DNA of 61,297 nt, taken from a virus. Its lineage: Duplodnaviria > Caudoviricetes. The position numbers and the translations under genes were made by a program. The DNA lies in the IMG/VR virus record IMGVR_UViG_3300033153_004916, positions 1-61,297 of that record. One strand, given 5' to 3'. Positions 1 through 61,297 of the stretch are shown piece by piece (the stretch's first letter is position 1; each line of letters starts with the position of its first letter). The notes beneath the pieces were generated by a model, which ran no database searches, had not been told where the DNA came from, and saw only the letters and a list, made by a program, of their open reading frames with translations.

Positions 1-678
1 GTCCGCAACGGCTGTTGCCGTTGCCACACAATCGTTATCATAATCTACTAGAGATATCGTTGGCACATCTGGATATGCTTCCGAGAATGCAAGTGTCGCT
101 TTAACCGTATCGCCACCAAACGCGGCAATAAGCGCATGTGGGATTGTGCCTTTCGCTTCGCCGCTGAATCCCCACGCCTGTTCTCTAGTAGAAACTGCGT
201 CGCATCCAGCAATATGCGCGGCGTATCCATCTGTCCGTTGCATTAGATGGTGATCGAAGCGCGCTGGAAAGAAATACACAGGCTTTCCGTTTGCGGCGCT
301 TACGACACGCGATGCATTTGTGCATACTCTTGTTGCGCGTGCCAATATTCCAAGGTAAACGGTTTCCAAATGCGCAAACATAGAAAAGTCGCCCTCGATA
401 GTCATAACTGTTTCGTATGGCGCTATTTTATCACCATCACACAAAGTCTTGACGGTAAGCTCGTTTGGATCCTTAATGCAATCGCTAAGTAGTCCGAGAG
501 CTTCATCGATTCCGCACAGAACCGCATGCTTCTTTTGAAATACTTGCATTTTGACATGCGTATCCATTCCATTGTTTATCATAATCTGGCGCGTTCTATT
601 GAAATATTCGTCAGAATAATCTTCAATTATATCTGCTACGCTTATTATCGATTTCCATTTCTCTATGTCATGCGTCAT
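1..678 (-). CDS. pncB: Nicotinate phosphoribosyltransferase (3'-truncated by window edge; absent from ORF track)
   Basis: Manual translation from ATG 678 (SD AGGAGG): YSDEYFNRT..MQVFQKKHAVLCGIDEA..EGDFSMFAHLETVYLGILARAT..FFPARFDH..DGYAAHIAG..GTIPHALIAAFGGDT..LVDYDND; frame open to base 1. Confidence 0.85.
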   Translation of the reverse strand, partial: MTHDIEKWKSIISVADIIEDYSDEYFNRTRQIMINNGMDTHVKMQVFQKKHAVLCGIDEALGLLSDCIKDPNELTVKTLCDGDKIAPYETVMTIEGDFSMFAHLETVYLGILARATRVCTNASRVVSAANGKPVYFFPARFDHHLMQRTDGYAAHIAGCDAVSTREQAWGFSGEAKGTIPHALIAAFGGDTVKATLAFSEAYPDVPTISLVDYDNDCVATATAVAD

Positions 679-679
679 T

Positions 680-1387
680 TTATTCCTCCTTTAAAAACTT
701 TTCAATGTAATCGCGATTCTTTGTAAATATAGGAATGTGATTGTCGATTCTCCATGTCCAATGCACTGTTTTATCTGGCGCTTTAACAATACAACGCCCA
801 CGTTTGAGATCCGTTGGAAGATATTCCCAATCTACTTCTCTTTCATGAAGCATATCGAGAATTTCCATGTTATTTTTATTTTGAATTTCGGTGTGCGAAA
901 AGTATTTTCTTGCTTGCATTTGGACAGAGTTTCTCGCCCAATCATGTTGGCGCCATATGAAATAGTTCGCAACTTCCGATTCGGGAATGGCAAATATTCG
1001 CGAATCGAACATCATTTTTCGTGATGGCATAACAACATCTCGACACCATTGATTTGCCGCCATAGTTGCACACGCGGCTGATATGGATGCTAATTTCTGA
1101 ATGCCGCGCCCAAACATCTCATCGCGCGTATGATGATTCTTAATCAGAAGCGAAACTTCGTCGCTTTGAATATAAGCAATGCGCGCTGAACTGAATTCTT
1201 TCGCTAACGCAAATCCAACTTCGTTCATTATACTAATTATTCTACTATCAAAGGTCTCCATTCCACGCGTCAATGTATGAAATGCGCGCCCATCAACGCG
1301 AATAATCCAGCACGAATTGGGTGGTAACTTATAGCGATAAACATCTTCGAACATTTTCATTCGTTCGCCTAAACTATCATTGATCAT
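680..1387 (-). CDS. thg1: tRNA(His) guanylyltransferase Thg1-like 3'-5' polymerase
   Basis: RMKMFE, IIRVDGRAFH, YIQSDEVSL, FDSR, YFIWRQ..RNS motifs; start moved to ATG 1387 with GGAGG SD. Confidence 0.93.
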   Translation of the reverse strand: MINDSLGERMKMFEDVYRYKLPPNSCWIIRVDGRAFHTLTRGMETFDSRIISIMNEVGFALAKEFSSARIAYIQSDEVSLLIKNHHTRDEMFGRGIQKLASISAACATMAANQWCRDVVMPSRKMMFDSRIFAIPESEVANYFIWRQHDWARNSVQMQARKYFSHTEIQNKNNMEILDMLHEREVDWEYLPTDLKRGRCIVKAPDKTVHWTWRIDNHIPIFTKNRDYIEKFLKEE

Positions 1388-1481
1388 CCATTTTCCTCCC
1401 AGCGTAGATTCTGATAAATATTGTTCCCGCCACACCTGAGATTAATCCCAGGAAGTAATATAGCGTTTCTGCCTCAGTCAT
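1377..1481 (-). CDS. 34-aa single-pass membrane microprotein
   Basis: MTEAETLYYFLGLISGVAGTIFIRIYAGRKMDDQ; fills the gap and overlaps both neighbours. Confidence 0.5.
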   Translation of the reverse strand: MTEAETLYYFLGLISGVAGTIFIRIYAGRKMDDQ

Positions 1482-1656
1482 TTTTATCCCTCGAATGGTG
1501 TATAATACGCAATTTATTATCTGTCATAACACATTTGCGGTCGCCATAAAAGAATAATGTAATTGTTGATGTATTATCCACATAATCCAAATTGGTTTCC
1601 GTTTTTAACAAATCGCACATTATCCAGCGAAATAATCTCCATTTGATTTCATTCAT
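1474..1656 (-). CDS. Hypothetical protein
   Basis: Coupled ORF in operon (ATGA overlap, GAGGTG SD). Confidence 0.55.
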   Translation of the reverse strand: MNEIKWRLFRWIMCDLLKTETNLDYVDNTSTITLFFYGDRKCVMTDNKLRIIHHSRDKND

Positions 1657-1979
1657 ATTTCCACCTCATATGGATATTCGTGAATGAATTTTTGCGCCGC
1701 CGAAATCGCCAATTGCATTTCGTGATGCATAGCCCAATATTTTTCAAATGAAAGTTGCATAGAACCATTCATAGAAATGTGAACGTTAGTATTTCCTCTT
1801 CGTGTTACGCCAGATGTGTAATGACTATGCTCATATCCATCTTCTGCGACAATTATAAACAATCGATTCCACCATTTACTAAAGCGTAGCACAACAAAAA
1901 TCGCGCCATTACTAGCTTCGCGTATTTCCGCAGGCGTATCGCTAAATTTAGTTCTTTTCATCAGTTTTCCTTTGGACAT
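1653..1979 (-). CDS. Hypothetical protein
   Basis: Tightly packed ORF with GAGGTGA SD. Confidence 0.65.
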   Translation of the reverse strand: MSKGKLMKRTKFSDTPAEIREASNGAIFVVLRFSKWWNRLFIIVAEDGYEHSHYTSGVTRRGNTNVHISMNGSMQLSFEKYWAMHHEMQLAISAAQKFIHEYPYEVEI

Positions 1980-2174
1980 CTATTTCACCTCTGGCTGAGC
2001 TTGTTCGTTTGGTACATTTCCCAACACCTCTTTTGCCAAGCACCTGAAGGTCAAATCTTCCACCGAAGATGTTAAGCCACTCCATATATCGCTAAAGACA
2101 TCCTGAATGGTGCAATCGCCATCGAATTTACAATCGTGGCACGGCATCTTTCTGGTTAGTGAATTAACAAACAT
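1980..2174 (-). CDS. Small Cys-rich protein
   Basis: CHDC..C..C; packed in operon. Confidence 0.6.
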   Translation of the reverse strand: MFVNSLTRKMPCHDCKFDGDCTIQDVFSDIWSGLTSSVEDLTFRCLAKEVLGNVPNEQAQPEVK

Positions 2175-2442
2175 TTACTCCACCACCATAATCCTCATTG
2201 CTTACCAGATGGATGTCTTTCAACTCTGCAAACTTGTGACCAAACTCGTCTCTGAACAGTTCAAGTGCATGGGCTTTATCGTTCTCGTCTAGGTTTGTCT
2301 GGTCTATTATGTTACCATTTTTGTCCGTCAGAGTGAAGACATAGTTGGGTTCAACCTCTGGCTGGGATTGTTTGTCTTTGGAATCATGGTTTTTCCTTCT
2401 TAACAATCCCGCTATATATTTTGCACTTACATGAGTTCCCAT
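2164..2442 (-). CDS. Hypothetical protein
   Basis: Packed ORF in operon. Confidence 0.6.
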   Translation of the reverse strand: MGTHVSAKYIAGLLRRKNHDSKDKQSQPEVEPNYVFTLTDKNGNIIDQTNLDENDKAHALELFRDEFGHKFAELKDIHLVSNEDYGGGVNVC

Positions 2443-2445
2443 AAT

Positions 2446-2592
2446 CTACGCACCACCCTTAGTCTCTGGCTGACCTTGTTTGGATTCTTGTTTTACCTTT
2501 GCCAGTATTCTATATTTCTCTCGACAGAAATAACAGCCGAGATGAGTTCTACTATATTGCCACGAACAATTATCACATTTATTTATTCCCAT
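2446..2592 (-). CDS. 48-aa CxxC-CxxC microprotein (not in ORF track)
   Basis: MGINKCDNC..CYFCREKY..KQGQPETKGGA; SD GAGGTGA. Confidence 0.6.
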   Translation of the reverse strand: MGINKCDNCSWQYSRTHLGCYFCREKYRILAKVKQESKQGQPETKGGA

Positions 2593-2612
2593 CTATTTCA
2601 CCTCATACATTT

Positions 2613-2963
2613 CTATATAATGTTCCCCATCATATCCACCCGCCGAAAGATTATATGTTTTACCATCTTTTTAATATCTATACAATCAAGTTCATTTTTA
2701 TCGGGATAATTCGGACTTTCAAACGCGAAATCGATAATGACAGCGCCAACTATTTTATCGCTTATCTCTTTATGCAGTCTTTTATTTTTCTCTTCTCTTT
2801 CTTTACGCGAATTAATTTGATTACATTTGAAACATCTTTTCATCCCTTCTCTATATTCTTGCTCCTCTCCACATTCGGGACATTTAAAATATGTTCTCTC
2901 GAATGTTTTAGTATATGTTTTAACATCTGGATCCGTTCTTATTGGCACTTTTCCACCTCCCAA
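2613..2963 (-). CDS. Zinc-ribbon protein
   Basis: CPECG..CFKC. Confidence 0.65.
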   Translation of the reverse strand: MGGGKVPIRTDPDVKTYTKTFERTYFKCPECGEEQEYREGMKRCFKCNQINSRKEREEKNKRLHKEISDKIVGAVIIDFAFESPNYPDKNELDCIDIKKMVKHIIFRRVDMMGNII

Positions 2964-3364
2964 TTAACATAATCTTCGCCGCGCTCAATGTCGGCCAAAT
3001 CTGCGCGCATTTTCGCAACGAGTTTCTCGCGCAATTCTTCGTATTCATCGCGATCCGAATTGCTAAATAATATTCGCAAAATGCGCATCGAAGAATCTTC
3101 ATCAAGGGCAATTGCGCACATTTCTACTTCTTTAAGTCTGCAAAACTGACAATCTTCTTTTTTATCATGATCTATAGTATAAGATATAAGACTTGATATT
3201 CTGCAATATCCACAAGATTGCCATAGTTCCCACTTCCAATGCATCCCGCGATCGCCTACCGTTAAACATTTTTCAAGCGCATCGTATGTTCCATAAGTTG
3301 TCCATTTTTCGATAGACTCTTCAATTTCTTCTATTATTTCTTCTTTGGTCGGCATTTCGTTCAT
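2939..3364 (-). CDS. Hypothetical Cys-containing protein
   Basis: CGYC..CQFC..C; coupled to the PolX stop. Confidence 0.65.
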   Translation of the reverse strand: MNEMPTKEEIIEEIEESIEKWTTYGTYDALEKCLTVGDRGMHWKWELWQSCGYCRISSLISYTIDHDKKEDCQFCRLKEVEMCAIALDEDSSMRILRILFSNSDRDEYEELREKLVAKMRADLADIERGEDYVNWEVEKCQ

Positions 3365-3819
3365 TAATAATCACGCTCCCGTGGTTCTTTCCATTTGAAA
3401 TTGATTTTCGCGAAAATATCTTTTTCGCTCGTGACTTCTATAAGTTCCCCACCGCGCCACAATCCATACTGATTGAGTTTCAAGCCCATACCCTTCGCCT
3501 TGCGCCGCATCCACACATTAAGCTTCGCGGACCCCGTAGCAAACAATATCGCTGGCCAGAATTCGCGATCAGCAATCGGCCAAATATCAATATGAACAAT
3601 GTGTTCTCCAACATGAATATCGCGATTAATGTGCTTATGAAATAGTTCCGACTCTTCTGGAAACACAACGACAATGTCCACATCGCCGATCAGCTCGCAC
3701 TCGCGCCGCAATGAACCACAGACCATATGTCTAAGATTATATGGTGTGATGTATTTTTCGATGAACTTGTCAGCGCCTTGCTGTGCGATTTCTCTGGATA
3801 TCTTTTCTCCTTTGCTCAT
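3364..3819 (-). CDS. polX: Minimal DNA polymerase X (palm and C-terminal subdomains only)
   Basis: CGSLRR..GDVDIVV, third Asp in HIDIW, FATGS..N..MR..AK..GLKLNQYGL, SEKDIF..EPRER. Confidence 0.9.
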   Translation of the reverse strand: MSKGEKISREIAQQGADKFIEKYITPYNLRHMVCGSLRRECELIGDVDIVVVFPEESELFHKHINRDIHVGEHIVHIDIWPIADREFWPAILFATGSAKLNVWMRRKAKGMGLKLNQYGLWRGGELIEVTSEKDIFAKINFKWKEPRERDY

Positions 3820-4164
3820 TTAATCACCCGTTTGAATTTCATATCCACATTTGCGCGCACATTCAACGACATCGTTCCAATCACAAACGCCATCATATTC
3901 ACCACCGATTTCGTCATTGAATAATACAATGCCATCTACGCTAAAACTAATACAACCCCAACGATAACGCACATAAACATCTGCGCCATTAGCAAGTTTT
4001 CCGCTCCATTGTGTTGGACACGCGTCGCAAGTCTGTTTTAATTTAATTATTCTTATTATTTTCATTCTATCACCTGTACAACATTTTTCCGCCATTTCAT
4101 GCGAAAAATATCGCTGCCCACATTGCCCGCACTCCCACTTTGTAATTCTCTTTGCGTTTACCAT
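3820..4164 (-). CDS. Hypothetical viral protein
   Basis: CGQC N-terminus; TCDACPTQWSG..VYVRYRWG; packed ORF. Confidence 0.65.
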   Translation of the reverse strand: MVNAKRITKWECGQCGQRYFSHEMAEKCCTGDRMKIIRIIKLKQTCDACPTQWSGKLANGADVYVRYRWGCISFSVDGIVLFNDEIGGEYDGVCDWNDVVECARKCGYEIQTGD

Positions 4165-4168
4165 CTAT

Positions 4169-4423
4169 TCACCACCATTCTGGTAATAATATTTCATCTG
4201 TATCGTTAAGTGTGCGTTCAAGTGCGCGCATCTCGGGTTCCAACATTCTCAATGTTCGCGCCTGTGCGACTTTATATCCTATCGCATATCCCATGAAAAA
4301 CGATTTGCGTGACGATTCCTTTGTTTTATCTGGTTGTCGCCGAAACAAATGCGCTATCATTGCAGTTTGACGCAAAACATATATTGCTTCCTTTGAATTT
4401 AATCCTCTATATGCTTCAAACAT
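4169..4423 (-). CDS. Hypothetical protein
   Basis: Packed ORF, GAGG SD. Confidence 0.6.
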   Translation of the reverse strand: MFEAYRGLNSKEAIYVLRQTAMIAHLFRRQPDKTKESSRKSFFMGYAIGYKVAQARTLRMLEPEMRALERTLNDTDEILLPEWW

Positions 4424-4820
4424 TCAAGTCCTCCTCTAAATCATCTATTTGATCGTGAAGTTCGCGCACACATTTCTCGCATGTAAATGCGCTTTTAGTC
4501 GCCGCCCACCCTATCACATCACCGCACTCATCACATACGACTTCTTTTTGCGCGCTATTGCAATGCGCCACCGCGTCCTCATATCCCACCTCAACGCGAA
4601 TATAATGCGCGCCACAATATGGACAGAATTTCTTCTCTGGGTCATATCCTAGCATACTCGTCATAACTTGACCGCACATCGAACATATAATCGAATGTCT
4701 TGGACGATGCTCAGGCTTTACTATTCGGCGCCCATATGCATGATGCGCATCTTTATATATTTCTGTTGTAAATATGCGATCACATATTCCGCTTAAATTC
4801 GCAATTTCATCGCCGGCCAT
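4416..4820 (-). CDS. Double zinc-ribbon protein
   Basis: CSMC..CPYC, CDEC..CEKC; AGGAGG SD. Confidence 0.7.
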   Translation of the reverse strand: MAGDEIANLSGICDRIFTTEIYKDAHHAYGRRIVKPEHRPRHSIICSMCGQVMTSMLGYDPEKKFCPYCGAHYIRVEVGYEDAVAHCNSAQKEVVCDECGDVIGWAATKSAFTCEKCVRELHDQIDDLEEDLNV

Positions 4821-4990
4821 AAACGTCCCTCCTTATATGTATAACATATATAGCATATACGCGAAGCATATGCCCTCCTCATATGCTATGCATTTAGCGC
4901 TACTAGCACAGTAGACTACTATAAGACGCGCATATAATGCAAATCGTATAGCATAACATAAAGCATAACATATCGCGAAACGTATCGCGT

Positions 4991-5278
4991 TTAATAGTTT
5001 GTCATTTTAGATGTTACATATATAGCGTAGGATTTTTCGTTGGAACTATTGATAAGGTACGCGAATTCGGACCAGGCCATTTTGCGCTTGCCGACTACCC
5101 AGCGGCCATTCTCAATGTGAACGTATTCCCATTCGTAGCGCTGGCTCGGCTTTTTGCGTGCCACTGTGAAATTTTTCACGCCCATTGGATTCCCAGATGG
5201 CGCGGCTTCTGGCGCCGAAGTGGGCTTATCCGTTTTCTGCTTCGCAATCCGCGCCGCAACTGCATTCGAGAGTTCCAT
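4991..5278 (-). CDS. Hypothetical basic protein
   Basis: Probable start MELSNAVAARI downstream of GAGG. Confidence 0.5.
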   Translation of the reverse strand: MELSNAVAARIAKQKTDKPTSAPEAAPSGNPMGVKNFTVARKKPSQRYEWEYVHIENGRWVVGKRKMAWSEFAYLINSSNEKSYAIYVTSKMTNY

Positions 5279-5606
5279 TGTTTTCTGCCTCCTCTGCTGC
5301 CTTTTTGGCTGCCTTTTCTGCTTGGCGCATAAACCACGGTCTAGCATCAGCAAACTGCGCCATCGCGAGAAGTTCGCCATCATCTAAATCTGCGACGAAC
5401 CTTATCGGCAAGACTATCTCGTTGTGTTGTGTGAGAACTTCTCCGCAAACGCGACAACCTTTGATCCAATCGCCGGCGCCGTGGCCGTATGTCTGCAAGT
5501 CTCCTTTGCGCATTCCTCTGCGCAGGTTCGCTAGTTTCTTGTTGCATTTTGGACACCTTAGTTTTTTCGTATTCTCATTCTGATCTTTATTCCTTCTTTT
5601 CGACAT
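5226..5606 (-). CDS. Zinc-finger protein
   Basis: CPKC..CRVC; GGAGG SD. Confidence 0.65.
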   Translation of the reverse strand: MSKRRNKDQNENTKKLRCPKCNKKLANLRRGMRKGDLQTYGHGAGDWIKGCRVCGEVLTQHNEIVLPIRFVADLDDGELLAMAQFADARPWFMRQAEKAAKKAAEEAENNGTLECSCGADCEAENG

Positions 5607-5961
5607 CTTTCTTTTCCTCCTGTGAAATTATCATCTTTGTATTGAATGGAATTTTAAACCACGAATCATTAACAAGCGCAAGTGCCCATATGTTTAAAGC
5701 GTGCACTCCTTTTTCTGTATATTCTTCCTGAAACCAAAGAACCGCCTTTGGTGTATAATCATCGCAATGACTAAAATATCCACCATGTTTTAATTTATCT
5801 TTGCATATTAGGCGCGCTTCTTGGTATCCTAATAAAGGACTCTCCATAAATGGAAATTTTACATCTAATTCTTCCCATTCTTTATTTGCAAGCGCGATTC
5901 TCTCATTGAGAATCTTATATGCTTTTGTGTTCATAGCGATTACTTCTTCGTCCCATTTCAT
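5587..5961 (-). CDS. Hypothetical protein
   Basis: GGAG SD, packed. Confidence 0.65.
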   Translation of the reverse strand: MKWDEEVIAMNTKAYKILNERIALANKEWEELDVKFPFMESPLLGYQEARLICKDKLKHGGYFSHCDDYTPKAVLWFQEEYTEKGVHALNIWALALVNDSWFKIPFNTKMIISQEEKKDVEKKE

Positions 5962-5973
5962 ATTATCTCCCCA

Positions 5974-6216
5974 TTAATTCTCAACAATATTGAATCTGTA
6001 TTTATCGAACGCGCTTTCGCTTTCGATTATCCCATAAATGATTTCCACATCGACATTCCAACATTGGATTTCAAAATCAAAAGCCGTGAAAGGATAATCT
6101 CTTTCATCGTGAACCGACAAATTCATTTTCATAGTCATTTTATACTTATATAATATTACATAGTTTCCGAAATCATCAGGTTCGTGCATGAAACTTCCGC
6201 GTACATTTTTCTGCAA
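5974..6216 (-). CDS. Hypothetical protein (start uncertain)
   Basis: Packed ORF. Confidence 0.5.
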   Translation of the reverse strand: MQKNVRGSFMHEPDDFGNYVILYKYKMTMKMNLSVHDERDYPFTAFDFEIQCWNVDVEIIYGIIESESAFDKYRFNIVEN

Positions 6217-6415
6217 AAACAGTGCAACATCCGCTATTGTTATTTCGTGAACAGGTTTTTCTTCTATCTGAATATGCGGAATATCTTTTTCTTCGCGTGG
6301 ATGCCAATGACCCCGGGTGTTTTACAATATCCTCTAGTCGTATGCGCGCCGCTTTAAAATCGACACAATGGAAGATCAAATCGCGCACGCCATCATTAAA
6401 TACAAATTTCGGCAT
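6176..6415 (-). CDS. Hypothetical protein
   Basis: GGAG SD; overlaps the next ORF. Confidence 0.45.
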   Translation of the reverse strand: MPKFVFNDGVRDLIFHCVDFKAARIRLEDIVKHPGSLASTRRKRYSAYSDRRKTCSRNNNSGCCTVFAEKCTRKFHART

Positions 6416-6421
6416 AGTTTC

Positions 6422-6700
6422 TCACTCCTGTTCCTGAATTACTTCTATATCCCGCAACATAATCTTTTTCCAGTATTTACGCGGAATTCTCATTATGATC
6501 TGTTCGTATAGTTTATCGTCAACATATTCATCGCTAATGTGATGTATGCGCGCAGGCACATCGAAGCGCTTAAAAAACCTATCAATTATATGACATTGTC
6601 CACATTGAATTTTTCCCTGGTCTTCCCACTCGGTAATTTTCGCAATCGCTACAGTTTCTCCCACGACCACGATTTTCGCGTCAATATGCACAACTCTCAT
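6422..6700 (-). CDS. Hypothetical protein
   Basis: Start MRVVHID with GGAGG SD. Confidence 0.6.
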   Translation of the reverse strand: MRVVHIDAKIVVVGETVAIAKITEWEDQGKIQCGQCHIIDRFFKRFDVPARIHHISDEYVDDKLYEQIIMRIPRKYWKKIMLRDIEVIQEQE

Positions 6701-6840
6701 TGTGAATCCCTCCAGTGATCGTAATAGTAATCGCAGCTTGCACTCGCGCAAGCTGCACAATGACATTCCATATCTGTTCCATCGACTGCATTCCCATCTT
6801 CATGCTCTGATGCTATCCATTCGCTATCTTCTGCGTTCAT
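6697..6840 (-). CDS. Small acidic Cys-rich protein
   Basis: MNAEDSEW..CHCAAC; GAGGCGA SD, ATGA overlap. Confidence 0.5.
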   Translation of the reverse strand: MNAEDSEWIASEHEDGNAVDGTDMECHCAACASASCDYYYDHWRDSQ

Positions 6841-6850
6841 TTTTATCGCC

Positions 6851-7273
6851 TCAAATTTTTCCAATAACGCGCATTTTGCGCCCAACTATAACATCGAAAA
6901 ATACATGGTTTTCTTTATCCCACATAAGATAGTCGCTCATTTTTTGGCGCCCAATAGCCGTTATTTGTGTCAATTCTACTTCGACAACAACATCCTCCGA
7001 AAATGTTCGTCTTGAAAATTCGCGCGCATCGTCTAAATTAAGAAATGCGTGAAACCCACATTTATATGATGGCGAATGATATCCATTTTCGTTTTCGAAC
7101 ATATCACGAGAAAGAATGTATTTTTTTGTATCAACATATGTCTCGCCGATTTTTATTATTATTCCAGCGCGCCATATTTCGAATCCTTTATCGCATTGAG
7201 ATAATACTTTATATGCAATTATCTTTTGCAGCGATCCGCGCACCCATTGTTTTTTAATATCATATAAGCACAT
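6851..7273 (-). CDS. Hypothetical viral protein
   Basis: MCL..AYKV..GFHAFLNLDDA; packed. Confidence 0.65.
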   Translation of the reverse strand: MCLYDIKKQWVRGSLQKIIAYKVLSQCDKGFEIWRAGIIIKIGETYVDTKKYILSRDMFENENGYHSPSYKCGFHAFLNLDDAREFSRRTFSEDVVVEVELTQITAIGRQKMSDYLMWDKENHVFFDVIVGRKMRVIGKI

Positions 7274-7444
7274 TTAATCCACATCCACAGTTATATCAAT
7301 TCTATGCACGATTCTTCGGAGAACGCCAGCGACCGCGCGATCAAAATCTATGCTTTCTCGCGACTGTCCTGGTTCCCATACTTCCAATGTGTCAGCCTCC
7401 ATTTCAAAGGCGGACATTATTGCTCTTTTATCTTCAATTTTCAT
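7274..7444 (-). CDS. 56-aa hypothetical protein (not in ORF track)
   Basis: MKIEDKRAIMSAFEMEAD..; AAGGAG SD; abuts next gene. Confidence 0.6.
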   Translation of the reverse strand: MKIEDKRAIMSAFEMEADTLEVWEPGQSRESIDFDRAVAGVLRRIVHRIDITVDVD

Positions 7445-7464
7445 AGTTATTTCTCCTTCGTTCT

Positions 7465-7515
7465 AATTATGGCGGCAGCGCGCTAGCTCATCACTCCGCT
7501 ACTACTATCGCCATT
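7465..7515 (-). other. Intergenic bulge-helix-bulge RNA motif 1
   Basis: Minus strand AAT-GGCG-ATA-GTAG...CTGC-CGCC-ATA-ATT. Confidence 0.6.
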
Positions 7516-7534
7516 CCGACTATCTGCGCTGGAT

Positions 7535-7774
7535 CTAGTCGCTACTTGATACATGTCCACGACCAAATACAAATCCTATCGCAAGCCCAATCAAAACCTT
7601 CGTCCAGAATCCATATGTGGGCCAGATTCCAAATATCATTCCTACGAGCCATAGCGCGATTGCGCCAGTTAACCAGCATGCAAATATTACGACCATAATA
7701 ATTGCTACCACAATTACAATTCCGGCCGCTCCAATGTCAGCGTCTCCTTTGTTATTCATTTTCATTTTCATCAC
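7535..7774 (-). CDS. Small membrane protein
   Basis: Two to three hydrophobic segments. Confidence 0.7.
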   Translation of the reverse strand: MMKMKMNNKGDADIGAAGIVIVVAIIMVVIFACWLTGAIALWLVGMIFGIWPTYGFWTKVLIGLAIGFVFGRGHVSSSD

Positions 7775-7985
7775 CGTCCTCGGCGTCCCAAGCCGTAATT
7801 TTATCCAGGGTCTCTTTCAGCAGCGTATTCAAGCGCTTGTTCTTCTTCACCAATGCCGCGTTCTTTTCCTGAAGGGTCATTATTGCGGTTTCTAAACCAT
7901 TAATGATATTCTGATCTTCATTAAAGGCGTCTTTCACAGCTTTAAACGCATTTTCTTGCGATTCTCGTATTTCTTTTTTCTCCAT
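7752..7985 (-). CDS. Coiled-coil protein
   Basis: Heptad pattern LQEKNAALVKKNKRLNTLL. Confidence 0.65.
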   Translation of the reverse strand: MEKKEIRESQENAFKAVKDAFNEDQNIINGLETAIMTLQEKNAALVKKNKRLNTLLKETLDKITAWDAEDGDENENE

Positions 7986-7986
7986 C

Positions 7987-8238
7987 TTATATTCCTTCGA
8001 ATGTTTCTTCTATAATCTGTTTATTATCGCGTATTACATATTTTCCACGAGAAGTTTTACATACAAATCCGCGCCGTAACAAAATATTCAAAGAATTTCT
8101 GATTTGATTATATGATATATCAATTATCTTTGACATTTCAAGGGCGGTTATTTTCTTGTTTTCAGAGATGTATGTAATTATTACGCCTAATGATGGTGAT
8201 AATCTTTCTTCGCGCGGAGAATATGGATATTTGGTCAT
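7987..8238 (-). CDS. Winged helix-turn-helix DNA-binding protein
   Basis: TALEMSKIIDISYNQIRNSLNILLRRGFV..RGKYVI. Confidence 0.75.
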   Translation of the reverse strand: MTKYPYSPREERLSPSLGVIITYISENKKITALEMSKIIDISYNQIRNSLNILLRRGFVCKTSRGKYVIRDNKQIIEETFEGI

Positions 8239-8316
8239 TTACCATCGCCTCACACACGTTGAGATTCCACGCTCTAAACGCAGCGAGGGATATTCGAAAT
8301 CTTCTCGTTCTATCAT
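8239..8316 (-). CDS. 25-aa microprotein
   Basis: MIEREDFEYPSLRLERGISTCVRRW; strong AGGAGG SD; TAA abuts next ATG. Confidence 0.45.
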   Translation of the reverse strand: MIEREDFEYPSLRLERGISTCVRRW

Positions 8317-8334
8317 TTTATGTCCTCCTTGTAT

Positions 8335-8509
8335 TATACGTTCCCGCTGATGGAATTGATGGATACGAAGAGTTCGACATCTGAATGGTGCGCATCAATT
8401 CAATGCGTCTTTTAAGAACCACACAGGGAAAGATGTTCGCATCTTCGTAGTATCCGAATAGCGCTCGATTTTATCCGTAGTATCTCGCTCTCATCAGTAT
8501 CGGGGTATA
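8335..8509 (-). ncRNA. Intergenic BHB motif 2 enclosing a 158-nt structured insert
   Basis: Minus strand TATAC-CCCG-ATA-CTGATG...CATCAG-CGGG-AAC-GTATA, all pairs Watson-Crick. Confidence 0.75.
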
Positions 8510-8518
8510 GATTCTTTT

Positions 8519-8929
8519 CTAGAACACCATCCCTTCACCAACTTTTGGTCCAAAAGCTAGCGCTTTCAGCTCTTTTCGCGTGAGTTTCTTCTCTTTCGCA
8601 GGCGCTTTATATGGCGCAGGCGGTGGACCGTCAACCCACATATCATCCATCTCGTCAAGATATAGCAAATGATATGGCGTTTGTGCATCAAATCTCATCG
8701 AGTGCGCATGATCTTCGCAGTAATATCCGCCAGTCTCTTTGACTCGCACGAGCGCCACGGTGCCGCATTTGCGCGTTGGCGCTTCCAATATTTCGCAGGT
8801 TGCGCACACGCGGATATTCTTTTTCGATTCGGCGCGCAGATTGCACGCCTCGCACTTTGCCCTCTTTTGCGCGTCAGCAATTACGCTAACCCGACATTTA
8901 TGCTTCGGTGTTCCCGTCATTTTCTTCAT
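8519..8929 (-). CDS. Cys-rich zinc-binding protein
   Basis: CEAC, CATC, C..YCEDH; AGGAG SD. Confidence 0.65.
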   Translation of the reverse strand: MKKMTGTPKHKCRVSVIADAQKRAKCEACNLRAESKKNIRVCATCEILEAPTRKCGTVALVRVKETGGYYCEDHAHSMRFDAQTPYHLLYLDEMDDMWVDGPPPAPYKAPAKEKKLTRKELKALAFGPKVGEGMVF

Positions 8930-9638
8930 TCTCCTTCTTTGCTATTTTTTCGCGGTAGCGTTCAATGTCCTTCAGAACCCGCTCAACTTCTTTCGCAAGT
9001 TCGTCAAGGTTGTTCGCATTCATAAAAGGAATACGCACCGCATCTTCTGATGTGCTCCAGATTTCTATTTCAGAATCTGTTACAAAAGTCATAAGCTCCG
9101 TGTTTTTCGGTAAGTCTTCGAAGCGCCCAACCCACTCTGAAATCATCTTTAAGTCTTTGGCGATAGAAAACGCGAGTTCATATGATCTTTTGGATAACTT
9201 GTCCCAGTCATCCGAGCGATTAACTGAAGGATAGCGTATAGAAACCTCGATTGGTTTGGCGTTTTCGCTATCGCTACCCATTAGTTTATCAATATAAAAT
9301 TCGTATGCGTTTGGCGATGAATTTGTTTCTATTCTCATGACACCTTTCTCAATGATAAAGTAAAATACGTTTTCGAATTTCTTTATTTCTGCGCGCTTCG
9401 CATTAACTAACGATATTTCGAACGTATTCTCATCTCTATCTTCATCTAGCACAACGCACCGTTCCTTTTCCATCGTGAAAAAGTCGCAATACTTTGGTCT
9501 ATCTTCGCCTTCGGCGCATAAAAGATCTACACGACCCGATTTCATTATGCGCATGCGCAAAACATCGCCCGTGATAATTTTATCAATAGGCGCAAGTGCG
9601 CTGGTGCTTTCGATCTTTTCTATTTCCATTCTTAGCAT
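8898..9638 (-). CDS. Hypothetical protein
   Basis: 246-aa ORF, GAGG SD. Confidence 0.75.
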   Translation of the reverse strand: MLRMEIEKIESTSALAPIDKIITGDVLRMRIMKSGRVDLLCAEGEDRPKYCDFFTMEKERCVVLDEDRDENTFEISLVNAKRAEIKKFENVFYFIIEKGVMRIETNSSPNAYEFYIDKLMGSDSENAKPIEVSIRYPSVNRSDDWDKLSKRSYELAFSIAKDLKMISEWVGRFEDLPKNTELMTFVTDSEIEIWSTSEDAVRIPFMNANNLDELAKEVERVLKDIERYREKIAKKENEENDGNTEA

Positions 9639-9656
9639 AGTATTTCCTCATAGTTT

Positions 9657-9741
9657 TAGCGTGGGCGGCATTATGCAAACGGAGCGCGATGAAGGAGTTA
9701 GATCGCACATATTAAACCGTTCCATAATGCTATCGCCGCTA
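9657..9741 (-). ncRNA. Intergenic BHB motif 3 enclosing a 70-nt hairpin insert
   Basis: Minus strand TAGC-GGCG-ATA-GCATTATG...CATAATGC-CGCC-CAC-GCTA. Confidence 0.75.
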
Positions 9742-9751
9742 TGTGTTTTTC

Positions 9752-10144
9752 TTAGGCTGCCATACATTGTTCGAGCGCGCAAATTATACCCAAATCGTAT
9801 CTTATATAAGTAGGCGCGTTTTCTATTGTATTCCCGATATTTTCCGCGAACGCTTCTCCATCTAACATAACTTGGAGATCATCTTTAAAGAGTATTGCGC
9901 GCCGAACAGCATCCGAAACGCAAATCTCTTCAACGGCAATGCGCTTAATAGTCTTATCTGTTTTCGCGTATTTGATTATTTCTAAACCAACTTGCTCCCA
10001 GCCTTTCTCTGTGAAATAAAAGCGCGCAGTTGCACAACGGCGCTCTGGAGCATCCATGCCATTCTCACACATTATACCGCCAAATGCACTTCCAATATGC
10101 ATACGCTTATTATTGCCTCTCCACATTTGTATGCGCCGAAACAT
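9752..10144 (-). CDS. Hypothetical protein
   Basis: Start MFRRIQ with GGAGG SD; ARFYFTEKGW. Confidence 0.65.
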   Translation of the reverse strand: MFRRIQMWRGNNKRMHIGSAFGGIMCENGMDAPERRCATARFYFTEKGWEQVGLEIIKYAKTDKTIKRIAVEEICVSDAVRRAILFKDDLQVMLDGEAFAENIGNTIENAPTYIRYDLGIICALEQCMAA

Positions 10145-10148
10145 ATTC

Positions 10149-10667
10149 TTATCCTCCGAATAGTTCAAACTGTCGGCGATAGCGCCCCGTTCCAAACTCG
10201 CGTATTCGCCAATTGCAGAAATCGGCGCCCTGACTAAATCGTATTCCAGGTCCGCTAACAAAATATGCAACCCTGAATTCAGATGGCGCACCATCGCAGT
10301 TGTGTTGTTCAGTAAAGATTGTCATATCCATATGATTTCCAATATCTATATGAAGCGTTCGGCAAAGATATTTGACATCGCGCTCGCCGTTGCGCTCGCT
10401 TCCGTGGAAGCGGATGTTCAACTCTTTGTCAAAGTTATGCCATTCTTGCGCCATTAAACCATTGTAGAATTTACGCAAAGCTTCGAGATTCAATTTCTTT
10501 ATAGCATCTATTATGACGCCAGATTTCCCTTTTCCGATTATCGCAAGAATTCGCGTATGAAATAGCTTTTCGCGATAGAATAACTCTAAGAAATTGCATC
10601 GGAAATCGTTAGGACAATTTATATCTTGCGCTTTTGGGCAAAGGTATGTCGTGAATTCGCTAGTCAT
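10149..10667 (-). CDS. Hypothetical protein
   Basis: Packed ORF. Confidence 0.6.
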   Translation of the reverse strand: MTSEFTTYLCPKAQDINCPNDFRCNFLELFYREKLFHTRILAIIGKGKSGVIIDAIKKLNLEALRKFYNGLMAQEWHNFDKELNIRFHGSERNGERDVKYLCRTLHIDIGNHMDMTIFTEQHNCDGAPSEFRVAYFVSGPGIRFSQGADFCNWRIREFGTGRYRRQFELFGG

Positions 10668-10777
10668 TCTAACACATCCGTATCATCTATATCATACATT
10701 TTATTGCAATTTTCGCATAATAGCGATTCGGGATTGACTTGGCGCAGAAAATCACCACAAACAGGACATCCGCTCAT
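10664..10777 (-). CDS. 37-aa zinc-ribbon microprotein (not in ORF track)
   Basis: MSGCPVCG..LCENCNK; ATGA overlaps at both ends. Confidence 0.65.
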   Translation of the reverse strand: MSGCPVCGDFLRQVNPESLLCENCNKMYDIDDTDVLE

Positions 10778-11046
10778 TCTTTCGCCTCCACATCATCCGT
10801 GAATGCTGGCGCAAAATCGAGCATAAACCACGCAACTTCTTTTGTGCACTGATATTTTGACCAGTCCGTATTCTTGCGCAAATATTCGATTGCCCAATCA
10901 TAATACTCATTGTATTCCGCGAGCGTCCATCTGAGTTTCTCCCACTCTTCTTGTGCGCCTTTCTGCGTGTGATCGAAGTCGGGCCATTTGGCGAACATTT
11001 TTTCGATGAGCGCCAGGCCCAATTTCTTTTTCTCTTCTGAATCCAT
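10774..11046 (-). CDS. Hypothetical protein
   Basis: Packed ORF. Confidence 0.65.
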   Translation of the reverse strand: MDSEEKKKLGLALIEKMFAKWPDFDHTQKGAQEEWEKLRWTLAEYNEYYDWAIEYLRKNTDWSKYQCTKEVAWFMLDFAPAFTDDVEAKE

Positions 11047-11274
11047 TTACTGCATCTCCAGAAAGTCTTTTGTGCTTTGCATTTGTTCAAGCATTTCGCT
11101 TTGCGAAATCGCTTCACTCTTTTCAAAAATGAGTTCAAGTTTCACATTGCCATGTATAGTTTCCCATCCTTTCATGGCGCCAACGCAAATAAGAATCTTT
11201 TCGAATGCCGCAAGTTCTTCAAGAGTATCGAAACTCCAAACTATGCGCGTATCGTCCATTTCAACTATTTCCAT
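11047..11274 (-). CDS. Hypothetical protein
   Basis: Start MEIVEMDD with GGAGG SD. Confidence 0.6.
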   Translation of the reverse strand: MEIVEMDDTRIVWSFDTLEELAAFEKILICVGAMKGWETIHGNVKLELIFEKSEAISQSEMLEQMQSTKDFLEMQ

Positions 11275-11546
11275 ATGCGCAGCCTCCCCGCTTTCTTTGA
11301 AGCAATTGGCATCGTGCCTTCGCCTTCGCATTCGCAAGAAATATTTTGTCCGCCACACGCTGGGCACTTTTCCTGGTCGCAGTTTTCGTGATGGAAATTA
11401 CCACGCTGCGCACCACAATCTGGGCAGGGCGTAGTATCCACAAGAATTCTAGCGAACACTTTTCCATTTTCAAGTCTGACCTGCGATATTCTACAACCTG
11501 GCGCGGTTTCCATATCTAAACCACACCCTGAACATAAAGCGCACAT
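11265..11546 (-). CDS. Cys/His-rich zinc-binding protein
   Basis: CSGC..CPDCG..HHENCDQEKCPACGGQNISCEC. Confidence 0.7.
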   Translation of the reverse strand: MCALCSGCGLDMETAPGCRISQVRLENGKVFARILVDTTPCPDCGAQRGNFHHENCDQEKCPACGGQNISCECEGEGTMPIASKKAGRLRIWK

Positions 11547-11547
11547 C

Positions 11548-11769
11548 TTAGCCACTCTCCTCGGCATGAACGCTGACCATAGATCCGCTCGCCGATTTGA
11601 CAAACGCATCGTCCCAGCCACAACAGTCGCAGATTACATCGCTAAGTTCTTCTATGACTTCATTGTCGTCATCTTTGCACGCATCACACATATGAAGATA
11701 GACTTCTGTGTATCTATTTCGCACAAGATACATCTTTCGGCGCCCAAGTCCATCACTCATCTTCGTCAC
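11548..11769 (-). CDS. Small Cys-rich protein
   Basis: CDAC..CDCC. Confidence 0.6.
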   Translation of the reverse strand: MTKMSDGLGRRKMYLVRNRYTEVYLHMCDACKDDDNEVIEELSDVICDCCGWDDAFVKSASGSMVSVHAEESG

Positions 11770-12103
11770 TCTCCTCGATTATGGGGTATCCGCCATCGCT
11801 TAATTCAATGGTCGCATCCTCATCCCAGCGCTCCGGGGTTTCGTCCTCACAAGTGAGAGCGTATCTGCTCGCGTTACCATCTTCGCTGTTGAAAGCGCAA
11901 GATACTGATCCATATGTTCCGAAATCGTGCGGACTCCAGACAATATGGAGACGCGCTCCATCTGGTTCTTCGCCAAACACTCTGCGCAATTGATGAATAA
12001 ACGCGCGCATTTCAACATTGGATCTCTCGACATAATTGTCGCATCCAAGTTGAGCGCCCCGTTCATCGCAGGGTGCTGACCCAATATACATTTCGTCTTT
12101 CAT
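11753..12103 (-). CDS. Hypothetical protein
   Basis: IGSAPCDE..HDFGTY..PERWD; AAGGAG SD. Confidence 0.7.
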   Translation of the reverse strand: MKDEMYIGSAPCDERGAQLGCDNYVERSNVEMRAFIHQLRRVFGEEPDGARLHIVWSPHDFGTYGSVSCAFNSEDGNASRYALTCEDETPERWDEDATIELSDGGYPIIEESDEDE

Positions 12104-12106
12104 ATT

Positions 12107-12631
12107 TTATTTCTCCTTCTTATTTTTGTCATTAGCGTGTGCATCGGCTTCTCGAAAGAGCCATGCGCTGTGTGAATGACCGCAAAGTTGTAATGCCTGC
12201 GCCGTTGTCGGAAACGGCACTGGGCGATAATCCCAGTTTTCTACACTGAAATTGATCGCGGGAATGTCCGCAAAAATCGGACGGTGAGATAAGATATAAG
12301 CTTCTTTGATAATAAGATAATCTCGATATACTTCTGCAAAGCCGTTTTCGCACCAATCATTGGTTGTCTGCCCGCGCCACTTATCGTGATTGCCCATAAT
12401 AAGTATTTTATATCCGTTAAGTTGTTCCAGAAGATCGCGCTTGCGTTCCCTGGTAGCGAGTGCGAAGTCGCCAAGATGATAAATCACATCGCCATTCTTG
12501 ACAACTTTGTTCCAATTTGCGACCATTATAGCGTCCATTTCTTCAACACTAGCAAAAGGACGCGCCTCGTACGCTTCCTCTAGCATGCGTGTATGCCCGA
12601 AATGGGTATCAGATATTACATATTTTGCCAT
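12107..12631 (-). CDS. Calcineurin-like metallophosphoesterase
   Basis: SDTHFGH, LGD, GNHD, SHRP, GHSH motifs. Confidence 0.9.
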   Translation of the reverse strand: MAKYVISDTHFGHTRMLEEAYEARPFASVEEMDAIMVANWNKVVKNGDVIYHLGDFALATRERKRDLLEQLNGYKILIMGNHDKWRGQTTNDWCENGFAEVYRDYLIIKEAYILSHRPIFADIPAINFSVENWDYRPVPFPTTAQALQLCGHSHSAWLFREADAHANDKNKKEK

Positions 12632-12657
12632 ATTTGTCGCTCCTTCTTAAAGGTAAC

Positions 12658-12730
12658 ACTGATTCTGGATTTCAACCAGAACCAGTCATTGAGAGTTGAG
12701 CGCTAGGCGGACAGCAACCGCCCAGCGCTC
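12658..12730 (-). other. Two intergenic RNA hairpins
   Basis: 13-bp stem at 12698-12730 and 11-bp stem with TTGAAAT loop at 12658-12686; G-U pairs work only on the minus strand. Confidence 0.55.
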
Positions 12731-12763
12731 TGAGGTGTTTCTATGATAGGATTTAGCGCTAGA

Positions 12764-12964
12764 TTATTTTTTCATTTCTCTCCTTCGCGCAGTTTGAAAT
12801 ATGTCTGCCATAGTTCCCTCGGTTTCTTCCTCGCCACTATTACTATGTAGCGATGAATCCCCATTCAGCAATCCAACGCTGGCGAGAAGTTTGGTTATTC
12901 TGCGCAATTCTTCTTCGTTTTCTTCGTGCATATAACCAACTTTGATTGAGAGATAGTTACTCAT
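12764..12964 (-). CDS. Hypothetical protein
   Basis: GGAGG SD, ATGA overlap. Confidence 0.6.
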   Translation of the reverse strand: MSNYLSIKVGYMHEENEEELRRITKLLASVGLLNGDSSLHSNSGEEETEGTMADIFQTARRREMKK

Positions 12965-13197
12965 TTTTGCGCCTCCTTCTTGTTCTCTGGCTCGCGGTTT
13001 ACCACAGAGACTTCTTCATTGCAGAATGAACATACAGGATGTGCGCCAGATCGTGTTACCTGCGCTCCGATGTGCTCGTTCGCACCCTTTTTCACGCAAA
13101 TACTACACACAAAACTGTGTGCAATGCGCCTTGTCTTGATCGCCGCGCTTCCGCACAGCGCATTCCAGAAATAAATTTTCCGTCCCAAGTTTTTCAC
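12961..13197 (-). CDS. Small zinc-finger protein
   Basis: CSIC..CSFC. Confidence 0.6.
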   Translation of the reverse strand: MKNLGRKIYFWNALCGSAAIKTRRIAHSFVCSICVKKGANEHIGAQVTRSGAHPVCSFCNEEVSVVNREPENKKEAQK

Positions 13198-13442
13198 GCT
13201 CCTTCTTCATTTTCTTTCTTGATCCACAGAATTGCGCTCTGCGGTGCGCTTGATGTTATGATATGCATTCTTTCGGGAGTTAGGCGCTTGTTCGACATTG
13301 TGTTGAAGAACATAAAACAATGCGCTCCATCTACAGCGTCATCTCCAACGAGCAAGTTGGCGACTGCGCTCTCCACTAATTCCATTTCATCTGGTCTGGC
13401 TATCGCTGAAACTTTCATTTTAATCACCTTTCTACGCTTCAT
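13194..13442 (-). CDS. Hypothetical protein
   Basis: Packed ORF. Confidence 0.55.
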   Translation of the reverse strand: MKRRKVIKMKVSAIARPDEMELVESAVANLLVGDDAVDGAHCFMFFNTMSNKRLTPERMHIITSSAPQSAILWIKKENEEGA

Positions 13443-14501
13443 TTACTCGCTAGATTCTGCGTTCCCAGATAACATAGCGCGCAAATCGGAAAGTGCCGCC
13501 TGTTTTAGCGCTGTTTTTCCTTTGGTTGATGTGCGCTTAGTTGTCTGTCCGTTCGTGGCGCGAACTTCAGCACGATGTTCCCGTGCTTCTTCGTCTTGTT
13601 CTGCCCGTTTTGCGCGCAGAATTAGTTCTTCAAGTCTGCGCTCCTCCTCCCAGGTGGACATTGCGCTGTTCCACCATTCTACATTGTGCCAATGGTCGGG
13701 AACTATGCGCATATCCAATTCTATGCGCTCAGCATTCAGGAACATATCAAGAAATCCCCAGATGCTCGGCGCCATATCTAGCTCGTATTCTGGATTGTAA
13801 AAGTCATCGCCGAAGATTTCCACGCGCCTCTCTATCATTCCGCCTTCGAATGTGTCAAGCAGCGCGTCAAGAGAAAAGTCGCGCCTTTCGAAAGGTCTAT
13901 CGTAGTTTTTAGCTTCAGCGTAAGCGATACGCAGCATTGACTTCGCAGTCGCGGGTTCTACATTATACATTGAGCGCTCATTGTGGAGCACAACAACTTC
14001 GCCAGTTTTTGGGGATATCCACGTTTCGTTCGTCAGCTGCTCAAATTCCAAATCTATAAGTGCGCCTCGAATATGGCGGGGATTGACCGCTGTAAGTTTA
14101 AGTCTGTCGCTGTAACCAATTTCTGGCGACAAAAAGACCTGATAGCGCTGAGTGTTGCTCGGAGAAGCACGAATTAGCGCTTCCATTCGAGTGAATTCGT
14201 TATGTTTAACCTGGCGTTTTCGCCGTTTCTGAGCACGAATTCTTTTTCTTTCTGTAATAATCTGCGCCTCTCGGGCAATCTCTATTGAGCGCTGCTCCAT
14301 CTCCTCAAAAAATGCGTCAGATACAGCTTTTGCGCTAAGCGTCTTTCCAGTATTACCTTTAAGCGATATCGAATGCGCTATCGCTTCGCTGTTAATGGTA
14401 AACTGATAATCGGCGCTTGCGCACTCTGAACCGTCAAATATCAGATTTGGCGCTTGTATTTGCGCCTCAATTGGCGCGTCAGTTTCTGTTTTTCCGTTCA
14501 T
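13443..14501 (-). CDS. Hypothetical protein, first gene of the left operon
   Basis: 352-aa ORF, GAGGT SD, TATA box upstream. Confidence 0.75.
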   Translation of the reverse strand: MNGKTETDAPIEAQIQAPNLIFDGSECASADYQFTINSEAIAHSISLKGNTGKTLSAKAVSDAFFEEMEQRSIEIAREAQIITERKRIRAQKRRKRQVKHNEFTRMEALIRASPSNTQRYQVFLSPEIGYSDRLKLTAVNPRHIRGALIDLEFEQLTNETWISPKTGEVVVLHNERSMYNVEPATAKSMLRIAYAEAKNYDRPFERRDFSLDALLDTFEGGMIERRVEIFGDDFYNPEYELDMAPSIWGFLDMFLNAERIELDMRIVPDHWHNVEWWNSAMSTWEEERRLEELILRAKRAEQDEEAREHRAEVRATNGQTTKRTSTKGKTALKQAALSDLRAMLSGNAESSE

Positions 14502-14536
14502 AGCTTAACCTCTTAATCAGGATATAGGACTATACG

Positions 14537-14546
14537 TATATAAAGC
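14537..14546 (-). promoter_or_regulatory. Archaeal TATA box for the left operon
   Basis: GCTTTATATA on minus strand about 40 nt upstream of ATG 14501. Confidence 0.55.
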
Positions 14547-15324
14547 CTACTAAATCCAAAGCTATCGCTCAAATTGGCGCGCGCTTTCTGTGACTTTTTC
14601 GCTGTGCGCTGAGCGCGGCGCGGATCTGTTCTTGGTATTTTCACCCATACCCTAATGATTTTTTCTTTTTGGCGCGGAAGTTGGCGCTCAAAGATCGTAT
14701 GAGGGAGAGCGCTAGCTCGACCGAATGGGGCAATGCAATGCGCAATGCATAGCGTTATTCTATGCGCTGAGCGATAAATGACTGTCATATATGAGCAAGT
14801 CCTTTAAACAGAACAGCAACACAATGCGCTATACGTATAGTATATACATATAAGCAGAACGTATCCGCGAATCATAAGGCAAAATGAATATGCAGAACGT
14901 ATGAGGGATTGTGGCGCATAGGATATATCTTCTCGGCAGCGCTCTCTTTACTTTCTACACCATAGTCTGCCAATAAGTTTTGCGTTCTGGGTGGCATTTT
15001 TTCTGCATTTCGAGTTTTCGGAATGCACGTTCTCGGTGGCTCTCATAGTCTCGCTGTTTTGGGCGCAGATCGTGGCGCGGCGCTCGGTGACGCGCATCGC
15101 ATTGCATTCTGCGCACCATATATGCAGGGCATATCGGCTGCCTATACGCTGCGCGCTCTGCGGTGCGGTCTGTTGCGCGATTTGCTGTGCGATTTGCCGT
15201 GCGTATTTGCGGCGCGTGTTCTCGGTGCGCTTCTCGGTGAAGTTCAGGGACATTTCGGCGCAGGGCGATGCGCAGAAGATCGCGCACATCTTGGCGCAGG
15301 GTTGTGCATTATGTCCACACATCC

Positions 15325-15405
15325 AAAGCTTTATATAGCCGCCTGCCTGCGCTCGGCGTGGCGCTAAAGCGGGCGCTCAATCCACGCATAAGAAGGTTTA
15401 TATAG
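15325..15405 (+). promoter_or_regulatory. Tandem BRE-TATA promoters
   Basis: AAAGCTTTATATAG at 15325 and GAAGGTTTATATAG at 15392. Confidence 0.6.
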
Positions 15406-15434
15406 TGGGGCGCTTATTAATGGCTGGCGATACT

Positions 15435-15746
15435 ATGAACGAAATAGACGAACTAATAAAAGATATGGAGAGCGTGATAAAGCGCTTAGATGCCGACATA
15501 ATACGCAATGCGGAATATACCCATAAATGCTTAGAAAATGGCAAAATAGATTTAGCTATCGAACTTGACGACTTAGTCGGGCGCGATACAATCGCAAAGA
15601 GAAAATTACAGGCGCAATTATTGATAACAAAAGAGATAAAAGCGCGCAAGCGCCGAACACAGCGCCCACCATCACAGGGTTTATATAGTATTAACACTCT
15701 AACAACTAATACGGCGAGCAAAGCCGAACCAAATAAAGGAACGTGA
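15435..15746 (+). CDS. Hypothetical protein
   Basis: Helical ORF directly downstream of TATA box. Confidence 0.6.
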   Translation: MNEIDELIKDMESVIKRLDADIIRNAEYTHKCLENGKIDLAIELDDLVGRDTIAKRKLQAQLLITKEIKARKRRTQRPPSQGLYSINTLTTNTASKAEPNKGT

Positions 15747-16189
15747 ATATAATGGCAAAAGGAAACGAAAAGCAGAACGACACACCCACAACCGAGAACA
15801 CCCCAGAAATAGAGAACAACGGCGTTAGCGATGCAATCGCAAGCCGTATAAAGTCGGGCGGAATGAAAGCCGACACAGTCCAGGAGATAGGCGCTATGAT
15901 AAGCATAGTGGCAAACCATACAGAGGTATTGCGCCTAAAGTCGATCATCTTTGAGGACAGCAAGAAGATAGATAGGCTCAGCAAAGTCTTTACGGAATCC
16001 CGCCTAACGGTTAAGGATTTCGAGCAGCTAACAGGCGCGCGGATAGTGGCTAATGCAACAACAAAGAACTTTGTTGCATCCCTCAAGAAGGGTTACAGCG
16101 GTGCTCTGTCCGAATCCCAGTTTAACGCATTGTTTAAGCTGGATAAAGAGATGGGTGAACAGGGTTGCCCCTGCGTCCACTACGATTAA
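15743..16189 (+). CDS. Hypothetical protein
   Basis: 148-aa ORF followed by a pyrimidine/T tract. Confidence 0.7.
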   Translation: MNIMAKGNEKQNDTPTTENTPEIENNGVSDAIASRIKSGGMKADTVQEIGAMISIVANHTEVLRLKSIIFEDSKKIDRLSKVFTESRLTVKDFEQLTGARIVANATTKNFVASLKKGYSGALSESQFNALFKLDKEMGEQGCPCVHYD

Positions 16190-16203
16190 GCCTGCCACCC
16201 AAA

Positions 16204-16221
16204 CCCCTTTCCATTTTTTTT
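16204..16221 (+). terminator. Oligo-T terminator
   Basis: CCCCTTTCCATTTTTTTT just after the stop. Confidence 0.55.
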
Positions 16222-16414
16222 GGCTATGCGTTTAACGATTGTTAAGACCTATCGTGACATAATGTCGTGATAATTGTCGTGATAGCTTGCTGGCCTCTTG
16301 CTGGTCTCTTGTGGGGCTACCCACCCAACGCCTTATACACACGCGCGAAAAGATCGGTTTACCCGTCTTAAGCGCCGGGAAAAAATTTTCATTTGAAAAC
16401 GGTAGCACGCAATA

Positions 16415-16479
16415 TGAGATGCCAATAAGTATAGCAAATTTGAGATGCCAATAAGTATAGCAAATTTGATCCGCCAATA
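16415..16479. repeat. 26-bp tandem direct repeat (two exact copies plus a partial copy)
   Basis: TGAGATGCCAATAAGTATAGCAAATT at 16415 and 16441; partial copies at 16467 and near 16521. Confidence 0.85.
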
Positions 16480-16512
16480 CGCATACCAGATATGCGACCC
16501 TATATGCCTTCC

Positions 16513-16803
16513 TTATAATAGAGATGCCAATAGTAAAATCGCAACGCCCCACGACATGCCACACAAATCGGCTAGCAGGTCTGCGGCGCATGCTTTCGGT
16601 GCGGCGTTCTTGTAAAGCATATCATAGCCTTCTTTGGCCACTGAGAGGAATACGGCCGCGAATATTCCGGTGACGGGTCCAAGTAGTAGGCCCACGCAGA
16701 CTGTGATTGCGAATACGGCGGCGATGTGCAGCTGTTTGTCGCGTGCAAGCCCTGTGGACTTGCCTCTCAGGCCGGGAACGTCGACTGTGAGATAGTTGCT
16801 CAT
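16513..16803 (-). CDS. Small membrane protein (DKxxH..KE..D..AD pattern)
   Basis: DKQLH, KEGYD, DLLAD with hydrophobic helices. Confidence 0.7.
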   Translation of the reverse strand: MSNYLTVDVPGLRGKSTGLARDKQLHIAAVFAITVCVGLLLGPVTGIFAAVFLSVAKEGYDMLYKNAAPKACAADLLADLCGMSWGVAILLLASLL

Positions 16804-17444
16804 TCGAATAACTCCTCAATAAGGTCGGCGTATGCTTCGGGATCGATCTCGGCGAGCTTTTCTATGAAGTCGCCTATCAGTTCGCCGTTTGGCTTGCCGC
16901 GCGGCAGGTCCGCGACATCATCCAGCGACCGCCGAAAGATCTTGATGCATTCGAGACGATAGCCATCTTCTGGACCGTGCTGTTTATAGACGCGTATGCG
17001 GAGCCACCGTGGATACCAAAAGGCGGCGATTTCTTCGATTTTGTCCGATGGGTGTTTTACGCGCCGGAATGTGCCCACGGTCTCGTTGTCGAGGCGGCAT
17101 GTAGCGTGTCCCGATTCGTCATCATACATGGCGAGGAACAGCGCGCCTTGCTTATTTGCGTTTAAACAATATGTAAAGAAGCGCGCCCAGTCATCACAGT
17201 CGCCGCACATTTTGCCTGTGCCGCATCGGCGGTGCCATGTTTCGATGGGCGTCTGCCAGTGTTCGTGTTCGTCGTGCACATACATAAACTGCGACGACGC
17301 GATATAGCCGCACTTCGAGGTCGAGTCGCATTCGGCCACAAACTCCGTGAATTCTTCTGTGCGGAGATTTTTATTTTTATAATTAGATAAAATGTCACTC
17401 AAGATCATCATGTAATATCCGGGATACCATGCCATGTTATTCAC
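16800..17444 (-). CDS. Transglutaminase-like cysteine peptidase domain protein
   Basis: WQTPIET..GDCDDWA..GHA. Confidence 0.75.
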   Translation of the reverse strand: MNNMAWYPGYYMMILSDILSNYKNKNLRTEEFTEFVAECDSTSKCGYIASSQFMYVHDEHEHWQTPIETWHRRCGTGKMCGDCDDWARFFTYCLNANKQGALFLAMYDDESGHATCRLDNETVGTFRRVKHPSDKIEEIAAFWYPRWLRIRVYKQHGPEDGYRLECIKIFRRSLDDVADLPRGKPNGELIGDFIEKLAEIDPEAYADLIEELFE

Positions 17445-17662
17445 CTAGTCCTTATTCTAAGAGATGTTATATTTAAGTTATTCGGTAACGGTTCTACGCG
17501 CGCCAGAATCGTTATTTCGTCGATCATATCTTCTACTTCCCATCCACAACGCCATACGTTTTGATGCTTATCGATTTCTACGACTATTGGCTCATCCGGG
17601 CCATCTTTTTTGTATATAACCCAATAATATCCGGGTTCGATTTTTGGTTTATTTTCTTCCAT
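17441..17662 (-). CDS. Hypothetical protein
   Basis: EPGYYWV; coupled ORF. Confidence 0.65.
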   Translation of the reverse strand: MEENKPKIEPGYYWVIYKKDGPDEPIVVEIDKHQNVWRCGWEVEDMIDEITILARVEPLPNNLNITSLRIRTR

Positions 17663-18210
17663 TATTTAGCCTCCGTGCTCACAAATACGAATGGCGCTGC
17701 CACGCCACATGAATGATATGCGGCGGCTTCCAATGCGGATTTTGCGCGATTCTTCGCATTCTTATGAATGCGTGTCGTATGAAAACTGCCGAGCGCTATA
17801 TCTTCGCCGCATCCGAGTGCCGCATAGTCGTCGTGTCTTTCGGCGACCTGGAAGTCGTTCTGTATGATATATATGTGGCCTCTTATCCCCACGATGAAAA
17901 AGCCGCCCACTTCGCGTTCGTGCTGCTTTTCCATGTAACCCTTATTGCTGAATAGATCACGAATCCAGTCAATAAACTCCGTGCACATCCACATGTGAAG
18001 ATCACTATCGGATACATCTAACTTGGGTATCGGCGCACCATATTGGATTATCTGACCCATTCGAAACGAGCTTGTAAATCCGAACACAAATTCGCCACGC
18101 TTAAAGACTTTAACATCTTTACGTATGCCAATCTCTAGTCCACCAACTGCGGCCGAATCGCCACCCATGATTATACGCGGGCCGTCTTTAATTGCTACGA
18201 TGCAGGTCAT
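17662..18210 (-). CDS. Ntn-hydrolase, HslV/proteasome-beta-like peptidase
   Basis: N-terminal M-TCIVA..MGGDS, KVF, ALGCG..ALG. Confidence 0.8.
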   Translation of the reverse strand: MTCIVAIKDGPRIIMGGDSAAVGGLEIGIRKDVKVFKRGEFVFGFTSSFRMGQIIQYGAPIPKLDVSDSDLHMWMCTEFIDWIRDLFSNKGYMEKQHEREVGGFFIVGIRGHIYIIQNDFQVAERHDDYAALGCGEDIALGSFHTTRIHKNAKNRAKSALEAAAYHSCGVAAPFVFVSTEAK

Positions 18211-18401
18211 TACGATTCCTCTTCTTTATATGATATACCCAATTGAGGAATATCGGAATCGTCTGATTCACTCAAAAATAAAAGTACTTCGTGATTTCCT
18301 AATCCACGAGCTTTTTCTAAAGCGTCTGCCGTATGTCTCAATCCTTCTGGACTAACAATCGCGGATCCTATATACATTGGGACTTCGGGCATATTATCCA
18401 T
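18210..18401 (-). CDS. Hypothetical protein
   Basis: Coupled ORF. Confidence 0.55.
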   Translation of the reverse strand: MDNMPEVPMYIGSAIVSPEGLRHTADALEKARGLGNHEVLLFLSESDDSDIPQLGISYKEEES

Positions 18402-18699
18402 CCTTAAATATTTTGATTTCGCTCAGTTCGACGTTCGTAACTACTAATATGTTAAAATCATTATCTCTTGCGAACTTTTCAATATAATCGCGAATCTTTT
18501 CAAAATGTTCTTGTGACATTAACTTATTATGAGGATGCATTACATTTATCATATACGCACCACCTTTTTCAAAGCCCATTGCATTGACTATATCTATGAT
18601 ATCTTCTGTCATACTAATATCTATATGCGTGTAGCTATTTAAACATATCGGCTTGTACCCAGAATCTCCCACAGGCCGTTTTCGTCCGTATACCCACAA
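18394..18699 (-). CDS. Hypothetical protein (start uncertain)
   Basis: Packed ORF. Confidence 0.55.
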   Translation of the reverse strand: MWVYGRKRPVGDSGYKPICLNSYTHIDISMTEDIIDIVNAMGFEKGGAYMINVMHPHNKLMSQEHFEKIRDYIEKFARDNDFNILVVTNVELSEIKIFKDG

Positions 18700-19283
18700 T
18701 GCCGCGTATCCGATATACGCGCTTGCAAGCTGACATGCATCTCTTTCACGAGCAAATTCTTTGTGAATCCCGGACCGCCGACTATAATTTTCCTATCGGA
18801 TCCCTGTGATTTAATCTGCTCGACGACATGCCGCAACCACGATTTCAGTGCTTCCTCACGGCCGCGCTCGAATCGCCGCTGTGATTGTCCGCCTTTGCCG
18901 TGTTTGCGTGGCACCATGGATCTCTCATGCCATAGCACGCGGATATTCTCACCGTCTGTCTCACCGATAGTAGCCTCGTCAGCATCCGCTACTACAATAA
19001 GCGTATTATAAGGCCGGCCTGTTTCGGGCATCGGCAAATAGTCGCGACCACAATGATACTGTTTGCGGCGGCCGCTATATGGCTATATTAAAATTTCGCT
19101 GCCGTCTGTGAATACAGCGATGCTGGACATTGTATCGCCTATGTTATTTATTATCAAACGCAGGCCAGATTCGACTGACTTTCGTGTGGCCTTATTTTTG
19201 ATATTTTTTGCTTGCGCTAGTTCCGCTTTTGCGAACTGGCGCGTATTTCGCGTACCGTCTGGTATCAATAGGCTTATTTTCAT
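18639..19283 (-). CDS. prf1: aRF1/eRF1-family peptide chain release factor (N+M domains) with in-frame UAG at codon 67
   Basis: ISLLIP, AKNIKNK (NIKS loop), TAG at 19083-19085, YHCGRDY (YxCxxxF), KHGKGGQSQRRFER, GGPGFTK; both halves in the same frame. Confidence 0.88.
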
Positions 19284-19284
19284 C

Positions 19285-19380
19285 TCATTCACCTAGTCCT
19301 ATAAAGATCATCCAATAGTTTGCGTCATTGCGTAGCGCATCTGATGCGCGCTGGTATGCATCACTATCATATATTACCAT
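19285..19380 (-). CDS. 31-aa microprotein
   Basis: MVIYDSDAYQRASDALRNDANYWMIFIGLGE; stop 1 nt before the aRF1 ATG. Confidence 0.4.
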   Translation of the reverse strand: MVIYDSDAYQRASDALRNDANYWMIFIGLGE

Positions 19381-19538
19381 GTTAACCATCCCTGGGTTTT
19401 TGGCGGTTCACCTTCAGGTTCGCGTCCTTTCTTCAGAGCGGCTTTGATGCGCATGCGGAACGATTTGCGGTGATGTTTACGGACGCCCCTGCATTCATGG
19501 GTCCACCAGTAGCTTTCTTTTCTGTGTGTCCTACTCAT
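19374..19538 (-). CDS. 54-aa highly basic protein
   Basis: MSRTHRKESYWW..RKHHRKSFRMRIKAALKKG..GWLTW. Confidence 0.6.
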   Translation of the reverse strand: MSRTHRKESYWWTHECRGVRKHHRKSFRMRIKAALKKGREPEGEPPKTQGWLTW

Positions 19539-19539
19539 A

Positions 19540-19629
19540 TTACCACACGTATCCGCATGATTGACAATAGTTTATTCTTTGACCCGCGTTATTTTCTGAG
19601 TCGCACTGTGGACATTTTATTTTATTCAT
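19540..19629 (-). CDS. 29-aa zinc-ribbon microprotein
   Basis: KCPQC..YCQSCGYVW; GAGG SD. Confidence 0.6.
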   Translation of the reverse strand: MNKIKCPQCDSENNAGQRINYCQSCGYVW

Positions 19630-19651
19630 AGTATTCCTCTGTTTGGTTGTT

Positions 19652-19665
19652 GCTTCTATTTAAAG
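19652..19665 (-). promoter_or_regulatory. TATA-like promoter CTTTAAATAGAAGC
   Basis: Identical 14-mer at 21947-21960; both lie just upstream of ORF starts. Confidence 0.6.
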
Positions 19666-19668
19666 GTA

Positions 19669-19742
19669 TGGTGGAAATTATAGGAGTCGAACCCATATTT
19701 GCGGTTCTGGAGACCGCCGTGCTGCCATTACACTAAATTCCC
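19669..19742 (-). tRNA. tRNA-Trp(CCA)
   Basis: Cloverleaf, loop CTCCAGA, encoded CCA. Confidence 0.9.
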
Positions 19743-19745
19743 ATA

Positions 19746-19820
19746 TGGGTGGAACGGCGAGAGTTGAACTCGCGACGACAGGATCACAGCCTGCTATGTT
19801 ACCATTACACCACGTCCCAC
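19746..19820 (-). tRNA. tRNA-His(GUG) with encoded G-1:C73
   Basis: Loop CTGTGAT, discriminator C. Confidence 0.9.
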
Positions 19821-19824
19821 ATGA

Positions 19825-19898
19825 TGGTCTGTCCAGCGTGAGTCGAACACGCGCTAGTCGGTCTACGGCCGACAGTTCTACCATTAAACTATGGACAG
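19825..19898 (-). tRNA. tRNA-Tyr(GUA), archaeal type, with C33
   Basis: C1:G72, A73, short variable loop, loop CCGTAGA. Confidence 0.85.
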
Positions 19899-19906
19899 AT
19901 TGCGGA

Positions 19907-19991
19907 TGGTGGGAGTGATCGGATTCGAACCGACGAATGCACAAGGCCCGGATCTTCAGTCCGGCGCTGTCCCAGGCTGAGCCACACTCCC
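19907..19991 (-). tRNA. tRNA-Phe(GAA) with a 13-nt variable region
   Basis: Loop CTGAAGA; variable region GCCTTGTGCATTC. Confidence 0.8.
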
Positions 19992-19994
19992 ATT

Positions 19995-20071
19995 TGGCGC
20001 AGACGGAATGGCTCGAACATTCTTTCTTCTGGTTAACAACCAGATGCCTATACCAGTTAGGCTTCGTCTGC
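19995..20071 (-). tRNA. tRNA-Asn(GUU)
   Basis: Loop TTGTTAA, G73. Confidence 0.88.
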
Positions 20072-20074
20072 ATT

Positions 20075-20151
20075 TGGTGCACCCGGCACGATTTGAACGT
20101 GCAGTCGCTGCTGTATCAGAACAGTGCTCTACCAGATTGAGCTACGAGTGC
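20075..20151 (-). tRNA. tRNA-Ile(GAU)
   Basis: Loop CTGATAC. Confidence 0.88.
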
Positions 20152-20154
20152 ATA

Positions 20155-20230
20155 TGGAGCCACAGACCGGAATCGAACCGGCTAAATCCCGCTTACAAGG
20201 CGGACACCCTTCCATTAGAGCATCTGTGGC
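20155..20230 (-). tRNA. tRNA-Thr(UGU)
   Basis: Loop CTTGTAA, U73. Confidence 0.88.
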
Positions 20231-20234
20231 ATGA

Positions 20235-20310
20235 TGAGCCTGGAGCGATTTGAACGCCCGATTCACTGGATTAAGAGTCCAGCGCTATAACCTAACTAAG
20301 CTACAGGCCC
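20235..20310 (-). tRNA. tRNA-Lys(CUU)
   Basis: Loop CTCTTAA; followed by TCA rather than CCA. Confidence 0.88.
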
Positions 20311-20313
20311 ATT

Positions 20314-20387
20314 TGGCAGGGATACACGGAATTGAACCGCAATCTCTGGAGTCAGAGTCCAGTGTGATACCGTTACACTATATCCCC
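20314..20387 (-). tRNA. tRNA-Gln(CUG)
   Basis: Loop CTCTGAC. Confidence 0.88.
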
Positions 20388-20390
20388 ATG

Positions 20391-20477
20391 TGGTGACGAC
20401 GGCATGATTTGAACATGCGTAGGGACTAACCCAACGGGGTCTAAGCCCGTCTCCTTTAACCGCTCGGATACGTCGCC
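20391..20477 (-). tRNA. tRNA-Leu(UAG)
   Basis: Loop CTTAGAC, long variable arm. Confidence 0.9.
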
Positions 20478-20480
20478 ATT

Positions 20481-20612
20481 TGGTGGCGTCGGAGGGATTC
20501 GAACCCATCGAAGTGCCTACGCACACCGGATATCTCAGCGAACATTTGAGTATAGCCCCTAAATGCTGTACGCACTTAAGTCCGGCCCCTTTGTCCACTT
20601 GGGTACGACGCC
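20481..20612 (-). tRNA. tRNA-Leu(UAA) with a 43-nt BHB intron (20532-20574) at position 37/38
   Basis: CCGGA-CTTA-AGT-GCG...CGC-TGAG-ATA-TCCGG; long variable arm. Confidence 0.88.
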
Positions 20613-20622
20613 ATTGCGAATG

Positions 20623-20709
20623 TGGCGCTGGGAACAGGATTTGAACCTGCGTGGCTTTTACACCTGACGCTCTCAAGGCGCCCGCCTTACCTAGCTTGGC
20701 TATCCCAGC
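20623..20709 (-). tRNA. tRNA-Ser(UGA)
   Basis: Loop CTTGAGA, long variable arm, G73. Confidence 0.9.
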
Positions 20710-20710
20710 A

Positions 20711-20799
20711 TGGCGCTGTGTTCAGGATTCGAACCCAAGAGGCCGTTAAGCCCATCTAGTTAGCAACCAGAGACGTTAAACCAACTCCGCCAACACAGC
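20711..20799 (-). tRNA. tRNA-Ser(GCU)
   Basis: Loop TTGCTAA, long variable arm, G73. Confidence 0.9.
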
Positions 20800-20807
20800 A
20801 CTGCGAA

Positions 20808-20883
20808 TGGTGGACAGAGTAGGAATCGAACCTACGAATTCCACTTTGTAAAAGTGGCCTCGTGACCATTTGAGTACCTGTCC
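20808..20883 (-). tRNA. tRNA-Val(UAC)
   Basis: Loop TTTACAA. Confidence 0.88.
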
Positions 20884-20886
20884 ATG

Positions 20887-20965
20887 TGGTGCTTCCGCCG
20901 GGATTCGAACCCGTGGTCTCCTGATTGAAAATCAGGAATGCTTGGCCTGACTACACTACGGAAGC
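20887..20965 (-). tRNA. tRNA-Glu(UUC)
   Basis: Loop TTTTCAA. Confidence 0.9.
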
Positions 20966-20966
20966 A

Positions 20967-21040
20967 TGGCTGCCCCGTTCGGTTTCGATCCGAAGTAACG
21001 AGATTCAAAGTCTCGTATGTTACCATTACATCACAGGGCA
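20967..21040 (-). tRNA. tRNA-Gln(UUG)
   Basis: Loop CTTTGAA; T-loop ATCGAAA. Confidence 0.85.
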
Positions 21041-21048
21041 GTTGCGAA

Positions 21049-21122
21049 TGGTGCGCGCTATGGAAATCGAATCCATGTCTCCGACTTGGAAGGACGGCAT
21101 AATACCACTATACTAAGCGCGC
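21049..21122 (-). tRNA. tRNA-Gly(UCC)
   Basis: Loop CTTCCAA, A73. Confidence 0.88.
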
Positions 21123-21129
21123 ATGCGAA

Positions 21130-21206
21130 TGGTGGGTCTAAAGGGAATCGAACCCTTGAATACGGGATTAAAAGTCCCGCGCTTTACCTAGCTGAGCCAT
21201 AGACCC
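21130..21206 (-). tRNA. tRNA-Lys(UUU)
   Basis: Loop CTTTTAA. Confidence 0.9.
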
Positions 21207-21209
21207 ATT

Positions 21210-21285
21210 TGGTGAGCATATTCGGATTCGAACCGAAACCGTCCGATTTAGAAGATCGGTGTCATATCCATTAGACCATATGCCC
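21210..21285 (-). tRNA. tRNA-Arg(UCU)
   Basis: Loop CTTCTAA. Confidence 0.9.
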
Positions 21286-21286
21286 A

Positions 21287-21362
21287 TGGTGAGCGCGACG
21301 AGACTCGAACTCGCAATCAATTGCTTCGAAGGCAATGGCCCTTCCGATTAGACTACACGCCC
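21287..21362 (-). tRNA. tRNA-Arg(UCG)
   Basis: Loop CTTCGAA. Confidence 0.9.
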
Positions 21363-21372
21363 ATTGCGAATG

Positions 21373-21449
21373 TGGTGGGTCCGTTCAGATTTGAACTGAA
21401 GTCGAAACGTTCCAAACGTCCAAGGATAACCAAACTACCCCACGGACCC
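21373..21449 (-). tRNA. tRNA-Pro(UGG)
   Basis: Loop TTTGGAA. Confidence 0.88.
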
Positions 21450-21461
21450 ATATGGCGCATA

Positions 21462-21538
21462 TGGCGCTCGGGCCGCGATTTGAACGCGAGTCGATGGAGT
21501 GACAATCCAGCATGATAACCTAGCTACACTACCCGAGC
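21462..21538 (-). tRNA. tRNA-Asp(GUC)
   Basis: Loop TTGTCAC, G73. Confidence 0.9.
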
Positions 21539-21927
21539 ATTTTTGCGATTGATTCCCATGATATATTTAGTGTATTCATGCACCAATGAACATGGCTATG
21601 ACATTTATGGCATAGAACGACATACTCATTTATATTGATTTCATTCAGCGAATCCCAACTTAGTAATGTTAATACTGGATGGGGTTCGCCGTTTTTATGG
21701 TGTATACACAATCTTTCTGGATATTCGCATATACGACATCTATTACCAATTTGATTTAATATATATGTTCGTTTTTGTTTGCGTCTGTTTCTTTCTCTTT
21801 CATTTCTTTTATTTTTTAATTCTTTATCGCTCATCTTTATTTTAGTTTTTGTTTCTTCTCCGCGAATTTTCCGTAAATACCATTCATGCTGATATTGTTT
21901 TTGTTTTTCTGCGTCTCTGTATCCCAT
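21529..21927 (-). CDS. HNH endonuclease
   Basis: Basic N-terminus, CRIC..LCIHHKN..VVLCHKCHSHVH. Confidence 0.82.
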   Translation of the reverse strand: MGYRDAEKQKQYQHEWYLRKIRGEETKTKIKMSDKELKNKRNERERNRRKQKRTYILNQIGNRCRICEYPERLCIHHKNGEPHPVLTLLSWDSLNEININEYVVLCHKCHSHVHWCMNTLNISWESIAKMLG

Positions 21928-21946
21928 ATTATTTTATATATGGGTA

Positions 21947-21960
21947 GCTTCTATTTAAAG
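21947..21960 (-). promoter_or_regulatory. TATA-like promoter CTTTAAATAGAAGC
   Basis: Upstream of the HNH ATG (probably leaderless); duplicate of 19652-19665. Confidence 0.6.
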
Positions 21961-21984
21961 CTTTCGAACTTTTAGCTGTATTGA

Positions 21985-22075
21985 TGGAATCGATGGGATT
22001 CGAACCCATAGCCTCCGCCTATCTTGGTGTTATACACATGCAAGGGCGGCGTTCTTCCGTTGGAACTACGATCCC
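21985..22075 (-). tRNA. tRNA-Ala(UGC) with an 18-nt BHB intron (22021-22038) at position 37/38
   Basis: G3:U70; CCGCC-CTTG-CAT-GTGT-ATA-ACAC-CAAG-ATA-GGCGG. Confidence 0.9.
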
Positions 22076-22084
22076 ATAATGATT

Positions 22085-22300
22085 TGCGATTAAGCGTGTC
22101 CGCTGGGAAGTTTGGTTTGGCATACCCAGGCCAACCGCCTGGGCAAAAAGATGCACCCAGACGAATCAAAAAACCGTCCAAAATTGCGATGAGAGGACCG
22201 GCAAATATTCGGTCCCTTTTGTATCGCGATTGGCTCCGCTAATTGTGCCTAAATGGCTAGCGGATCTCCGCCTGAGTTTCTGTGAAATCATTGTATCACC
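22085..22300 (-). ncRNA. Unassigned multi-hairpin RNA(s) inside the tRNA transcript
   Basis: Stems GCCCAGGC/GCCTGGGT, GGGACCG/CGGTCCT, TCCGCTAG/TTAGCGGA; no credible ORF. Confidence 0.4.
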
Positions 22301-22306
22301 GTAAAT

Positions 22307-22367
22307 TGCCGCCGAGGAATTGAATCCCCGATTTGTAAGATTGGCCCGATCAATAGCGGGTGGCGGC
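22307..22367 (-). ncRNA. Truncated tRNA-like element
   Basis: GCCGCC/GGCGGC terminal stem, CCCG/CGGG hairpin, T-arm-like GGGGA-TTCAAT-TCCTC. Confidence 0.4.
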
Positions 22368-22379
22368 CTTTGCGAATAT

Positions 22380-22453
22380 TGGTAGCAAGTCACAGAATCG
22401 AACTGTGGTCTTCGGATCATGAGTCCGATGGGCTTCCGTTACCCCAACTTGCT
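22380..22453 (-). tRNA. tRNA-Met(CAU), initiator-like
   Basis: A1:U72, AGC start, GGGGTA D-stem entry, loop CTCATGA. Confidence 0.85.
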
Positions 22454-22454
22454 A

Positions 22455-22632
22455 TGGTGAGGCTTTCGGAGTTGAGATGCGCCTATGCGGGACATCTGTG
22501 TGCTCCGGGTATTGCCACCACCCTAAATTCATATTAACGGCGGATTCCTTTGGCCTTGGAATCAATGCGGAGATCAACCCACATCCGATATCTTGCAAGC
22601 GAGCCGTTGAGGCGGCCATATCGCACCTAGCA
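22455..22632 (-). ncRNA. Unassigned structured RNA ending in ACCA at the head of the tRNA operon
   Basis: Lies between a promoter and tRNA-Met; long interrupted 3' hairpin ending GCCTCACCA. Confidence 0.45.
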
Positions 22633-22652
22633 AATATAATTTGTAGTATAAC

Positions 22653-22668
22653 CTATATATATCTTTCT
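22653..22668 (-). promoter_or_regulatory. BRE-TATA promoter of the RNA operon
   Basis: AGAAAGATATATATAG; resembles AGAAAGATATAAATAG at 24090-24105. Confidence 0.6.
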
Positions 22669-22792
22669 ACTGCTTTAAACTAATGCGCACTTCAACATGT
22701 TCCCCGTATAAGAAGGCAAGCGTCTTTCCGACCATTAGTTCGGACATATCTGCGAATTCCAATTCAATTGGTATTATTGCTGTCTTCGTCAT
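22667..22792 (-). CDS. 41-aa hypothetical protein
   Basis: MTKTAIIPIELEF..; GAGG SD. Confidence 0.45.
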   Translation of the reverse strand: MTKTAIIPIELEFADMSELMVGKTLAFLYGEHVEVRISLKQ

Positions 22793-23441
22793 CTTTATTC
22801 CTCTTTGTGTTTTTCGAAACGATTGTAATCGATTCGGGGTTATCTGAATTATCACATGTGGTAACCCATATTGGATATGGATACGATGGATAGTCTGGAT
22901 ATGGATCTATTGGCGCAACGGGGAATGGATACGGATCTATCGGATATGGATAAGGTGGAACATATGTTATTTTAAATTCGGGCGTTTCTATGTAAATGCC
23001 ATTCGTATATTCTGATGTATCTTCACCCGGGCCTTCTGGTCTCAGGTCAATAACTTCTGTTTTGGTAACGATTACAATTATTCCGGCATTCGTTAAAGCG
23101 CGTTTGCATCGTTTGCATGGTGGATAGTCTCCATACAAGAATAGAATCGCGCCAATTGTTGAGTGCCCGGATCGTGCCGCGTTTGCTATGCAATTTTCTT
23201 CGGCGTGTACGGCTGGACATTCTGAATAGTCTTCGCCGGGGTTTTTAGTTAATCGTTTACATTCAACACAGTGTGGGTGTCCACGCGCTGGGCCATTATA
23301 ACCTGTAGCGACAATCGAATCGTTTCTAACTATCACAGCACCATAACTGCGCTTAAGGCATGATGCTCGCTTCGATACCGCCTTTGCAATATCGAGGTAG
23401 TATTGTTTCTTACTCGGTCTAAATATATCCATTCGTATCAC
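22764..23441 (-). CDS. dCMP deaminase (ComEB/Tad family) with Pro/Tyr-rich C-terminal extension
   Basis: SCLKRSYGAVIV, TGYNG, HAEEN, PCKRC. Confidence 0.9.
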   Translation of the reverse strand: MIRMDIFRPSKKQYYLDIAKAVSKRASCLKRSYGAVIVRNDSIVATGYNGPARGHPHCVECKRLTKNPGEDYSECPAVHAEENCIANAARSGHSTIGAILFLYGDYPPCKRCKRALTNAGIIVIVTKTEVIDLRPEGPGEDTSEYTNGIYIETPEFKITYVPPYPYPIDPYPFPVAPIDPYPDYPSYPYPIWVTTCDNSDNPESITIVSKNTKRNKDDEDSNNTN

Positions 23442-23614
23442 TCCACGTAATTAAATTTTCCTTCGAATAAATTAGCACATGTCCAATCTTCGGGTTCCGG
23501 TTCACCAGTTTTAACCCATCCATTGAAAAATATCTCATCGCCATCTGCAACAAAAAGTGTTGATATCTCTTCTGTCTCTATCATTAGACCACCATTCTCT
23601 AATATTATTATCAT
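23438..23614 (-). CDS. 58-aa hypothetical protein (not in ORF track)
   Basis: MIIILENGGLMIETEEI..; GGAG SD, GTGA overlap. Confidence 0.55.
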   Translation of the reverse strand: MIIILENGGLMIETEEISTLFVADGDEIFFNGWVKTGEPEPEDWTCANLFEGKFNYVE

Positions 23615-24067
23615 TTATTTCTTATCTCCTTGTACTTTCTCTGAGACGAACATACTAAACGCCAACGTGAGTTTCGTACTTAGGTCGCCCAAATCGGGCA
23701 CGTCGGCCCATTTGAAATCCACAAGTATGTTTGTGTTTGGACAATATATATAAACATTATCGCTATTCGCCGCAAGCATTGCAAATCGTGCATCATCAAT
23801 ATGATAGTCTATTAAGTTGTGGTATGCTAGTAATTCTGATATATCGTTTGATGCCACACGATTAGAGTACAGGTGAGAATACAGTTTAGCTTTTATAAAC
23901 GTTTTCGTGTCACGTATAGTATAACGTATAGGATTGGGATACGTTTCGCTGTTCAGTAATGCTAAAGCGGTCTCGGAATCACCAGCGCGGATAGACTCGC
24001 GTGCAATGTCGAAAGTTTTGCGGCGACTCGTCACGGTTGTTATGGGATTCTTGGTTCGTTTCCTCAT
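23615..24067 (-). CDS. Hypothetical protein
   Basis: 150-aa ORF, probably leaderless. Confidence 0.7.
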   Translation of the reverse strand: MRKRTKNPITTVTSRRKTFDIARESIRAGDSETALALLNSETYPNPIRYTIRDTKTFIKAKLYSHLYSNRVASNDISELLAYHNLIDYHIDDARFAMLAANSDNVYIYCPNTNILVDFKWADVPDLGDLSTKLTLAFSMFVSEKVQGDKK

Positions 24068-24089
24068 AATATTTACTTGTTAGTAGAAG

Positions 24090-24134
24090 CTATTTATATC
24101 TTTCTGTGAATTTTAATAGAAAAGTTTATATAGC
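24090..24134. promoter_or_regulatory. Divergent back-to-back BRE-TATA promoters
   Basis: GAAAGATATAAATAG (minus) and GAAAAGTTTATATAG (plus), each about 25 nt from an ATG. Confidence 0.7.
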
Positions 24135-24154
24135 ATAACACATACAATAGGTTC

Positions 24155-24451
24155 ATGACGTTGGCGCCGAATCAAGATAATACGGAGTGCTCTCAATCCG
24201 CAATTCGCATTGTCAATGACGCGATAAGAAGCGTTAATTGGTTTCGCGTGCAGCGCATCAATGTGCAAGTTTCGCGCAATCGGCGCAAAGCCGGAAGAGG
24301 ACAATTGCACATGGGCGCTGAATATATAACGATAACAATAACGACTGGCCCCGGTGGTATTCACGAAAATGCCGACCGATTGATAGGCAATTGGGGCAGG
24401 GCCGAGTTGCGACAAGTCTGGGCTGCGCTAACACAATTACGGAGGAAGTGA
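24155..24451 (+). CDS. Hypothetical protein
   Basis: First ORF after the plus-strand TATA box. Confidence 0.6.
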   Translation: MTLAPNQDNTECSQSAIRIVNDAIRSVNWFRVQRINVQVSRNRRKAGRGQLHMGAEYITITITTGPGGIHENADRLIGNWGRAELRQVWAALTQLRRK

Positions 24452-24455
24452 TAAG

Positions 24456-24647
24456 ATGGAAGTTCCGATACCCGAAGAACACGAAGGAGATTTTATTTCA
24501 TTGATAGCGATTGTCATTTCGTGGCTAAACTTGGATCTGCTAAGTATTGGTCAGCGCGAAGTTGTTTCAGCGCTATTGACATTTGCAGAGAATAGCGACA
24601 TACCCACTTGTGAGAAAACTACGGAGGAATGTGACATTGACATATGA
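24456..24647 (+). CDS. Hypothetical protein
   Basis: GGAGG SD. Confidence 0.55.
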   Translation: MEVPIPEEHEGDFISLIAIVISWLNLDLLSIGQREVVSALLTFAENSDIPTCEKTTEECDIDI

Positions 24648-25038
24648 AGCTCCCGATATTGAAACGGCTACAGTCGAAGAGTTCCTGAGAAAAGGAATGG
24701 GCGCAAGTGCTGCCGCAGAAAACGTGACGCTTATTCGAGTGTTAGCCGCTCGTATTGTTGAAGAGCGGTGGTTTACAGAACGACTCCACGTTTTAATGGA
24801 ACACGAAATGCCGACATTTGATGGTCTCGAAGGAGACGAACTTAAAGCGGCTTTGAAGCGTGAACAATTTTATGCGATAGAACGCGACCAATCTGCTAAA
24901 CGTGTCGAGTCTCTTTCGCGAATTATATCTTCTATTTGGACCCAGCTCGGATTTTCTGGCGAGAGTCCGACAGAAACATTTTTCGGCAACGTTCAAGATA
25001 TGGTTAACAATCGCAAGGAGGATTCGGATGGCAACTGA
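24637..25038 (+). CDS. Putative terminase small subunit
   Basis: Helical protein upstream of the large terminase; assignment by position only. Confidence 0.4.
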   Translation: MTYEAPDIETATVEEFLRKGMGASAAAENVTLIRVLAARIVEERWFTERLHVLMEHEMPTFDGLEGDELKAALKREQFYAIERDQSAKRVESLSRIISSIWTQLGFSGESPTETFFGNVQDMVNNRKEDSDGN

Positions 25039-25333
25039 GAAGCCAGAAGAGCAAGCACCACAAGAAGATGAATTTATAGTCTCTGACTTAAGTGTTGTCC
25101 CGCTTCCTATAGATGTGTTTGCGGATCTTATGGACAAACTTCCAAATGCGGAAGATTTTGAACCAGTTATGTTCGAAATCCAGACACAAACCGCCCGTAT
25201 CAAAGTGGCGAAAAGTACAACTGACCGACAACTTAAACTTATTCTATCTACATTCGAAAAAATCTCCGGTGTAACTCCAGAGGACTCTTGGGAATTTCAG
25301 GATGAACAGGCTACAAAGAAGGGATACCAGTGA
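25028..25333 (+). CDS. Hypothetical acidic protein
   Basis: GGAGG SD; GTGA overlap with terminase. Confidence 0.65.
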   Translation: MATEKPEEQAPQEDEFIVSDLSVVPLPIDVFADLMDKLPNAEDFEPVMFEIQTQTARIKVAKSTTDRQLKLILSTFEKISGVTPEDSWEFQDEQATKKGYQ

Positions 25334-26931
25334 TTGATTTCAAACAGACCGACCAGTTAAGAAAACTTTACTTTACTGCGATTAAAGATGACCAACTTCT
25401 TGAAGATATTATCAAAGCGTTCTGTTCTGGGTTTCTAAAAGATCATCTTGGACGCAAATTGATTTTACGCCCAGCACAAATGGAAATGGTCAAGGCCGCT
25501 CTTAGTTCAAAACGATTAGTTGTATTAGCACCCAGAGGAAGTGGTAAGTCGTATTCAATAGCTGTCGCGATTGCTATGCGATTATTCTTTTTGAGAGAAA
25601 ATGAAGAGATAGCTTTGATTGCGCCTACAAATAAGCAGGCTAAACGTGTATTCCAATATGTTGTATCGTTTCTGCAAGGCCACCCTGAACTCAAACGCCT
25701 CATTAAAACAATTCGTCATGCGAATCCGGCCCAGATTAGCCTATATGGTGGGTCGTTTATTTATTGTGTGCCCGTTTCGAAGAATGACCACGGAGAGAAC
25801 GTGCGTGGAATACATCCAACGTTCTGTGTGGTAGATGAGAGTGGTTTTATACCCGATGACATTTTTGTTCCGAACGTGGAACCGATAGTTGTTGCGAAGA
25901 GCGCGCCGTTTATTAACATAACTACACCAGGCCCGCGTGATAATCACGTTTTTAGATATTTATACGATGAGAAGATGGCTAAGCGGTGGCGACGTATCAA
26001 ATATACATGGCGCGACATGCTTGACCAGGGCGATGCGTACGAGCCAACGTACCCTCTTGACCCAGATACGGGCCTAAGTGAGATCGAATCGAAACTCGAA
26101 GAGTGGGGCGAGGATTCGCCGGACTTTCGCCGAGAATATATGTGTGAGTATGATGCAGACCAGTCGAATCTTTTCGGTGATCGCGTTTTCGAGAAGGCAT
26201 TTTATACATTGGAACGTTTCCGCGAAGGTGCGGAGGGTGAATTCAATGTGATGACTATCGATTATGGTAGAAAACACAACTCGACAGCGTGGGCAACATG
26301 GGGTTTAACCACAGATGATGAAGGACATACGAGTGCGAACCTAATTGATCTTCAAGAGATGATTCCGCGGGGTAAAGGATACTCACCAAATGCTATTCGA
26401 ACCGATATTATTAATTATGTGACTGTAAATAAGATCAATGCGATTGTAATTGATGCTACATCGTTCGGAGATTCGTTTAGCGCAGATCTTGAAGACTATA
26501 TTTATGAAAATCACGAGGGCATACACTTTTATAAGTTTATATTCAGTATTGGAAAGAGCGAATGGTTCTATAAATACAAATATTTACTTAGTGATAAGCG
26601 GTTGCGCATACCTCGGCCTAGTAAAATGGCCGATTTAGAAGAAAGTAACATGATGGCGCGTGCAATACACCAGCATAAGATACTTACCGCGACCATTTCA
26701 GAGAGAAGTGGTAAAATATTGATCTCTAAACCACGAACAGAGCATGATGATTTAGCTGATGCTATGATGCTTATCACATATTTCATAGAAAAGAATCCAA
26801 AATTCTCCGTGGACATAGAATTGACCGCTGTGCATAATATGTCACGGTCGCAACCATGGAGAACTGAGATTAGTACACCACAGCGGCTCGCTGAATTTGA
26901 CAATTTTAAAGATACGGGGATTTATTTATGA
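25330..26931 (+). CDS. terL: Terminase large subunit
   Basis: LRPAQ, Walker A APRGSGKS, Walker B CVVDE, TTP, FRREY, nuclease IDYG..DAT..HDDLADA. Confidence 0.93.
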   Translation: MIDFKQTDQLRKLYFTAIKDDQLLEDIIKAFCSGFLKDHLGRKLILRPAQMEMVKAALSSKRLVVLAPRGSGKSYSIAVAIAMRLFFLRENEEIALIAPTNKQAKRVFQYVVSFLQGHPELKRLIKTIRHANPAQISLYGGSFIYCVPVSKNDHGENVRGIHPTFCVVDESGFIPDDIFVPNVEPIVVAKSAPFINITTPGPRDNHVFRYLYDEKMAKRWRRIKYTWRDMLDQGDAYEPTYPLDPDTGLSEIESKLEEWGEDSPDFRREYMCEYDADQSNLFGDRVFEKAFYTLERFREGAEGEFNVMTIDYGRKHNSTAWATWGLTTDDEGHTSANLIDLQEMIPRGKGYSPNAIRTDIINYVTVNKINAIVIDATSFGDSFSADLEDYIYENHEGIHFYKFIFSIGKSEWFYKYKYLLSDKRLRIPRPSKMADLEESNMMARAIHQHKILTATISERSGKILISKPRTEHDDLADAMMLITYFIEKNPKFSVDIELTAVHNMSRSQPWRTEISTPQRLAEFDNFKDTGIYL

Positions 26932-27221
26932 AAATGCGTGGTGTTTTTGATTTGGTGATGCGATTGCTCGTTGACCATCCGAAATTGATAGGAGAAATAA
27001 TCTCTGTGGATTATATGAAAGGCATTATTCTTGATGAATACCATAAAGAGGTCGATAAACGCCAGATAGGTCGCGCACTTAAGACAATTGGCTTTTATCA
27101 AGAAAACATAAACGTTGTAGAGTCGCCAATTATCCGTAGAAAGTCTGTTTACCATCTCAATCATGGCATCTTTGATGCCGCAAGACTTAAATATGTCGTC
27201 AAGGACAAAAAGGAGGACTGA
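26928..27221 (+). CDS. Hypothetical protein, possibly DNA-binding
   Basis: ATGA overlap; KRQIGRALKTIGF. Confidence 0.6.
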   Translation: MKMRGVFDLVMRLLVDHPKLIGEIISVDYMKGIILDEYHKEVDKRQIGRALKTIGFYQENINVVESPIIRRKSVYHLNHGIFDAARLKYVVKDKKED

Positions 27222-27225
27222 TTTC

Positions 27226-28374
27226 ATGGCTATGCGCGGATTTAGGGCATCGAGATTTGCAGAAAAGGATGATATGCCACACGGCACGACACTGACTAGT
27301 CGTTTAAGCAATGCTGTACTGGCAATGACTAACTATGAGATACCACAGAATCTTAAATTCGAGGCTGCAAGACGATTGTATCAGCGTGATCCTGTTGTGA
27401 GATCATTTATCGAAACATATTGTAGTTATGTTTTAAAAGACGACTTCTATATCGATGGCGGTGACGAATCTAGTCGTAAGATAATCGAAGATTATTTTGC
27501 TAATGTCAATTGGCAGCAAATAATGATGAAGTGGTTACGCGAAAGTAAGGTATTTGGGATAGGATACCTTGAAATTACCAATACAAATCTTTTTAATAGG
27601 CCCGCGTGCACTATGCATGCAAAGGTTGATCCAAAGACCGGCGAAGTCACAGAGTGGATACAGAAGCCAAATACAAATGATAACAAAACGTGGACTAAAT
27701 TTGATGTTGGACAAATTGCGACACTGCCAAATGGTGGATTCGCTGATACGTATTATGGGATTAGCGATGTGGCTACAGTTGATTACGTTATTAAATTCTT
27801 GAAAGATCCGGCCGAGAGAGACTTGATAGTCACTCTCAATAAATATGCCGGTGATAGATATAAAATCAAAGTAGGAAGCGAGTTTAGGCCGGTATCTAAA
27901 GAACGATATCAGCGCGTTGTAGATTATTTCTCTGAACTCAAAACAGGAGAGGATGTAATATTCCGTGGAGACATAGAAGTTAATATGCTCACACCACAAT
28001 ATGCAGCTATTGACTTTAGAACATATTTAGATTATATATTAAATATACTATCTATAGGTCTTGGTGTTCCTCTTGTATTTTGGGTAGGCCAGGGCGCAAC
28101 AGAAGCTACTGCCAAAATCCAATTAGAAGCGTTCGAAGCTAATGTTAAAGCAACACGCTCACTAATGGAGTGGGCAATCAATGAACAAGTCATCCCCAAA
28201 ATCGTCCCTGGGACTAAATACCCCAAATTTAAATTTAAACCAATTAATTTGAACGAAGAATTCTTAGCTGCTCAAATTGAACAAATTAAACACAGTGTGA
28301 CACCAGCTGAAAATGCTGATAGACAAATCAAAAAGATTGAGAAGCTAGACGAAGTAGGAAATTTGGATGAGTGA
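27226..28374 (+). CDS. Portal protein
   Basis: Follows terL; DPVVRS, VFGIGYLE, YYGISDV, GLGVP, INEQVIPK. Confidence 0.85.
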   Translation: MAMRGFRASRFAEKDDMPHGTTLTSRLSNAVLAMTNYEIPQNLKFEAARRLYQRDPVVRSFIETYCSYVLKDDFYIDGGDESSRKIIEDYFANVNWQQIMMKWLRESKVFGIGYLEITNTNLFNRPACTMHAKVDPKTGEVTEWIQKPNTNDNKTWTKFDVGQIATLPNGGFADTYYGISDVATVDYVIKFLKDPAERDLIVTLNKYAGDRYKIKVGSEFRPVSKERYQRVVDYFSELKTGEDVIFRGDIEVNMLTPQYAAIDFRTYLDYILNILSIGLGVPLVFWVGQGATEATAKIQLEAFEANVKATRSLMEWAINEQVIPKIVPGTKYPKFKFKPINLNEEFLAAQIEQIKHSVTPAENADRQIKKIEKLDEVGNLDE

Positions 28375-29212
28375 TTTGATGGCGCATAGTATAATAACAT
28401 TCGGAATGGAAGATACAGAGGTCAAAGTAATCAATGACCATTTTATTGTAGTGAAAGCTCTCAAAAGTGAGAGATTCAATTTTGGCGAAGATGGCGCTGA
28501 GATGTGGGGCGTGATGAAACCGGAGATTTTATCCGATGTAGCTGACCAATATCGCGGTGTGCCTATCTATGTAGATCATCAGCGGACAAAATTCGACCAG
28601 GTTGGTGTTGTGCGGTCTGCGTTTTTCAAGAATCCTTTTATTTATGCTGTCGTTGAATTATATTCACGAACTACTGACCAGAATATGGTTATCGATTATA
28701 TTAAGAATGGTCATATTAAAGCTGTGAGTTCGGGTTTCAATTTTGAATACACTCAATCCAGCGAGGATAAGATAGAAATCTTTAATGTTAACCCATTTGA
28801 ATTGAGTTTGATGTTAGATTGGTCACCTAAGTGTCCAGATTGCAAAGTCGAATATAGAAATTTCGGCGTTAAGGTTAAGAAAGAAGGCGAAAATGATATG
28901 TCGACAGATAACATCCCACTTGTATGGTTAGAAACCAACAAAGATGGAAATCAAAATATTGTAATCTCTAACGATGCTGAAAAATATGGCCTTAAAGAAC
29001 CAATTCTTAAAGCACTCGAGACACAAAAACAAGGCGACGCTGAAAAAACCAAAGAAGTTGTTTTAGAAGTTGATGGTGATTTTGGTAATGCTATTTTAGA
29101 AGTTGTCAAACCGGAAACTTCCGAGGAATCGAATGACCATACGAAACTGAACGGAGAGGACGATAGTTCCCACTCTACAAATGCCACCAAGAATATCGTC
29201 GTAAAGAATTAA
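28367..29212 (+). CDS. Prohead (capsid maturation) protease
   Basis: PIYVDH..VG.V, IKAVSSGF, ELSL; position after portal. Confidence 0.75.
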   Translation: MSDLMAHSIITFGMEDTEVKVINDHFIVVKALKSERFNFGEDGAEMWGVMKPEILSDVADQYRGVPIYVDHQRTKFDQVGVVRSAFFKNPFIYAVVELYSRTTDQNMVIDYIKNGHIKAVSSGFNFEYTQSSEDKIEIFNVNPFELSLMLDWSPKCPDCKVEYRNFGVKVKKEGENDMSTDNIPLVWLETNKDGNQNIVISNDAEKYGLKEPILKALETQKQGDAEKTKEVVLEVDGDFGNAILEVVKPETSEESNDHTKLNGEDDSSHSTNATKNIVVKN

Positions 29213-29270
29213 GATAGCACACGAAAGTACGAAACATATAAATATATCGTCTAATGAGGAAGGTAATATT

Positions 29271-30029
29271 ATGACCGAAGAAACTGTTGAAGCTCAGGTT
29301 ACAGATGGCAAAGTTCTCGAACTAGGCTGTCCGCATTGTGAGCAGGTAATAAAGGTTAGGCTCACGAATTCTCCGGCTGCTGAAACCGAGAAGCAGGGTG
29401 ATGAAACATCCGATGAAACTTCTGAGGAATCCGCCGAAACAACCGAGTCCACTGAGACTACGGAAGGGACAGAGGATAATGAGACTGAAGAATCGAACGA
29501 TGATGATTCTGAGCAGACAGAAGAAACTCAGGATACAGATGCAGAAACTGAAACCACAGATGAAGATACAGAAGAAGCTGCGGGTTCAGAAGAAACAGAA
29601 GGAACTGAGGAAACGGAATCTGAAACCGAAGAGGAATCTGAGGAAACAGACGAAGAGACCGACGATTCAGATGAATCAACCGAAGATGAGGCAGAAAAGC
29701 CAGTTAGCCGAGAGGAATTTGAAACACTTAAAAAGGAACTCGAAGAAGCTAAATCCGCGCTTACTGTTGCAAAACAGGGCCAGTCCGATGTTGAAGATGA
29801 TCAGAAGAATATGATTGTTGAATCGATTCTACGTAGAGAGGCATTCGGCTCTAAGAAAGCTTTGCCCGAAACTCGGAAAGAAGAACTCAGTTCTATGAAG
29901 CTCGGGGAGCTTAAAGATCTGAGCAAGAAACTGGACGAAGATGCTAAAGGAACATCCAATGCCAGTGCTAGTACAGAACAGGGAACCGTGAATAAATCCT
30001 TGGAACTATATAATAGAATGGCACAATAG
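29271..30029 (+). CDS. Capsid scaffolding protein
   Basis: Very acidic E/T/D low-complexity tract plus coiled coil, between protease and capsid. Confidence 0.65.
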   Translation: MTEETVEAQVTDGKVLELGCPHCEQVIKVRLTNSPAAETEKQGDETSDETSEESAETTESTETTEGTEDNETEESNDDDSEQTEETQDTDAETETTDEDTEEAAGSEETEGTEETESETEEESEETDEETDDSDESTEDEAEKPVSREEFETLKKELEEAKSALTVAKQGQSDVEDDQKNMIVESILRREAFGSKKALPETRKEELSSMKLGELKDLSKKLDEDAKGTSNASASTEQGTVNKSLELYNRMAQ

Positions 30030-30041
30030 AGGTGAATAAAT

Positions 30042-30368
30042 ATGACAATGACAGATAAAGTAAATGAAGAAGGTTCATTAGTTAATATGTCTCACAGATA
30101 CACAGTACCTGTGGGTGCAGCATTGACTAGTGATTACCGTGGATATAAATGCATGTTAGCTATTGAGAGTGGCGTAGTTGTCGCTGTTGATATTGCAACA
30201 TTTGACGCAGAAGTAGACGCGATTGCAGTTGTAGTGGATCCGATAGAAAATCCAGCTACACCAGGCACAGTAACGACTGGTGACTTAATAACTGTTATTT
30301 CAAGCGCAATTCTTGCAAAAGCAAATAATGGAGCAACTCCAGCGGTGTATACCGATCTAATAGTGTAG
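30042..30368 (+). CDS. Putative head decoration protein
   Basis: Small V/A/T-rich protein immediately before the capsid gene. Confidence 0.55.
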   Translation: MTMTDKVNEEGSLVNMSHRYTVPVGAALTSDYRGYKCMLAIESGVVVAVDIATFDAEVDAIAVVVDPIENPATPGTVTTGDLITVISSAILAKANNGATPAVYTDLIV

Positions 30369-30377
30369 GTGATTAAA

Positions 30378-31268
30378 ATGACTGACGGATGGTTTACAAA
30401 GGCAGATCTTACAGATTTTGTAGATGAATTGAGAAGAATGGTTCTTGAGTCTCGGACTCAGTTCGACCAGTTTGACTGGGCTATGGGCGTTGCCCGTGTT
30501 GTGCCTAGCAATCAGGTTGTGCTACCGATACACACATATTTGACTGTTCAGGAAATAACAGACGGCGGAGTGCCTGACTTCCAGAAACCTGGAATGTTCA
30601 GAAAGTTCGTTATAGACGTTCGCGAGTTCGCAACTGCTCTTGGTATCACAAGGCAGACTATCGAGGACGCAGAGGGATGGGATCCCGTGAGAAATCTAGC
30701 TGTAATGGCTATGCTTTCCATGAAGAAAAAGAAAAGCGACATTATAATCGCTGCTCTTATGGATTCTGTCGTACTAGGAGATTTCAATGCTCCCGTGTAT
30801 GGATACTTTGCAGGCGATGCGAACCACGACCATTGGATGAATCTTGGAGCTACTAATTATTTAACTGTAGCTGCAATCGATGCCGCTATACAGACTATAA
30901 CACAGCACGGCGTTGCGAAACCAAGTGTGATCGTATGTAATTCCACTGGAGTTCTATCGATCCTCAATCTTTTGGCTGCAACCGATAATACATATTATCC
31001 GGCAACGGAGTTTATGATCGGTGGCGTTAAAGTGATGACTAGATACACAATTCGTGGATTGAAGGTCATCGAGAATGAGGCAATCCCTGATAATGAGTTT
31101 GTTATTATGGATCCCTCAGTACGTCCTGTTATAGCGCGTGTTAAAAGAGATATAACTCTTGATACGCCACCTGATGACTTTGGCTTGACCAAGTCTTATT
31201 ACTCTCTGCGTATGGGCGCACTATTAGCCTATCCAGAAGCGGTGGCTGTTATCGCTGAAAACGCTTAG
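30378..31268 (+). CDS. Major capsid protein (HK97 fold)
   Basis: About 300 aa; ALGITRQTIED, IRGLKVIENEAIP, RMGALLAYPEAVA; position. Confidence 0.85.
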   Translation: MTDGWFTKADLTDFVDELRRMVLESRTQFDQFDWAMGVARVVPSNQVVLPIHTYLTVQEITDGGVPDFQKPGMFRKFVIDVREFATALGITRQTIEDAEGWDPVRNLAVMAMLSMKKKKSDIIIAALMDSVVLGDFNAPVYGYFAGDANHDHWMNLGATNYLTVAAIDAAIQTITQHGVAKPSVIVCNSTGVLSILNLLAATDNTYYPATEFMIGGVKVMTRYTIRGLKVIENEAIPDNEFVIMDPSVRPVIARVKRDITLDTPPDDFGLTKSYYSLRMGALLAYPEAVAVIAENA

Positions 31269-31293
31269 AACTCGTGAATAACACAAATCTGAA

Positions 31294-31316
31294 TCCCTTT
31301 CCCAGTATTTATTTTT
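31294..31316 (+). terminator. T-rich terminator after the capsid gene
   Basis: TCCCTTTCCCAGTATTTATTTTT, similar to 16204. Confidence 0.45.
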
Positions 31317-31357
31317 AACGAAAACGTAAAGTCACCAACGAAACAGAGGTGATATAT

Positions 31358-32077
31358 ATGGTAAATAATCCAATCGCATATGAATTTAGTCCGGGCGAGT
31401 ACAAAGCTAGTAGTCTTAATCTTTTGGCTACTTTAGATGTTAGCAGTGGATGCTTAATTCCACATGTTAAAGTTGATGGAATAACTTTTACGGGTGAACT
31501 TGCCGTCAAATTAGACGGATCGGGACAGGCCGTAACTAATGATAGTGTTTTCTTATATGCTGAAGATTCTCTCACCCCGGGAAACAACCTCATTTTAAAA
31601 TCGAGCGCTCTGGGGCTTCTTGTAGATATCGGTTCGGCGCAAATACACGTTGAACTTAATCCCGCCGAAGATGGTGTGCAGATATTCGGAAGCAATAGTA
31701 CGGCGAATGCTGTTAAAACTAATGCGTCAAATCAATTAGAAGTCGTTGTAATGTCGACTCCGCCTGGTTTTGATGGAACAAATTATTTCTTTGATCAGAA
31801 GATCGATTCAACACTTCCTTCTACAAATTATAATAACAATTATCCTGTGACGGTTGCGGCTGTTGCAATTGCTGCGTCGCAAGCATTGACGCGTGGTGCC
31901 ACTGTAACAAATATGGATTCTACTAATACGATTTATGTTGGTGGATCTAGCGTTACGGTTGGCAATGGTATGCCACTCATGCCATATGAAACTATATTTA
32001 TTGAAACAGATAATATAGCTAATATTTTTGCTATAAGCGCAGCTGGTGGCGAAGATCTCAGATGGTTGGGGTCGTGA
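31358..32077 (+). CDS. Virion structural protein
   Basis: Beta-rich; TIYVGGSSVTVGNGMPLMP. Confidence 0.65.
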   Translation: MVNNPIAYEFSPGEYKASSLNLLATLDVSSGCLIPHVKVDGITFTGELAVKLDGSGQAVTNDSVFLYAEDSLTPGNNLILKSSALGLLVDIGSAQIHVELNPAEDGVQIFGSNSTANAVKTNASNQLEVVVMSTPPGFDGTNYFFDQKIDSTLPSTNYNNNYPVTVAAVAIAASQALTRGATVTNMDSTNTIYVGGSSVTVGNGMPLMPYETIFIETDNIANIFAISAAGGEDLRWLGS

Positions 32078-32081
32078 TATT

Positions 32082-32930
32082 ATGTCTATGAAATGGCATG
32101 GTTGGCTACATAGAAAGCCGCAGTTGCCAAGTGTAACTGCGTATGAAGATGAATCTAATAACTGGACAGAGCCGCAGATTTTACCCGAAGGTTCTTATAT
32201 GATTGGGGCAACAAGTCCTATAACCGATCCAGTTGGTGGCGAACAGTATTTCGACACTGAACTAGGCACTGAACTTTTTTATGATGTTGATAAAAATAAG
32301 TGGATAAGCAAAACGCATATGTTTATGGAAATGTCCAAGGAGGCCGTAAATATAGCGGTCAACTCGTATTTGCATATTGGTAATGCTGGCGCTTCGACGC
32401 TTTGTGGATCTGTAATGACACGAGATGGTATCGTTCTTAGCGCATCTCTATGCGCTAGTAATAATCCAGCACTCATTCGTACTGTATCTGTGTGGAGAGG
32501 CCCACCTGGTACAAATATCGAATCGATGATTGATGTGTCTATTGCGAGCGGCGAATATTTTTCCTATAATACAACCGTTCTTGGTTCCACATTTAATGCT
32601 GGCGATCTTTTGAAGCCACAGGTCACAATTGGTGGACAATTAGATAATCCAATTTTGATTCTCGAATTAGCATGGACACGCGATGCGTATCCTGATTACG
32701 ATATTACCGGCGGCATACAAGGTTCAAAAATCTTTTATATCGCTGGAGATCATACTAGCGATTTCCCTACATCATCGAACGCGCGTGTTATTTTTTCCAC
32801 TGGAAATAATGAGGATTATACTGTAGCAAGTTCTACATATAATGCCGGCGAGACGCGTACTGAAATAACAATCAATGAAGTAATTCCATCTGCTACACTT
32901 GATGGAAAAATAGTGGCTTTGGGGGTGTGA
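32082..32930 (+). CDS. Virion fibre/decoration-like protein
   Basis: PVGGEQYFDTE..FYD..KWIS, beta-rich. Confidence 0.6.
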   Translation: MSMKWHGWLHRKPQLPSVTAYEDESNNWTEPQILPEGSYMIGATSPITDPVGGEQYFDTELGTELFYDVDKNKWISKTHMFMEMSKEAVNIAVNSYLHIGNAGASTLCGSVMTRDGIVLSASLCASNNPALIRTVSVWRGPPGTNIESMIDVSIASGEYFSYNTTVLGSTFNAGDLLKPQVTIGGQLDNPILILELAWTRDAYPDYDITGGIQGSKIFYIAGDHTSDFPTSSNARVIFSTGNNEDYTVASSTYNAGETRTEITINEVIPSATLDGKIVALGV

Positions 32931-32933
32931 TAG

Positions 32934-34151
32934 ATGACAGGAATTTTTTTAGTTAAGAATGATACGGGTTCACCAATAGATTTAATAAATTGGGGAATTA
33001 GAATCAATCCCGCTGAAACGGTTGAGCTAAGCAATTATGATAAAGCAGTTTTGGATCCCGAAGTAGGAGGATATATTACCGCGGGCGATTTGATTCGCGT
33101 TGTTGAAGGAGAGGAGCAAAGTCCGGCCAACTCTAAAATTTTCTGGGCTGAAAACATGCATGCTGATGGGATGGAGTCCAAATATGGTTATACATATAGT
33201 CAAAGACCAGACGCGACTTATAAGAACCCAATTATATATCTAGGCGCTCCAGAAAATATTGTGTATGTTAGCGATAGCAGAGGTACTGATGGTCTTAACG
33301 ACGAGGGAACATATGCTTATCCTTTTAAAACTATACAACATGCTGTTAGTATATTACGCGGAACATCGAGAAGTGAGATGGCTATTATATTAGATACCGG
33401 CGAAGATTATTCGGCCGCTCCTAAGTTGCAGATTGGATGGTCTGGAGCTAATGGAAGCGGTAAGAAAGTATTTATATTCGCATACGATGGCCTCCACCAA
33501 GTTACAAAGATGGGCGACATCAAAGTTTCGTATGCTTGTGATTTATCTCTGATAAATGTGTCCGTTGGTATTGTTGAAGCAGATATGCAGTTCGGTCAGT
33601 TCGCAGAATCTATATGCACAGATGGTTGTTATATACGAGACAACACTTCGTCATTGGATTCGTTACTTAGCATATTTAGTATGAAGAATACATATGTTGA
33701 AACCGGCAAGACGTTACCTAGCTCCTGGCAGGGCGACTATTATGATTACGCCGTTGCAACTAAGCTCCTTGGTACACACTACCATAATTCAGTTTTGGAT
33801 ATGGAAGGAAAAAAGATAACCAGCATTGACGATGGAACAGCCTCTGATGATGTTATGGCATTCGGACAGAAGACTACTGAGCTAGAAGGAACGGTTATTC
33901 TCTCGACTGGCGAGACTGGGACCACTAAATATCTCCGTGAGGACGGGGATGGGACTTGTAGTTGGCAGACTCCTCCTAGTGGTGGAGGAATGAAAGCCGA
34001 TGTAACATTGACTGGAGCATCGCCCGTCTATGCGGACCTCACAGGGGCTGGATGGGTGAACGGCGACAGAGGAAATGGTATAGGTACTGGTGGAAAAATA
34101 TTCTTTATGAGTCGTTATAGTGATAGTCTAAAATATGTGGAGATGGGTTAA
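32934..34151 (+). CDS. Virion fibre/spike-like protein
   Basis: VYVSDSRGTD..GTYAYPFKTIQHA, LDMEGKKIT, YLREDGDG..W. Confidence 0.65.
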   Translation: MTGIFLVKNDTGSPIDLINWGIRINPAETVELSNYDKAVLDPEVGGYITAGDLIRVVEGEEQSPANSKIFWAENMHADGMESKYGYTYSQRPDATYKNPIIYLGAPENIVYVSDSRGTDGLNDEGTYAYPFKTIQHAVSILRGTSRSEMAIILDTGEDYSAAPKLQIGWSGANGSGKKVFIFAYDGLHQVTKMGDIKVSYACDLSLINVSVGIVEADMQFGQFAESICTDGCYIRDNTSSLDSLLSIFSMKNTYVETGKTLPSSWQGDYYDYAVATKLLGTHYHNSVLDMEGKKITSIDDGTASDDVMAFGQKTTELEGTVILSTGETGTTKYLREDGDGTCSWQTPPSGGGMKADVTLTGASPVYADLTGAGWVNGDRGNGIGTGGKIFFMSRYSDSLKYVEMG

Positions 34152-35104
34152 TGGGACACGACAACCTCCATTCTACTAATCATACAGATGGAACCGATGA
34201 TATACAGGATGCGAGTGGAAGCCTGAAAGGGCTGATTACGCCATCAGCCCAGACTCTTGGAGGAAAAAAGACATTCGCGGGTGAGGTAGTCTTGGCTAGT
34301 GGACAGACTATAAAAAGAACAGCCGTTGCAGATGCTAATCATACGGTATTGGTCTCAGAGTTTATAATTGCCTACACTTCATTGACTGCGGTTAGAACAG
34401 TAACCCTTCCAACCCCCGATGGTCAGCCAAGACTATTCATTGTTAAAGACGAATCTGGAGATGCCGATGCTTATCCTCTTATTATAAATCCTTTTGGAGC
34501 TACAACTATAGACGATTTATCCTTTGTTGAGATTACAGTACCCTATGGTTCGGTCTATATATATTCAGATGGAGTCAACTATTATACAAAGACCGAGAGA
34601 ACAGCGGGGCAGGTGAAGTGTAACACGGGGAATAGCTTGAAGCCTACAATAACAAATCCCTCCGTATATACACAACTTGTCTATGCGTCTCCTCTGGGCT
34701 TTTCGTCATATCCAACAAACAAGTGGCCTCAGAATATAGATGTTCCAGCGGATAGTGATTTCTACGACTTTGTTAATGACACCTTCATTGAGAACACAAT
34801 ATTGGGACAGATAAACAAATTGAGAATCATCGTTGATTATTCTGGGAAGCCAAGTAGCCAAGATGCTGGGCTGAGGATAAGATTGAGAAACACACTGAGT
34901 GGTTTCGTATTGGAGGATATCGCCGCACTTGACAAAGAGAGCACTTCTGGCTCCGTTGTATTCTCATTAACTACTATTGCTGATCAGGCGAGTCTTCCCT
35001 CACCAAAGGGAACTGGGCATGGATATGAGATACATTTTATATGCGATGAAAACATAACTCTGGTAGTAGATAGTGTTGTAAGAATCTCTGAGAAGGTGGA
35101 CTAA
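34151..35104 (+). CDS. Virion fibre-like protein
   Basis: QTLGGKKTF, VTLP..FIVKDESG..TID. Confidence 0.65.
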   Translation: MGHDNLHSTNHTDGTDDIQDASGSLKGLITPSAQTLGGKKTFAGEVVLASGQTIKRTAVADANHTVLVSEFIIAYTSLTAVRTVTLPTPDGQPRLFIVKDESGDADAYPLIINPFGATTIDDLSFVEITVPYGSVYIYSDGVNYYTKTERTAGQVKCNTGNSLKPTITNPSVYTQLVYASPLGFSSYPTNKWPQNIDVPADSDFYDFVNDTFIENTILGQINKLRIIVDYSGKPSSQDAGLRIRLRNTLSGFVLEDIAALDKESTSGSVVFSLTTIADQASLPSPKGTGHGYEIHFICDENITLVVDSVVRISEKVD

Positions 35105-35105
35105 T

Positions 35106-35774
35106 ATGGGACATGATCATTCACATTCACATGATGCTGCTGGTGGTTCTGGTGCTATTGCTACAGACCAAGTGTTTAAAGCAGGTGATGGAGGGGCAAC
35201 CAACTACGTTGAGATTGAACCGTCTACGGGAAGAACAATTCTTCATGGTACGGCAAGAATATATAAGCCTCTTCAGGCGTGGGCATATAATATGGCCGCA
35301 GATGCAGGAACCTTCAATGGTGTTGTATGTGCTGCCGCTGGGGCCGCCATATTATCGGACAAATGGTGGATGAAAACATTCGATAAAACCGCAGAAGAGG
35401 CTTGTCAGATAAATTTTGTATTGCCTGATGATTATGTTGTTGGAACCGATATAAAATTACATATCCATTGGACATCAATACAAACGTCTGGTGGTGTTGT
35501 TTTCCAGGCAGGCATATTAGCTGTAGGTGATGGAGAAGACCTTACACCGGATGGCGTTTATGCGAGTGTTACAGGAGTTGCACCAGCAACCGCATGGTAT
35601 CTGGTCGATAATGTCATAACATTAGATGGTTCTGGAGCATCCCCAGATGATGCAATAAGCATAGTGATCTATAGAGATACACTTGCTGGTGGCGATGATA
35701 TCAATGGCGATGTAAACATAATGCAAGTCAAAGTCAAATATATAGCAAACAAACTCGGAGGTGATGTATCATGA
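35106..35774 (+). CDS. Virion structural protein
   Basis: LPDDYVVGTDIKLHIHW, beta-sandwich-like. Confidence 0.65.
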   Translation: MGHDHSHSHDAAGGSGAIATDQVFKAGDGGATNYVEIEPSTGRTILHGTARIYKPLQAWAYNMAADAGTFNGVVCAAAGAAILSDKWWMKTFDKTAEEACQINFVLPDDYVVGTDIKLHIHWTSIQTSGGVVFQAGILAVGDGEDLTPDGVYASVTGVAPATAWYLVDNVITLDGSGASPDDAISIVIYRDTLAGGDDINGDVNIMQVKVKYIANKLGGDVS

Positions 35775-35965
35775 GTGCCGAAGATAAAATAAAAATCATA
35801 CCGTTCCAGGCAAAAGCTGGTCGCAAATCCGCATCATTGACAGAACTGACTGCGATTGCTATCTGGCCAGAGAAAGGCATACCATTCCAGAGTCCAGACG
35901 GAAAGATATGGATACTCTCGATTGACGACACAGGAAATGTTGTTATCGAAGAAATTACGGAGTGA
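35771..35965 (+). CDS. Small structural protein
   Basis: FQSPDGKIWILSIDDTG. Confidence 0.6.
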   Translation: MSAEDKIKIIPFQAKAGRKSASLTELTAIAIWPEKGIPFQSPDGKIWILSIDDTGNVVIEEITE

Positions 35966-35970
35966 TGATA

Positions 35971-36084
35971 ATGAATTGCCCCAAATGTGGCTCCAAACTA
36001 ATTCCCGATAGTCTCACTCCCGTTAGTGGACGCCAAAGACTCAAATGCGAAACTTGTAATATAGTGAGGTTGTTCGATGACTAG
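35971..36084 (+). CDS. 37-aa zinc-ribbon microprotein
   Basis: MNCPKCGS..KCETC. Confidence 0.55.
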   Translation: MNCPKCGSKLIPDSLTPVSGRQRLKCETCNIVRLFDD

Positions 36085-36955
36085 CGCCGACTACGATTTT
36101 TCGCTGGGTGACCCTGGGTGGATATCATATTATACGGGGTTCGTCACGAAAGTTTTATGGCGCGCGGCCCTAAGTCAGGCTGGCGGGACGCTACCGAGTG
36201 TGGCTGCCGTTGGCGATGATGATGTAGGATTTCCCGGAGAACTACACGTATCGAGATTAAGTACACCAATTCCCCGAGGACTGTATGTTTATCACACGGG
36301 TACGATTGCTCCTATATCATGGGATAGATACGGAATTAATACGGTAGAATGGACGAGCAGAATGACGTTTATCGACATAAATAACGGACAAACAGGAACT
36401 CCAAAAACCGGTATTTTATCTGGCGAATTAGCCAAAGCATCGACTAACCATTATACTATAAGGCCCAATCCGCCATTTGCGGATAGAAGATGCCCGTGGG
36501 ATTACATTCAAGCCATTTGTATATTTGACGACATTGGCATTTTTCTTGAGTTAGAGGCGGCAAGAAGTCCTTTGAGTTTGACTATGTCGGATTTTGGAGA
36601 AACGCGTTCGCCAGTTTCGCCTTCCAATCTTCTAGTAAGAAGCGGCGTTCCAAGTTCCGAAACACTTATCGATATTAATATCGAATGGGGAATCAGAGCG
36701 GTATCTCCCACCGCCGGTGAAGTTTTTCTCAAATGGTATAATATCGATTGGACGACAGTATTGGGTGAACTTAGTATCGATATTACCGATTTATGGATAG
36801 ACGTAGAAAAAGAAGGCGAAGGTCACAGACTTCAATATCTCGGTTTGGTTAGTAATGGTATAAATCCCGCAGGAACGCGCGGTTCTATATATGTAAGTTC
36901 GATAAATCGCAATGATAACGAGCCTACTCCGGGACCGTCATTTTATGGTTGGTGA
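36077..36955 (+). CDS. Hypothetical protein
   Basis: 292-aa ORF in the late operon. Confidence 0.7.
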   Translation: MTSADYDFSLGDPGWISYYTGFVTKVLWRAALSQAGGTLPSVAAVGDDDVGFPGELHVSRLSTPIPRGLYVYHTGTIAPISWDRYGINTVEWTSRMTFIDINNGQTGTPKTGILSGELAKASTNHYTIRPNPPFADRRCPWDYIQAICIFDDIGIFLELEAARSPLSLTMSDFGETRSPVSPSNLLVRSGVPSSETLIDINIEWGIRAVSPTAGEVFLKWYNIDWTTVLGELSIDITDLWIDVEKEGEGHRLQYLGLVSNGINPAGTRGSIYVSSINRNDNEPTPGPSFYGW

Positions 36956-37060
36956 AAATATGGACGAAAAAGATTTGGAATTGGATCGCGACGTTCTCGA
37001 TAAAGCTAATGAAAAACTCGACGCGATTCTTATCAAACAAAATACATAAATGGTGATTGT

Positions 37061-37420
37061 ATGAATGGTCTATCTGACAAACTTCGCGAATTTTTAATTA
37101 AAGAACCTATCATTCTTGAACGTATGAATGACAATATTGAAAAAATGACAGAGAAATGCGAATCGAATGAAAAATGTCAAATGGATTTAATTAGTGAAAT
37201 ACGCGAACGTGACCACAGATTAAATACTAAACAAGACGAAATACTCAAAGAGATTGCGTTGCTTAAACAAAATGAAGAATTCCAAACGGAACGAATAAAA
37301 TCACAGGGAGCATCTCAGAGTAAAAGTACCGGCAAAATTAAAGCCATGCTCTGGAAGATTCTTTTTTATGTTATGCTTATCGCTTCAACTCTCGGTATAG
37401 GCACGCAACTTATTTTATGA
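37061..37420 (+). CDS. Coiled-coil protein with C-terminal membrane anchor
   Basis: ILFYVMLIASTLGIGTQLIL; GGTGA SD. Confidence 0.65.
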   Translation: MNGLSDKLREFLIKEPIILERMNDNIEKMTEKCESNEKCQMDLISEIRERDHRLNTKQDEILKEIALLKQNEEFQTERIKSQGASQSKSTGKIKAMLWKILFYVMLIASTLGIGTQLIL

Positions 37421-37468
37421 TAACTTTAAATAGAACCTCCTCACCTAGTCTCATATGGGTGAATAAAT

Positions 37469-37642
37469 ATGAAATGCCCTATATGGATAAAGAATTTTAT
37501 AGCTCGGATCCTTAGACGAAAAGAAGTCCGGGAATTCATTGATGAGAAAATCGAAGACGCTATCGAAGCCAAAACTGGTGTAGAGGTCGATATTCCGACA
37601 GAATTTATTGCGGATAAGATAGCGGACAAGATTGACGAGTAG
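37469..37642 (+). CDS. 57-aa hypothetical protein (not in ORF track)
   Basis: MKCPIWIKNFIARILRRKEV..; GGTGA SD; TTTAAATA box upstream. Confidence 0.6.
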   Translation: MKCPIWIKNFIARILRRKEVREFIDEKIEDAIEAKTGVEVDIPTEFIADKIADKIDE

Positions 37643-37652
37643 GTGATGCATA

Positions 37653-38165
37653 ATGGCTATCACCGACTATGAACCAATTATCGCGAGAGTTCGCGCGTAT
37701 ACTGGATTTGATGTGCGTGATATTGCCGATGCAATTGTTCAAATATTTTTAGAGGACGCAGTTGGTATTGTCTATGAAAAGACCGAACACGAAATAGACG
37801 AAACCGATTCGCACGATGTATATGTTATTGTGCAATATGGTTGCGGCGCATCGACAAATTATGTTAATGGGCCAGAGGTTAAGAAACTCGAAGTTGCCGA
37901 TACAAAGATTACATTTGCTAGCGCTCCTGGTGGTATTGCGAGTAATCAGTTCCTTGAAAACTTCTGGGCTGAATTAATCGATATGGATGCAACTGGCGGT
38001 CTCGAAAAGAGTACGTGGGATCTTACGACATTTTATCCGGTTCCTTTGCACAAAGATCAGAAACGTTATCGGCGAATCGATGAAGAAAATGACACCGATG
38101 GGTGTAATACCGATTTATGTGATAGCGATTTAATATTCGAAGATGGTGACGGTCCAGATGTCTAA
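37653..38165 (+). CDS. Putative head-tail adaptor
   Basis: VRAYTG..IADAIVQIFLEDA..VKKLEVADTKITF; position. Confidence 0.6.
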   Translation: MAITDYEPIIARVRAYTGFDVRDIADAIVQIFLEDAVGIVYEKTEHEIDETDSHDVYVIVQYGCGASTNYVNGPEVKKLEVADTKITFASAPGGIASNQFLENFWAELIDMDATGGLEKSTWDLTTFYPVPLHKDQKRYRRIDEENDTDGCNTDLCDSDLIFEDGDGPDV

Positions 38166-39183
38166 ACGAATTGGGTTCCACAGAATGCTTCGCGGTTTTC
38201 GCGGAGCAGGCTTTACTGCTGATGCACGCGTACATGTAGATGCACTCGGCGAAACGCGGAACCAATTCGGAAGTATAGATTATTCGGCCGGCAATATTTT
38301 ACCCGATGTGACATTTGATGTTACTGGCGTTTTAATGTCTTATAGTCGGTATCTCAATTTGAACCCGAATGCGGATGGATATGATGCGTCACATGTTTTG
38401 TATGTTGAGCAAAATAATCGGTTTTTTGACTGTGACTATGTGATGTTTAAGCGGGCGGTCGAACTAACAATTAGTGAAGTAGCTTATGCTTATTGGGATG
38501 GATTCTTTGATACATTGGGTTCCGACACAGAGTGGACAAATCCTCAAAATGCTCTCGATGGAAATATAGCAACATACGCAGAAAATATTGTTTTAAATGT
38601 AGAATCCAGAGAACGCATAAGAGTAATATTTGATCCAATCCCTAGCGGATTAGCCGATAGTCTTGTATTAACTAGTGTTCGTATAGAAATACTTTATTCA
38701 TTAGAAACGGTTCCACCTACTGGAGGAGACTCGGAACTCGTGTTTTGGCCATATATAAATGGCGAACGGGGAGATCGATATATTCTTGCACGAGGAACAG
38801 AAACCACAGCGGAGATAGATATTACAAACGATTCTGAAGCACCTCCAATATGGACATATGCTGATGCAAAAACAATTATCGTCGAGTTTCAAAACGATTC
38901 GCATGATTCAGATTCGTCGAGTGCTCGACTTTATAAAGTAACTCTTATAACGGAAAGAGATGAAGCTATACCATGGACTACAGAAACATCTGGGCGGCCA
39001 ATATTTGATTATACGGCTACTTTATGTGATATGGAAATATTAGATACAGAGGATGGTTTGTATCGATATTATGCATCCGATGTTGACGCGGAACTCGATA
39101 TATTCGTCGACAAAATGGCGGTCAAAAATGTTGAAGAGGTCGATGAACATTATATGGCACTATTCTTAGGAGCGTGGTCTTGA
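38143..39183 (+). CDS. Putative head-closure protein with inserted domain
   Basis: Position in neck module; internal WTNPQNALDG beta domain. Confidence 0.45.
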   Translation: MVTVQMSKRIGFHRMLRGFRGAGFTADARVHVDALGETRNQFGSIDYSAGNILPDVTFDVTGVLMSYSRYLNLNPNADGYDASHVLYVEQNNRFFDCDYVMFKRAVELTISEVAYAYWDGFFDTLGSDTEWTNPQNALDGNIATYAENIVLNVESRERIRVIFDPIPSGLADSLVLTSVRIEILYSLETVPPTGGDSELVFWPYINGERGDRYILARGTETTAEIDITNDSEAPPIWTYADAKTIIVEFQNDSHDSDSSSARLYKVTLITERDEAIPWTTETSGRPIFDYTATLCDMEILDTEDGLYRYYASDVDAELDIFVDKMAVKNVEEVDEHYMALFLGAWS

Positions 39184-39632
39184 TGGCAACTGCTGACGTA
39201 CCCGATGCATACTTGGCCGTATATAATGAATTAGAGGCCGAGTTTGAAGCTATAGATTTGACTGTGTATCCTTATGCTACAGATTTGATATTTAAAGAGT
39301 TTCCATGTGCCGCACTTGGATTTGCGGGATATATAGGAGAAACTAATTATCATTACAATCAAATGCCCGGTGGCAAAGGTGAACGTATAGATTTCTCTAT
39401 TGGTGTGTCATTAAAAAGCAAAGACGAAGCAGTATGGAATGGCGTGAGTGGAATACAGGCACTTATTTATATTATCGAAACAGTGCGCGGAATTCTCAGA
39501 GCTATGAAATCAAAACGAGTAAATGTTGAAAAAATGGACATGCCAATCGATAGTGATATCTATTTTGACGCAACAAGTCAAACATATAGTTATAATTTTT
39601 TAGTTGAAGTGACCGTTCTGAGGTCAGACTGA
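39183..39632 (+). CDS. Putative tail terminator protein
   Basis: About 150 aa; VYP..FPC..SYNFLVEV; position. Confidence 0.5.
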   Translation: MATADVPDAYLAVYNELEAEFEAIDLTVYPYATDLIFKEFPCAALGFAGYIGETNYHYNQMPGGKGERIDFSIGVSLKSKDEAVWNGVSGIQALIYIIETVRGILRAMKSKRVNVEKMDMPIDSDIYFDATSQTYSYNFLVEVTVLRSD

Positions 39633-41146
39633 TGCCGACCTCTGAAATAGCAGGGCGAACATATAATATTCAGAATCTCGATGCGATGCGTCAGTTTACA
39701 GCGATGTCATCGCAAGGCGGATTCTCTGGTCAAGTTCAAAAAAGTATGCTTTCTATCATTTTTGGGTTTCTGAACGCAAAGGCGAAGCCAGCTCAGTATG
39801 CTAGTTTAGCATCAAAAATTAATGCTATCATTAAATTAAGCGCGGCGGCAAATGTCGATGTGTTCCTAAATCTTTTAAAATCTTCTGTGTCTCAGTATCC
39901 CACATTGCCACAACGGCCAATTGAGCCACATGATCCTCCTACACGATATTCGGAGATTGATCTCCCAACAAGTATGATTACAAGAAACAATCTTATTTAT
40001 GAGGTCAAAGATAAACGACACAATGCACAAGTATTTGGATATGAAATTGCCACATGGCGTGGCGGAAAAGGTAGTGCAACTAAACATGGTTCTGCGGCAT
40101 CGGTACGAACAGATAGCCAGAGAAATAAACGCGTAACTATGAGAAAAATGAGCGATGGTTCTGAAAAACCAAATACTTCTTATGGTAGAAATTGGTTTTC
40201 GACTCCGTCTAATGCTGCATACACGTATTTTTTATGGGCATTTGAATTCGGATGGGCTACTAAAGATACAGCTACTCGTGTTAAAAGAGATATGGATAAA
40301 CATCTTGGAAAGGGTAATCGTTCTAAATACAAATTTCCAGTTCCGGCATATACAAAATTACGTGGGGATTCTCCTGTCGGTGTAATGTTTGGTTCACAGA
40401 AACGGATTACTAGTCCCGCTAATAAAAATCGTCCAAGTTTTACGAGACCAGATTATTTAACTTCGGCAGATATTGGCACAGCTAGCAATCCACAATTTGG
40501 TATTATGAATTCTCTTATGATAGCACAATTAAGATTTAAAAACGATATCGAAAAGGGTATACAAAAAGAATTAATCAAAATGGGACAAGCAGATGCTGGT
40601 CAATTATCGCGAGCTATATCTGCTTTTGCACAAATGGCTCCTAGAATGACTAAAGGAGAATACGACTTTACATTTAGGCGTGGTGGAGATGTTTCGCCAG
40701 TTGCTGGGCTTCTTGGTAAAGATAGTGCTTTTGGACAATATGTCCGAACTGGTGGACCTGACGTTGTTATGTTAACAGCAAATATGCCAATGGGTGCAAC
40801 TGGTTTAAATGTCGATGTTATAGCATATTCGGCAGCAAACAATACTCCACATATGTATGAAATTAAACAGATATACGACCAGTCTATAACCCAGCCATAT
40901 AATTTGCAACAGGGAAAAGGTTGGCCAAAAGTTGGTCCTGGCGGCGCGCTTCCCGGCGCATTAACCACATCGCAATATAATGCTGCCGTTACTACACAAC
41001 ATCAGCGTTTTTCTTCTATTCAAAATCATGCTGTTAACTCTGGATATGGTATGCCAGTATTTGAAGGATTTTTCGTCGAAGGGACTAGCAAAATATCTCA
41101 GCAGCAAATTGGTATATATACAGAGACCATGTCGAAATTAAAATAG
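39632..41146 (+). CDS. Basic neck-region protein with possible C-terminal PD-(D/E)xK-like motif
   Basis: YFLWAFEFG (HK97 gp10-like); VDVIAY..MYEIK. Confidence 0.5.
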   Translation: MPTSEIAGRTYNIQNLDAMRQFTAMSSQGGFSGQVQKSMLSIIFGFLNAKAKPAQYASLASKINAIIKLSAAANVDVFLNLLKSSVSQYPTLPQRPIEPHDPPTRYSEIDLPTSMITRNNLIYEVKDKRHNAQVFGYEIATWRGGKGSATKHGSAASVRTDSQRNKRVTMRKMSDGSEKPNTSYGRNWFSTPSNAAYTYFLWAFEFGWATKDTATRVKRDMDKHLGKGNRSKYKFPVPAYTKLRGDSPVGVMFGSQKRITSPANKNRPSFTRPDYLTSADIGTASNPQFGIMNSLMIAQLRFKNDIEKGIQKELIKMGQADAGQLSRAISAFAQMAPRMTKGEYDFTFRRGGDVSPVAGLLGKDSAFGQYVRTGGPDVVMLTANMPMGATGLNVDVIAYSAANNTPHMYEIKQIYDQSITQPYNLQQGKGWPKVGPGGALPGALTTSQYNAAVTTQHQRFSSIQNHAVNSGYGMPVFEGFFVEGTSKISQQQIGIYTETMSKLK

Positions 41147-41155
41147 CAATGCGCA

Positions 41156-41167
41156 ACCTTTATATAA
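41156..41167 (+). promoter_or_regulatory. TATA promoter for the tail tube gene
   Basis: ACCTTTATATAA about 40 nt before ATG 41205. Confidence 0.55.
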
Positions 41168-41204
41168 TACGTCTATCACATATGCTGTTTCCGAGGAGAG
41201 ATCC

Positions 41205-42044
41205 ATGAGTAAAGCTCCAGTAGGAAATGAGACGGCCGTGTTTATGCGGAATGCATCTGATTATTATGGAATAGGTTTGAAAAATACAGGAGAACTTGTA
41301 GCACTTCGCCACGATGCGACAGATGCTGCGGATAGAGTTCTGTATTGGGATTTTTCCGATTTAGATGTAGTTGGTGTAGAGATAACTGATATTGATACCA
41401 TAATTGCTGTGATTTATCCACAGCTTGAAACACAGAAACTTTTAATGGCAAATATACTAGCTGCTGTCACAAGAACAATTACATTAGAAGCGTTCGAACC
41501 TGTCATACTCGATTCTGATATTGGAATTGCGGGCGAAAAAATGTCAACAGATAAAAGATATTACAGACGACACGACCGCCCAAGAATATTCTTCGATGAA
41601 TCTGTTACTGTAAACTGGACATGGAATCCTACCACATGGATGTTTAACTCATTATATTTCGGTGATATAAACAGAAACGATGCTCCCCATGGTGTCCAGG
41701 ATGGACTAGCAGATGATATAGCAGACGATGCAACATGGCGTCCAAGAATACGATGTTTCGAATTGAATGATCCTTTCAATGGTGAAAACCGTGGATATCG
41801 CGTTCGTGTTATTATGGGAAAAATGGGAACAAATTGGAGAATATCCGATATTCACGATTCCTGTTTCTCCTCTGTATCTGATACGCCAAATATGGATGAT
41901 TTATCGGATCAGAGTGTTGAACTATATGGCACAAAATTCAATTTCACATTTTTGAATGTTGAATATGTTGTTGGCGATTCTGATGGATTCCCAATTACTA
42001 CTGAGGTTTGGGGTTCAGATGTTGGATCCGCTCCAACTCCATAA
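41205..42044 (+). CDS. Putative major tail tube protein
   Basis: 279 aa, own promoter, precedes chaperone and tape measure genes. Confidence 0.6.
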   Translation: MSKAPVGNETAVFMRNASDYYGIGLKNTGELVALRHDATDAADRVLYWDFSDLDVVGVEITDIDTIIAVIYPQLETQKLLMANILAAVTRTITLEAFEPVILDSDIGIAGEKMSTDKRYYRRHDRPRIFFDESVTVNWTWNPTTWMFNSLYFGDINRNDAPHGVQDGLADDIADDATWRPRIRCFELNDPFNGENRGYRVRVIMGKMGTNWRISDIHDSCFSSVSDTPNMDDLSDQSVELYGTKFNFTFLNVEYVVGDSDGFPITTEVWGSDVGSAPTP

Positions 42045-42094
42045 TCATAATGTTTATATAGCTGCTGTTTCTTAACTAATAGTGGAGGCATATA

Positions 42095-42469
42095 ATGTCT
42101 GACGAATTAGAAACTAAAAGTGTATTGGATACCTTATTGGGTGACCTGGACCGCGCACGTTCGGTCCCTGTAGAATATTTAGGCGAAAAATATATTTTCG
42201 AGTATAAGATACTCGGAGAAGAAATGGAAGTTATCCAAGAAAAGTGGCTTGATTTTGATAATATACAAAAGTCAAGTCTTAAAGTGGAACGTAAAATTGT
42301 ATGGGCTATGCTTAAAAAGGCGAATCCAGAGGATTATATCGACAAGAAAAAGAAGAATTTTCCTCCCGATTTATTAGATTTGCTCAGCGCTAAGATTGCC
42401 GAAAAAGAAAAAATGACGGCAGAGGATTTTCAGATAGAGTCAAACGAGGAAATTGGGGAGACCCAATAA
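42095..42469 (+). CDS. Tail assembly chaperone (G-like)
   Basis: Position; ends near a G GAT TTT slippery site. Confidence 0.7.
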   Translation: MSDELETKSVLDTLLGDLDRARSVPVEYLGEKYIFEYKILGEEMEVIQEKWLDFDNIQKSSLKVERKIVWAMLKKANPEDYIDKKKKNFPPDLLDLLSAKIAEKEKMTAEDFQIESNEEIGETQ

Positions 42470-42708
42470 TCCAACTCATTTGGCTCGTCAAAGAAACAGG
42501 ATGGACGCTTGAGTATATTCGCAGTTTGACGCCTTTACAATATGTGGTTACCGTTCAGGGTATTGCTAAATACAATTCTCTCGTGAACGAAAAAATAAAA
42601 AATAATAAGAAGGGCGATTCAAATGGCAATGATGGGATCAATGGCTCGGGGAGCGGGTGGAACTACAGCGGGCCTTCGTACAGCGCTCGCAGTAACAGCA
42701 GTAGATAA
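42424..42708 (+). CDS. Tail assembly chaperone -1 frameshift extension (T-like)
   Basis: -1 frame open 42394-42708; LVKETGWTLEYIRSLTPLQY. Confidence 0.65.
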   Translation, partial: GFSDRVKRGNWGDPIIQLIWLVKETGWTLEYIRSLTPLQYVVTVQGIAKYNSLVNEKIKNNKKGDSNGNDGINGSGSGWNYSGPSYSARSNSSR

Positions 42709-45184
42709 CATTTCTGGTCCACTAACAGCGATAAGCAATAGCGTTGCTAATAAGCAAAAAATGATGCTTTCTCGTGTAAATGCCAATACAAAAGCTTATA
42801 CAAAGGCGCAAGTCAAAAATTTTAATACTTATATTTCTGAGATGAAGGCTTCTCGTAAACGTATGACAAGTGATATGCTCAACCAATATACAACAGAGCA
42901 TAAAGGTACACTACAGCGTTTAAGAGGAGCGAAAATTCTAAATGCTAGCACAGCCGTTTCTGATGGATTGATGCGCGGATTTGTTTCTACTATGAAATTA
43001 TCTGCGGGCGCAGCAATCGGGATGGGAACAGCATTTCTAGGTCTCGCGAAGATGATTGGTCCTGTATCAGAAAAGCTTGCTGGAATGGCGGCGATTACAC
43101 AGAGATCGGTTTCCTATATATATGGAACACTCGGAGTTACACTGAGATCGATGATGAAACAGTTTCCGAAGAGCGCTGGAGAAATGTCGGAAGCGTTGCG
43201 TGTTTTATCTCAGGCGGGTTTGGACGTTAATGAAGTTAATACTGCTGCGATTCCGATTATGAATTTGTCCGTCGCTACGATGAGCGATTTCGCATCCACG
43301 TCGGCATTGGTTGTTCGTGTGATTAAAGCGATGCGTATGGAAATGGATGGCGTCGAGCACGTTACAAACGTACTTACATTTGCAGTTAACAATTCGGTTT
43401 CTACAATTCAGACTCTAGCCGATTCTCTTAAGTTCGCTATGCCTGTTGCTAACCAGTTGGGTATGACCATTGAGGATCTTACTGCGGGTATGATGATATT
43501 GCAGAATGCTGGTCTAGAAGCCGGTATCGCTGGACGTTCTTTACAGAGAGCGTTACAGAAATTGGTTAACCCATCTTCAAAAGCGACTGCAATTATGTCG
43601 AAATATGGAATGGAGATTCTCGATGCTAATGGTGAAATTAAAGATATGGTTTCATTGGTTCAAGAATTGGAAGGTATATATGATTCGTCGAGTGATGCGC
43701 TAGAAGCTATGAATGAAAATATGGATGAGTCGATTACTAAATTCCAGACGGCTGCGGATTTCGCAGAATTGTTTGGTATTCGTGGTGGTCGAGCTATGGC
43801 TAACTTAATTGGAAAGTCTGGTGAGATGAAAGAATTTAGAACCGCCATGATTGATGATGTTGCTAAGTCCTCTCAGCAGGCTACAACTGCTATGGAAAAT
43901 ATCAATTCGCAGATGAGTATTCTTAAGAATTCGTTTATGTCGACCATTCTTACTACACAAGATTTTAATAATGCGTTCTTAAGAATGGCGGACAGACTTG
44001 CGCCAAAGATGGAAAAATTGGGCGAAACCTTTTCAGCACTAGCTGTGAAGTTCTTTGATCGATTTGCCGAGAGTGATTTTACTGACCGATTGATTGGTGT
44101 ATTTGAAAAACTCATGGGACTTGTGGATAAGTTCTTGCCGCGAATCGTTGAACTTGGTGAATATTTCGCATCGCTCGCAGAAACATTCATGGGACTCGCA
44201 TCAGCTGGCGATGGATTTGGAGCCAAATTGGCGATTGCTAATAAAATGACTGGTGCATCATCTATTGCGACTCAGCGTCTTAATAATAACATGATGATTA
44301 ACGGACAAATGATTCAGGCAAATGTTGGATATTATGGACATATGCATGGAATACAAAATCAAGTAATTCAAGATTATGAAAAAGATATTAAAACTACTGA
44401 TATGGCAATTGCAACAAATAAAGGAATGATTAATTCAAAAAAGGATACAATACAATTAAATAAAGATGCGGGCGTTCAAAATGCTGGACATATGCGCAGT
44501 CTTGCAAGATTGACAAGAAAAGAAGCGGATTTAAATAATACACGAAAAGATCAGATACGATTATCTAATAAAGCGTTTATTGGAAGAGAAGAAGCAAAAA
44601 AGGGACTCGAAGATTATACAGGCGCGCAAATGCGAATGAATCGTAGTATGATTGGCGCCTCCGCCGTTATGGGATCCGTACAAGCCGGTATGCAAACACT
44701 TATAGGAACGACAGCTATGTATGCTGCTGGAAATAAAAAGATCGCTTTGGGTATGGCCGCAATTCAGGGAGTAATGATGGGACTGGCGCTCACTCAGCAA
44801 TTATTGGCTGCCAGTTGGATATCGGCCGATGCTGCAAAAACATTTGGTATTGGTGCGGTAATAGCTATTCCAGCTTTACTTGCTGGGTTAACATATGCCT
44901 TTGGGGAAAATCAGCGCAATGCTACAGCAGAAATGGAAAACGCGCGTGATAGTGTAAGTCGTGTAGCGATACCCGCTCTTGCAGAAGGTGGAATAGTTAC
45001 GAAGCCAACTATAGCACTTATTGGAGAAGCTGGCCCAGAAATGGTCACGCCTCTAAGTGATGCTGGTGCGCCAATGAGTATCCATATCGATATGTCTAAT
45101 TCGATTATCACAGAAACATCAATTCAAGAACTGGAGAATCGCCTTGAAAGAACAATAGCCGAAAAATGGGGTGCTAGATTATGA
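42623..45184 (+). CDS. Tape measure protein (TP901-type core)
   Basis: LADSLKFAMPVANQLGMTIEDL..AGLEAGIAGRSL; C-terminal LAEGGIVTKPTIALIGEAGPE. Confidence 0.92.
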   Translation: MAMMGSMARGAGGTTAGLRTALAVTAVDNISGPLTAISNSVANKQKMMLSRVNANTKAYTKAQVKNFNTYISEMKASRKRMTSDMLNQYTTEHKGTLQRLRGAKILNASTAVSDGLMRGFVSTMKLSAGAAIGMGTAFLGLAKMIGPVSEKLAGMAAITQRSVSYIYGTLGVTLRSMMKQFPKSAGEMSEALRVLSQAGLDVNEVNTAAIPIMNLSVATMSDFASTSALVVRVIKAMRMEMDGVEHVTNVLTFAVNNSVSTIQTLADSLKFAMPVANQLGMTIEDLTAGMMILQNAGLEAGIAGRSLQRALQKLVNPSSKATAIMSKYGMEILDANGEIKDMVSLVQELEGIYDSSSDALEAMNENMDESITKFQTAADFAELFGIRGGRAMANLIGKSGEMKEFRTAMIDDVAKSSQQATTAMENINSQMSILKNSFMSTILTTQDFNNAFLRMADRLAPKMEKLGETFSALAVKFFDRFAESDFTDRLIGVFEKLMGLVDKFLPRIVELGEYFASLAETFMGLASAGDGFGAKLAIANKMTGASSIATQRLNNNMMINGQMIQANVGYYGHMHGIQNQVIQDYEKDIKTTDMAIATNKGMINSKKDTIQLNKDAGVQNAGHMRSLARLTRKEADLNNTRKDQIRLSNKAFIGREEAKKGLEDYTGAQMRMNRSMIGASAVMGSVQAGMQTLIGTTAMYAAGNKKIALGMAAIQGVMMGLALTQQLLAASWISADAAKTFGIGAVIAIPALLAGLTYAFGENQRNATAEMENARDSVSRVAIPALAEGGIVTKPTIALIGEAGPEMVTPLSDAGAPMSIHIDMSNSIITETSIQELENRLERTIAEKWGARL

Positions 45185-48100
45185 CGACAACAGCAATGCC
45201 ACGTATTTATAATTCACAAGAATATATAAGATATCTAATAGAAACAGATAACATGAACGCTCATCATATTACTGTTCAAGAAGAGACGGCGCCGAGCGTT
45301 TTTCGTGATATAGACGATGATGTTTTGATGCTTCTGAATGACGACACAGATGGATATTATTGTAACTTTATTGATACAAATTCGCGTTCGTCGAATCTCA
45401 AGTTCATAGTTAAAAATATTAGCGACGTGGAACTCGAATCAGTGATTACAGCGGATTCATATGGAGAATCGTTTTTATGGGTATCTCGTATGAATGCGCC
45501 ATATATAGTTAATGCATATGGTGGCGCTGGTACGCACACTTTTGCTATTTCTATTCCAGGCGATATAGAAACGTCTACGTCCACTGGGACATTCACGGGC
45601 AAACTAAATTCAGGAGAATTCAAATATAGAAGAGTCGGCGATACTATTTGGAGTAATATTGCATTATCTCTTGTGTCTAAAGATTTAGAAACCGGATTAG
45701 ATGGGCTTATATATACGACATTCGAGTCTAATGATGTCCCAATCGTACCTGGGACATATGAATTTTATGTTGATTTGACATTTGAACATCTAATATTTGG
45801 CGATATTCATATTATTACATCAGAGACCGGGAAAACAATTGTTAGTCATATGGGATACTCGTCTTCGTATATAACTGCTGATTATACATATGATAGTTCA
45901 CGTAGTGGTGCCGAAGTCCGATTTCAACTATCCGCATATCCCGAAGGTGGTGCCGATGGCACTGGAATATGTCTAGCAATCGATTTGGCAGAATATGATT
46001 TACATTATGATGGCGGCGCGATTACTCTCGAGGATTTTGTTTCTGTGTATTGTTCGGCGAGTGCTGTCACTAAACGTTTCGAAGTTGACAAAGCAGATAT
46101 AGTGTCGGCATTATCACTTGGTGCAATAAGTGGATATGATTATAAGCCAATTTTAATTTTATTTGGATTTCAATTTCCCGATGGGCATACTGACTTCTTT
46201 CACAGTCTGAATCCGCTTTTTTGGGACGGTTCGGACTTTATTGGATTAGATGATACTGGCACGGTTATTATACCTGGCGATGAAATATTATATGGATATC
46301 TTGATGGGACTTCTATTTATAAAGATTCCGCATCGAATATAGATTTTTCCTCTGAACCTCTTGGAGCATGGGGAAGTGCTGTCGATTTTCGTGCCCAAGG
46401 ACAAGATTCGTCTAAATACGTTTTTAATGATCCAGTCGATGGTTCAGTTAGTCGTTATATTGTAGACACGAAATTTTATAATTGTACATCGCCATTACCA
46501 GCATGGATGAATACAACTGGCGGAGGTGCCATTTTTACAAGTGCTAAATATTATTCCCCGCCGACTTCTCTAAGAACAATAAATGTCACACTTGATTATA
46601 ATATCGAATTGCCTGTTATAGAAGGTGCTATAGAATTTTATTTGCAAACAAGTATTTATCCAAATGCCGCTATTCATATTGTTCGCGATTCGGATTCTGC
46701 TGTTTTGGGTGGAATAGGAATTGTAGCACCGGCTCTTACTTGGATACATATATATTCTTCGATATATGTTAAAAATGGGAATAGATATTTAATTGTAGAA
46801 GCATATGATTTAAGTGAGAATTTTCTTTTTGGTAATAGAAGTCTTTTATCCGATTCTTCTTCGTCTGCGAAATTCAGACTTGTTAATTATCAGAGTGGGG
46901 CATCATATTGGGATAATATCACATTTTATGAATTAAAAACCGAATCGATTTTTGCCCCAATATCTATTGAAACATATCAGGATGCTGCTAATATGGGAAA
47001 AATTCGTAGTAGCCAATCAAACGGCGATCCTATAGTTGTAGAATATTATAATGGTAGTATATGGAAACCATTTGCTATTTATGTTCATTCTGATATCGAA
47101 TGGGGCGAACCAATTGCACAAAGTGGTGGGAGCGATTGGGGTCATAAACTTCGAACACAGTTTTATTCATTTGATAATCAGAATATTGCTAAAATCTCAC
47201 CATTGAGTATTTTCGACATGAAAAATTGGCTTTCCATTGCCGATCCGACTGGGTTATCTAATTATATCGATTGGACAACGCGGACGTTTTCTATGTCTAT
47301 TGAAAGTAGTACCGATTTGAATCAGCAATTTTTAATTCCATATTCTTGGCTTAAATATGATGATTTAATTTATGATTTAAAACGCGATGGTTCATTTGTT
47401 GAACAAACCGACAATCTTCCAATAACTATACAGAATCAGCACGCATTTTATAATTTAAATGTTCCGAGCGTATACACAACAAAAATCTTCAAAGCAGATT
47501 TGCCCGATATATGCATTCCATTTATTCCCATACCAGAAGATGATATATATCGAATTGGGGATGCAGCGATTCCCACAGCAGCATATGAATCAGATGTGGC
47601 CGCGATGAATACTACAAACAACGCTTTAGCGTTGCACTCAAAATATTTCTTTGAATTGTTATTGGGTACAAATGGATTAATCGACAATCAACAGAGTATT
47701 GCTCAACCATATGTATCACCTATAGGTATCGATTCATCTGGGAATATTACAGTTGGTACTTCAAAATTAGCCGACGCTAATGTATCTCCTGTGATATCTT
47801 TAATGAATGCAGAAGATAATTTTGTTAATGTGACATATTATGGTATATCAGCTATCGAATTAGATTGCGATGGCTTAGATCAACCAAATGTGATGAATGA
47901 TTTTATAGTTGGTGGAAACTTTATTGGTTATAGTCGAATCGGATCGGAGAACATAATACAAGCTATAACATCGATAAGCACGGCTCCTTTCCCATTTGGA
48001 GAGATATCTATTACTCCGACACTAATTGATACCTATGGACACGATGATGCCGTAGGAAGCGCCGTAGACATCATTAATAGGAACATAGTAGATCCTACAC

Positions 48101-49119
48101 AGATTGATATAGAAATTTTATATGTCGATGGACACACGCTAATTTATGCATATGACAATACAGGCAATAGAAGCACTCTTGAAATTTGGATTGATGGAAT
48201 AATGGTCGATTCTTCTGATGAAGGATGGATATCACATGTCGTACGCATACCATTTGGCGAAATTAAACCACTAACAATATTCTTAAAAGATGAAGATCCA
48301 GAGTTATTACTTTCGAAGAACCGAAGTATATACACAAAATATCTTGTTAAAATTAGCGACGCGAACTTCGAACCTATAATATATACAGATCCAAATACAC
48401 TTACAGCATATACAGAGGATGCGCATACTGTTAAAGCGGATTTGCATTTAGCTAATGGATACGAAATACTCGCGACTGAAGCTTTGCATGTATTTGATTG
48501 GGATGAAATATATTTTGTTGAATACAATAATACGACTGGTCATTTTGAATCATTGGTAAGTAATTATGTAGATAATATATATGAAATAGAAATGGGACCA
48601 AATGCGTATAATGAACTTAAAACAGAAGATAAGAAAATTGCTCCAGAAATTAATAATATGTGGGTATTAGGAACAATTACAGATGGATTTGCTTTTACAA
48701 ATGGCGACTTTAAAGATTTTACCATGCCTCATGTGGTCATTTCTATACCAGATAAAATTGGTTTGCCACCAGAAGAAATTATCGATGCTAATATATATTT
48801 GCCGGTCAATGTTCATATTGATGAAGACTGGAATGCTATATTTACACCGGGTATATCTACAATTGAATTTTATCCCGTAACTAATAATATTAAGGGTGCC
48901 ATAATTGGTAGTGCTATACCTATAACAACCGGAATTCGAAATCTTTATATACGAGAAGTTAAAATATTAACACGGGCTGATATGATTCAAGTCGCTCCCG
49001 CTCCTAATCCCGGAGAACCCGTCGATTATATACTTACTAAAATTACGGTATATATTGAGGGCGAAGGAAGTAAGACATGGGAAATACTTAGTGGCGTATG
49101 CAAGGAAGTGCCAACATGA
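45181..49119 (+). CDS. Large tail/baseplate protein
   Basis: 1312 aa, acidic and beta-rich, follows tape measure gene. Confidence 0.7.
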   Translation: MTTTAMPRIYNSQEYIRYLIETDNMNAHHITVQEETAPSVFRDIDDDVLMLLNDDTDGYYCNFIDTNSRSSNLKFIVKNISDVELESVITADSYGESFLWVSRMNAPYIVNAYGGAGTHTFAISIPGDIETSTSTGTFTGKLNSGEFKYRRVGDTIWSNIALSLVSKDLETGLDGLIYTTFESNDVPIVPGTYEFYVDLTFEHLIFGDIHIITSETGKTIVSHMGYSSSYITADYTYDSSRSGAEVRFQLSAYPEGGADGTGICLAIDLAEYDLHYDGGAITLEDFVSVYCSASAVTKRFEVDKADIVSALSLGAISGYDYKPILILFGFQFPDGHTDFFHSLNPLFWDGSDFIGLDDTGTVIIPGDEILYGYLDGTSIYKDSASNIDFSSEPLGAWGSAVDFRAQGQDSSKYVFNDPVDGSVSRYIVDTKFYNCTSPLPAWMNTTGGGAIFTSAKYYSPPTSLRTINVTLDYNIELPVIEGAIEFYLQTSIYPNAAIHIVRDSDSAVLGGIGIVAPALTWIHIYSSIYVKNGNRYLIVEAYDLSENFLFGNRSLLSDSSSSAKFRLVNYQSGASYWDNITFYELKTESIFAPISIETYQDAANMGKIRSSQSNGDPIVVEYYNGSIWKPFAIYVHSDIEWGEPIAQSGGSDWGHKLRTQFYSFDNQNIAKISPLSIFDMKNWLSIADPTGLSNYIDWTTRTFSMSIESSTDLNQQFLIPYSWLKYDDLIYDLKRDGSFVEQTDNLPITIQNQHAFYNLNVPSVYTTKIFKADLPDICIPFIPIPEDDIYRIGDAAIPTAAYESDVAAMNTTNNALALHSKYFFELLLGTNGLIDNQQSIAQPYVSPIGIDSSGNITVGTSKLADANVSPVISLMNAEDNFVNVTYYGISAIELDCDGLDQPNVMNDFIVGGNFIGYSRIGSENIIQAITSISTAPFPFGEISITPTLIDTYGHDDAVGSAVDIINRNIVDPTQIDIEILYVDGHTLIYAYDNTGNRSTLEIWIDGIMVDSSDEGWISHVVRIPFGEIKPLTIFLKDEDPELLLSKNRSIYTKYLVKISDANFEPIIYTDPNTLTAYTEDAHTVKADLHLANGYEILATEALHVFDWDEIYFVEYNNTTGHFESLVSNYVDNIYEIEMGPNAYNELKTEDKKIAPEINNMWVLGTITDGFAFTNGDFKDFTMPHVVISIPDKIGLPPEEIIDANIYLPVNVHIDEDWNAIFTPGISTIEFYPVTNNIKGAIIGSAIPITTGIRNLYIREVKILTRADMIQVAPAPNPGEPVDYILTKITVYIEGEGSKTWEILSGVCKEVPT

Positions 49120-50993
49120 CCGATAATATAACATTTGTATATCACGGATCGCGACCAGTTCCGGTCGGTTCAGAAGGAGATGAGGGACAGATAGTAATGT
49201 CGTATTTAGACGATGCTGTCGAATATTATGTGCCACATACTTCTACTGATAACATTCCTACGCCTTTGCCCATATCATCTAATGTGAGTGTTGAAGGTGG
49301 TCCTGAATACGAAAGAATTAATTACGATGCATATTTAAACGATAGTGACGAACTACGTGAGATGTCTCGATTAAATAGAAAATCACACGAACCATTTCAG
49401 ATACAGTTTACAGTTGATGATAAATATACAGATACATATCAAATATTATTGTGGCTTTATTTGTCCGAAATAGCTGTAAAGTTATCGTTTTTAAAATATG
49501 GAACAGCTGTACCATTTTATTTAATAAGTGGTGTTGATGGCATTGAGGGTACAGATAAAGATACTCTATTTTTCTTATCATACGATTTTAGAATAACAAA
49601 ATTGGCGATTTCCAAATCCGCAGAAAATGAATTCAATGAAATACGAATATCGTTAGAACAGATCGTAGTGGATGAATCTCTAGAAGATGGATATAATTTC
49701 GCGACTGGGATATCAATGCTTGTGCCTATTCAGGCAACTCCTGGAACTTATCATTATGTACCATTGCGCGAAAGTAATGGAAGTATCATTTCTTTAGACA
49801 CAACAGAGATTAATGGATTGGAACATCATTATGATGTTGATAATTATGGAAATCTTGTTCCGCTCTTTTCGAGACGCGAACCAGTCCCGTTTAAAGCTGA
49901 TATATGGATAACTAATGATATATATGAGTCACATTATACAACATGGGAGGATTTATTAGAAGCATATAATAATCCAATTACTGCTAATCGATTAAAAATT
50001 GCTCTCAAAAGAGGAGACGAATTATCAGAAACATTTTTCAAGATAATTAAAATAGATGGGTTTACTAATGTTGCCGACGGAATACGCGCTTCTGTCACAT
50101 TAGTTGAAGATCTTACACAAGATGTGAGCGAACTCGATATCAATAGATTAGACTTTATTGATCCGGCAGTAAATATACCTGTCAATATTCTCGGCGATTT
50201 CACAGAGGCGTATTCTGTTGATACTAAAACAATAGATACTGGTGCTGTCGAATATGTTGTTAAACGATCTACAAAACGAGCAATAGAGAATATTCATATT
50301 TTCTTGTCTGCTACTGATTATGCTTTATTGACACCAGAAATAGGAAACGAAATGAAATTCACAAAAGATGGAACAGATAGATTAGATGGTGACATATTTA
50401 TTCTTTCTGAAATATCTGGTATGTATATGCATGGCGTTTCTGGAACTGTCGAATGTAATCTTACATTCGTCCGAAAAATATCAAATGCTGGCGATATTGA
50501 TAGCGACGAAAATGAAGTATATCAAATTATAATATCACCAAATAGCGGAGCGACTTGGTATTATTTCAATGGAACGGCATGGGTTACCTGGACTACTGGC
50601 AATTTGGATCCTTTAAGTGACGATGGTATATATGCCAAAAGTGTCCCTGTGAAGATTAAAAAGCGTATATCTACCCGCAAAACAAATTATAGTCGGAGTG
50701 TAATTGAATCGTATGGCCGTGAGAACTTTAATCCATCTTTGAAAATTCATGTTCCACTCGATTTGGATGCTTTCTGGAATGGCGCTATCAGCGAGGCATT
50801 TTCGCTTGGATGGACAATTCGAATATTATCCGGCGTAGGAACACCAACAAGTGCTCCGCGGTTAGATTTAACAGTTGGTAGTGTATTTGAATTAGACGAC
50901 TTTATAATCGGAGATATCGATTTGAGCAGAGAATATGATTTAAAAATAGTCAATTTGTCTTTACTTGAAAGAGGAAACTGGGGAACTGTATAA
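49116..50993 (+). CDS. Tail protein
   Basis: About 625 aa, ATGA overlap. Confidence 0.7.
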   Translation: MTDNITFVYHGSRPVPVGSEGDEGQIVMSYLDDAVEYYVPHTSTDNIPTPLPISSNVSVEGGPEYERINYDAYLNDSDELREMSRLNRKSHEPFQIQFTVDDKYTDTYQILLWLYLSEIAVKLSFLKYGTAVPFYLISGVDGIEGTDKDTLFFLSYDFRITKLAISKSAENEFNEIRISLEQIVVDESLEDGYNFATGISMLVPIQATPGTYHYVPLRESNGSIISLDTTEINGLEHHYDVDNYGNLVPLFSRREPVPFKADIWITNDIYESHYTTWEDLLEAYNNPITANRLKIALKRGDELSETFFKIIKIDGFTNVADGIRASVTLVEDLTQDVSELDINRLDFIDPAVNIPVNILGDFTEAYSVDTKTIDTGAVEYVVKRSTKRAIENIHIFLSATDYALLTPEIGNEMKFTKDGTDRLDGDIFILSEISGMYMHGVSGTVECNLTFVRKISNAGDIDSDENEVYQIIISPNSGATWYYFNGTAWVTWTTGNLDPLSDDGIYAKSVPVKIKKRISTRKTNYSRSVIESYGRENFNPSLKIHVPLDLDAFWNGAISEAFSLGWTIRILSGVGTPTSAPRLDLTVGSVFELDDFIIGDIDLSREYDLKIVNLSLLERGNWGTV

Positions 50994-53900
50994 TGTTGAA
51001 AGTATATGTTGGTCCACCGCAACCTGCGCGAAATTTATTTGGAGTAGAATTAGATGAATACTTTATAGAAGCCGAAGAGGACTATTTATATTCATTCAAT
51101 TTTTCAAGAAAACCCGATGGCGGAAGCGGTTCAGTAATTTTCAATCAGCGATATGAAGATATTTTAGGTCGTTCTATCACAAAGGGTGACCTTATTATAA
51201 TTATCGACGAAGGCCCAAAAAACGATTATGCAATAGGTAGCGATGGCGCTATTTGTGCAATGATTACATCTGTAGCTAAAACGCGCGAAAATATTACTAT
51301 GACATTTGAGACACCGATGCGATTAGTTATGAAACATAGTATCACTTCTATATTTGATAACGGGAATCAGATTCACGATTATGAGTTAATTATAGCTAAC
51401 CTTAAAAATTCAACAACTACCGAACCGATCGAATCTTCGCGCGCGATGCTTTCATTACGTGATGCGGTTATGCATGTGGTTTACAACAAGTCGATATTTG
51501 GTAGTATATTCCAACCATCATGTTCGAGCGATTCGTCGTTTCAGATTGTTGCACAATATGTGGCAAACTCATCGGAGTTTGCGGATGTGTGGAATGCGAT
51601 TCGATTAGATAATATAAATATACACGAGGAACAGACCAAAATTGTAGATTCGAGTCGGACATATATCCAGACGGATTTCGTTATATCCAATTTAGATACA
51701 AAGTTAGATACGACGGCGCTAGATGTGGGTGATCCCAATTATCCATATTATACATTTATTGATCGTCCAATAACTGGAACTGTGGGTATTACAGATTATT
51801 TTGGTGGCGCATTGTCGAGTATAGATCCAGTCACAACAAAATATGATGAGATTGTCCTGAAATTCAAATCGCAGATACTTAAATATAGAATCAATGACCA
51901 GACTATTTATCCTACACGCATAGAAATAGATATGTCTGATATATCAGAAGAGTATGTGATATCGATTGTCGATTCGGTCAAACGTATGGGTAAAATCGAT
52001 TCTTATAATGGAAACATATCAGCTGCCCTAAATTATGGAATGAACGCACTTCTGTTTAATATTCACGATGTATTATATATTGATAGTGCAGATTTTGATA
52101 TTTATAATCCGGCAACTATCGATAAATATTTTATAATCGATTCGATAGATATTTCTGGATTTGAGCCGTCTATCACATTTTCTATTAAAAATTATTCTAT
52201 TAATATCGACCAGACAGAGGAGTTCCTCAAGAAGTTACGTCCCTCAACTGACAAAGCATCCACTGTAACAGAAACGAGTGAACTTATTGATTTAGAAATC
52301 GATGTAGATATTTCATGTGAGGCATATACATTTGATTTTAGTCTAGAGTCCGGTCCAATATTCAGAGAATCGAAAATATCCGGCGAATTGCCTGGATACG
52401 ATATCCCAAGTATGACATTATTCGAAAATTGGGATCCTGTTATTAATTCGCAGATGTTTGTTAGCGAATATTATTCACACGATGCTATTTATCAATACAA
52501 ATATAATGAAGATAAAAATGTGTATGCATTAAAAGAATATACTCTGGAAAATCTATCTGATGACGCACTGGATATATTTGAAACTGTTATATCCAAAATG
52601 GCTAATGGGTTTTCTATTATGAGCACATCTCTTAGTAGTCGTGGTGATGATACAACTAATAAGTATTATACTTATGTTGGCGTAGAGATAGGATTGAATA
52701 TGGACGACCCCGCTTATAAACTAGGCGATTCGTATCCTGTGTTATCACTTCGTTTAGCAGATATTATTAACCGTGGAATTGAATTCATGGTTACGAGTCC
52801 GCAAATTTTGCCTGGTCATGGTGAAATATATGACGAATTTAGGTATAACGGAGCATGGCGTTCAATTAATATTGGCGAAGAAGAAAATCTTTTGATTAAC
52901 ACAAGTAGTTATCCTGTAAGTTTAACAAATGCGGTATGGATATATTTTAGAACTATACATCCTGATGGAATCAATGCTTCTATTAAAGATATCAAATTAT
53001 TTGCTTCCGGAGTAAAAGATACTAGTGGTCCATATTTAACAAGATATCCCGATTCTGAATTGGCAATTAAAAGCGCATTTGATAATTCTATTTTGCTTTT
53101 AGCCGATGAATCGGTTACAAAATATGGTACGTATACAGCTACTGGACAAAAAATAAATAATGAGCATCCTATACAATATAAAGATTTGCGCGATGGAACT
53201 ATTTTCATGTCTCACAATTATTATGGATATGAATTAGAAGACCCTTTTCATGGATCACATACTATTAAAAAATATTTATTTACAAAGGCGAATAGAGAAG
53301 GTGTGATTTGTAGTACATCGGACCCATATGCCGATTATGGGCAGAGTTTTGGAAATTATTATCTTGATCTTGGTAGTTGGGCGACATCTCCCGCTAAAAT
53401 CAAAGTTGACGGGTTTCATTTGTCTAAATTCTGGCCAGGGATGCAATTTCTTGTTAAAGCTATAGGTGTAGACCAACTTTTTACAGTTGCTTCAACACCA
53501 GATATATCATATAACTCTGGTACACAACGAACAGAAATTCCCGTTGTCGAAGCTATACCAGGAGGGATCGGACTTCCTGGATATGCTTATATCGAAAGTG
53601 GAATGGTTAATAATTTTGATTATGAAGAAACGGCTATCGATATAATTAATAAAACCGCGGTAATATCCAGCAATTATCTTCCAGGATTTGATAATGACGA
53701 TACATTAGTTATTCCAACTATTGCGTATCGCCCCAATGCTATTTTGCCATTTAGCGATTTGTTATTAGATATGGATGATATCGATATTGGATATGGATCA
53801 TTTGTGGACCGCGGAATTCCAATGCGATTCAAAACGGTTCTAACAGAAAATGATTTATGGAAAGTCGAAGAAATTAAAGTTAAAGATGAATTAGATGGAG

Positions 53901-56900
53901 CAGATTTTGTTAATAAATATAGTACAGTAAGTTTAGCGTCTTCGACAATCAACGTAGGATATAATCGTTTAGCACCAAAAAGTATTTCTTGTTGGATTGA
54001 TGAATCCGATTCTTCTGGAACTTCTAGTATTTTAACTGGTACGCATGTTTTTAAATTTGACGATTCTTTTATTAATGCGCGACAGACAGTTAATCATATT
54101 TCACCTTTGCTCACAATAGCAGATTTGTCGACAGTTATACCAGAAATATCGTTATATGGTATCAATCCTTCTATTTTTAGTGATCCTATTGAAGAAGAAA
54201 AATTCTTAGATCAACTTGGGTTCTTATTAGAACGACGTTCAAGCTCTCCCATACAATTTGCTATAGCTATTGATGGCAATGACGATGAACATCTTCTCAA
54301 AGTTTTTAAGATACGTAAAAATGGAATAGATAGTATTAATGTATATTTTACACATCAACGATTGAGAAATACATCGCATAACACCCAAGCGCATACATTT
54401 CCGACAGATTCAACGATAAGTAATATTAAAGAAATTAAATTTGTTTCATCGATATATATATTAGCAAATAGCGATGAATCATTACGATTATTTTATAACG
54501 AGGTTGGAAGTTACACATTTAATACGCAGCCAACAATTAATTTTGATGGCGATATCGAAAGATATGGAAATACGAATATACGCGAACTGATTTCCGATGA
54601 CACATATTGGGGTCAGTCGCAGAAATTTGAAACGGGATTAATGCTCAAATTTACAATAAATTCACAAGAGATTATCGACTCGGAAACTGAACGTGAAAGC
54701 ATCTCATTTTTGAGTCGGCTTTTTTCTTCCTCGGACGATCCATTATTACCACTTATTGCAGACGAAGTAGAAGAATACTTAGACCCACTGAGATATGTTC
54801 TATATGGAAACTATGTGAATGGAACACATGCTGACCCAGAGATTCTTTCTGATTGGCGATATGAAGACTCAGAAGAATTTAATTCATTTGGATATTCATA
54901 CTTGGATCCTGGATCTGTGTTACATGCGCGCATTGCGAGTCAAGCTATTTGGCCAAATATGTATGGTTCAAATGCTACATATCGCGACCCGTTACATTCT
55001 ATTGCCCTGTGCCGCGGAGCAATCGAAGATGTTCGAATTCAGAGTATGTCCGTTGGTATAAACTTTGATAATGACGATTCGCATGTTTTAAGAAATGAAG
55101 ATTATGATTTCCTTGGATGGGCTTGGAGCAAAACGACAAATCCGCTTCCAACTGATGCGGGAATTGGGGATATTTATATCAAAACTGACCATACTATCGC
55201 AACTTACAATGGTTCTACCTGGGTTATCTCTATACCATCCGAACGAGAAGCGTTATATGTAGTTGATGAGAAGAAAATATACGCATTTGATGGGTTAGTA
55301 TGGGACGAAGCTACACTTTCATCTCAGTTAAATATATCCAAAGAAGACGACTATAATCGGTTTTCTTCTCGACTTGGAATGTATTCGATGGATTATTCTT
55401 ATAGACATTGGCCAACAATTATGCATCCATATATCGACGTGAGAGAAAATACATGGCTATTGCAAAATACAAGACCGACTGCTGTAATAACATCGCAAAA
55501 AATTATAACTTCACCACCAATTGATAATAGCACTGTTCACGAGATGGTTGCTCGTTTGGATACGCCACCGACGCCCCCGCCGGGCGATGCCGGAAAGACA
55601 TGGATTGTCGGGTCGAGCGCAGGGGGAGTCTGGACGGGACACGAAAATGAAATAGCATTATGGAACGGGTCAGCATGGAGTGGTTATGGCGATCCAGTTG
55701 TTGGATACGCATATTTTGTTATTGCTGAACAAATATTCTATGTGTGGCACCAAGATACGCATATACATTCTGCTACAGGCGAATGGTTACCATTTTCAGA
55801 TAATGATGTATGGGCCGTTCCAGGGATGCTTTATCCGGTTGGATATGAAGTAGATGGGTGGCTTTTACAACATTATTATAATACCGTTGCCAATAGCAAC
55901 GGAACTATTACTACCGCGGAACTAGATGGGTTTACCGATTCGGCAGCAACTGGATGGACAACAAATTCTCTAGTTGGATATCATGTATATATTGTTAGTG
56001 GTGACTGGAAAACGCAATATCGAACTATTATAGCCAATGGAACCGATTATTTGACTGTAGATTATCCATGGACCGGAACACCTACCGTTGGAGATGATTA
56101 TCGTATCGTTACACCAGAATTCCGTGGTAAATATATTATATGGGATGGCGTTGATGCATGGGATTGGCAACACTGGTCGATTAGAGACACCGATACCGGT
56201 GATGTAACTCTATCTGGTAGTCAGATTTCGACGCCAATGCTCACATCTGAAAAAATGGGGCAGATAAATTATAGTGCCGAACTTATAGATTTGGGGCCTC
56301 GTGGATGGATGGGTTATCCAAATGTTGCACCACAATCTCTTACAAACAGCAGAAATAGTAAAATATATTCGATGAAACAGAATGTTGGTGAACTTTTACG
56401 AGATGTTGAATTATTGGTCGCTAATCCAGATGCGTCATTTGGTTCTGGAGATTCACTTGCATCGACGACCGAATTGTCGTTAAATAGCAACGGATATTGG
56501 CGGGCAAATTTTGATACGCTAGACGCATATGAGTTCTATGGAACCGACGCGTCAAAATATATCACACCTATCAAATTCACTAGCAAAGTTATGCCTATAA
56601 CGGTTGCGATTTCTTCGGGGAATATAATAAAACCGTCAAATATATGGTCAAGAAGTATAAGTTCTGGTTCGGAAGTCATGACATTTGTTCAGTTCACGGA
56701 TCAAGAATTTATGGGATACGATTTGGAATATTTTAGGTCTGGTAATCAGGAAGCTGTGGATAATTTCTATGAGACTGGTGTGAACAATCCTATCAATCCC
56801 GAAATTAATCAGCGTATAGATAATCTATACAATCCTCCAAAGGAACCCGGATGGCTAGATGGTATAGCAAATGGTATTGGCAAAGTAGCCGTTGCACTTA

Positions 56901-59068
56901 GAATTCGCGATGCGGATACATCTGGCTCACAGAGTACGATTACACCATTACCAACTTCCAATAATATGGTATCTGGATATTCTATGTTATTCGAATTTAG
57001 TGCTTCTTCACTGCAAGATCCCACAAAACTTAAGGCGAAAATGAATGCGGCCTTTTCATTTAGCGCATCCAATTCTCTAACATATCGAATATATATTTCC
57101 AAATACGATGAAGATTATCTTTTTGCTGGATGGTCACATATTAGCGGAACGGCACAAGGCGCCGAACAAGGTGAAATATCGACAGAGTTGGAATTGGAAA
57201 ATACAAAGGACGCTACTGGGCGATTATATATATTGTTCGTGTTTACGGCCAATTTTTTCAATTCGCCTATAACAGATGCAGTATTCAGAGTTAAAAATGT
57301 ATTCTTAGAAGGTGAAAGTAGCGCACAATCGATTTCCACAAATCGTCACAGTCTGCTTTCATTATATGAACCAACAGCAAACGACGAACACTTCCTCGGT
57401 GTATTCATAGAACCACATGAATATGGTCTGAGTGAAATTAATGGTGTAACATTCAGTTCCTCATACATACTAGAAGAGGTTGCGACCGAACGTATTTCAA
57501 AATATGAATATTTGCCACTTGCGGCGGGCAAAACAATTGGCGCTATCGATGAAGTTTCTGTTGTAGACAGATCTGGAAAACGATGGTCGTCCACTTCCGA
57601 AATTAGCACCGGAGAACTTTTATTGAGCGATTCGGGTGTTATTAGTCGTGGTGACGGAAAAGATCACCATATAATGGGCGTTCGGGTATTAGAAGGAGAT
57701 ATTGGTCTTTTGGTTTCAAAAATTGGTGGAACATTTGAATTAGCATCAGGATCTTCAAATATATTTAGTCCAAATCTTGATGCGTATATATCTCATTATG
57801 CTTTTGCGAATGTATCAATAGATAGTGACTATGAGTTTGCCAATGAAGAACATTGGTGGATTCTACCAGATGAAGAATACAGAACGCCGCTCATGAGAGA
57901 TATGGCTGGAAATGCGAATTCATATGGATATAATATAAATACACCACTTGAACGATTTGTTGCCCCTGGTGCTGTTAATTTACGAGTATCGAGAACAATG
58001 GACCCCGGTAGTAGCACATATAATATGCCAGATCATGTTGGTTCAACTTTACACGATCAAGATATGCATATGATACAAACTATGGCTATCTCCGATTTAA
58101 CATTTGTTCATGGCGCAGAAAATGTGCGTCCGTGGTATGAATATTGGGACAAAGATCAGATAAACAAAATGATTGGAACAGATGATGATGGAGTATCTCC
58201 TAGCGGCGAAACTACAACATTTATAGGAAACGCAATTATTATTAGTTCTGTATCTGATGATGTTTATCGGATATCTTATAAAGATGAAAATGAATATAGA
58301 TATTTTACAGTATCTATGGTTTCTATATATGCAAGTGAATCTGATGGTACGAGTGAATGGTCTGGAGATTCAATTATAATCCCACCAAATGCAGCATTTA
58401 TATGTATGTCAATGGCATGGAATGCCGATGGAGATTATTTTTCAACAATGCCAAATGGTTATCCATTTGCTGTTAAACTTCCAAATTATTTAGAAAGTAA
58501 ATATAACGCAGTGAGTAATCCACGTATTTATTTTGTCGGAGAAGCATTTGTTGGTGACCCAAAGACCTATAATAATGGCGATTTGGGTGATGGTATTAAA
58601 TATTCGCGTAAATTTATTAGAAATTCTGATGATACGGACGTTGAACATTATTATGATTGGCCTGGTTTGCGTGCTTTAAGAGGAACTGAATATGTAACAC
58701 CTGTTCGTCTTGGTATAGCAAGAAGTATAACCGGAGGAGATATCAAATATTATTTTGATAGTCTGCGAGTTGATGATGGAGTACAAATAATTATGCCTCA
58801 AGAAATGATTCCTCCATATTCAATTGAAGAGCAAAGTCAAGCGGCCGGTACGCCTCAACCAGATTGGGGTATATATTATTTCTATGAACGTAATCCAGAT
58901 ACTGGATGGAGACGTGCTGCTCAACAATATTATAATATCAATGGCGCTCGTGGTATTAGCGGTCCGTATTTGGATCCCGATACTGGATATGTATCTAGAT
59001 TCCCATATCATCCAGATGGGGCGGAATTTAAAATTGATGTGCGCTGGAATATCCACAAATTCTGCTAA
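50993..59068 (+). CDS. Giant tail hub/adhesin protein with DUF2793-like repeats
   Basis: 2691 aa; TPP..GKTWIVG..GVWTGHENEIALWNGSAW and degenerate copies. Confidence 0.75.
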   Translation: MLKVYVGPPQPARNLFGVELDEYFIEAEEDYLYSFNFSRKPDGGSGSVIFNQRYEDILGRSITKGDLIIIIDEGPKNDYAIGSDGAICAMITSVAKTRENITMTFETPMRLVMKHSITSIFDNGNQIHDYELIIANLKNSTTTEPIESSRAMLSLRDAVMHVVYNKSIFGSIFQPSCSSDSSFQIVAQYVANSSEFADVWNAIRLDNINIHEEQTKIVDSSRTYIQTDFVISNLDTKLDTTALDVGDPNYPYYTFIDRPITGTVGITDYFGGALSSIDPVTTKYDEIVLKFKSQILKYRINDQTIYPTRIEIDMSDISEEYVISIVDSVKRMGKIDSYNGNISAALNYGMNALLFNIHDVLYIDSADFDIYNPATIDKYFIIDSIDISGFEPSITFSIKNYSINIDQTEEFLKKLRPSTDKASTVTETSELIDLEIDVDISCEAYTFDFSLESGPIFRESKISGELPGYDIPSMTLFENWDPVINSQMFVSEYYSHDAIYQYKYNEDKNVYALKEYTLENLSDDALDIFETVISKMANGFSIMSTSLSSRGDDTTNKYYTYVGVEIGLNMDDPAYKLGDSYPVLSLRLADIINRGIEFMVTSPQILPGHGEIYDEFRYNGAWRSINIGEEENLLINTSSYPVSLTNAVWIYFRTIHPDGINASIKDIKLFASGVKDTSGPYLTRYPDSELAIKSAFDNSILLLADESVTKYGTYTATGQKINNEHPIQYKDLRDGTIFMSHNYYGYELEDPFHGSHTIKKYLFTKANREGVICSTSDPYADYGQSFGNYYLDLGSWATSPAKIKVDGFHLSKFWPGMQFLVKAIGVDQLFTVASTPDISYNSGTQRTEIPVVEAIPGGIGLPGYAYIESGMVNNFDYEETAIDIINKTAVISSNYLPGFDNDDTLVIPTIAYRPNAILPFSDLLLDMDDIDIGYGSFVDRGIPMRFKTVLTENDLWKVEEIKVKDELDGADFVNKYSTVSLASSTINVGYNRLAPKSISCWIDESDSSGTSSILTGTHVFKFDDSFINARQTVNHISPLLTIADLSTVIPEISLYGINPSIFSDPIEEEKFLDQLGFLLERRSSSPIQFAIAIDGNDDEHLLKVFKIRKNGIDSINVYFTHQRLRNTSHNTQAHTFPTDSTISNIKEIKFVSSIYILANSDESLRLFYNEVGSYTFNTQPTINFDGDIERYGNTNIRELISDDTYWGQSQKFETGLMLKFTINSQEIIDSETERESISFLSRLFSSSDDPLLPLIADEVEEYLDPLRYVLYGNYVNGTHADPEILSDWRYEDSEEFNSFGYSYLDPGSVLHARIASQAIWPNMYGSNATYRDPLHSIALCRGAIEDVRIQSMSVGINFDNDDSHVLRNEDYDFLGWAWSKTTNPLPTDAGIGDIYIKTDHTIATYNGSTWVISIPSEREALYVVDEKKIYAFDGLVWDEATLSSQLNISKEDDYNRFSSRLGMYSMDYSYRHWPTIMHPYIDVRENTWLLQNTRPTAVITSQKIITSPPIDNSTVHEMVARLDTPPTPPPGDAGKTWIVGSSAGGVWTGHENEIALWNGSAWSGYGDPVVGYAYFVIAEQIFYVWHQDTHIHSATGEWLPFSDNDVWAVPGMLYPVGYEVDGWLLQHYYNTVANSNGTITTAELDGFTDSAATGWTTNSLVGYHVYIVSGDWKTQYRTIIANGTDYLTVDYPWTGTPTVGDDYRIVTPEFRGKYIIWDGVDAWDWQHWSIRDTDTGDVTLSGSQISTPMLTSEKMGQINYSAELIDLGPRGWMGYPNVAPQSLTNSRNSKIYSMKQNVGELLRDVELLVANPDASFGSGDSLASTTELSLNSNGYWRANFDTLDAYEFYGTDASKYITPIKFTSKVMPITVAISSGNIIKPSNIWSRSISSGSEVMTFVQFTDQEFMGYDLEYFRSGNQEAVDNFYETGVNNPINPEINQRIDNLYNPPKEPGWLDGIANGIGKVAVALRIRDADTSGSQSTITPLPTSNNMVSGYSMLFEFSASSLQDPTKLKAKMNAAFSFSASNSLTYRIYISKYDEDYLFAGWSHISGTAQGAEQGEISTELELENTKDATGRLYILFVFTANFFNSPITDAVFRVKNVFLEGESSAQSISTNRHSLLSLYEPTANDEHFLGVFIEPHEYGLSEINGVTFSSSYILEEVATERISKYEYLPLAAGKTIGAIDEVSVVDRSGKRWSSTSEISTGELLLSDSGVISRGDGKDHHIMGVRVLEGDIGLLVSKIGGTFELASGSSNIFSPNLDAYISHYAFANVSIDSDYEFANEEHWWILPDEEYRTPLMRDMAGNANSYGYNINTPLERFVAPGAVNLRVSRTMDPGSSTYNMPDHVGSTLHDQDMHMIQTMAISDLTFVHGAENVRPWYEYWDKDQINKMIGTDDDGVSPSGETTTFIGNAIIISSVSDDVYRISYKDENEYRYFTVSMVSIYASESDGTSEWSGDSIIIPPNAAFICMSMAWNADGDYFSTMPNGYPFAVKLPNYLESKYNAVSNPRIYFVGEAFVGDPKTYNNGDLGDGIKYSRKFIRNSDDTDVEHYYDWPGLRALRGTEYVTPVRLGIARSITGGDIKYYFDSLRVDDGVQIIMPQEMIPPYSIEEQSQAAGTPQPDWGIYYFYERNPDTGWRRAAQQYYNINGARGISGPYLDPDTGYVSRFPYHPDGAEFKIDVRWNIHKFC

Positions 59069-59618
59069 TAATAATCCTTCTGGATTTAATATTAATTATG
59101 ATGATGGTTCAGGAACGACATTTGTTGATACTCTCTGTACTACATATGATACCTCATTGCGTTGCCAACAAGTCGCGTGTTATATCGCGGCAGACGCAAA
59201 CGATATAGTCAAATGTAATATCGGACGCTATCAACCGCCCGCACTAACAATGTCCTTTATCGATGCCACAAAAGCGACATATCTTAAGAAGCTCAATTAT
59301 GATGGTATGATTCAGTCATACGATTTCGGGGCGACTTCGGCTACTATAGTTGGAACGCTTATTACAGATGCGTCAAAATCTTGGTCAACCGATGAATTGC
59401 AAGATAAACATATATTTGTTGGCTCGTATCGGCGAAAAATCGTTAGTAATACATCAAATGCTATTACAGTGGATATCGCACTCTCAGCGGGGCTTACACA
59501 TCCAATTGATTATGCTATATATAATAATAACTACATGGATTTGAACCACAGACCGTTATATATGGAAGACGGGTCCCTCAAGGATATAACTATCCGCTTT
59601 AAGATAAATACAAGCTAA
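59037..59618 (+). CDS. Tail-associated protein
   Basis: Probable start MCAGIST; TDASKSWSTDEL..RKIVSNT domain. Confidence 0.6.
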   Translation: MCAGISTNSANNNPSGFNINYDDGSGTTFVDTLCTTYDTSLRCQQVACYIAADANDIVKCNIGRYQPPALTMSFIDATKATYLKKLNYDGMIQSYDFGATSATIVGTLITDASKSWSTDELQDKHIFVGSYRRKIVSNTSNAITVDIALSAGLTHPIDYAIYNNNYMDLNHRPLYMEDGSLKDITIRFKINTS

Positions 59619-59651
59619 CCACAATACTTAAATAGTACATATAGGCAATAG

Positions 59652-60236
59652 GTGATGAAGATGACAAAGACAAGTATGGTTTCAGATTGGAGAACATTAA
59701 CAGGCGCCGGTAAAGTTGTAGGACAAGAGTTTTTTCGCGGAACGGCGGGAGAACCTAAGAACGGTATTCTCTATGCAATTGATCGGCGTGTAGATACAGC
59801 ATCCCGCGAAATTAATGCACTCGAAGTTGACCACGCGGATATAGCACTACATGATCCGGCGCATGTCATATTTACAAATGCCGAATCGTATAATAAGATA
59901 GTTCTCGGTGTGAAATTCATTCTTGATACAGTTGCTTTGCCTACTATATCTCTTGCCCAGTCGAATATTAAGTTTGTACTTGACGGCGGTGCGATTACTA
60001 CTCCGATTGACGCAACAGCGGGAATCGGCATTCAACTTAACGATCTGATTTGGCAGAAAGCGACAGCGCCAGATTTACCAGCAGGCGGGGGCGTATTGGA
60101 CGACTTCTTGTCTGTGTATATTCCTTTGCATATTACATTAGAGTCTGGCGAAACGATTGCCGTATCAACGTTAGATGGCATCGCTGATTTATTTGGAGCA
60201 GCGGATTTTTCATATGAAATAACAGTTATCGGGTGA
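59652..60236 (+). CDS. Hypothetical structural protein
   Basis: 194 aa, CTTAAATAG box upstream, GGTGA SD. Confidence 0.7.
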   Translation: MMKMTKTSMVSDWRTLTGAGKVVGQEFFRGTAGEPKNGILYAIDRRVDTASREINALEVDHADIALHDPAHVIFTNAESYNKIVLGVKFILDTVALPTISLAQSNIKFVLDGGAITTPIDATAGIGIQLNDLIWQKATAPDLPAGGGVLDDFLSVYIPLHITLESGETIAVSTLDGIADLFGAADFSYEITVIG

Positions 60237-60241
60237 TTTAA

Positions 60242-61297
60242 ATGGTTTTAGATGGTTCAAAAAATGATTATTCGCCGCTGCCCGCGGCCTATTTTAACGA
60301 AGTTGAAGACGCAATCGCAAACTCTTTAAGCGTAAGTTCTGGACAAGGACGCGCGCAGATTCTTTCTGGAATTGTATTTAGTGGCGCTAGCGGAAGTCTC
60401 AGTGTGACAAGTGGTATCGCTATTTATAATGGATTAATTTACAGTATAACTGGTTCGGCATTTGTGGTTACGAATCCATATGTGACAATCGATTTGAACT
60501 TGTCTAGTGGGATACCCGATGGCACTATTAATGTAATAGAACACGCTTCGACACCGACATTGAATACACAAACTTTGTTTTTAATAAATGCTGGACATTT
60601 AACTACTCCCGTGGTTCTTTACGATGCAAATTCGTTAATTGCAAATGATTTATCTATCCACGACCAAATAGAAATAGGCGCAATATCAGGAAATCAATTT
60701 AAAAGAACTCTTATTGACCATGAATCTTTGACGTTTGAATATAATTCCAATGTAAGCAAAGTTACGACATTGTCTCTCACGGGTACCAAAAAACTTACCG
60801 ATGGATATTGGGCAGATATGGCCGATTCGTTTGCTGACGTGACGGCACAAAATATACACGATCATATAGCACAGGGCGTTTTGACGCCACTCGATCCGCA
60901 TCCCGTATATATGACAGAAACCGAAAGTGATGTGCGATATATTCCTTCAGCTAATAATGCATGGAATGGTTACGGTCAACTTTCTGGTGCAATAGATGAC
61001 TGGGATCGATTTCTGGTAGAAGATGGGAGTGCTAGTTATGCTACAAGATTTATTACTTGGTTAACAATACAAACTGAATTAGATGCGCGGTATGTCGATT
61101 CTTTAGCAAATAATTGGGTAGCACATTATGGAAATGCATCACCCAGTACAACTATGCAGCCATCTGATAGATTTATAATTGAAAGTTCTCAAAATAGTTA
61201 TGCTAAACGATATAGTACAGTTTCGCGATTAGAAACATATTTCGATACCAAATACGCGCCGCTTACGATATATTATTACACAATCTCCAATAATGTG
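60242..61297 (+). CDS. Tail fibre-like protein (3'-truncated by window edge; absent from ORF track)
   Basis: MVLDGSKNDYSPLPAAYFNEVEDAI..LSVTSGIAIYNG..DPHPVY; GGTGA SD; no stop seen. Confidence 0.7.
   Translation, partial: MVLDGSKNDYSPLPAAYFNEVEDAIANSLSVSSGQGRAQILSGIVFSGASGSLSVTSGIAIYNGLIYSITGSAFVVTNPYVTIDLNLSSGIPDGTINVIEHASTPTLNTQTLFLINAGHLTTPVVLYDANSLIANDLSIHDQIEIGAISGNQFKRTLIDHESLTFEYNSNVSKVTTLSLTGTKKLTDGYWADMADSFADVTAQNIHDHIAQGVLTPLDPHPVYMTETESDVRYIPSANNAWNGYGQLSGAIDDWDRFLVEDGSASYATRFITWLTIQTELDARYVDSLANNWVAHYGNASPSTTMQPSDRFIIESSQNSYAKRYSTVSRLETYFDTKYAPLTIYYYTISNNV

Follow-up and report, generated by a model that had tools for sequence, protein, structure and literature searches.

Canonical bulge-helix-bulge motifs in intergenic spacers of an archaeal tailed virus: candidate substrates for the host splicing endonuclease

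The DNA analyzed here (the window) comes from an archaeal tailed virus and covers 61 kb, or ~49% of the genome. The genes of interest, like their neighbors, are all on the minus strand. The most upstream (9752..10294) encodes a 180-aa protein that has no match in Pfam or PHROG. Following it are two overlapping genes (8519..9638), for a 246-aa protein that belongs to no family and a 136-aa Cys-rich protein. Downstream of these, a 25-codon mini-ORF (8239..8316) was identified from the sequence. It has its own Shine-Dalgarno sequence, AAGGAGGA, and its stop codon abuts the ATG of the next gene, and it was not found in the protein collection. The next three genes (7535..8238) encode an 83-aa winged-helix regulator-like protein and proteins of 77 and 79 aa, and weak TrmB and MarR-like matches were detected here. 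The last ORF of the series (7274..7444, ATG at 7444) encodes 56 aa.

Three of the gaps in this series can be drawn as bulge-helix-bulge (BHB) structures. We refer to these as element 3 (9657..9741), which is downstream of the 180-aa gene; element 2 (8335..8509), which precedes the mini-ORF; and candidate 1 (7465..7515), which precedes the 56-aa gene. On the transcribed strand, the three gaps lack both TATA-like hexamers and stretches of at least five T, consistent with spacers internal to an operon. TATA-like hexamers occur in 6 of the 15 other gaps examined. Other gaps of the same operon form strong plain hairpins, for example in 12763-12632.

We applied the definition of a canonical BHB given in PMC6379350, two 3-nt bulges with a 4-nt helix between them. 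Elements 3 and 2 match this structure exactly: neither bulge is paired in the minimum-energy or the centroid fold, and RNALfold also recovered both elements. Element 3, read from 9741 to 9657 on the minus strand, is uagc GGCG AUA gcauuaug..cauaaugc CGCC CAC gcua. The outer helix UAGC/GCUA (4 bp), the central GGCG/CGCC and an inner helix of 8 bp comprise 16 Watson-Crick pairs, and the bulges are AUA (9733-9731) and CAC (9663-9661). The predicted excised piece is 70 nt in length (9731 to 9662). The element has a folding z-score of -3.8, and the ensemble probability of its BHB core is 0.67-0.71. Element 2, read from 8509 to 8335 on the minus strand, is uauac CCCG AUA cugaug..caucag CGGG AAC guaua. 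Its outer helix UAUAC/GUAUA (5 bp), central CCCG/CGGG and 6-bp inner helix comprise 15 Watson-Crick pairs, with bulges AUA (8500-8498) and AAC (8342-8340) and a predicted excised piece of 158 nt (8498 to 8341). The BHB-core probability is 0.9 for element 2 alone and 0.16-0.2 with 60-120 nt of flanking sequence, and the total folding energy is not unusual (z = -1.5).

The first-pass annotation had described all three spacers as BHBs. Its coordinates and letters were all correct on re-reading, and its description applies exactly to 9741-9657 and 8509-8335, but not to 7515-7465, where the best fold has no 3' bulge. Candidate 1 was therefore not confirmed as a canonical BHB. Read from 7515 to 7465 on the minus strand, the site is aau GGCG AUA guagu..gcugc CGCC AUA auu, with a predicted excised piece of 38 nt (7506 to 7469). 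In the minimum-energy fold AUGGCG pairs with CGCCAU, leaving a 5' AUA bulge and a 6-bp helix. The central GGCG/CGCC is Watson-Crick, but outer and inner helices, of 3 and 5 bp, form in an alternative conformer only. This BHB conformer is predicted at -14.6 versus -19.0 kcal/mol, 4.4 above the minimum-energy fold, with P ~0.001. With a descriptor score of 11, the site does not exceed background. Candidate 1 appears to be, at best, a relaxed or alternative-conformer motif. Relaxed BHBs (hBH, HBh' or BHL), in which one bulge is missing or disrupted, are described in PMC6379350 as being cut efficiently only by the (alpha-beta)2 and epsilon2 types of EndA.

The window also encodes 22 ordinary tRNAs and two with canonical BHB introns. 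The tRNA-Ala(UGC) gene (21985..22075, minus strand; Rfam tRNA score 54.2 bits, the anticodon loop containing an insert) has an 18-nt intron at position 37/38. Its canonical BHB (22049-22015), ccgcc CUUG CAU gugu..acac CAAG AUA ggcgg, was also recovered by RNALfold, and cutting after the second nucleotide of each bulge gives back a normal 7-nt anticodon loop. The tRNA-Leu(UAA) gene (20484..20612, minus strand; 35.5 bits, insert again in the anticodon loop) has a 43-nt intron with the BHB ccgga CUUA AGU ... UGAG AUA uccgg. Because the virus carries two intron-bearing tRNAs, it depends on a BHB-cutting enzyme. We identified no gene for EndA (PF01974) or RtcB (PF01139) in the window, which covers ~49% of the genome. 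Canonical introns at 37/38 in two viral tRNAs imply a host that supplies both a BHB endonuclease and a ligase, presumably EndA and an RtcB-type enzyme.

The tRNA introns provide a reference for the intergenic sites. Their predicted BHB-core probabilities are ~0.5 for tRNA-Ala and 0.14, falling to 0.0002, for tRNA-Leu, so that the predicted values for elements 2 and 3 are at least as high as those of the virus's own tRNA introns. The helix-4 nt-bulge-helix handedness is correct on the coding strand at all three intergenic sites; the antisense RNA gives the mirror form. The ATA 5' bulge and all-GC central helix previously noted at all three sites were confirmed, the helix being GGCG/CGCC twice and CCCG/CGGG once. 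Across the five viral BHBs, AUA makes up 6 of the 10 bulges: the three intergenic 5' bulges, the 3' bulges of both tRNA introns and the 3' bulge of site 1. This bulge is not universal, because the 3' bulge of the tRNA-Ala intron in the archaeal virus HGTV-1 is UUA. All three intergenic sites have CGAUA at the 5' junction, and candidate 1 and element 3 also have the core GGCGAUAG...UGCCGCC in common.

For two of the three sites the structure is far beyond chance. An RNALfold scan of both strands of the window (span 260) found the canonical geometry three times, always on the minus strand, in elements 2 and 3 and the tRNA-Ala intron. The same scan found no instance on the plus strand and none of the mirror-handed form. 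The geometry was absent from three block-shuffled minus strands and from all 4250 folds of dinucleotide-shuffled gaps (17 minus-strand gaps x 250). With a faster pipeline, 40 block-shuffled versions of the whole strand produced one match in all. The first-pass annotation had proposed such shuffled controls as a check on the motifs; elements 2 and 3 stand clear of them, and the score of site 1 does not rise above background. Scanning with a descriptor for BHBs formed at long range (up to 4 kb) returned noise only, and relaxed BHBs 18-30 nt before other gene starts were not found above background, except at the three sites themselves.

As a further control we searched other viral DNA (~0.94 Mb, both strands), consisting of 80 IMG/VR loci with distant relatives of TerL, the complete records G001 and G002, and HGTV-1. 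This yielded five matches, or ~2.7 per Mb of strand, with a pipeline of limited sensitivity that misses the tRNA-Leu intron of the window and the two annotated tRNA introns of HGTV-1. Four of the matches were in the distant TerL relatives (the 80 loci, G001 and G002; ~0.8 Mb), which were also included to see if the trait extends across the lineage. In G001, a hairpin of the same geometry, AGUG AUA .. CACU AAA with a 14-bp inner helix, follows a stop codon. G001 and the other distant relatives are probably bacteriophages, because a manA RNA motif is present in G001, and the shape can therefore arise without EndA.

The position of the sites within the spacers is also regular. The distance from the predicted 3' cut to the next start codon is 24 nt at site 1 (start at 7444), 24 nt at element 2 (8316) and 23 nt at element 3 (9638), suggesting selection on position. 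This cut would fall ~12 nt ahead of the Shine-Dalgarno sequence of the next gene. From the upstream stop codon to the predicted 5' cut, the distance is 28 nt at site 1 and 20 nt at elements 2 and 3. We rejected the fusion of ORFs by splicing, given that each 5' cut lies 20-28 nt past a stop codon. Translational unmasking is not supported as a mechanism either: the predicted energy for opening the ribosome-binding site shifts without consistent direction between the unspliced transcript and its spliced or 3'-cut forms, and these values point to no regulatory logic.

Cleavage by host EndA best accounts for the intergenic BHBs and is probably the right explanation. Two intron-bearing tRNAs in the same virus make recognition by EndA the most economical reading. 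The events that we infer, namely co-transcription, cleavage, ligation and any regulatory effect, would be as follows. In an archaeal host, the early minus-strand genes would be transcribed as long multi-gene mRNAs, in which at least two intergenic spacers are predicted to fold into a canonical BHB, the sole structure that EndA requires. The enzyme would cleave after nucleotide 2 of either bulge, 20 nt past the upstream stop codon and 23-24 nt before the next start codon. Cleavage would leave the excised pieces of 70 and 158 nt with 5'-OH and 2',3'-cyclic phosphate ends, which RtcB would join into circles. The mRNA halves may be re-joined, in which case the element would be an intron in an untranslated spacer, or they may stay apart, so that each downstream cistron begins with a short leader of defined length. 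As a weaker, relaxed version, the site at 7515-7465 might be cut only in part, or only by an enzyme of broad specificity.

More tentatively, the virus may use EndA and RtcB as an mRNA-processing system. Such a system would generate uniform Shine-Dalgarno leaders of 23-24 nt with a 5'-OH end and stable circular RNAs, one of them with an anti-Shine-Dalgarno-like loop, and cutting may compete with ribosomes that terminate 9-10 nt upstream of the outer helix. It would be the archaeal counterpart of the RNase III processing of phage T7 early mRNA, and EndA would thereby gain its first viral mRNA substrate. This fuller version is possible, and we hold it with much less confidence than cleavage itself.

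The BHBs could instead be devices to release and circularize functional noncoding RNAs of 70, 158 (and 38) nt, with the effect on the mRNA secondary, as for C/D-box RNAs in tRNA introns and circular pre-rRNA. We consider this unlikely. The interiors are long and structured, most clearly in the 70-nt piece with its z of -3.8, yet the three (38, 70 and 158 nt) have no sequence in common, and the folding energy of the 158-nt piece is ordinary. An 11-nt loop in the 70-nt piece contains CUCCUUC, complementary to Shine-Dalgarno sequences of the GAAGGAG type, and the 158-nt piece contains the 9-nt direct repeat GAUACUACG twice; both would suit a functional RNA, but no Rfam family matched the sense strand of 7400-9800 up to E = 5, and the opposite strand gave only one chance-level match of 17.6 bits. 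Excised BHB introns of Haloferax, recovered as circular RNAs according to PMC7714728, lend this possibility some precedent.

Also improbable is that the elements are selfish mini-introns, without function for the virus, that spread into neutral spacers and are tolerated as the host enzyme removes them. The core common to sites 1 and 3 and the CGAUA at all three junctions would agree with a common origin of this kind, as would their location in non-coding spacers, where insertion is harmless, and in some archaeal rRNA and tRNA genes short BHB introns that lack an ORF are considered mobile. Against such spreading, the interiors are unrelated in both sequence and length, and half of each BHB is flanking "exon" that an inserting element does not bring. 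The 8-mer GGCGATAG occurs four times in the window versus 1.76 expected, an excess that is not compelling, with four or more copies in 7 of 100 shuffles. The fixed 23-24 nt to the start codon, with the positional selection that it suggests, is a further point against random spread.

It is very unlikely that these are intercistronic hairpins unrelated to EndA (stabilizers, binding sites for a dimeric viral or host protein, or elements of translation coupling) that resemble BHBs by coincidence: a BHB-shaped hairpin does occur in a probable bacteriophage, the best fold of site 1 is not a BHB and other gaps of the operon have strong plain hairpins, but two exact, independent matches lie within 1.2 kb, versus none in 4250 shuffled gaps and ~2.7 per Mb of strand elsewhere, their handedness is correct, AUA bulges are in common with the virus's own tRNA introns, and archaeal EndA generally cuts minimal BHB substrates regardless of context.

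Returning to processing by EndA, a comparison can be made with phage T7, where RNase III sites lie between the early genes and the products are not known to be re-ligated or circularized. In both cases a host endonuclease that normally functions in the maturation of stable RNA would be recruited by structured hairpins between the cistrons of an early viral operon, although the two cases differ in enzyme, fold and end chemistry. The comparison is a functional analogy only, one that fits the fixed distance of 23-24 nt from predicted cut to start codon. We know of no general RNase III-like mRNA-processing pathway in archaea. If the viral sites are cut, they would define an operon-processing pathway for archaea, with a virus recruiting a tRNA and rRNA maturation enzyme to shape its own messages and adding virus-derived circular RNAs.

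Precedents in cellular genes are few. PMC7714728 names two mRNA substrates of the archaeal splicing endonuclease, cbf5 and the 5' UTR of Haloferax HVO_1309. The latter contains a 46-nt BHB intron that was found as a circular RNA and whose BHB sites recombinant EndA cleaves in vitro, as reported there (Schwarz et al. 2020, PMC7714728). In HVO_1309, as at the viral elements, a canonical BHB precedes a coding region within untranslated mRNA. HVO_1309 differs in that it is a single cellular gene whose one site follows a mapped transcription start in the 5' UTR, whereas the virus has two or three predicted sites in operon spacers, each 23-24 nt from the next start. The cbf5 pre-mRNA of Crenarchaeota is described as having a BHB-type intron removed by the tRNA-splicing machinery (Watanabe 2002, via PMC7714728; Yokobori 2009, PMC2738675). 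By these accounts that intron interrupts the coding sequence and splicing restores the frame, whereas the viral elements follow a stop codon and join no frames. As far as these sources describe it, the nearest parallel to an operon processed by EndA is found in the BHB stems of archaeal 16S/23S pre-rRNA, where the enzyme cuts a polycistronic precursor and the excised product is circularized (PMC7714728; PMC10515664; PMC12918454). The pre-rRNA stems, as described, form by long-range pairing around a whole gene, and what is released is the functional RNA, whereas the viral BHBs are local hairpins in spacers. The literature searched contained no account of a viral mRNA with a BHB; further EndA substrates or viral tRNA features may be listed in the supplementary tables of these two papers, PMC7714728 and PMC8651126.

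Among archaeal tailed viruses, some, such as HGTV-1, are reported to carry large tRNA sets together with tRNA-processing genes, including RtcB (Liu et al. 2021, PMC8651126). HGTV-1 resembles the virus studied here in its large tRNA set and in having a tRNA-Ala(UGC) with an intron, but differs in that its annotated BHB introns are in tRNAs only. The fast pipeline found no intergenic BHB on the sense strand of HGTV-1 (143.9 kb) and one antisense match, an absence that is weak evidence because the scan missed the two annotated tRNA introns of this genome. TerL is the only protein detectably in common between HGTV-1 and the window (22.6% identity).

More generally, TerL is at best 22-25% identical to that of cultured viruses. 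We detected no close relative in scans of IMG/VR with the 246-aa protein and with TerL and no relative in a scan of JGI metagenomes with TerL. A scan of GTDB genomes with the TerL alignment returned one irrelevant 2.7-kb contig. A blastn search of 7200-10300 against the phage collection gave no match, and none of eight small spurious ORFs across the gaps is present in the protein collection. Look-alikes of Thg1 proved to be viral. Protein searches with the 246-aa protein recovered one homologue only, at 67% identity. The single close relative, a 106-kb contig, is known from proteins P0001 and P0010, with TerL 92% and a neighboring protein 67% identical.

Three intergenic gaps on the minus strand contain sequences resembling a bulge-helix-bulge (BHB), which the first-pass annotation had read as three motifs with the geometry of tRNA introns; its coordinates and letters proved exact when the sequence was re-read. 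Element 3 (9741-9657) runs uagc GGCG AUA gcauuaug..cauaaugc CGCC CAC gcua, with a predicted excised piece of 70 nt (9731 to 9662). Element 2 (8509-8335) runs uauac CCCG AUA cugaug..caucag CGGG AAC guaua (predicted piece 8498 to 8341, 158 nt), and element 1 (7515-7465) runs aau GGCG AUA guagu..gcugc CGCC AUA auu (predicted piece 7506 to 7469, 38 nt). As had also been noted, all three have an AUA 5' bulge and an all-G/C central helix (GGCG/CGCC twice, CCCG/CGGG once), and each lies shortly before the next Shine-Dalgarno sequence, which starts ~12 nt after the predicted 3' cut at every site.

The likeness to tRNA introns held for elements 2 and 3, which contain Watson-Crick pairs only (15 and 16, respectively) and have complete BHB geometry in minimum-energy and centroid structures alike. 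It did not hold for element 1. There, AUGGCG is paired with CGCCAU in the best fold, the 5' bulge is the only one that remains, and the canonical conformer is 4.4 kcal/mol costlier; two sites are thus confirmed, and the third is treated as a candidate for a relaxed or alternative-conformer BHB. In the predicted ensemble, element 3 forms the BHB core with a probability of ~0.7 irrespective of flanks. For element 2 this probability is 0.9 alone and 0.16-0.2 when 60-120 nt of coding sequence are added on the flanks; for the viral tRNA-Ala intron it is ~0.5, for the viral tRNA-Leu intron 0.14 (down to 0.0002 with flanks), and for element 1 ~0.001. Overall, elements 2 and 3 are real, non-random BHB matches, and element 1 is marginal.

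A loose descriptor based on base-pair count returned 652 plus-strand and 564 minus-strand matches. Such counts do not separate the sites from noise, so exact geometry was counted in predicted folds instead. Among ~13,000 local structures from RNALfold (span 260, both strands), three had the geometry: the tRNA-Ala intron and elements 2 and 3. The plus strand gave no BHB geometry, and the mirror-handed form occurred nowhere in the window. After block-wise dinucleotide shuffling, the minus strand (three shuffles) no longer gave any such structure, even when the helix thresholds were lowered to 1-2 bp. Shuffled intergenic sequence, proposed as a control in the first-pass annotation, likewise produced no fold with the geometry (0 of 4250, from 17 minus-strand gaps shuffled 250 times each); real gaps 2 and 3 have it.

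A quicker pipeline, in which descriptor matches scoring at least 12 were each folded in isolation, recovered these three minus-strand structures again, plus one match on the plus strand. The latter (44958-45185) lies inside an 853-aa gene, has two G-U pairs in its outer helix, and is probably a chance match, since RNALfold did not find it. Forty shuffled minus strands yielded one match in total, and natural viral DNA yielded five in ~0.94 Mb (~1.9 Mb of strand). Specifically, there were two in 80 loci of distant relatives by large terminase (TerL; 666 kb), one in the tRNA-rich halovirus HGTV-1 (144 kb; antisense to annotated genes), and two and none in two complete distant relatives of 81 and 67 kb, respectively. 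At this rate ~0.16 would be expected per 61-kb strand and well under 0.01 in 2.3 kb of gaps, where two were observed. The pipeline is insensitive, having missed the tRNA-Leu intron of the window as well as the two tRNA introns annotated in HGTV-1, so the absence of matches elsewhere means little. The excess of BHBs over chance in the window gaps is clear.

The window carries 24 tRNAs, not 22: ARAGORN found 22, and the Rfam covariance model added two. Both additions, which ARAGORN missed, have an insert in the anticodon loop: tRNA-Ala(UGC) (21985-22075, minus strand; 18-nt insert) and tRNA-Leu(UAA) (20484-20612, minus strand; 43-nt insert). These are canonical 37/38 introns with a BHB at their boundaries (ccgcc CUUG CAU gugu..acac CAAG AUA ggcgg in tRNA-Ala and ccgga CUUA AGU ... 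UGAG AUA uccgg in tRNA-Leu), and cutting each bulge after its second nucleotide would restore a normal anticodon loop. These tRNA sequences therefore indicate that the virus infects an archaeon, which presumably supplies its splicing endonuclease and ligase. No gene for EndA (the archaeal tRNA-splicing endonuclease) or RtcB (RNA ligase) was identified in the window, which represents ~49% of the genome. Six of the ten bulges in the window's five BHBs are AUA, including both tRNA 3' bulges, which are free of anticodon constraint; in the tRNA-Ala intron of HGTV-1, the 3' bulge reads UUA. Through this common AUA preference, the intergenic elements are tied to the tRNA introns, which are the genuine EndA substrates of the virus.

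Two further features were seen among the tRNAs. The 85-nt tRNA-Phe(GAA) predicted by ARAGORN (19907-19991, minus strand) has ~9-10 additional nucleotides in its variable region; these may represent either a variable arm of unusual length or a small insert of non-canonical type. The intron-bearing tRNA-Ala(UGC) is followed by an ORF (21529-21927, minus strand) for a Cys/His-rich product of 132 aa, for which Pfam gave no clear match. In HGTV-1 (locus L082, 49226-49759), an annotated HNH endonuclease adjoins an intron-bearing tRNA-Ala(UGC), an arrangement that looks similar.

EndA recognises two 3-nt bulges with a 4-nt helix between them (PMC6379350), and PMC7714728 describes a Haloferax mRNA whose 5' UTR BHB undergoes processing both in vivo and in vitro, producing circular RNA. 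The best-supported reading of the sequence is that the host splicing endonuclease would cut the BHB spacers of viral mRNA, and we consider it fairly probable that the intergenic elements are EndA substrates. We retain at a low level the possibility that they are ordinary hairpins. One of the matches in natural viral DNA, a well-formed BHB shape (cac AGUG AUA, 14-bp inner helix, CACU AAA gug), occurs in G001, the 81-kb complete record of a distant TerL relative, on the sense strand right after a stop codon (63697-63782, minus strand; 3697-3782 of locus L088). G001 carries a manA RNA motif (L088 12159-12341), a motif known from marine cyanobacteria and the phages that infect them. G001 is thus probably a bacteriophage, and the shape alone can arise without EndA. 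Unmasking of ribosome-binding sites found no support, as predicted opening energies shift in no consistent direction, and reading-frame fusion by splicing was dismissed because every predicted 5' cut falls 20-28 nt beyond a stop codon.

All three elements take up nearly the whole spacer. For elements 1, 2 and 3, respectively, the predicted 5' cut falls 28, 20 and 20 nt past the stop codon, and the next start codon follows the predicted 3' cut by 24, 24 and 23 nt. The start codon after element 2 belongs to a 25-codon mini-ORF with a strong AAGGAGGA site, whose stop abuts the following gene's ATG. The transcribed strand of the three spacers has no TATA-like hexamer or run of at least five Ts, which weakly supports a position inside a single transcription unit; TATA-like hexamers occur in 6 of 15 other gaps examined. 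CGAUA at the 5' junction is common to all three sites, and sites 1 and 3 also share GGCGAUAG...UGCCGCC. The 8-mer GGCGAUAG alone is not significantly enriched (four in the window versus 1.76 expected), and the interiors of the elements are unrelated.

If the host endonuclease cuts these spacers, RtcB could re-join the halves, making the elements introns in untranslated spacer; predicted spacers after removal are of ordinary length (52, 44 and 43 nt). Alternatively, cutting without re-joining would split the operon, and downstream segments would start with a uniform leader of 23-24 nt. That the halves are left apart is plausible, because outer helices of 4-5 bp may not hold them together. A further possible outcome is that the excised pieces become circular RNAs. 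At elements 2 and 3 the stop codon is followed after 9-10 nt by the start of the outer helix; at element 1 the interval is 19 nt. A ribosome terminating at elements 2 and 3 would melt the motif, and cutting at these two sites may therefore respond to whether the gene before it is translated.

Motif and enzyme are both already known; what is new is the setting, which is viral, intercistronic, multiple, and at a constant distance from start codons. PMC7714728 names two archaeal mRNA substrates of EndA, an intron in the coding region of cbf5 and one in the 5' UTR of HVO_1309, and the same paper gives archaeal pre-rRNA as a precedent for an operon that is processed to circular products. For archaeal tailed viruses, PMC8651126 already describes tRNAs with introns as well as RtcB genes. 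A non-exhaustive full-text literature search turned up no earlier description of a BHB in viral mRNA or an intercistronic spacer.

Within the elements, the terminal loop of the 70-nt element (9690-9705, minus strand) contains CUCCUUC, the complement of Shine-Dalgarno sequences of the GAAGGAG type, one of which precedes the gene at 7444; this may be coincidence. The loop of element 1 contains GUGAUGA (7486-7493, minus strand), which resembles a C box or K-loop motif; neither a D box nor an Rfam match was found. The 158-nt element has a 9-nt direct repeat, GAUACUACG, at 8446-8454 and 8476-8484 (minus strand).

The IMG/VR record was taken whole (61,297 bases; estimated completeness ~49%). Genes lie on the minus strand from 1 to ~24,400 and on the plus strand thereafter, beginning with TerL (25330-26931) and a Mu-type portal (27163-28374). 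Protein comparison places the virus in a new lineage: identity of its TerL to those of cultured viruses does not exceed 22-25%, and TerL is the sole detectable protein in common with HGTV-1. Protein databases contain one close relative, whose TerL is 92% identical and lies on a 106,389-bp ENA/Logan contig; this contig also encodes a protein with 67% identity to the 246-aa product of a gene between elements 3 and 2. The early region encodes on the minus strand a Thg1-family tRNA-His guanylyltransferase (680-1435), whose closest clusters are viral, a polymerase-beta-type nucleotidyltransferase (3364-3819), and a metallophosphoesterase (12107-12631); these three may form a toolkit for tRNA/RNA repair and maturation. 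A dCMP deaminase is also encoded in the window. The spacer at 12632-12763 (minus strand) contains two strong plain hairpins that are not BHB-shaped, a G/C-rich 13-bp stem and a 10-bp stem, both of which precede the metallophosphoesterase gene's Shine-Dalgarno sequence.

What the first reader, a model, noticed from the sequence alone, without database searches (positions are those of the whole stretch)
18639..19283. Viral aRF1 release factor split by a single in-frame amber codon: candidate readthrough autoregulation
Seen: two ORF-track pieces are one reading frame, ..AVFTDGSEILI-UAG-PYSGRRKQYHCGRDY..GGQ, with motifs intact on both sides. The UAG is followed by C, and an 8-bp stem (19075-19068 pairing with 19051-19044) begins 7 nt downstream. 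Known: bacterial RF2 and mimivirus eRF1 are autoregulated through internal stops. Inference: full-length factor is made only when termination is weak, a feedback sensor. Near-cognate Gln(CUG/UUG) and Tyr tRNAs are encoded next door, and a pyrrolysine-using host is an alternative. Caveat: the stop falls where aRF1 usually has Glu, so a GAG-to-TAG mutation or sequencing error is possible.
Basis: partly seen in the sequence, partly recalled or inferred. Interest (0 to 1): 0.85.

Follow-up and report, generated by a model that had tools for sequence, protein, structure and literature searches.

The report
Viral release-factor gene with built-in stop
A tailed virus that most likely infects archaea carries a shortened copy of the protein that ends translation, and this gene, like nearly all its relatives in other viruses, is interrupted by a stop codon that appears to be kept on purpose, probably so that the factor is made only when stop codons are being read through.

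Summary
Observation confirmed. Minus-strand gene 19283..18639 is one frame of 214 codons with a single TAG at codon 67 (19085-19083, next base C). It encodes a two-domain mini-aRF1: NIK(N), YxCxxxY and GGQ are present, while the N-terminal helix and the whole C domain are absent.

The stop is not a private accident. All 16 full-length family genes recovered as DNA are interrupted. Fifteen have 1-2 same-frame stops and one has a stop plus a +1 shift at CTT TAG C. The stops lie at 11 different codons and use TGA, TAG and TAA. One site carries TAG, TGA or TAA in sister sequences.

Both sides of shared stops are under purifying selection (dN/dS 0.04-0.19 downstream, dS above 1). A 67%-identical relative's ORF ends at exactly the window's codon. 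The stops sit in a weak-termination context, followed by C at 8/11 sites (p=1.6e-4).

The host is probably archaeal (tRNA genes with short introns, an A1:U72 tRNA-Met, Thg1).

Best reading: programmed leaky termination acting as a sensor of termination capacity. This is inferred, not shown. Pyrrolysine, an alternative code and sequencing error are unlikely. Closest precedents are bacterial RF2 and the Mimivirus release factor.

The parts
18639..19283 (-). mini-aRF1 gene: 214 codons including one internal TAG, plus terminal TAA (18641-18639)
   Evidence: Pfam eRF1_2 E 4.4e-23; PDB 4af1 aRF1 E 1.5e-12; AF2 model pLDDT 90.4, best Foldseek match 4af1 E 2.6e-14
19083..19085 (-). in-frame TAG, codon 67, followed by C at 19082 (TAG-CCA)
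   Evidence: sits in a mostly-Glu column of the family alignment; lies in predicted strand E64-68 of the model; P0061 (67% identical N-terminal ORF) ends at the same residue
19086..19283 (-). codons 1-66: most of the N (stop-codon-reading) domain up to the stop, including NIKN at 19205-19194
   Evidence: aligned to aRF1 from its NIKS region
18642..19082 (-). codons 68-214: end of the N domain (YHCGRDY, 19058-19038) and the whole M domain with GGQ (18893-18885)
   Evidence: G131 G132 Q133 invariant or near-invariant in A1
19289..19294 (-). AGGTGA, a Shine-Dalgarno-like hexamer 5 nt before the ATG
   Evidence: read directly; function inferred
   Evidence: z +0.19, 110/200 shuffles fold as well
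19669..22453 (-). upstream array of 24 tRNA genes on the same strand, including intron-bearing tRNA-Leu(UAA) (20481-20612, 43-nt intron) and tRNA-Ala(UGC) (about 21983-22076, 18-nt intron), and tRNA-Met with A1:U72 (22380-22453)
   Evidence: the same gene-in-tRNA-array layout occurs in 11 of 15 relatives' loci

Best explanation
The gene encodes a virus-made class-I release factor of the archaeal type, cut down to its codon-reading (N) and peptide-releasing (M, GGQ) domains. Its reading frame deliberately contains a stop codon in a weak-termination context. Ribosomes that terminate at UAG-C make only a 66-residue fragment. Ribosomes that insert a near-cognate tRNA there make the 214-residue factor. 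Termination and readthrough compete at that codon, so the yield of full-length factor rises when the cell's termination capacity is low relative to tRNA supply, and falls when host aRF1 or the viral factor is plentiful. That makes it a termination homeostat of the RF2 or Mimivirus kind. It works by plain readthrough, with any of the three stops, and the position of the stop in the gene is free. The gene sits at the end of the virus's own array of 24 tRNA genes, so the circuit may keep release-factor supply in step with the extra tRNAs the virus brings. Shown: the gene, its domains and motifs, the stop, the conservation and selection of the stop across the family, and its context bias. Inferred: readthrough by near-cognate tRNA, release activity without the C domain, the feedback itself, and the archaeal host.
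For: (1) Family habit. Of the 16 full-length family genes recovered as DNA from metagenomes (L008-L023), 15 carry 1-2 same-frame stops and the 16th needs a +1 shift at CTT TAG C. None is uninterrupted. L021 and L022 are identical in the gene, and L017 runs off its contig.
(2) The stops lie at 11 different codons. Counting occurrences: 10 TGA, 6 TAG including the window, and 2 TAA (the identical L021/L022).
(3) At codon 92/95 the sister sequences carry TAG (L018, L020), TGA (L019) and TAA (L021), so being a stop is what is conserved.
(4) Purifying selection on both sides of shared stops. L011/L012: dN/dS 0.043 upstream and 0.055 downstream, at dS about 1.5. L013/L014: 0.155 and 0.081. L018-L021 pairs: downstream 0.08-0.19.
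(5) The window's own site. P0061 (67% identical, 70 aa) ends exactly where the window's TAG lies. The two closest relatives, P0004 (90% over 130 columns) and P0022, exist only as ORFs starting after that point, and they group with the window at 99/94 and 95/90 support.
(6) Context. The stop is followed by C at 8 of 11 sites. Ordinary ORF terminators in the same DNA show this at 11 of 105 (Fisher p 1.5e-5), and 19.0% of the family's own codons begin with C (binomial p 1.6e-4). A CTN codon follows at 6 of 11 sites against 5.3% expected (p 8e-6).
(7) All three stops are used, once two kinds in one gene (L010: TGA and TAG). This fits an omnipotent aRF1-type competitor and not a single suppressor.
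(8) No general recoding. The window has long ORFs under table 11 (up to 2691 aa). TAG ends 9 of 67 ORFs. No CUA, UCA or UUA anticodon was found in the window.
(9) Factor anatomy. NIKN, YxCxxxY and GGQ are present, the model has pLDDT 90.4, and the best structural matches are aRF1 and ribosome-bound eRF1.
(10) Precedent. The Mimivirus/Megavirus release factor is translated through internal stops (PMC3521657, abstract and passages).
Against: No expression, protein or read data exist: no sequencing run was listed, so even the TAG base call rests on the assembly. The protein index does show the same two ORF pieces on 2 contigs.
Uninterrupted full-length relatives exist (P0003, P0005, P0006, P0007, P0010, P0017, P0025), so the stop is not obligatory.
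One stop is polymorphic: L009 has TAG where the otherwise identical P0009 has Glu. Stops can therefore come and go quickly, which also fits recurrent nonsense alleles.
The window's own context is TAG-CCA, not the commoner stop-CTN.
No significant downstream structure was found.
Upstream dN/dS in the L018-L021 clade is only 0.16-0.50.
The factor lacks the C domain that cellular aRF1 uses to bind aEF1-alpha, so its activity on ribosomes is assumed.
Only about 49% of the viral genome is in hand, so a suppressor tRNA elsewhere cannot be excluded.
Programmed near-cognate readthrough has not been demonstrated in Archaea, according to a 2021 review (PMC8211752, passages).
Confidence: 0.6

Rival explanations
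1. Constitutive throttle. The internal stop is selected only to keep the amount of a potentially harmful release factor very low through a fixed small readthrough fraction. There is no meaningful feedback from termination activity.
For: This reading has the same comparative evidence as the best explanation, none of which measures feedback. The free position of the stop fits a simple attenuator.
Against: The protein's own presumed substrate is a stop codon in the A site, so some feedback is hard to avoid if it is active. Weaker promoters or ribosome-binding sites are simpler throttles, yet the family repeatedly uses stops. The precedents (RF2, Mimivirus RF; PMC3521657) are read as autoregulatory.
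Confidence: 0.15
2. Two products, no readthrough. The virus makes the 66-residue N-terminal fragment and, from an internal start (TTG 19037 or ATG 19031), a free-standing GGQ domain of about 130 residues that acts as a codon-independent rescue or hydrolase factor.
For: An ORF from ATG 19031 exists and was called by gene finders (P0002, 130 aa). It would hold the complete M domain (eRF1_2 at residues 96-209). P0004 and P0022 start at the same place.
Against: This does not generalise. Relatives have stops at codons 6, 15 and 19 (nothing useful upstream) and at 184 and 208 (after GGQ). Codons between the stop and the internal start, including the conserved YHCG motif, are conserved in the family. 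Upstream parts are under purifying selection.
Confidence: 0.1
3. Dedicated decoding. The stop is read as an amino acid by a special tRNA, which could be a suppressor tRNA in the missing half of the genome, host pyrrolysine machinery for TAG, or an alternative genetic code.
For: Only about 49% of the genome is present. TAG is the rarest terminator in the window (9 of 67). ARAGORN in intron mode calls one ambiguous 'tRNA-Stop(tta)' in relative L017.
Against: No CUA, UCA or UUA anticodon occurs among the window's 24 tRNAs. The family uses all three stops, swaps them at one site, and mixes TGA and TAG in one gene. Flanking ORFs in relatives end with the same stop types (weak test). No other gene in the window shows a convincing in-frame stop (only two of the candidate pairs were inspected by translation). 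L017's in-frame stop is TGA, which does not match 'tta', and that tRNA reads as Gln(TTG) if the intron sits at the usual 37/38 position.
Confidence: 0.08
4. A private defect. In this particular virus the TAG is a recent GAG-to-TAG nonsense mutation or a sequencing or assembly error, and the gene is dead or the base is wrong.
For: The column is mostly Glu, one step from TAG. Reads could not be checked. A GAG/TAG polymorphism is seen in L009 versus P0009.
Against: P0061 at 67% identity ends at the same codon. The nearest relatives P0004 and P0022 are also interrupted upstream of the same ATG. There are no other stops or frameshifts, and all motifs are intact. All 16 DNA-level relatives are interrupted.
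Confidence: 0.07

Closest known systems
Mimivirus R726 / Megavirus mg280 class-I release factor (Jeudy et al. 2012, PMC3521657; abstract and passages read)
   Same: A virus-encoded eRF1/aRF1-type factor with NIKS, YxCxxxF and GGQ, whose translation must pass internal stop codons. It is interpreted as RF2-like autoregulation.
   Different: Those are giant viruses of amoebae with a full-length three-domain factor and two fixed recoding events (one frameshift and one readthrough). Here the virus is a tailed one, probably of archaea, and the factor has two domains and no C domain. There is usually one plain same-frame stop, of any of the three kinds, at positions that differ between lineages. Only one relative (L023) looks frameshift-dependent.
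Bacterial prfB (RF2) +1 frameshift autoregulation (as summarised in PMC3521657)
   Same: An in-frame stop followed by C inside a release-factor gene, so that the yield of full-length factor depends on termination efficiency. L023's CTT TAG C has the same form as the RF2 site CUU UGA C (the RF2 site sequence is recalled, not from a call).
   Different: RF2 is unrelated in fold, recognises only UGA/UAA, and needs a frameshift at one fixed site with an upstream Shine-Dalgarno stimulator. The window's gene stays in frame.
Plant eRF1 autoregulation by readthrough plus nonsense-mediated decay (PMC5397192; only the search listing and the start of the abstract seen)
   Same: The level of an eRF1-type factor is controlled through readthrough of a stop codon.
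   Different: In the plant case, as recalled rather than read here, the stop is the gene's own terminal stop and the effector arm is NMD. Here the stop is internal and no decay pathway is implied.
Cellular archaeal aRF1 (e.g. PDB 4af1, 3agk)
   Same: The best sequence and structure match. It shares the NIKS-type loop, the YxC motif, GGQ and the M-domain fold.
   Different: Cellular relatives have 24-30 (one 12) more residues at the N-terminus, and 97-106 more at the C-terminus, which is the eRF1_3 domain. No eRF1_3 is found anywhere in the window. Identity is only about 24-35%. The viral family forms its own clade (100/100 against three cellular sequences).

Membership tests
aRF1/eRF1 class-I release factors | M domain (Pfam eRF1_2) with the GGQ loop | tested here: met
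   PF03464 E 4.4e-23, residues 96-209. GGQ lies at residues 131-133, and G131 and G132 are invariant in A1.
aRF1/eRF1 class-I release factors | N-domain stop-codon-reading motifs (NIKS-type loop, YxCxxxF). The motif definitions are as quoted in PMC3521657. | tested here: met
   NIKN lies at residues 27-30 (family consensus NIKSK) and YHCGRDY at 76-82. Y76 and C78 are at least 90% conserved, and the region aligns to the 4af1 NIKS region. Pfam eRF1_1 itself was not reported for the window protein at E up to 1, although it is precomputed for some relatives.
aRF1/eRF1 class-I release factors | C domain (Pfam eRF1_3) that binds the GTPase partner (aEF1-alpha or eRF3) | tested here: not met
   The protein ends where the M domain ends. 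Cellular relatives continue for 97-106 residues. PF03465 is not found in any frame of the window, while the control genomes ring. It is also absent from neighbouring ORFs.
aRF1/eRF1 class-I release factors | N-terminal helix and the loop before the first strand | tested here: not met
   The mini-factor starts at the first strand (MKISLLIP), whereas 7 of the 8 cellular relatives carry 24-30 residues before it, and one (P0052) 12.
aRF1/eRF1 class-I release factors | Overall fold of the N and M domains | tested here: met
   The AF2 model has pLDDT 90.4. The top Foldseek matches are 4af1 (E 2.6e-14) and ribosome-bound eRF1 chains, with 236-247 aligned columns.
aRF1/eRF1 class-I release factors | Stop-codon-dependent peptide release on the ribosome | not testable with these tools
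   This needs biochemistry.
Release-factor genes autoregulated through an internal stop (RF2 type, Mimivirus type) | An internal stop inside the factor's own coding sequence, conserved among relatives | tested here: met
   all 16 DNA-level relatives are interrupted. Shared stops persist at dS above 1. Stop kinds swap at one site. P0061 ends at the window's codon.
Release-factor genes autoregulated through an internal stop (RF2 type, Mimivirus type) | Weak termination context at the internal stop | tested here: met
   The stop is followed by C at 8 of 11 sites, against 11 of 105 ordinary terminators (p 1.5e-5) and 19% of family codons (p 1.6e-4). The window has TAG-C. That a following C weakens termination is established knowledge and was not tested here.
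Release-factor genes autoregulated through an internal stop (RF2 type, Mimivirus type) | A frameshift is required (RF2) | tested here: not met
   In the window and 15 relatives, upstream and downstream parts are in the same frame. Only L023 needs a +1 shift.
Release-factor genes autoregulated through an internal stop (RF2 type, Mimivirus type) | Yield of full-length factor responds to factor activity | not testable with these tools
   This needs reporter or in vitro assays.
Stop-codon reassignment or pyrrolysine decoding | The same stop occurs in frame in other genes, a cognate suppressor or pylT tRNA is present, and the codon is avoided as a terminator | tested here: not met
   No other convincing interrupted gene was found. 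No CUA, UCA or UUA anticodon occurs in 24 tRNAs. TAG ends 9 of 67 ORFs. Only about 49% of the genome is available.

The most novel reading that the evidence does not exclude
Tailed viruses of archaea carry a GTPase-independent, two-domain release factor whose gene is a movable-stop termination sensor. Any of the three stop codons, placed almost anywhere in the frame but in a stop-C(UN) context, gates synthesis of the factor by near-cognate readthrough. This couples release-factor supply to the virus's own large tRNA supply. It would be the first programmed standard-amino-acid readthrough, and the first release-factor autoregulation, described in the archaeal domain. It would also be a case where selection maintains the presence of a stop but not its position.
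Probability: 0.5. Interest if true: 0.85.

Novelty: new variant of a known kind. Interest (0 to 1): 0.8.

Why it matters
Release-factor autoregulation through an internal stop is a textbook circuit in bacteria (RF2) and a curiosity in giant viruses. Jeudy et al. state it is absent from eukaryotic and archaeal homologues (PMC3521657). A 2021 review lists only selenocysteine and pyrrolysine as demonstrated readthrough in Archaea (PMC8211752).

If the reading is right, a whole family of viral aRF1 genes reinvented the circuit in the archaeal world, many times over and at different codons. That gives a natural series of readthrough contexts (stop-CUA, stop-CUC, UAG-CCA) for a system where termination context rules are almost unknown.

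It also shows that a release factor without its GTPase-binding domain is worth a virus's keeping. And it suggests that viruses bringing dozens of tRNAs must also manage termination fidelity.

There is a practical consequence too. Gene callers split or truncate these genes: the database holds them as fragments of 44-200 residues, so the family is invisible in standard annotation.

Tried and rejected
Alternative code for the whole virus: rejected. Table 11 gives long ORFs (up to 2691 aa). Making TAG sense adds fewer long ORFs than making TGA or TAA sense.

Other interrupted genes in the window: I listed all same-frame ORF pairs split by one stop and translated two of them. In the PolX pair (3364-4164), the upstream ORF is an unrelated Zn-ribbon protein, so these are separate genes. 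For 8898-9878 the upstream piece looks like non-coding junk. Seven further pairs are ordinary stop-then-ATG junctions. The remaining small pairs were not examined by homology.

Selenocysteine, an mRNA intron, editing and hopping: rejected without a dedicated test. Relatives align across the stops without insertions, and TAG and TAA occur at the site where a sister sequence has TGA.

Downstream stimulatory structure: the window's stem is not significant. Of 16 stops folded in relatives, only L013 (z -2.70) and L016 (z -2.56) stand out.

Close relatives among isolated phages: blastn and tblastn against 50,697 phage records found nothing. PHROGs has no family for the protein. A scan of IMG/VR with the single protein found nothing. 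With alignment A1 it gave 6 loci, of which only L002 belongs to the wider family.

Host lineage: the nearest cellular aRF1 picked up in GTDB genomes are mostly Thermoplasmatota, but the search pattern biases this. The window's large terminase was not found in 4 chosen archaeal genomes. It was also not found in the 301 genomes searched of the phylum of G001. The host lineage stays open.

Sequencing runs: none was listed, and no RNA holder was listed.

Literature: searches found no paper describing an aRF1/eRF1 gene of a phage or archaeal virus with internal stops. Burroughs and Aravind 2019 (PMC6514570) was searched for phage, virus, viral, caudovir and in-frame; it mentions viruses once, in another context. 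Supplements were closed and not seen, and theirs might list viral members. Subscription journals are not covered by the library.

Complex prediction, the protein-atlas search, the search of protein representatives, the listing of cluster members and build_rna_model were not used.
Full report
WHAT IS THERE.

The window is a complete IMG/VR virus record of 61,297 bases, estimated at about 49% of a genome, with 41% G+C. It is a tailed virus. The large terminase is at 25330-26931, the portal at 27163-28374 and the tape-measure protein at 42623-45184.

On the minus strand, ATG 19283 opens one frame of 214 codons ending in TAA at 18641-18639. It has a single internal TAG at 19085-19083 (codon 67), followed by C.

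Read through, the product is an aRF1/eRF1-type factor:
- Pfam eRF1_2 scores E 4.4e-23.
- The best solved relative is archaeal aRF1 4af1, E 1.5e-12, aligned in one stretch from residue 21 to 209, that is, across the stop.
- An AlphaFold model built on 32 aligned sequences has mean pLDDT 90.4. Its best structural matches are 4af1 (E 2.6e-14) and ribosome-bound eRF1.

The codon-reading motifs are present: NIKN at 27-30 and YHCGRDY at 76-82. So is the catalytic GGQ at 131-133.

The protein is a cut-down version. Cellular relatives carry 24-30 (one 12) more residues before its first strand and 97-106 more after its end, which is the C domain that binds the GTPase partner. No eRF1_3 domain is encoded anywhere in the window in any frame, while the control archaeal genomes ring. 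Neighbouring ORFs do not carry it either.

THE OBSERVATION.

The one weak item is the stem. The arms do pair (6 G-C and 2 G-U), but the region folds no better than dinucleotide shuffles (z +0.19; 110 of 200 shuffles fold as well). It also lies in conserved coding sequence.

THE HOST IS PROBABLY AN ARCHAEON.

Immediately upstream on the same strand lies an array of tRNA genes. ARAGORN finds 22 and 24 in intron mode. Rfam confirms 23.

- Two carry short introns next to the anticodon. tRNA-Leu(UAA) has a 43-nt intron and tRNA-Ala(UGC) an 18-nt intron, the latter confirmed by Rfam at 21985-22075. From established knowledge, introns of this size and position are the kind removed by the archaeal/eukaryal splicing endonuclease, whereas bacterial tRNA introns are group I.
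- The tRNA-Met has A1:U72, which is the archaeal/eukaryal initiator mark (recalled).
- The virus encodes a Thg1-type tRNA-His guanylyltransferase at 680-1435 (E 6e-25).
- The release factor itself is of the archaeal type.
- Relatives' loci also hold intron-bearing tRNAs.

I put the archaeal host at about 0.9. The lineage is open.

RELATIVES SHOW THE STOP IS A FAMILY HABIT.

A protein search found a family of about 213-residue mini-aRF1s at 39-57% identity. In the database they appear as a few whole ORFs and many fragments. The fragments either start inside the gene or end at one common point..ELPx.

A pattern scan of JGI metagenome contigs, which is blind to ORF calls, returned 16 family genes as DNA (L008-L023). 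The rest of the 80 loci are ordinary archaeal aRF1. Translating the 16 in frame gives these results:
- 15 of 16 contain one or two same-frame stops.
- The sixteenth (L023) continues in the +1 frame from CTT TAG C.
- None is uninterrupted.
- L021 and L022 are identical in the gene. L017 runs off its contig after 182 codons.

With the window included, the stops occupy 11 different codons (6, 15, 19, 46, 50, 64, 67, 72, 92/95, 184, 208) and use all three stop codons. L010 has TGA and TAG in one gene. At codon 92/95 the four distinct sequences of one clade have TAG, TGA, TAG and TAA, so what is conserved there is 'stop', not a codon.

Fragments in the protein index add a probable twelfth site. Four ORFs on contigs of 1-98 kb all end before the ..YLGC.. 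segment.

SELECTION.

Pairs that share a stop are strongly diverged at synonymous sites yet conserved in protein on both sides (Nei-Gojobori):

| Pair | dS | dN/dS upstream | dN/dS downstream |
|---|---|---|---|
| L011/L012 | about 1.5 | 0.043 | 0.055 |
| L013/L014 | 1.0-2.0 | 0.155 | 0.081 |
| L018-L021 clade | (not summarised) | 0.16-0.50 | 0.08-0.19 |

pS is near saturation, so the dS values are rough, but pN being far below pS is robust. A dead gene would not keep both halves, in one frame, with a stop held at the same codon.

THE WINDOW'S OWN SITE.

The N-terminal piece finds one relative, P0061 (70 aa, 67% identical). That ORF ends at exactly the residue before the window's TAG (..DEIFI against ..SEILI). 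Its contig is only 970 bases, so a contig end cannot be excluded, but the coincidence of position argues for a stop.

The two closest relatives are P0004 (90% identity over 130 columns, on a 106-kb contig) and P0022. They exist only as ORFs beginning at the same internal ATG as the window's downstream piece. They form a clade with the window (99/94 and 95/90 support). That change has since been kept.

CONTEXT.

Counting each site once, the stop is followed by C at 8 of 11 sites and by a CTN codon at 6 of 11.
- Ordinary terminators of 105 ORFs of at least 90 aa in the same DNA are followed by C in 11 cases and by CT in 4 (Fisher p 1.5e-5 and 2.8e-5).
- Within the family's own 3180 codons, 19.0% begin with C and 5.3% with CT (binomial p 1.6e-4 and 8e-6).
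- In the window itself, only 3 of 67 ORF terminators are followed by C.

From established knowledge, C after the stop is the weakest termination context for both bacterial and eRF1-type factors, and stop-CUA is a known leaky context in eukaryotes and their viruses. This was not tested here.

Two of the three sites followed by A (L013/L014 and L016) are the only ones with a notable hairpin downstream. The numbers are too small to lean on.

At four of the six TGA sites, some homologue has Trp. TAG and TAA sites align mostly with Glu, Gln, Lys, Arg or Tyr. These are one-step neighbours of the stops and also the residues that near-cognate tRNAs would insert.

WHAT IT IS NOT.

- Not a recoded genome.
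- No suppressor tRNA in the window.
- No other convincingly interrupted gene.
- Flanking ORFs in relatives end with all three stops (weak test).
- Pyrrolysine cannot explain TGA and TAA at homologous or neighbouring sites.
- A split into two working polypeptides cannot explain stops at codon 6 or codon 208.
- Sequencing error cannot explain 16 independent assemblies.

RESULTS THAT CUT THE OTHER WAY.

- Seven uninterrupted full-length ORFs exist: P0003, P0005, P0006, P0007, P0010, P0017 and P0025. Four of these form one clade.
- L009 has TAG where the otherwise identical P0009 has Glu. At least that stop is young or polymorphic.
- A shorter sub-family (L002, L088, P0037) ends about 30 residues after GGQ without internal stops.
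- No read, RNA or protein evidence is available.

MECHANISM (INFERRED).

Termination and near-cognate decoding compete at the internal stop. Full-length factor is made only by readthrough, so its yield should rise when termination capacity is low relative to tRNA supply, and fall when aRF1 activity, host or viral, is high. An omnipotent aRF1-type factor explains why any of the three stops serves and why they interchange.

The gene lies at the end of the tRNA array in the window, and within or beside tRNA arrays in 11 of 15 relatives' loci. A virus that floods the cell with tRNAs raises readthrough everywhere, and a readthrough-gated release factor would correct exactly that.

Loss of the C domain suggests action without the GTPase partner. 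From recall, eRF1 lacking its C domain keeps release activity in vitro.

My confidence by step:
- The stop is a selected feature: about 0.9.
- It is passed by readthrough: about 0.75.
- It works as a feedback sensor: about 0.6.

COMPARISON WITH WHAT IS KNOWN.

The closest precedent is the Mimivirus/Megavirus release factor, which is translated through a frameshift and a readthrough. Its authors state that such autoregulation is otherwise confined to bacterial RF2 and is absent from eukaryotic and archaeal homologues (PMC3521657). A 2021 review of recoding in Archaea lists readthrough only for selenocysteine and pyrrolysine, and frameshifting in fucA and in tail genes of haloarchaeal viruses (PMC8211752).

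Six literature searches found no description of a phage or archaeal-virus aRF1 with internal stops.

The protein passes the membership tests for the N and M domains of aRF1 and fails those for the C domain and the N-terminal helix. It is therefore a truncated member of the superfamily and forms its own viral clade.

The circuit works like RF2 or Mimivirus RF but differs in several ways: it uses plain readthrough, any stop kind, movable positions and a two-domain factor, and it sits in a different host domain. I rate it a new variant of a known kind, with interest 0.8.

Noticed in passing
L023:3797-4440 (shift site about 3939-3945): One family member cannot be read in a single frame. Frame 0 ends at CTT TAG C and the homologous protein continues in the +1 frame. 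This has the same form as the bacterial RF2 frameshift site (CUU UGA C, recalled). It could equally be a one-base assembly error in a T run.
   Followed up: partly
window 20481-20612 and about 21983-22076, minus strand: Two tRNA genes carry short introns beside the anticodon: Leu-UAA (43 nt) and Ala-UGC (18 nt). Default ARAGORN missed both. The Ala gene is confirmed by Rfam. Relatives' arrays have similar ones (Ile-GAU in L018, L019 and L020; Arg, Asn, Thr and His elsewhere).
   Followed up: partly
window 680-1435, minus strand: A Thg1-type tRNA-His guanylyltransferase (Pfam E 6e-25) is encoded in the same virus as a tRNA-His gene whose genomic flank already has a G at position -1.
   Followed up: no
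window 3364-3819 and 17662-18210, minus strand: A minimal DNA polymerase X of 151 residues (thumb E 1.3e-19, weak palm match) and an HslV-like peptidase (PHROG 1040, E 3.9e-21).
   Followed up: no
L017:441-559: ARAGORN in intron mode calls a 'tRNA-Stop(tta)' with a 46-nt intron. If the intron sits at the usual 37/38 position, the same gene reads as tRNA-Gln(TTG). L014:3499-3572 is an odd tRNA with a 6-nt anticodon loop.
   Followed up: partly
L009:828-830 versus protein P0009: Two otherwise identical genes from different assemblies differ at codon 208: TAG in one, Glu in the other. In this lineage the first 13 conserved codons also lack an ATG at the family's usual start.
   Followed up: partly
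L013:1755-1772, L014:1464-1481, L016:358-383: The in-frame stops followed by A rather than C have a hairpin 9-12 nt downstream. L013 scores z -2.70 and L016 z -2.56. The L013 and L014 stems differ by two one-sided changes that keep the pairing.
   Followed up: partly
L002:2009-2512, L088:359-835, protein P0037: A shorter sub-family of the viral factor ends about 30 residues after GGQ. It has no internal stop and no continuation in another frame.
   Followed up: partly
window 50993-59068, plus strand: A single ORF of 2691 residues follows the tape-measure gene and two other large ORFs of 1312 and 631 residues. No PHROG matched the latter two, and the 2691-residue ORF was not searched.
   Followed up: no
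proteins P0063, P0064, P0065, P0067: Four short ORFs on contigs of 1-98 kb cover only the GGQ region. They all end at the same residue, before the ..YLGC.. segment. This points to genes with two internal stops, at about codons 92 and 166.
   Followed up: partly
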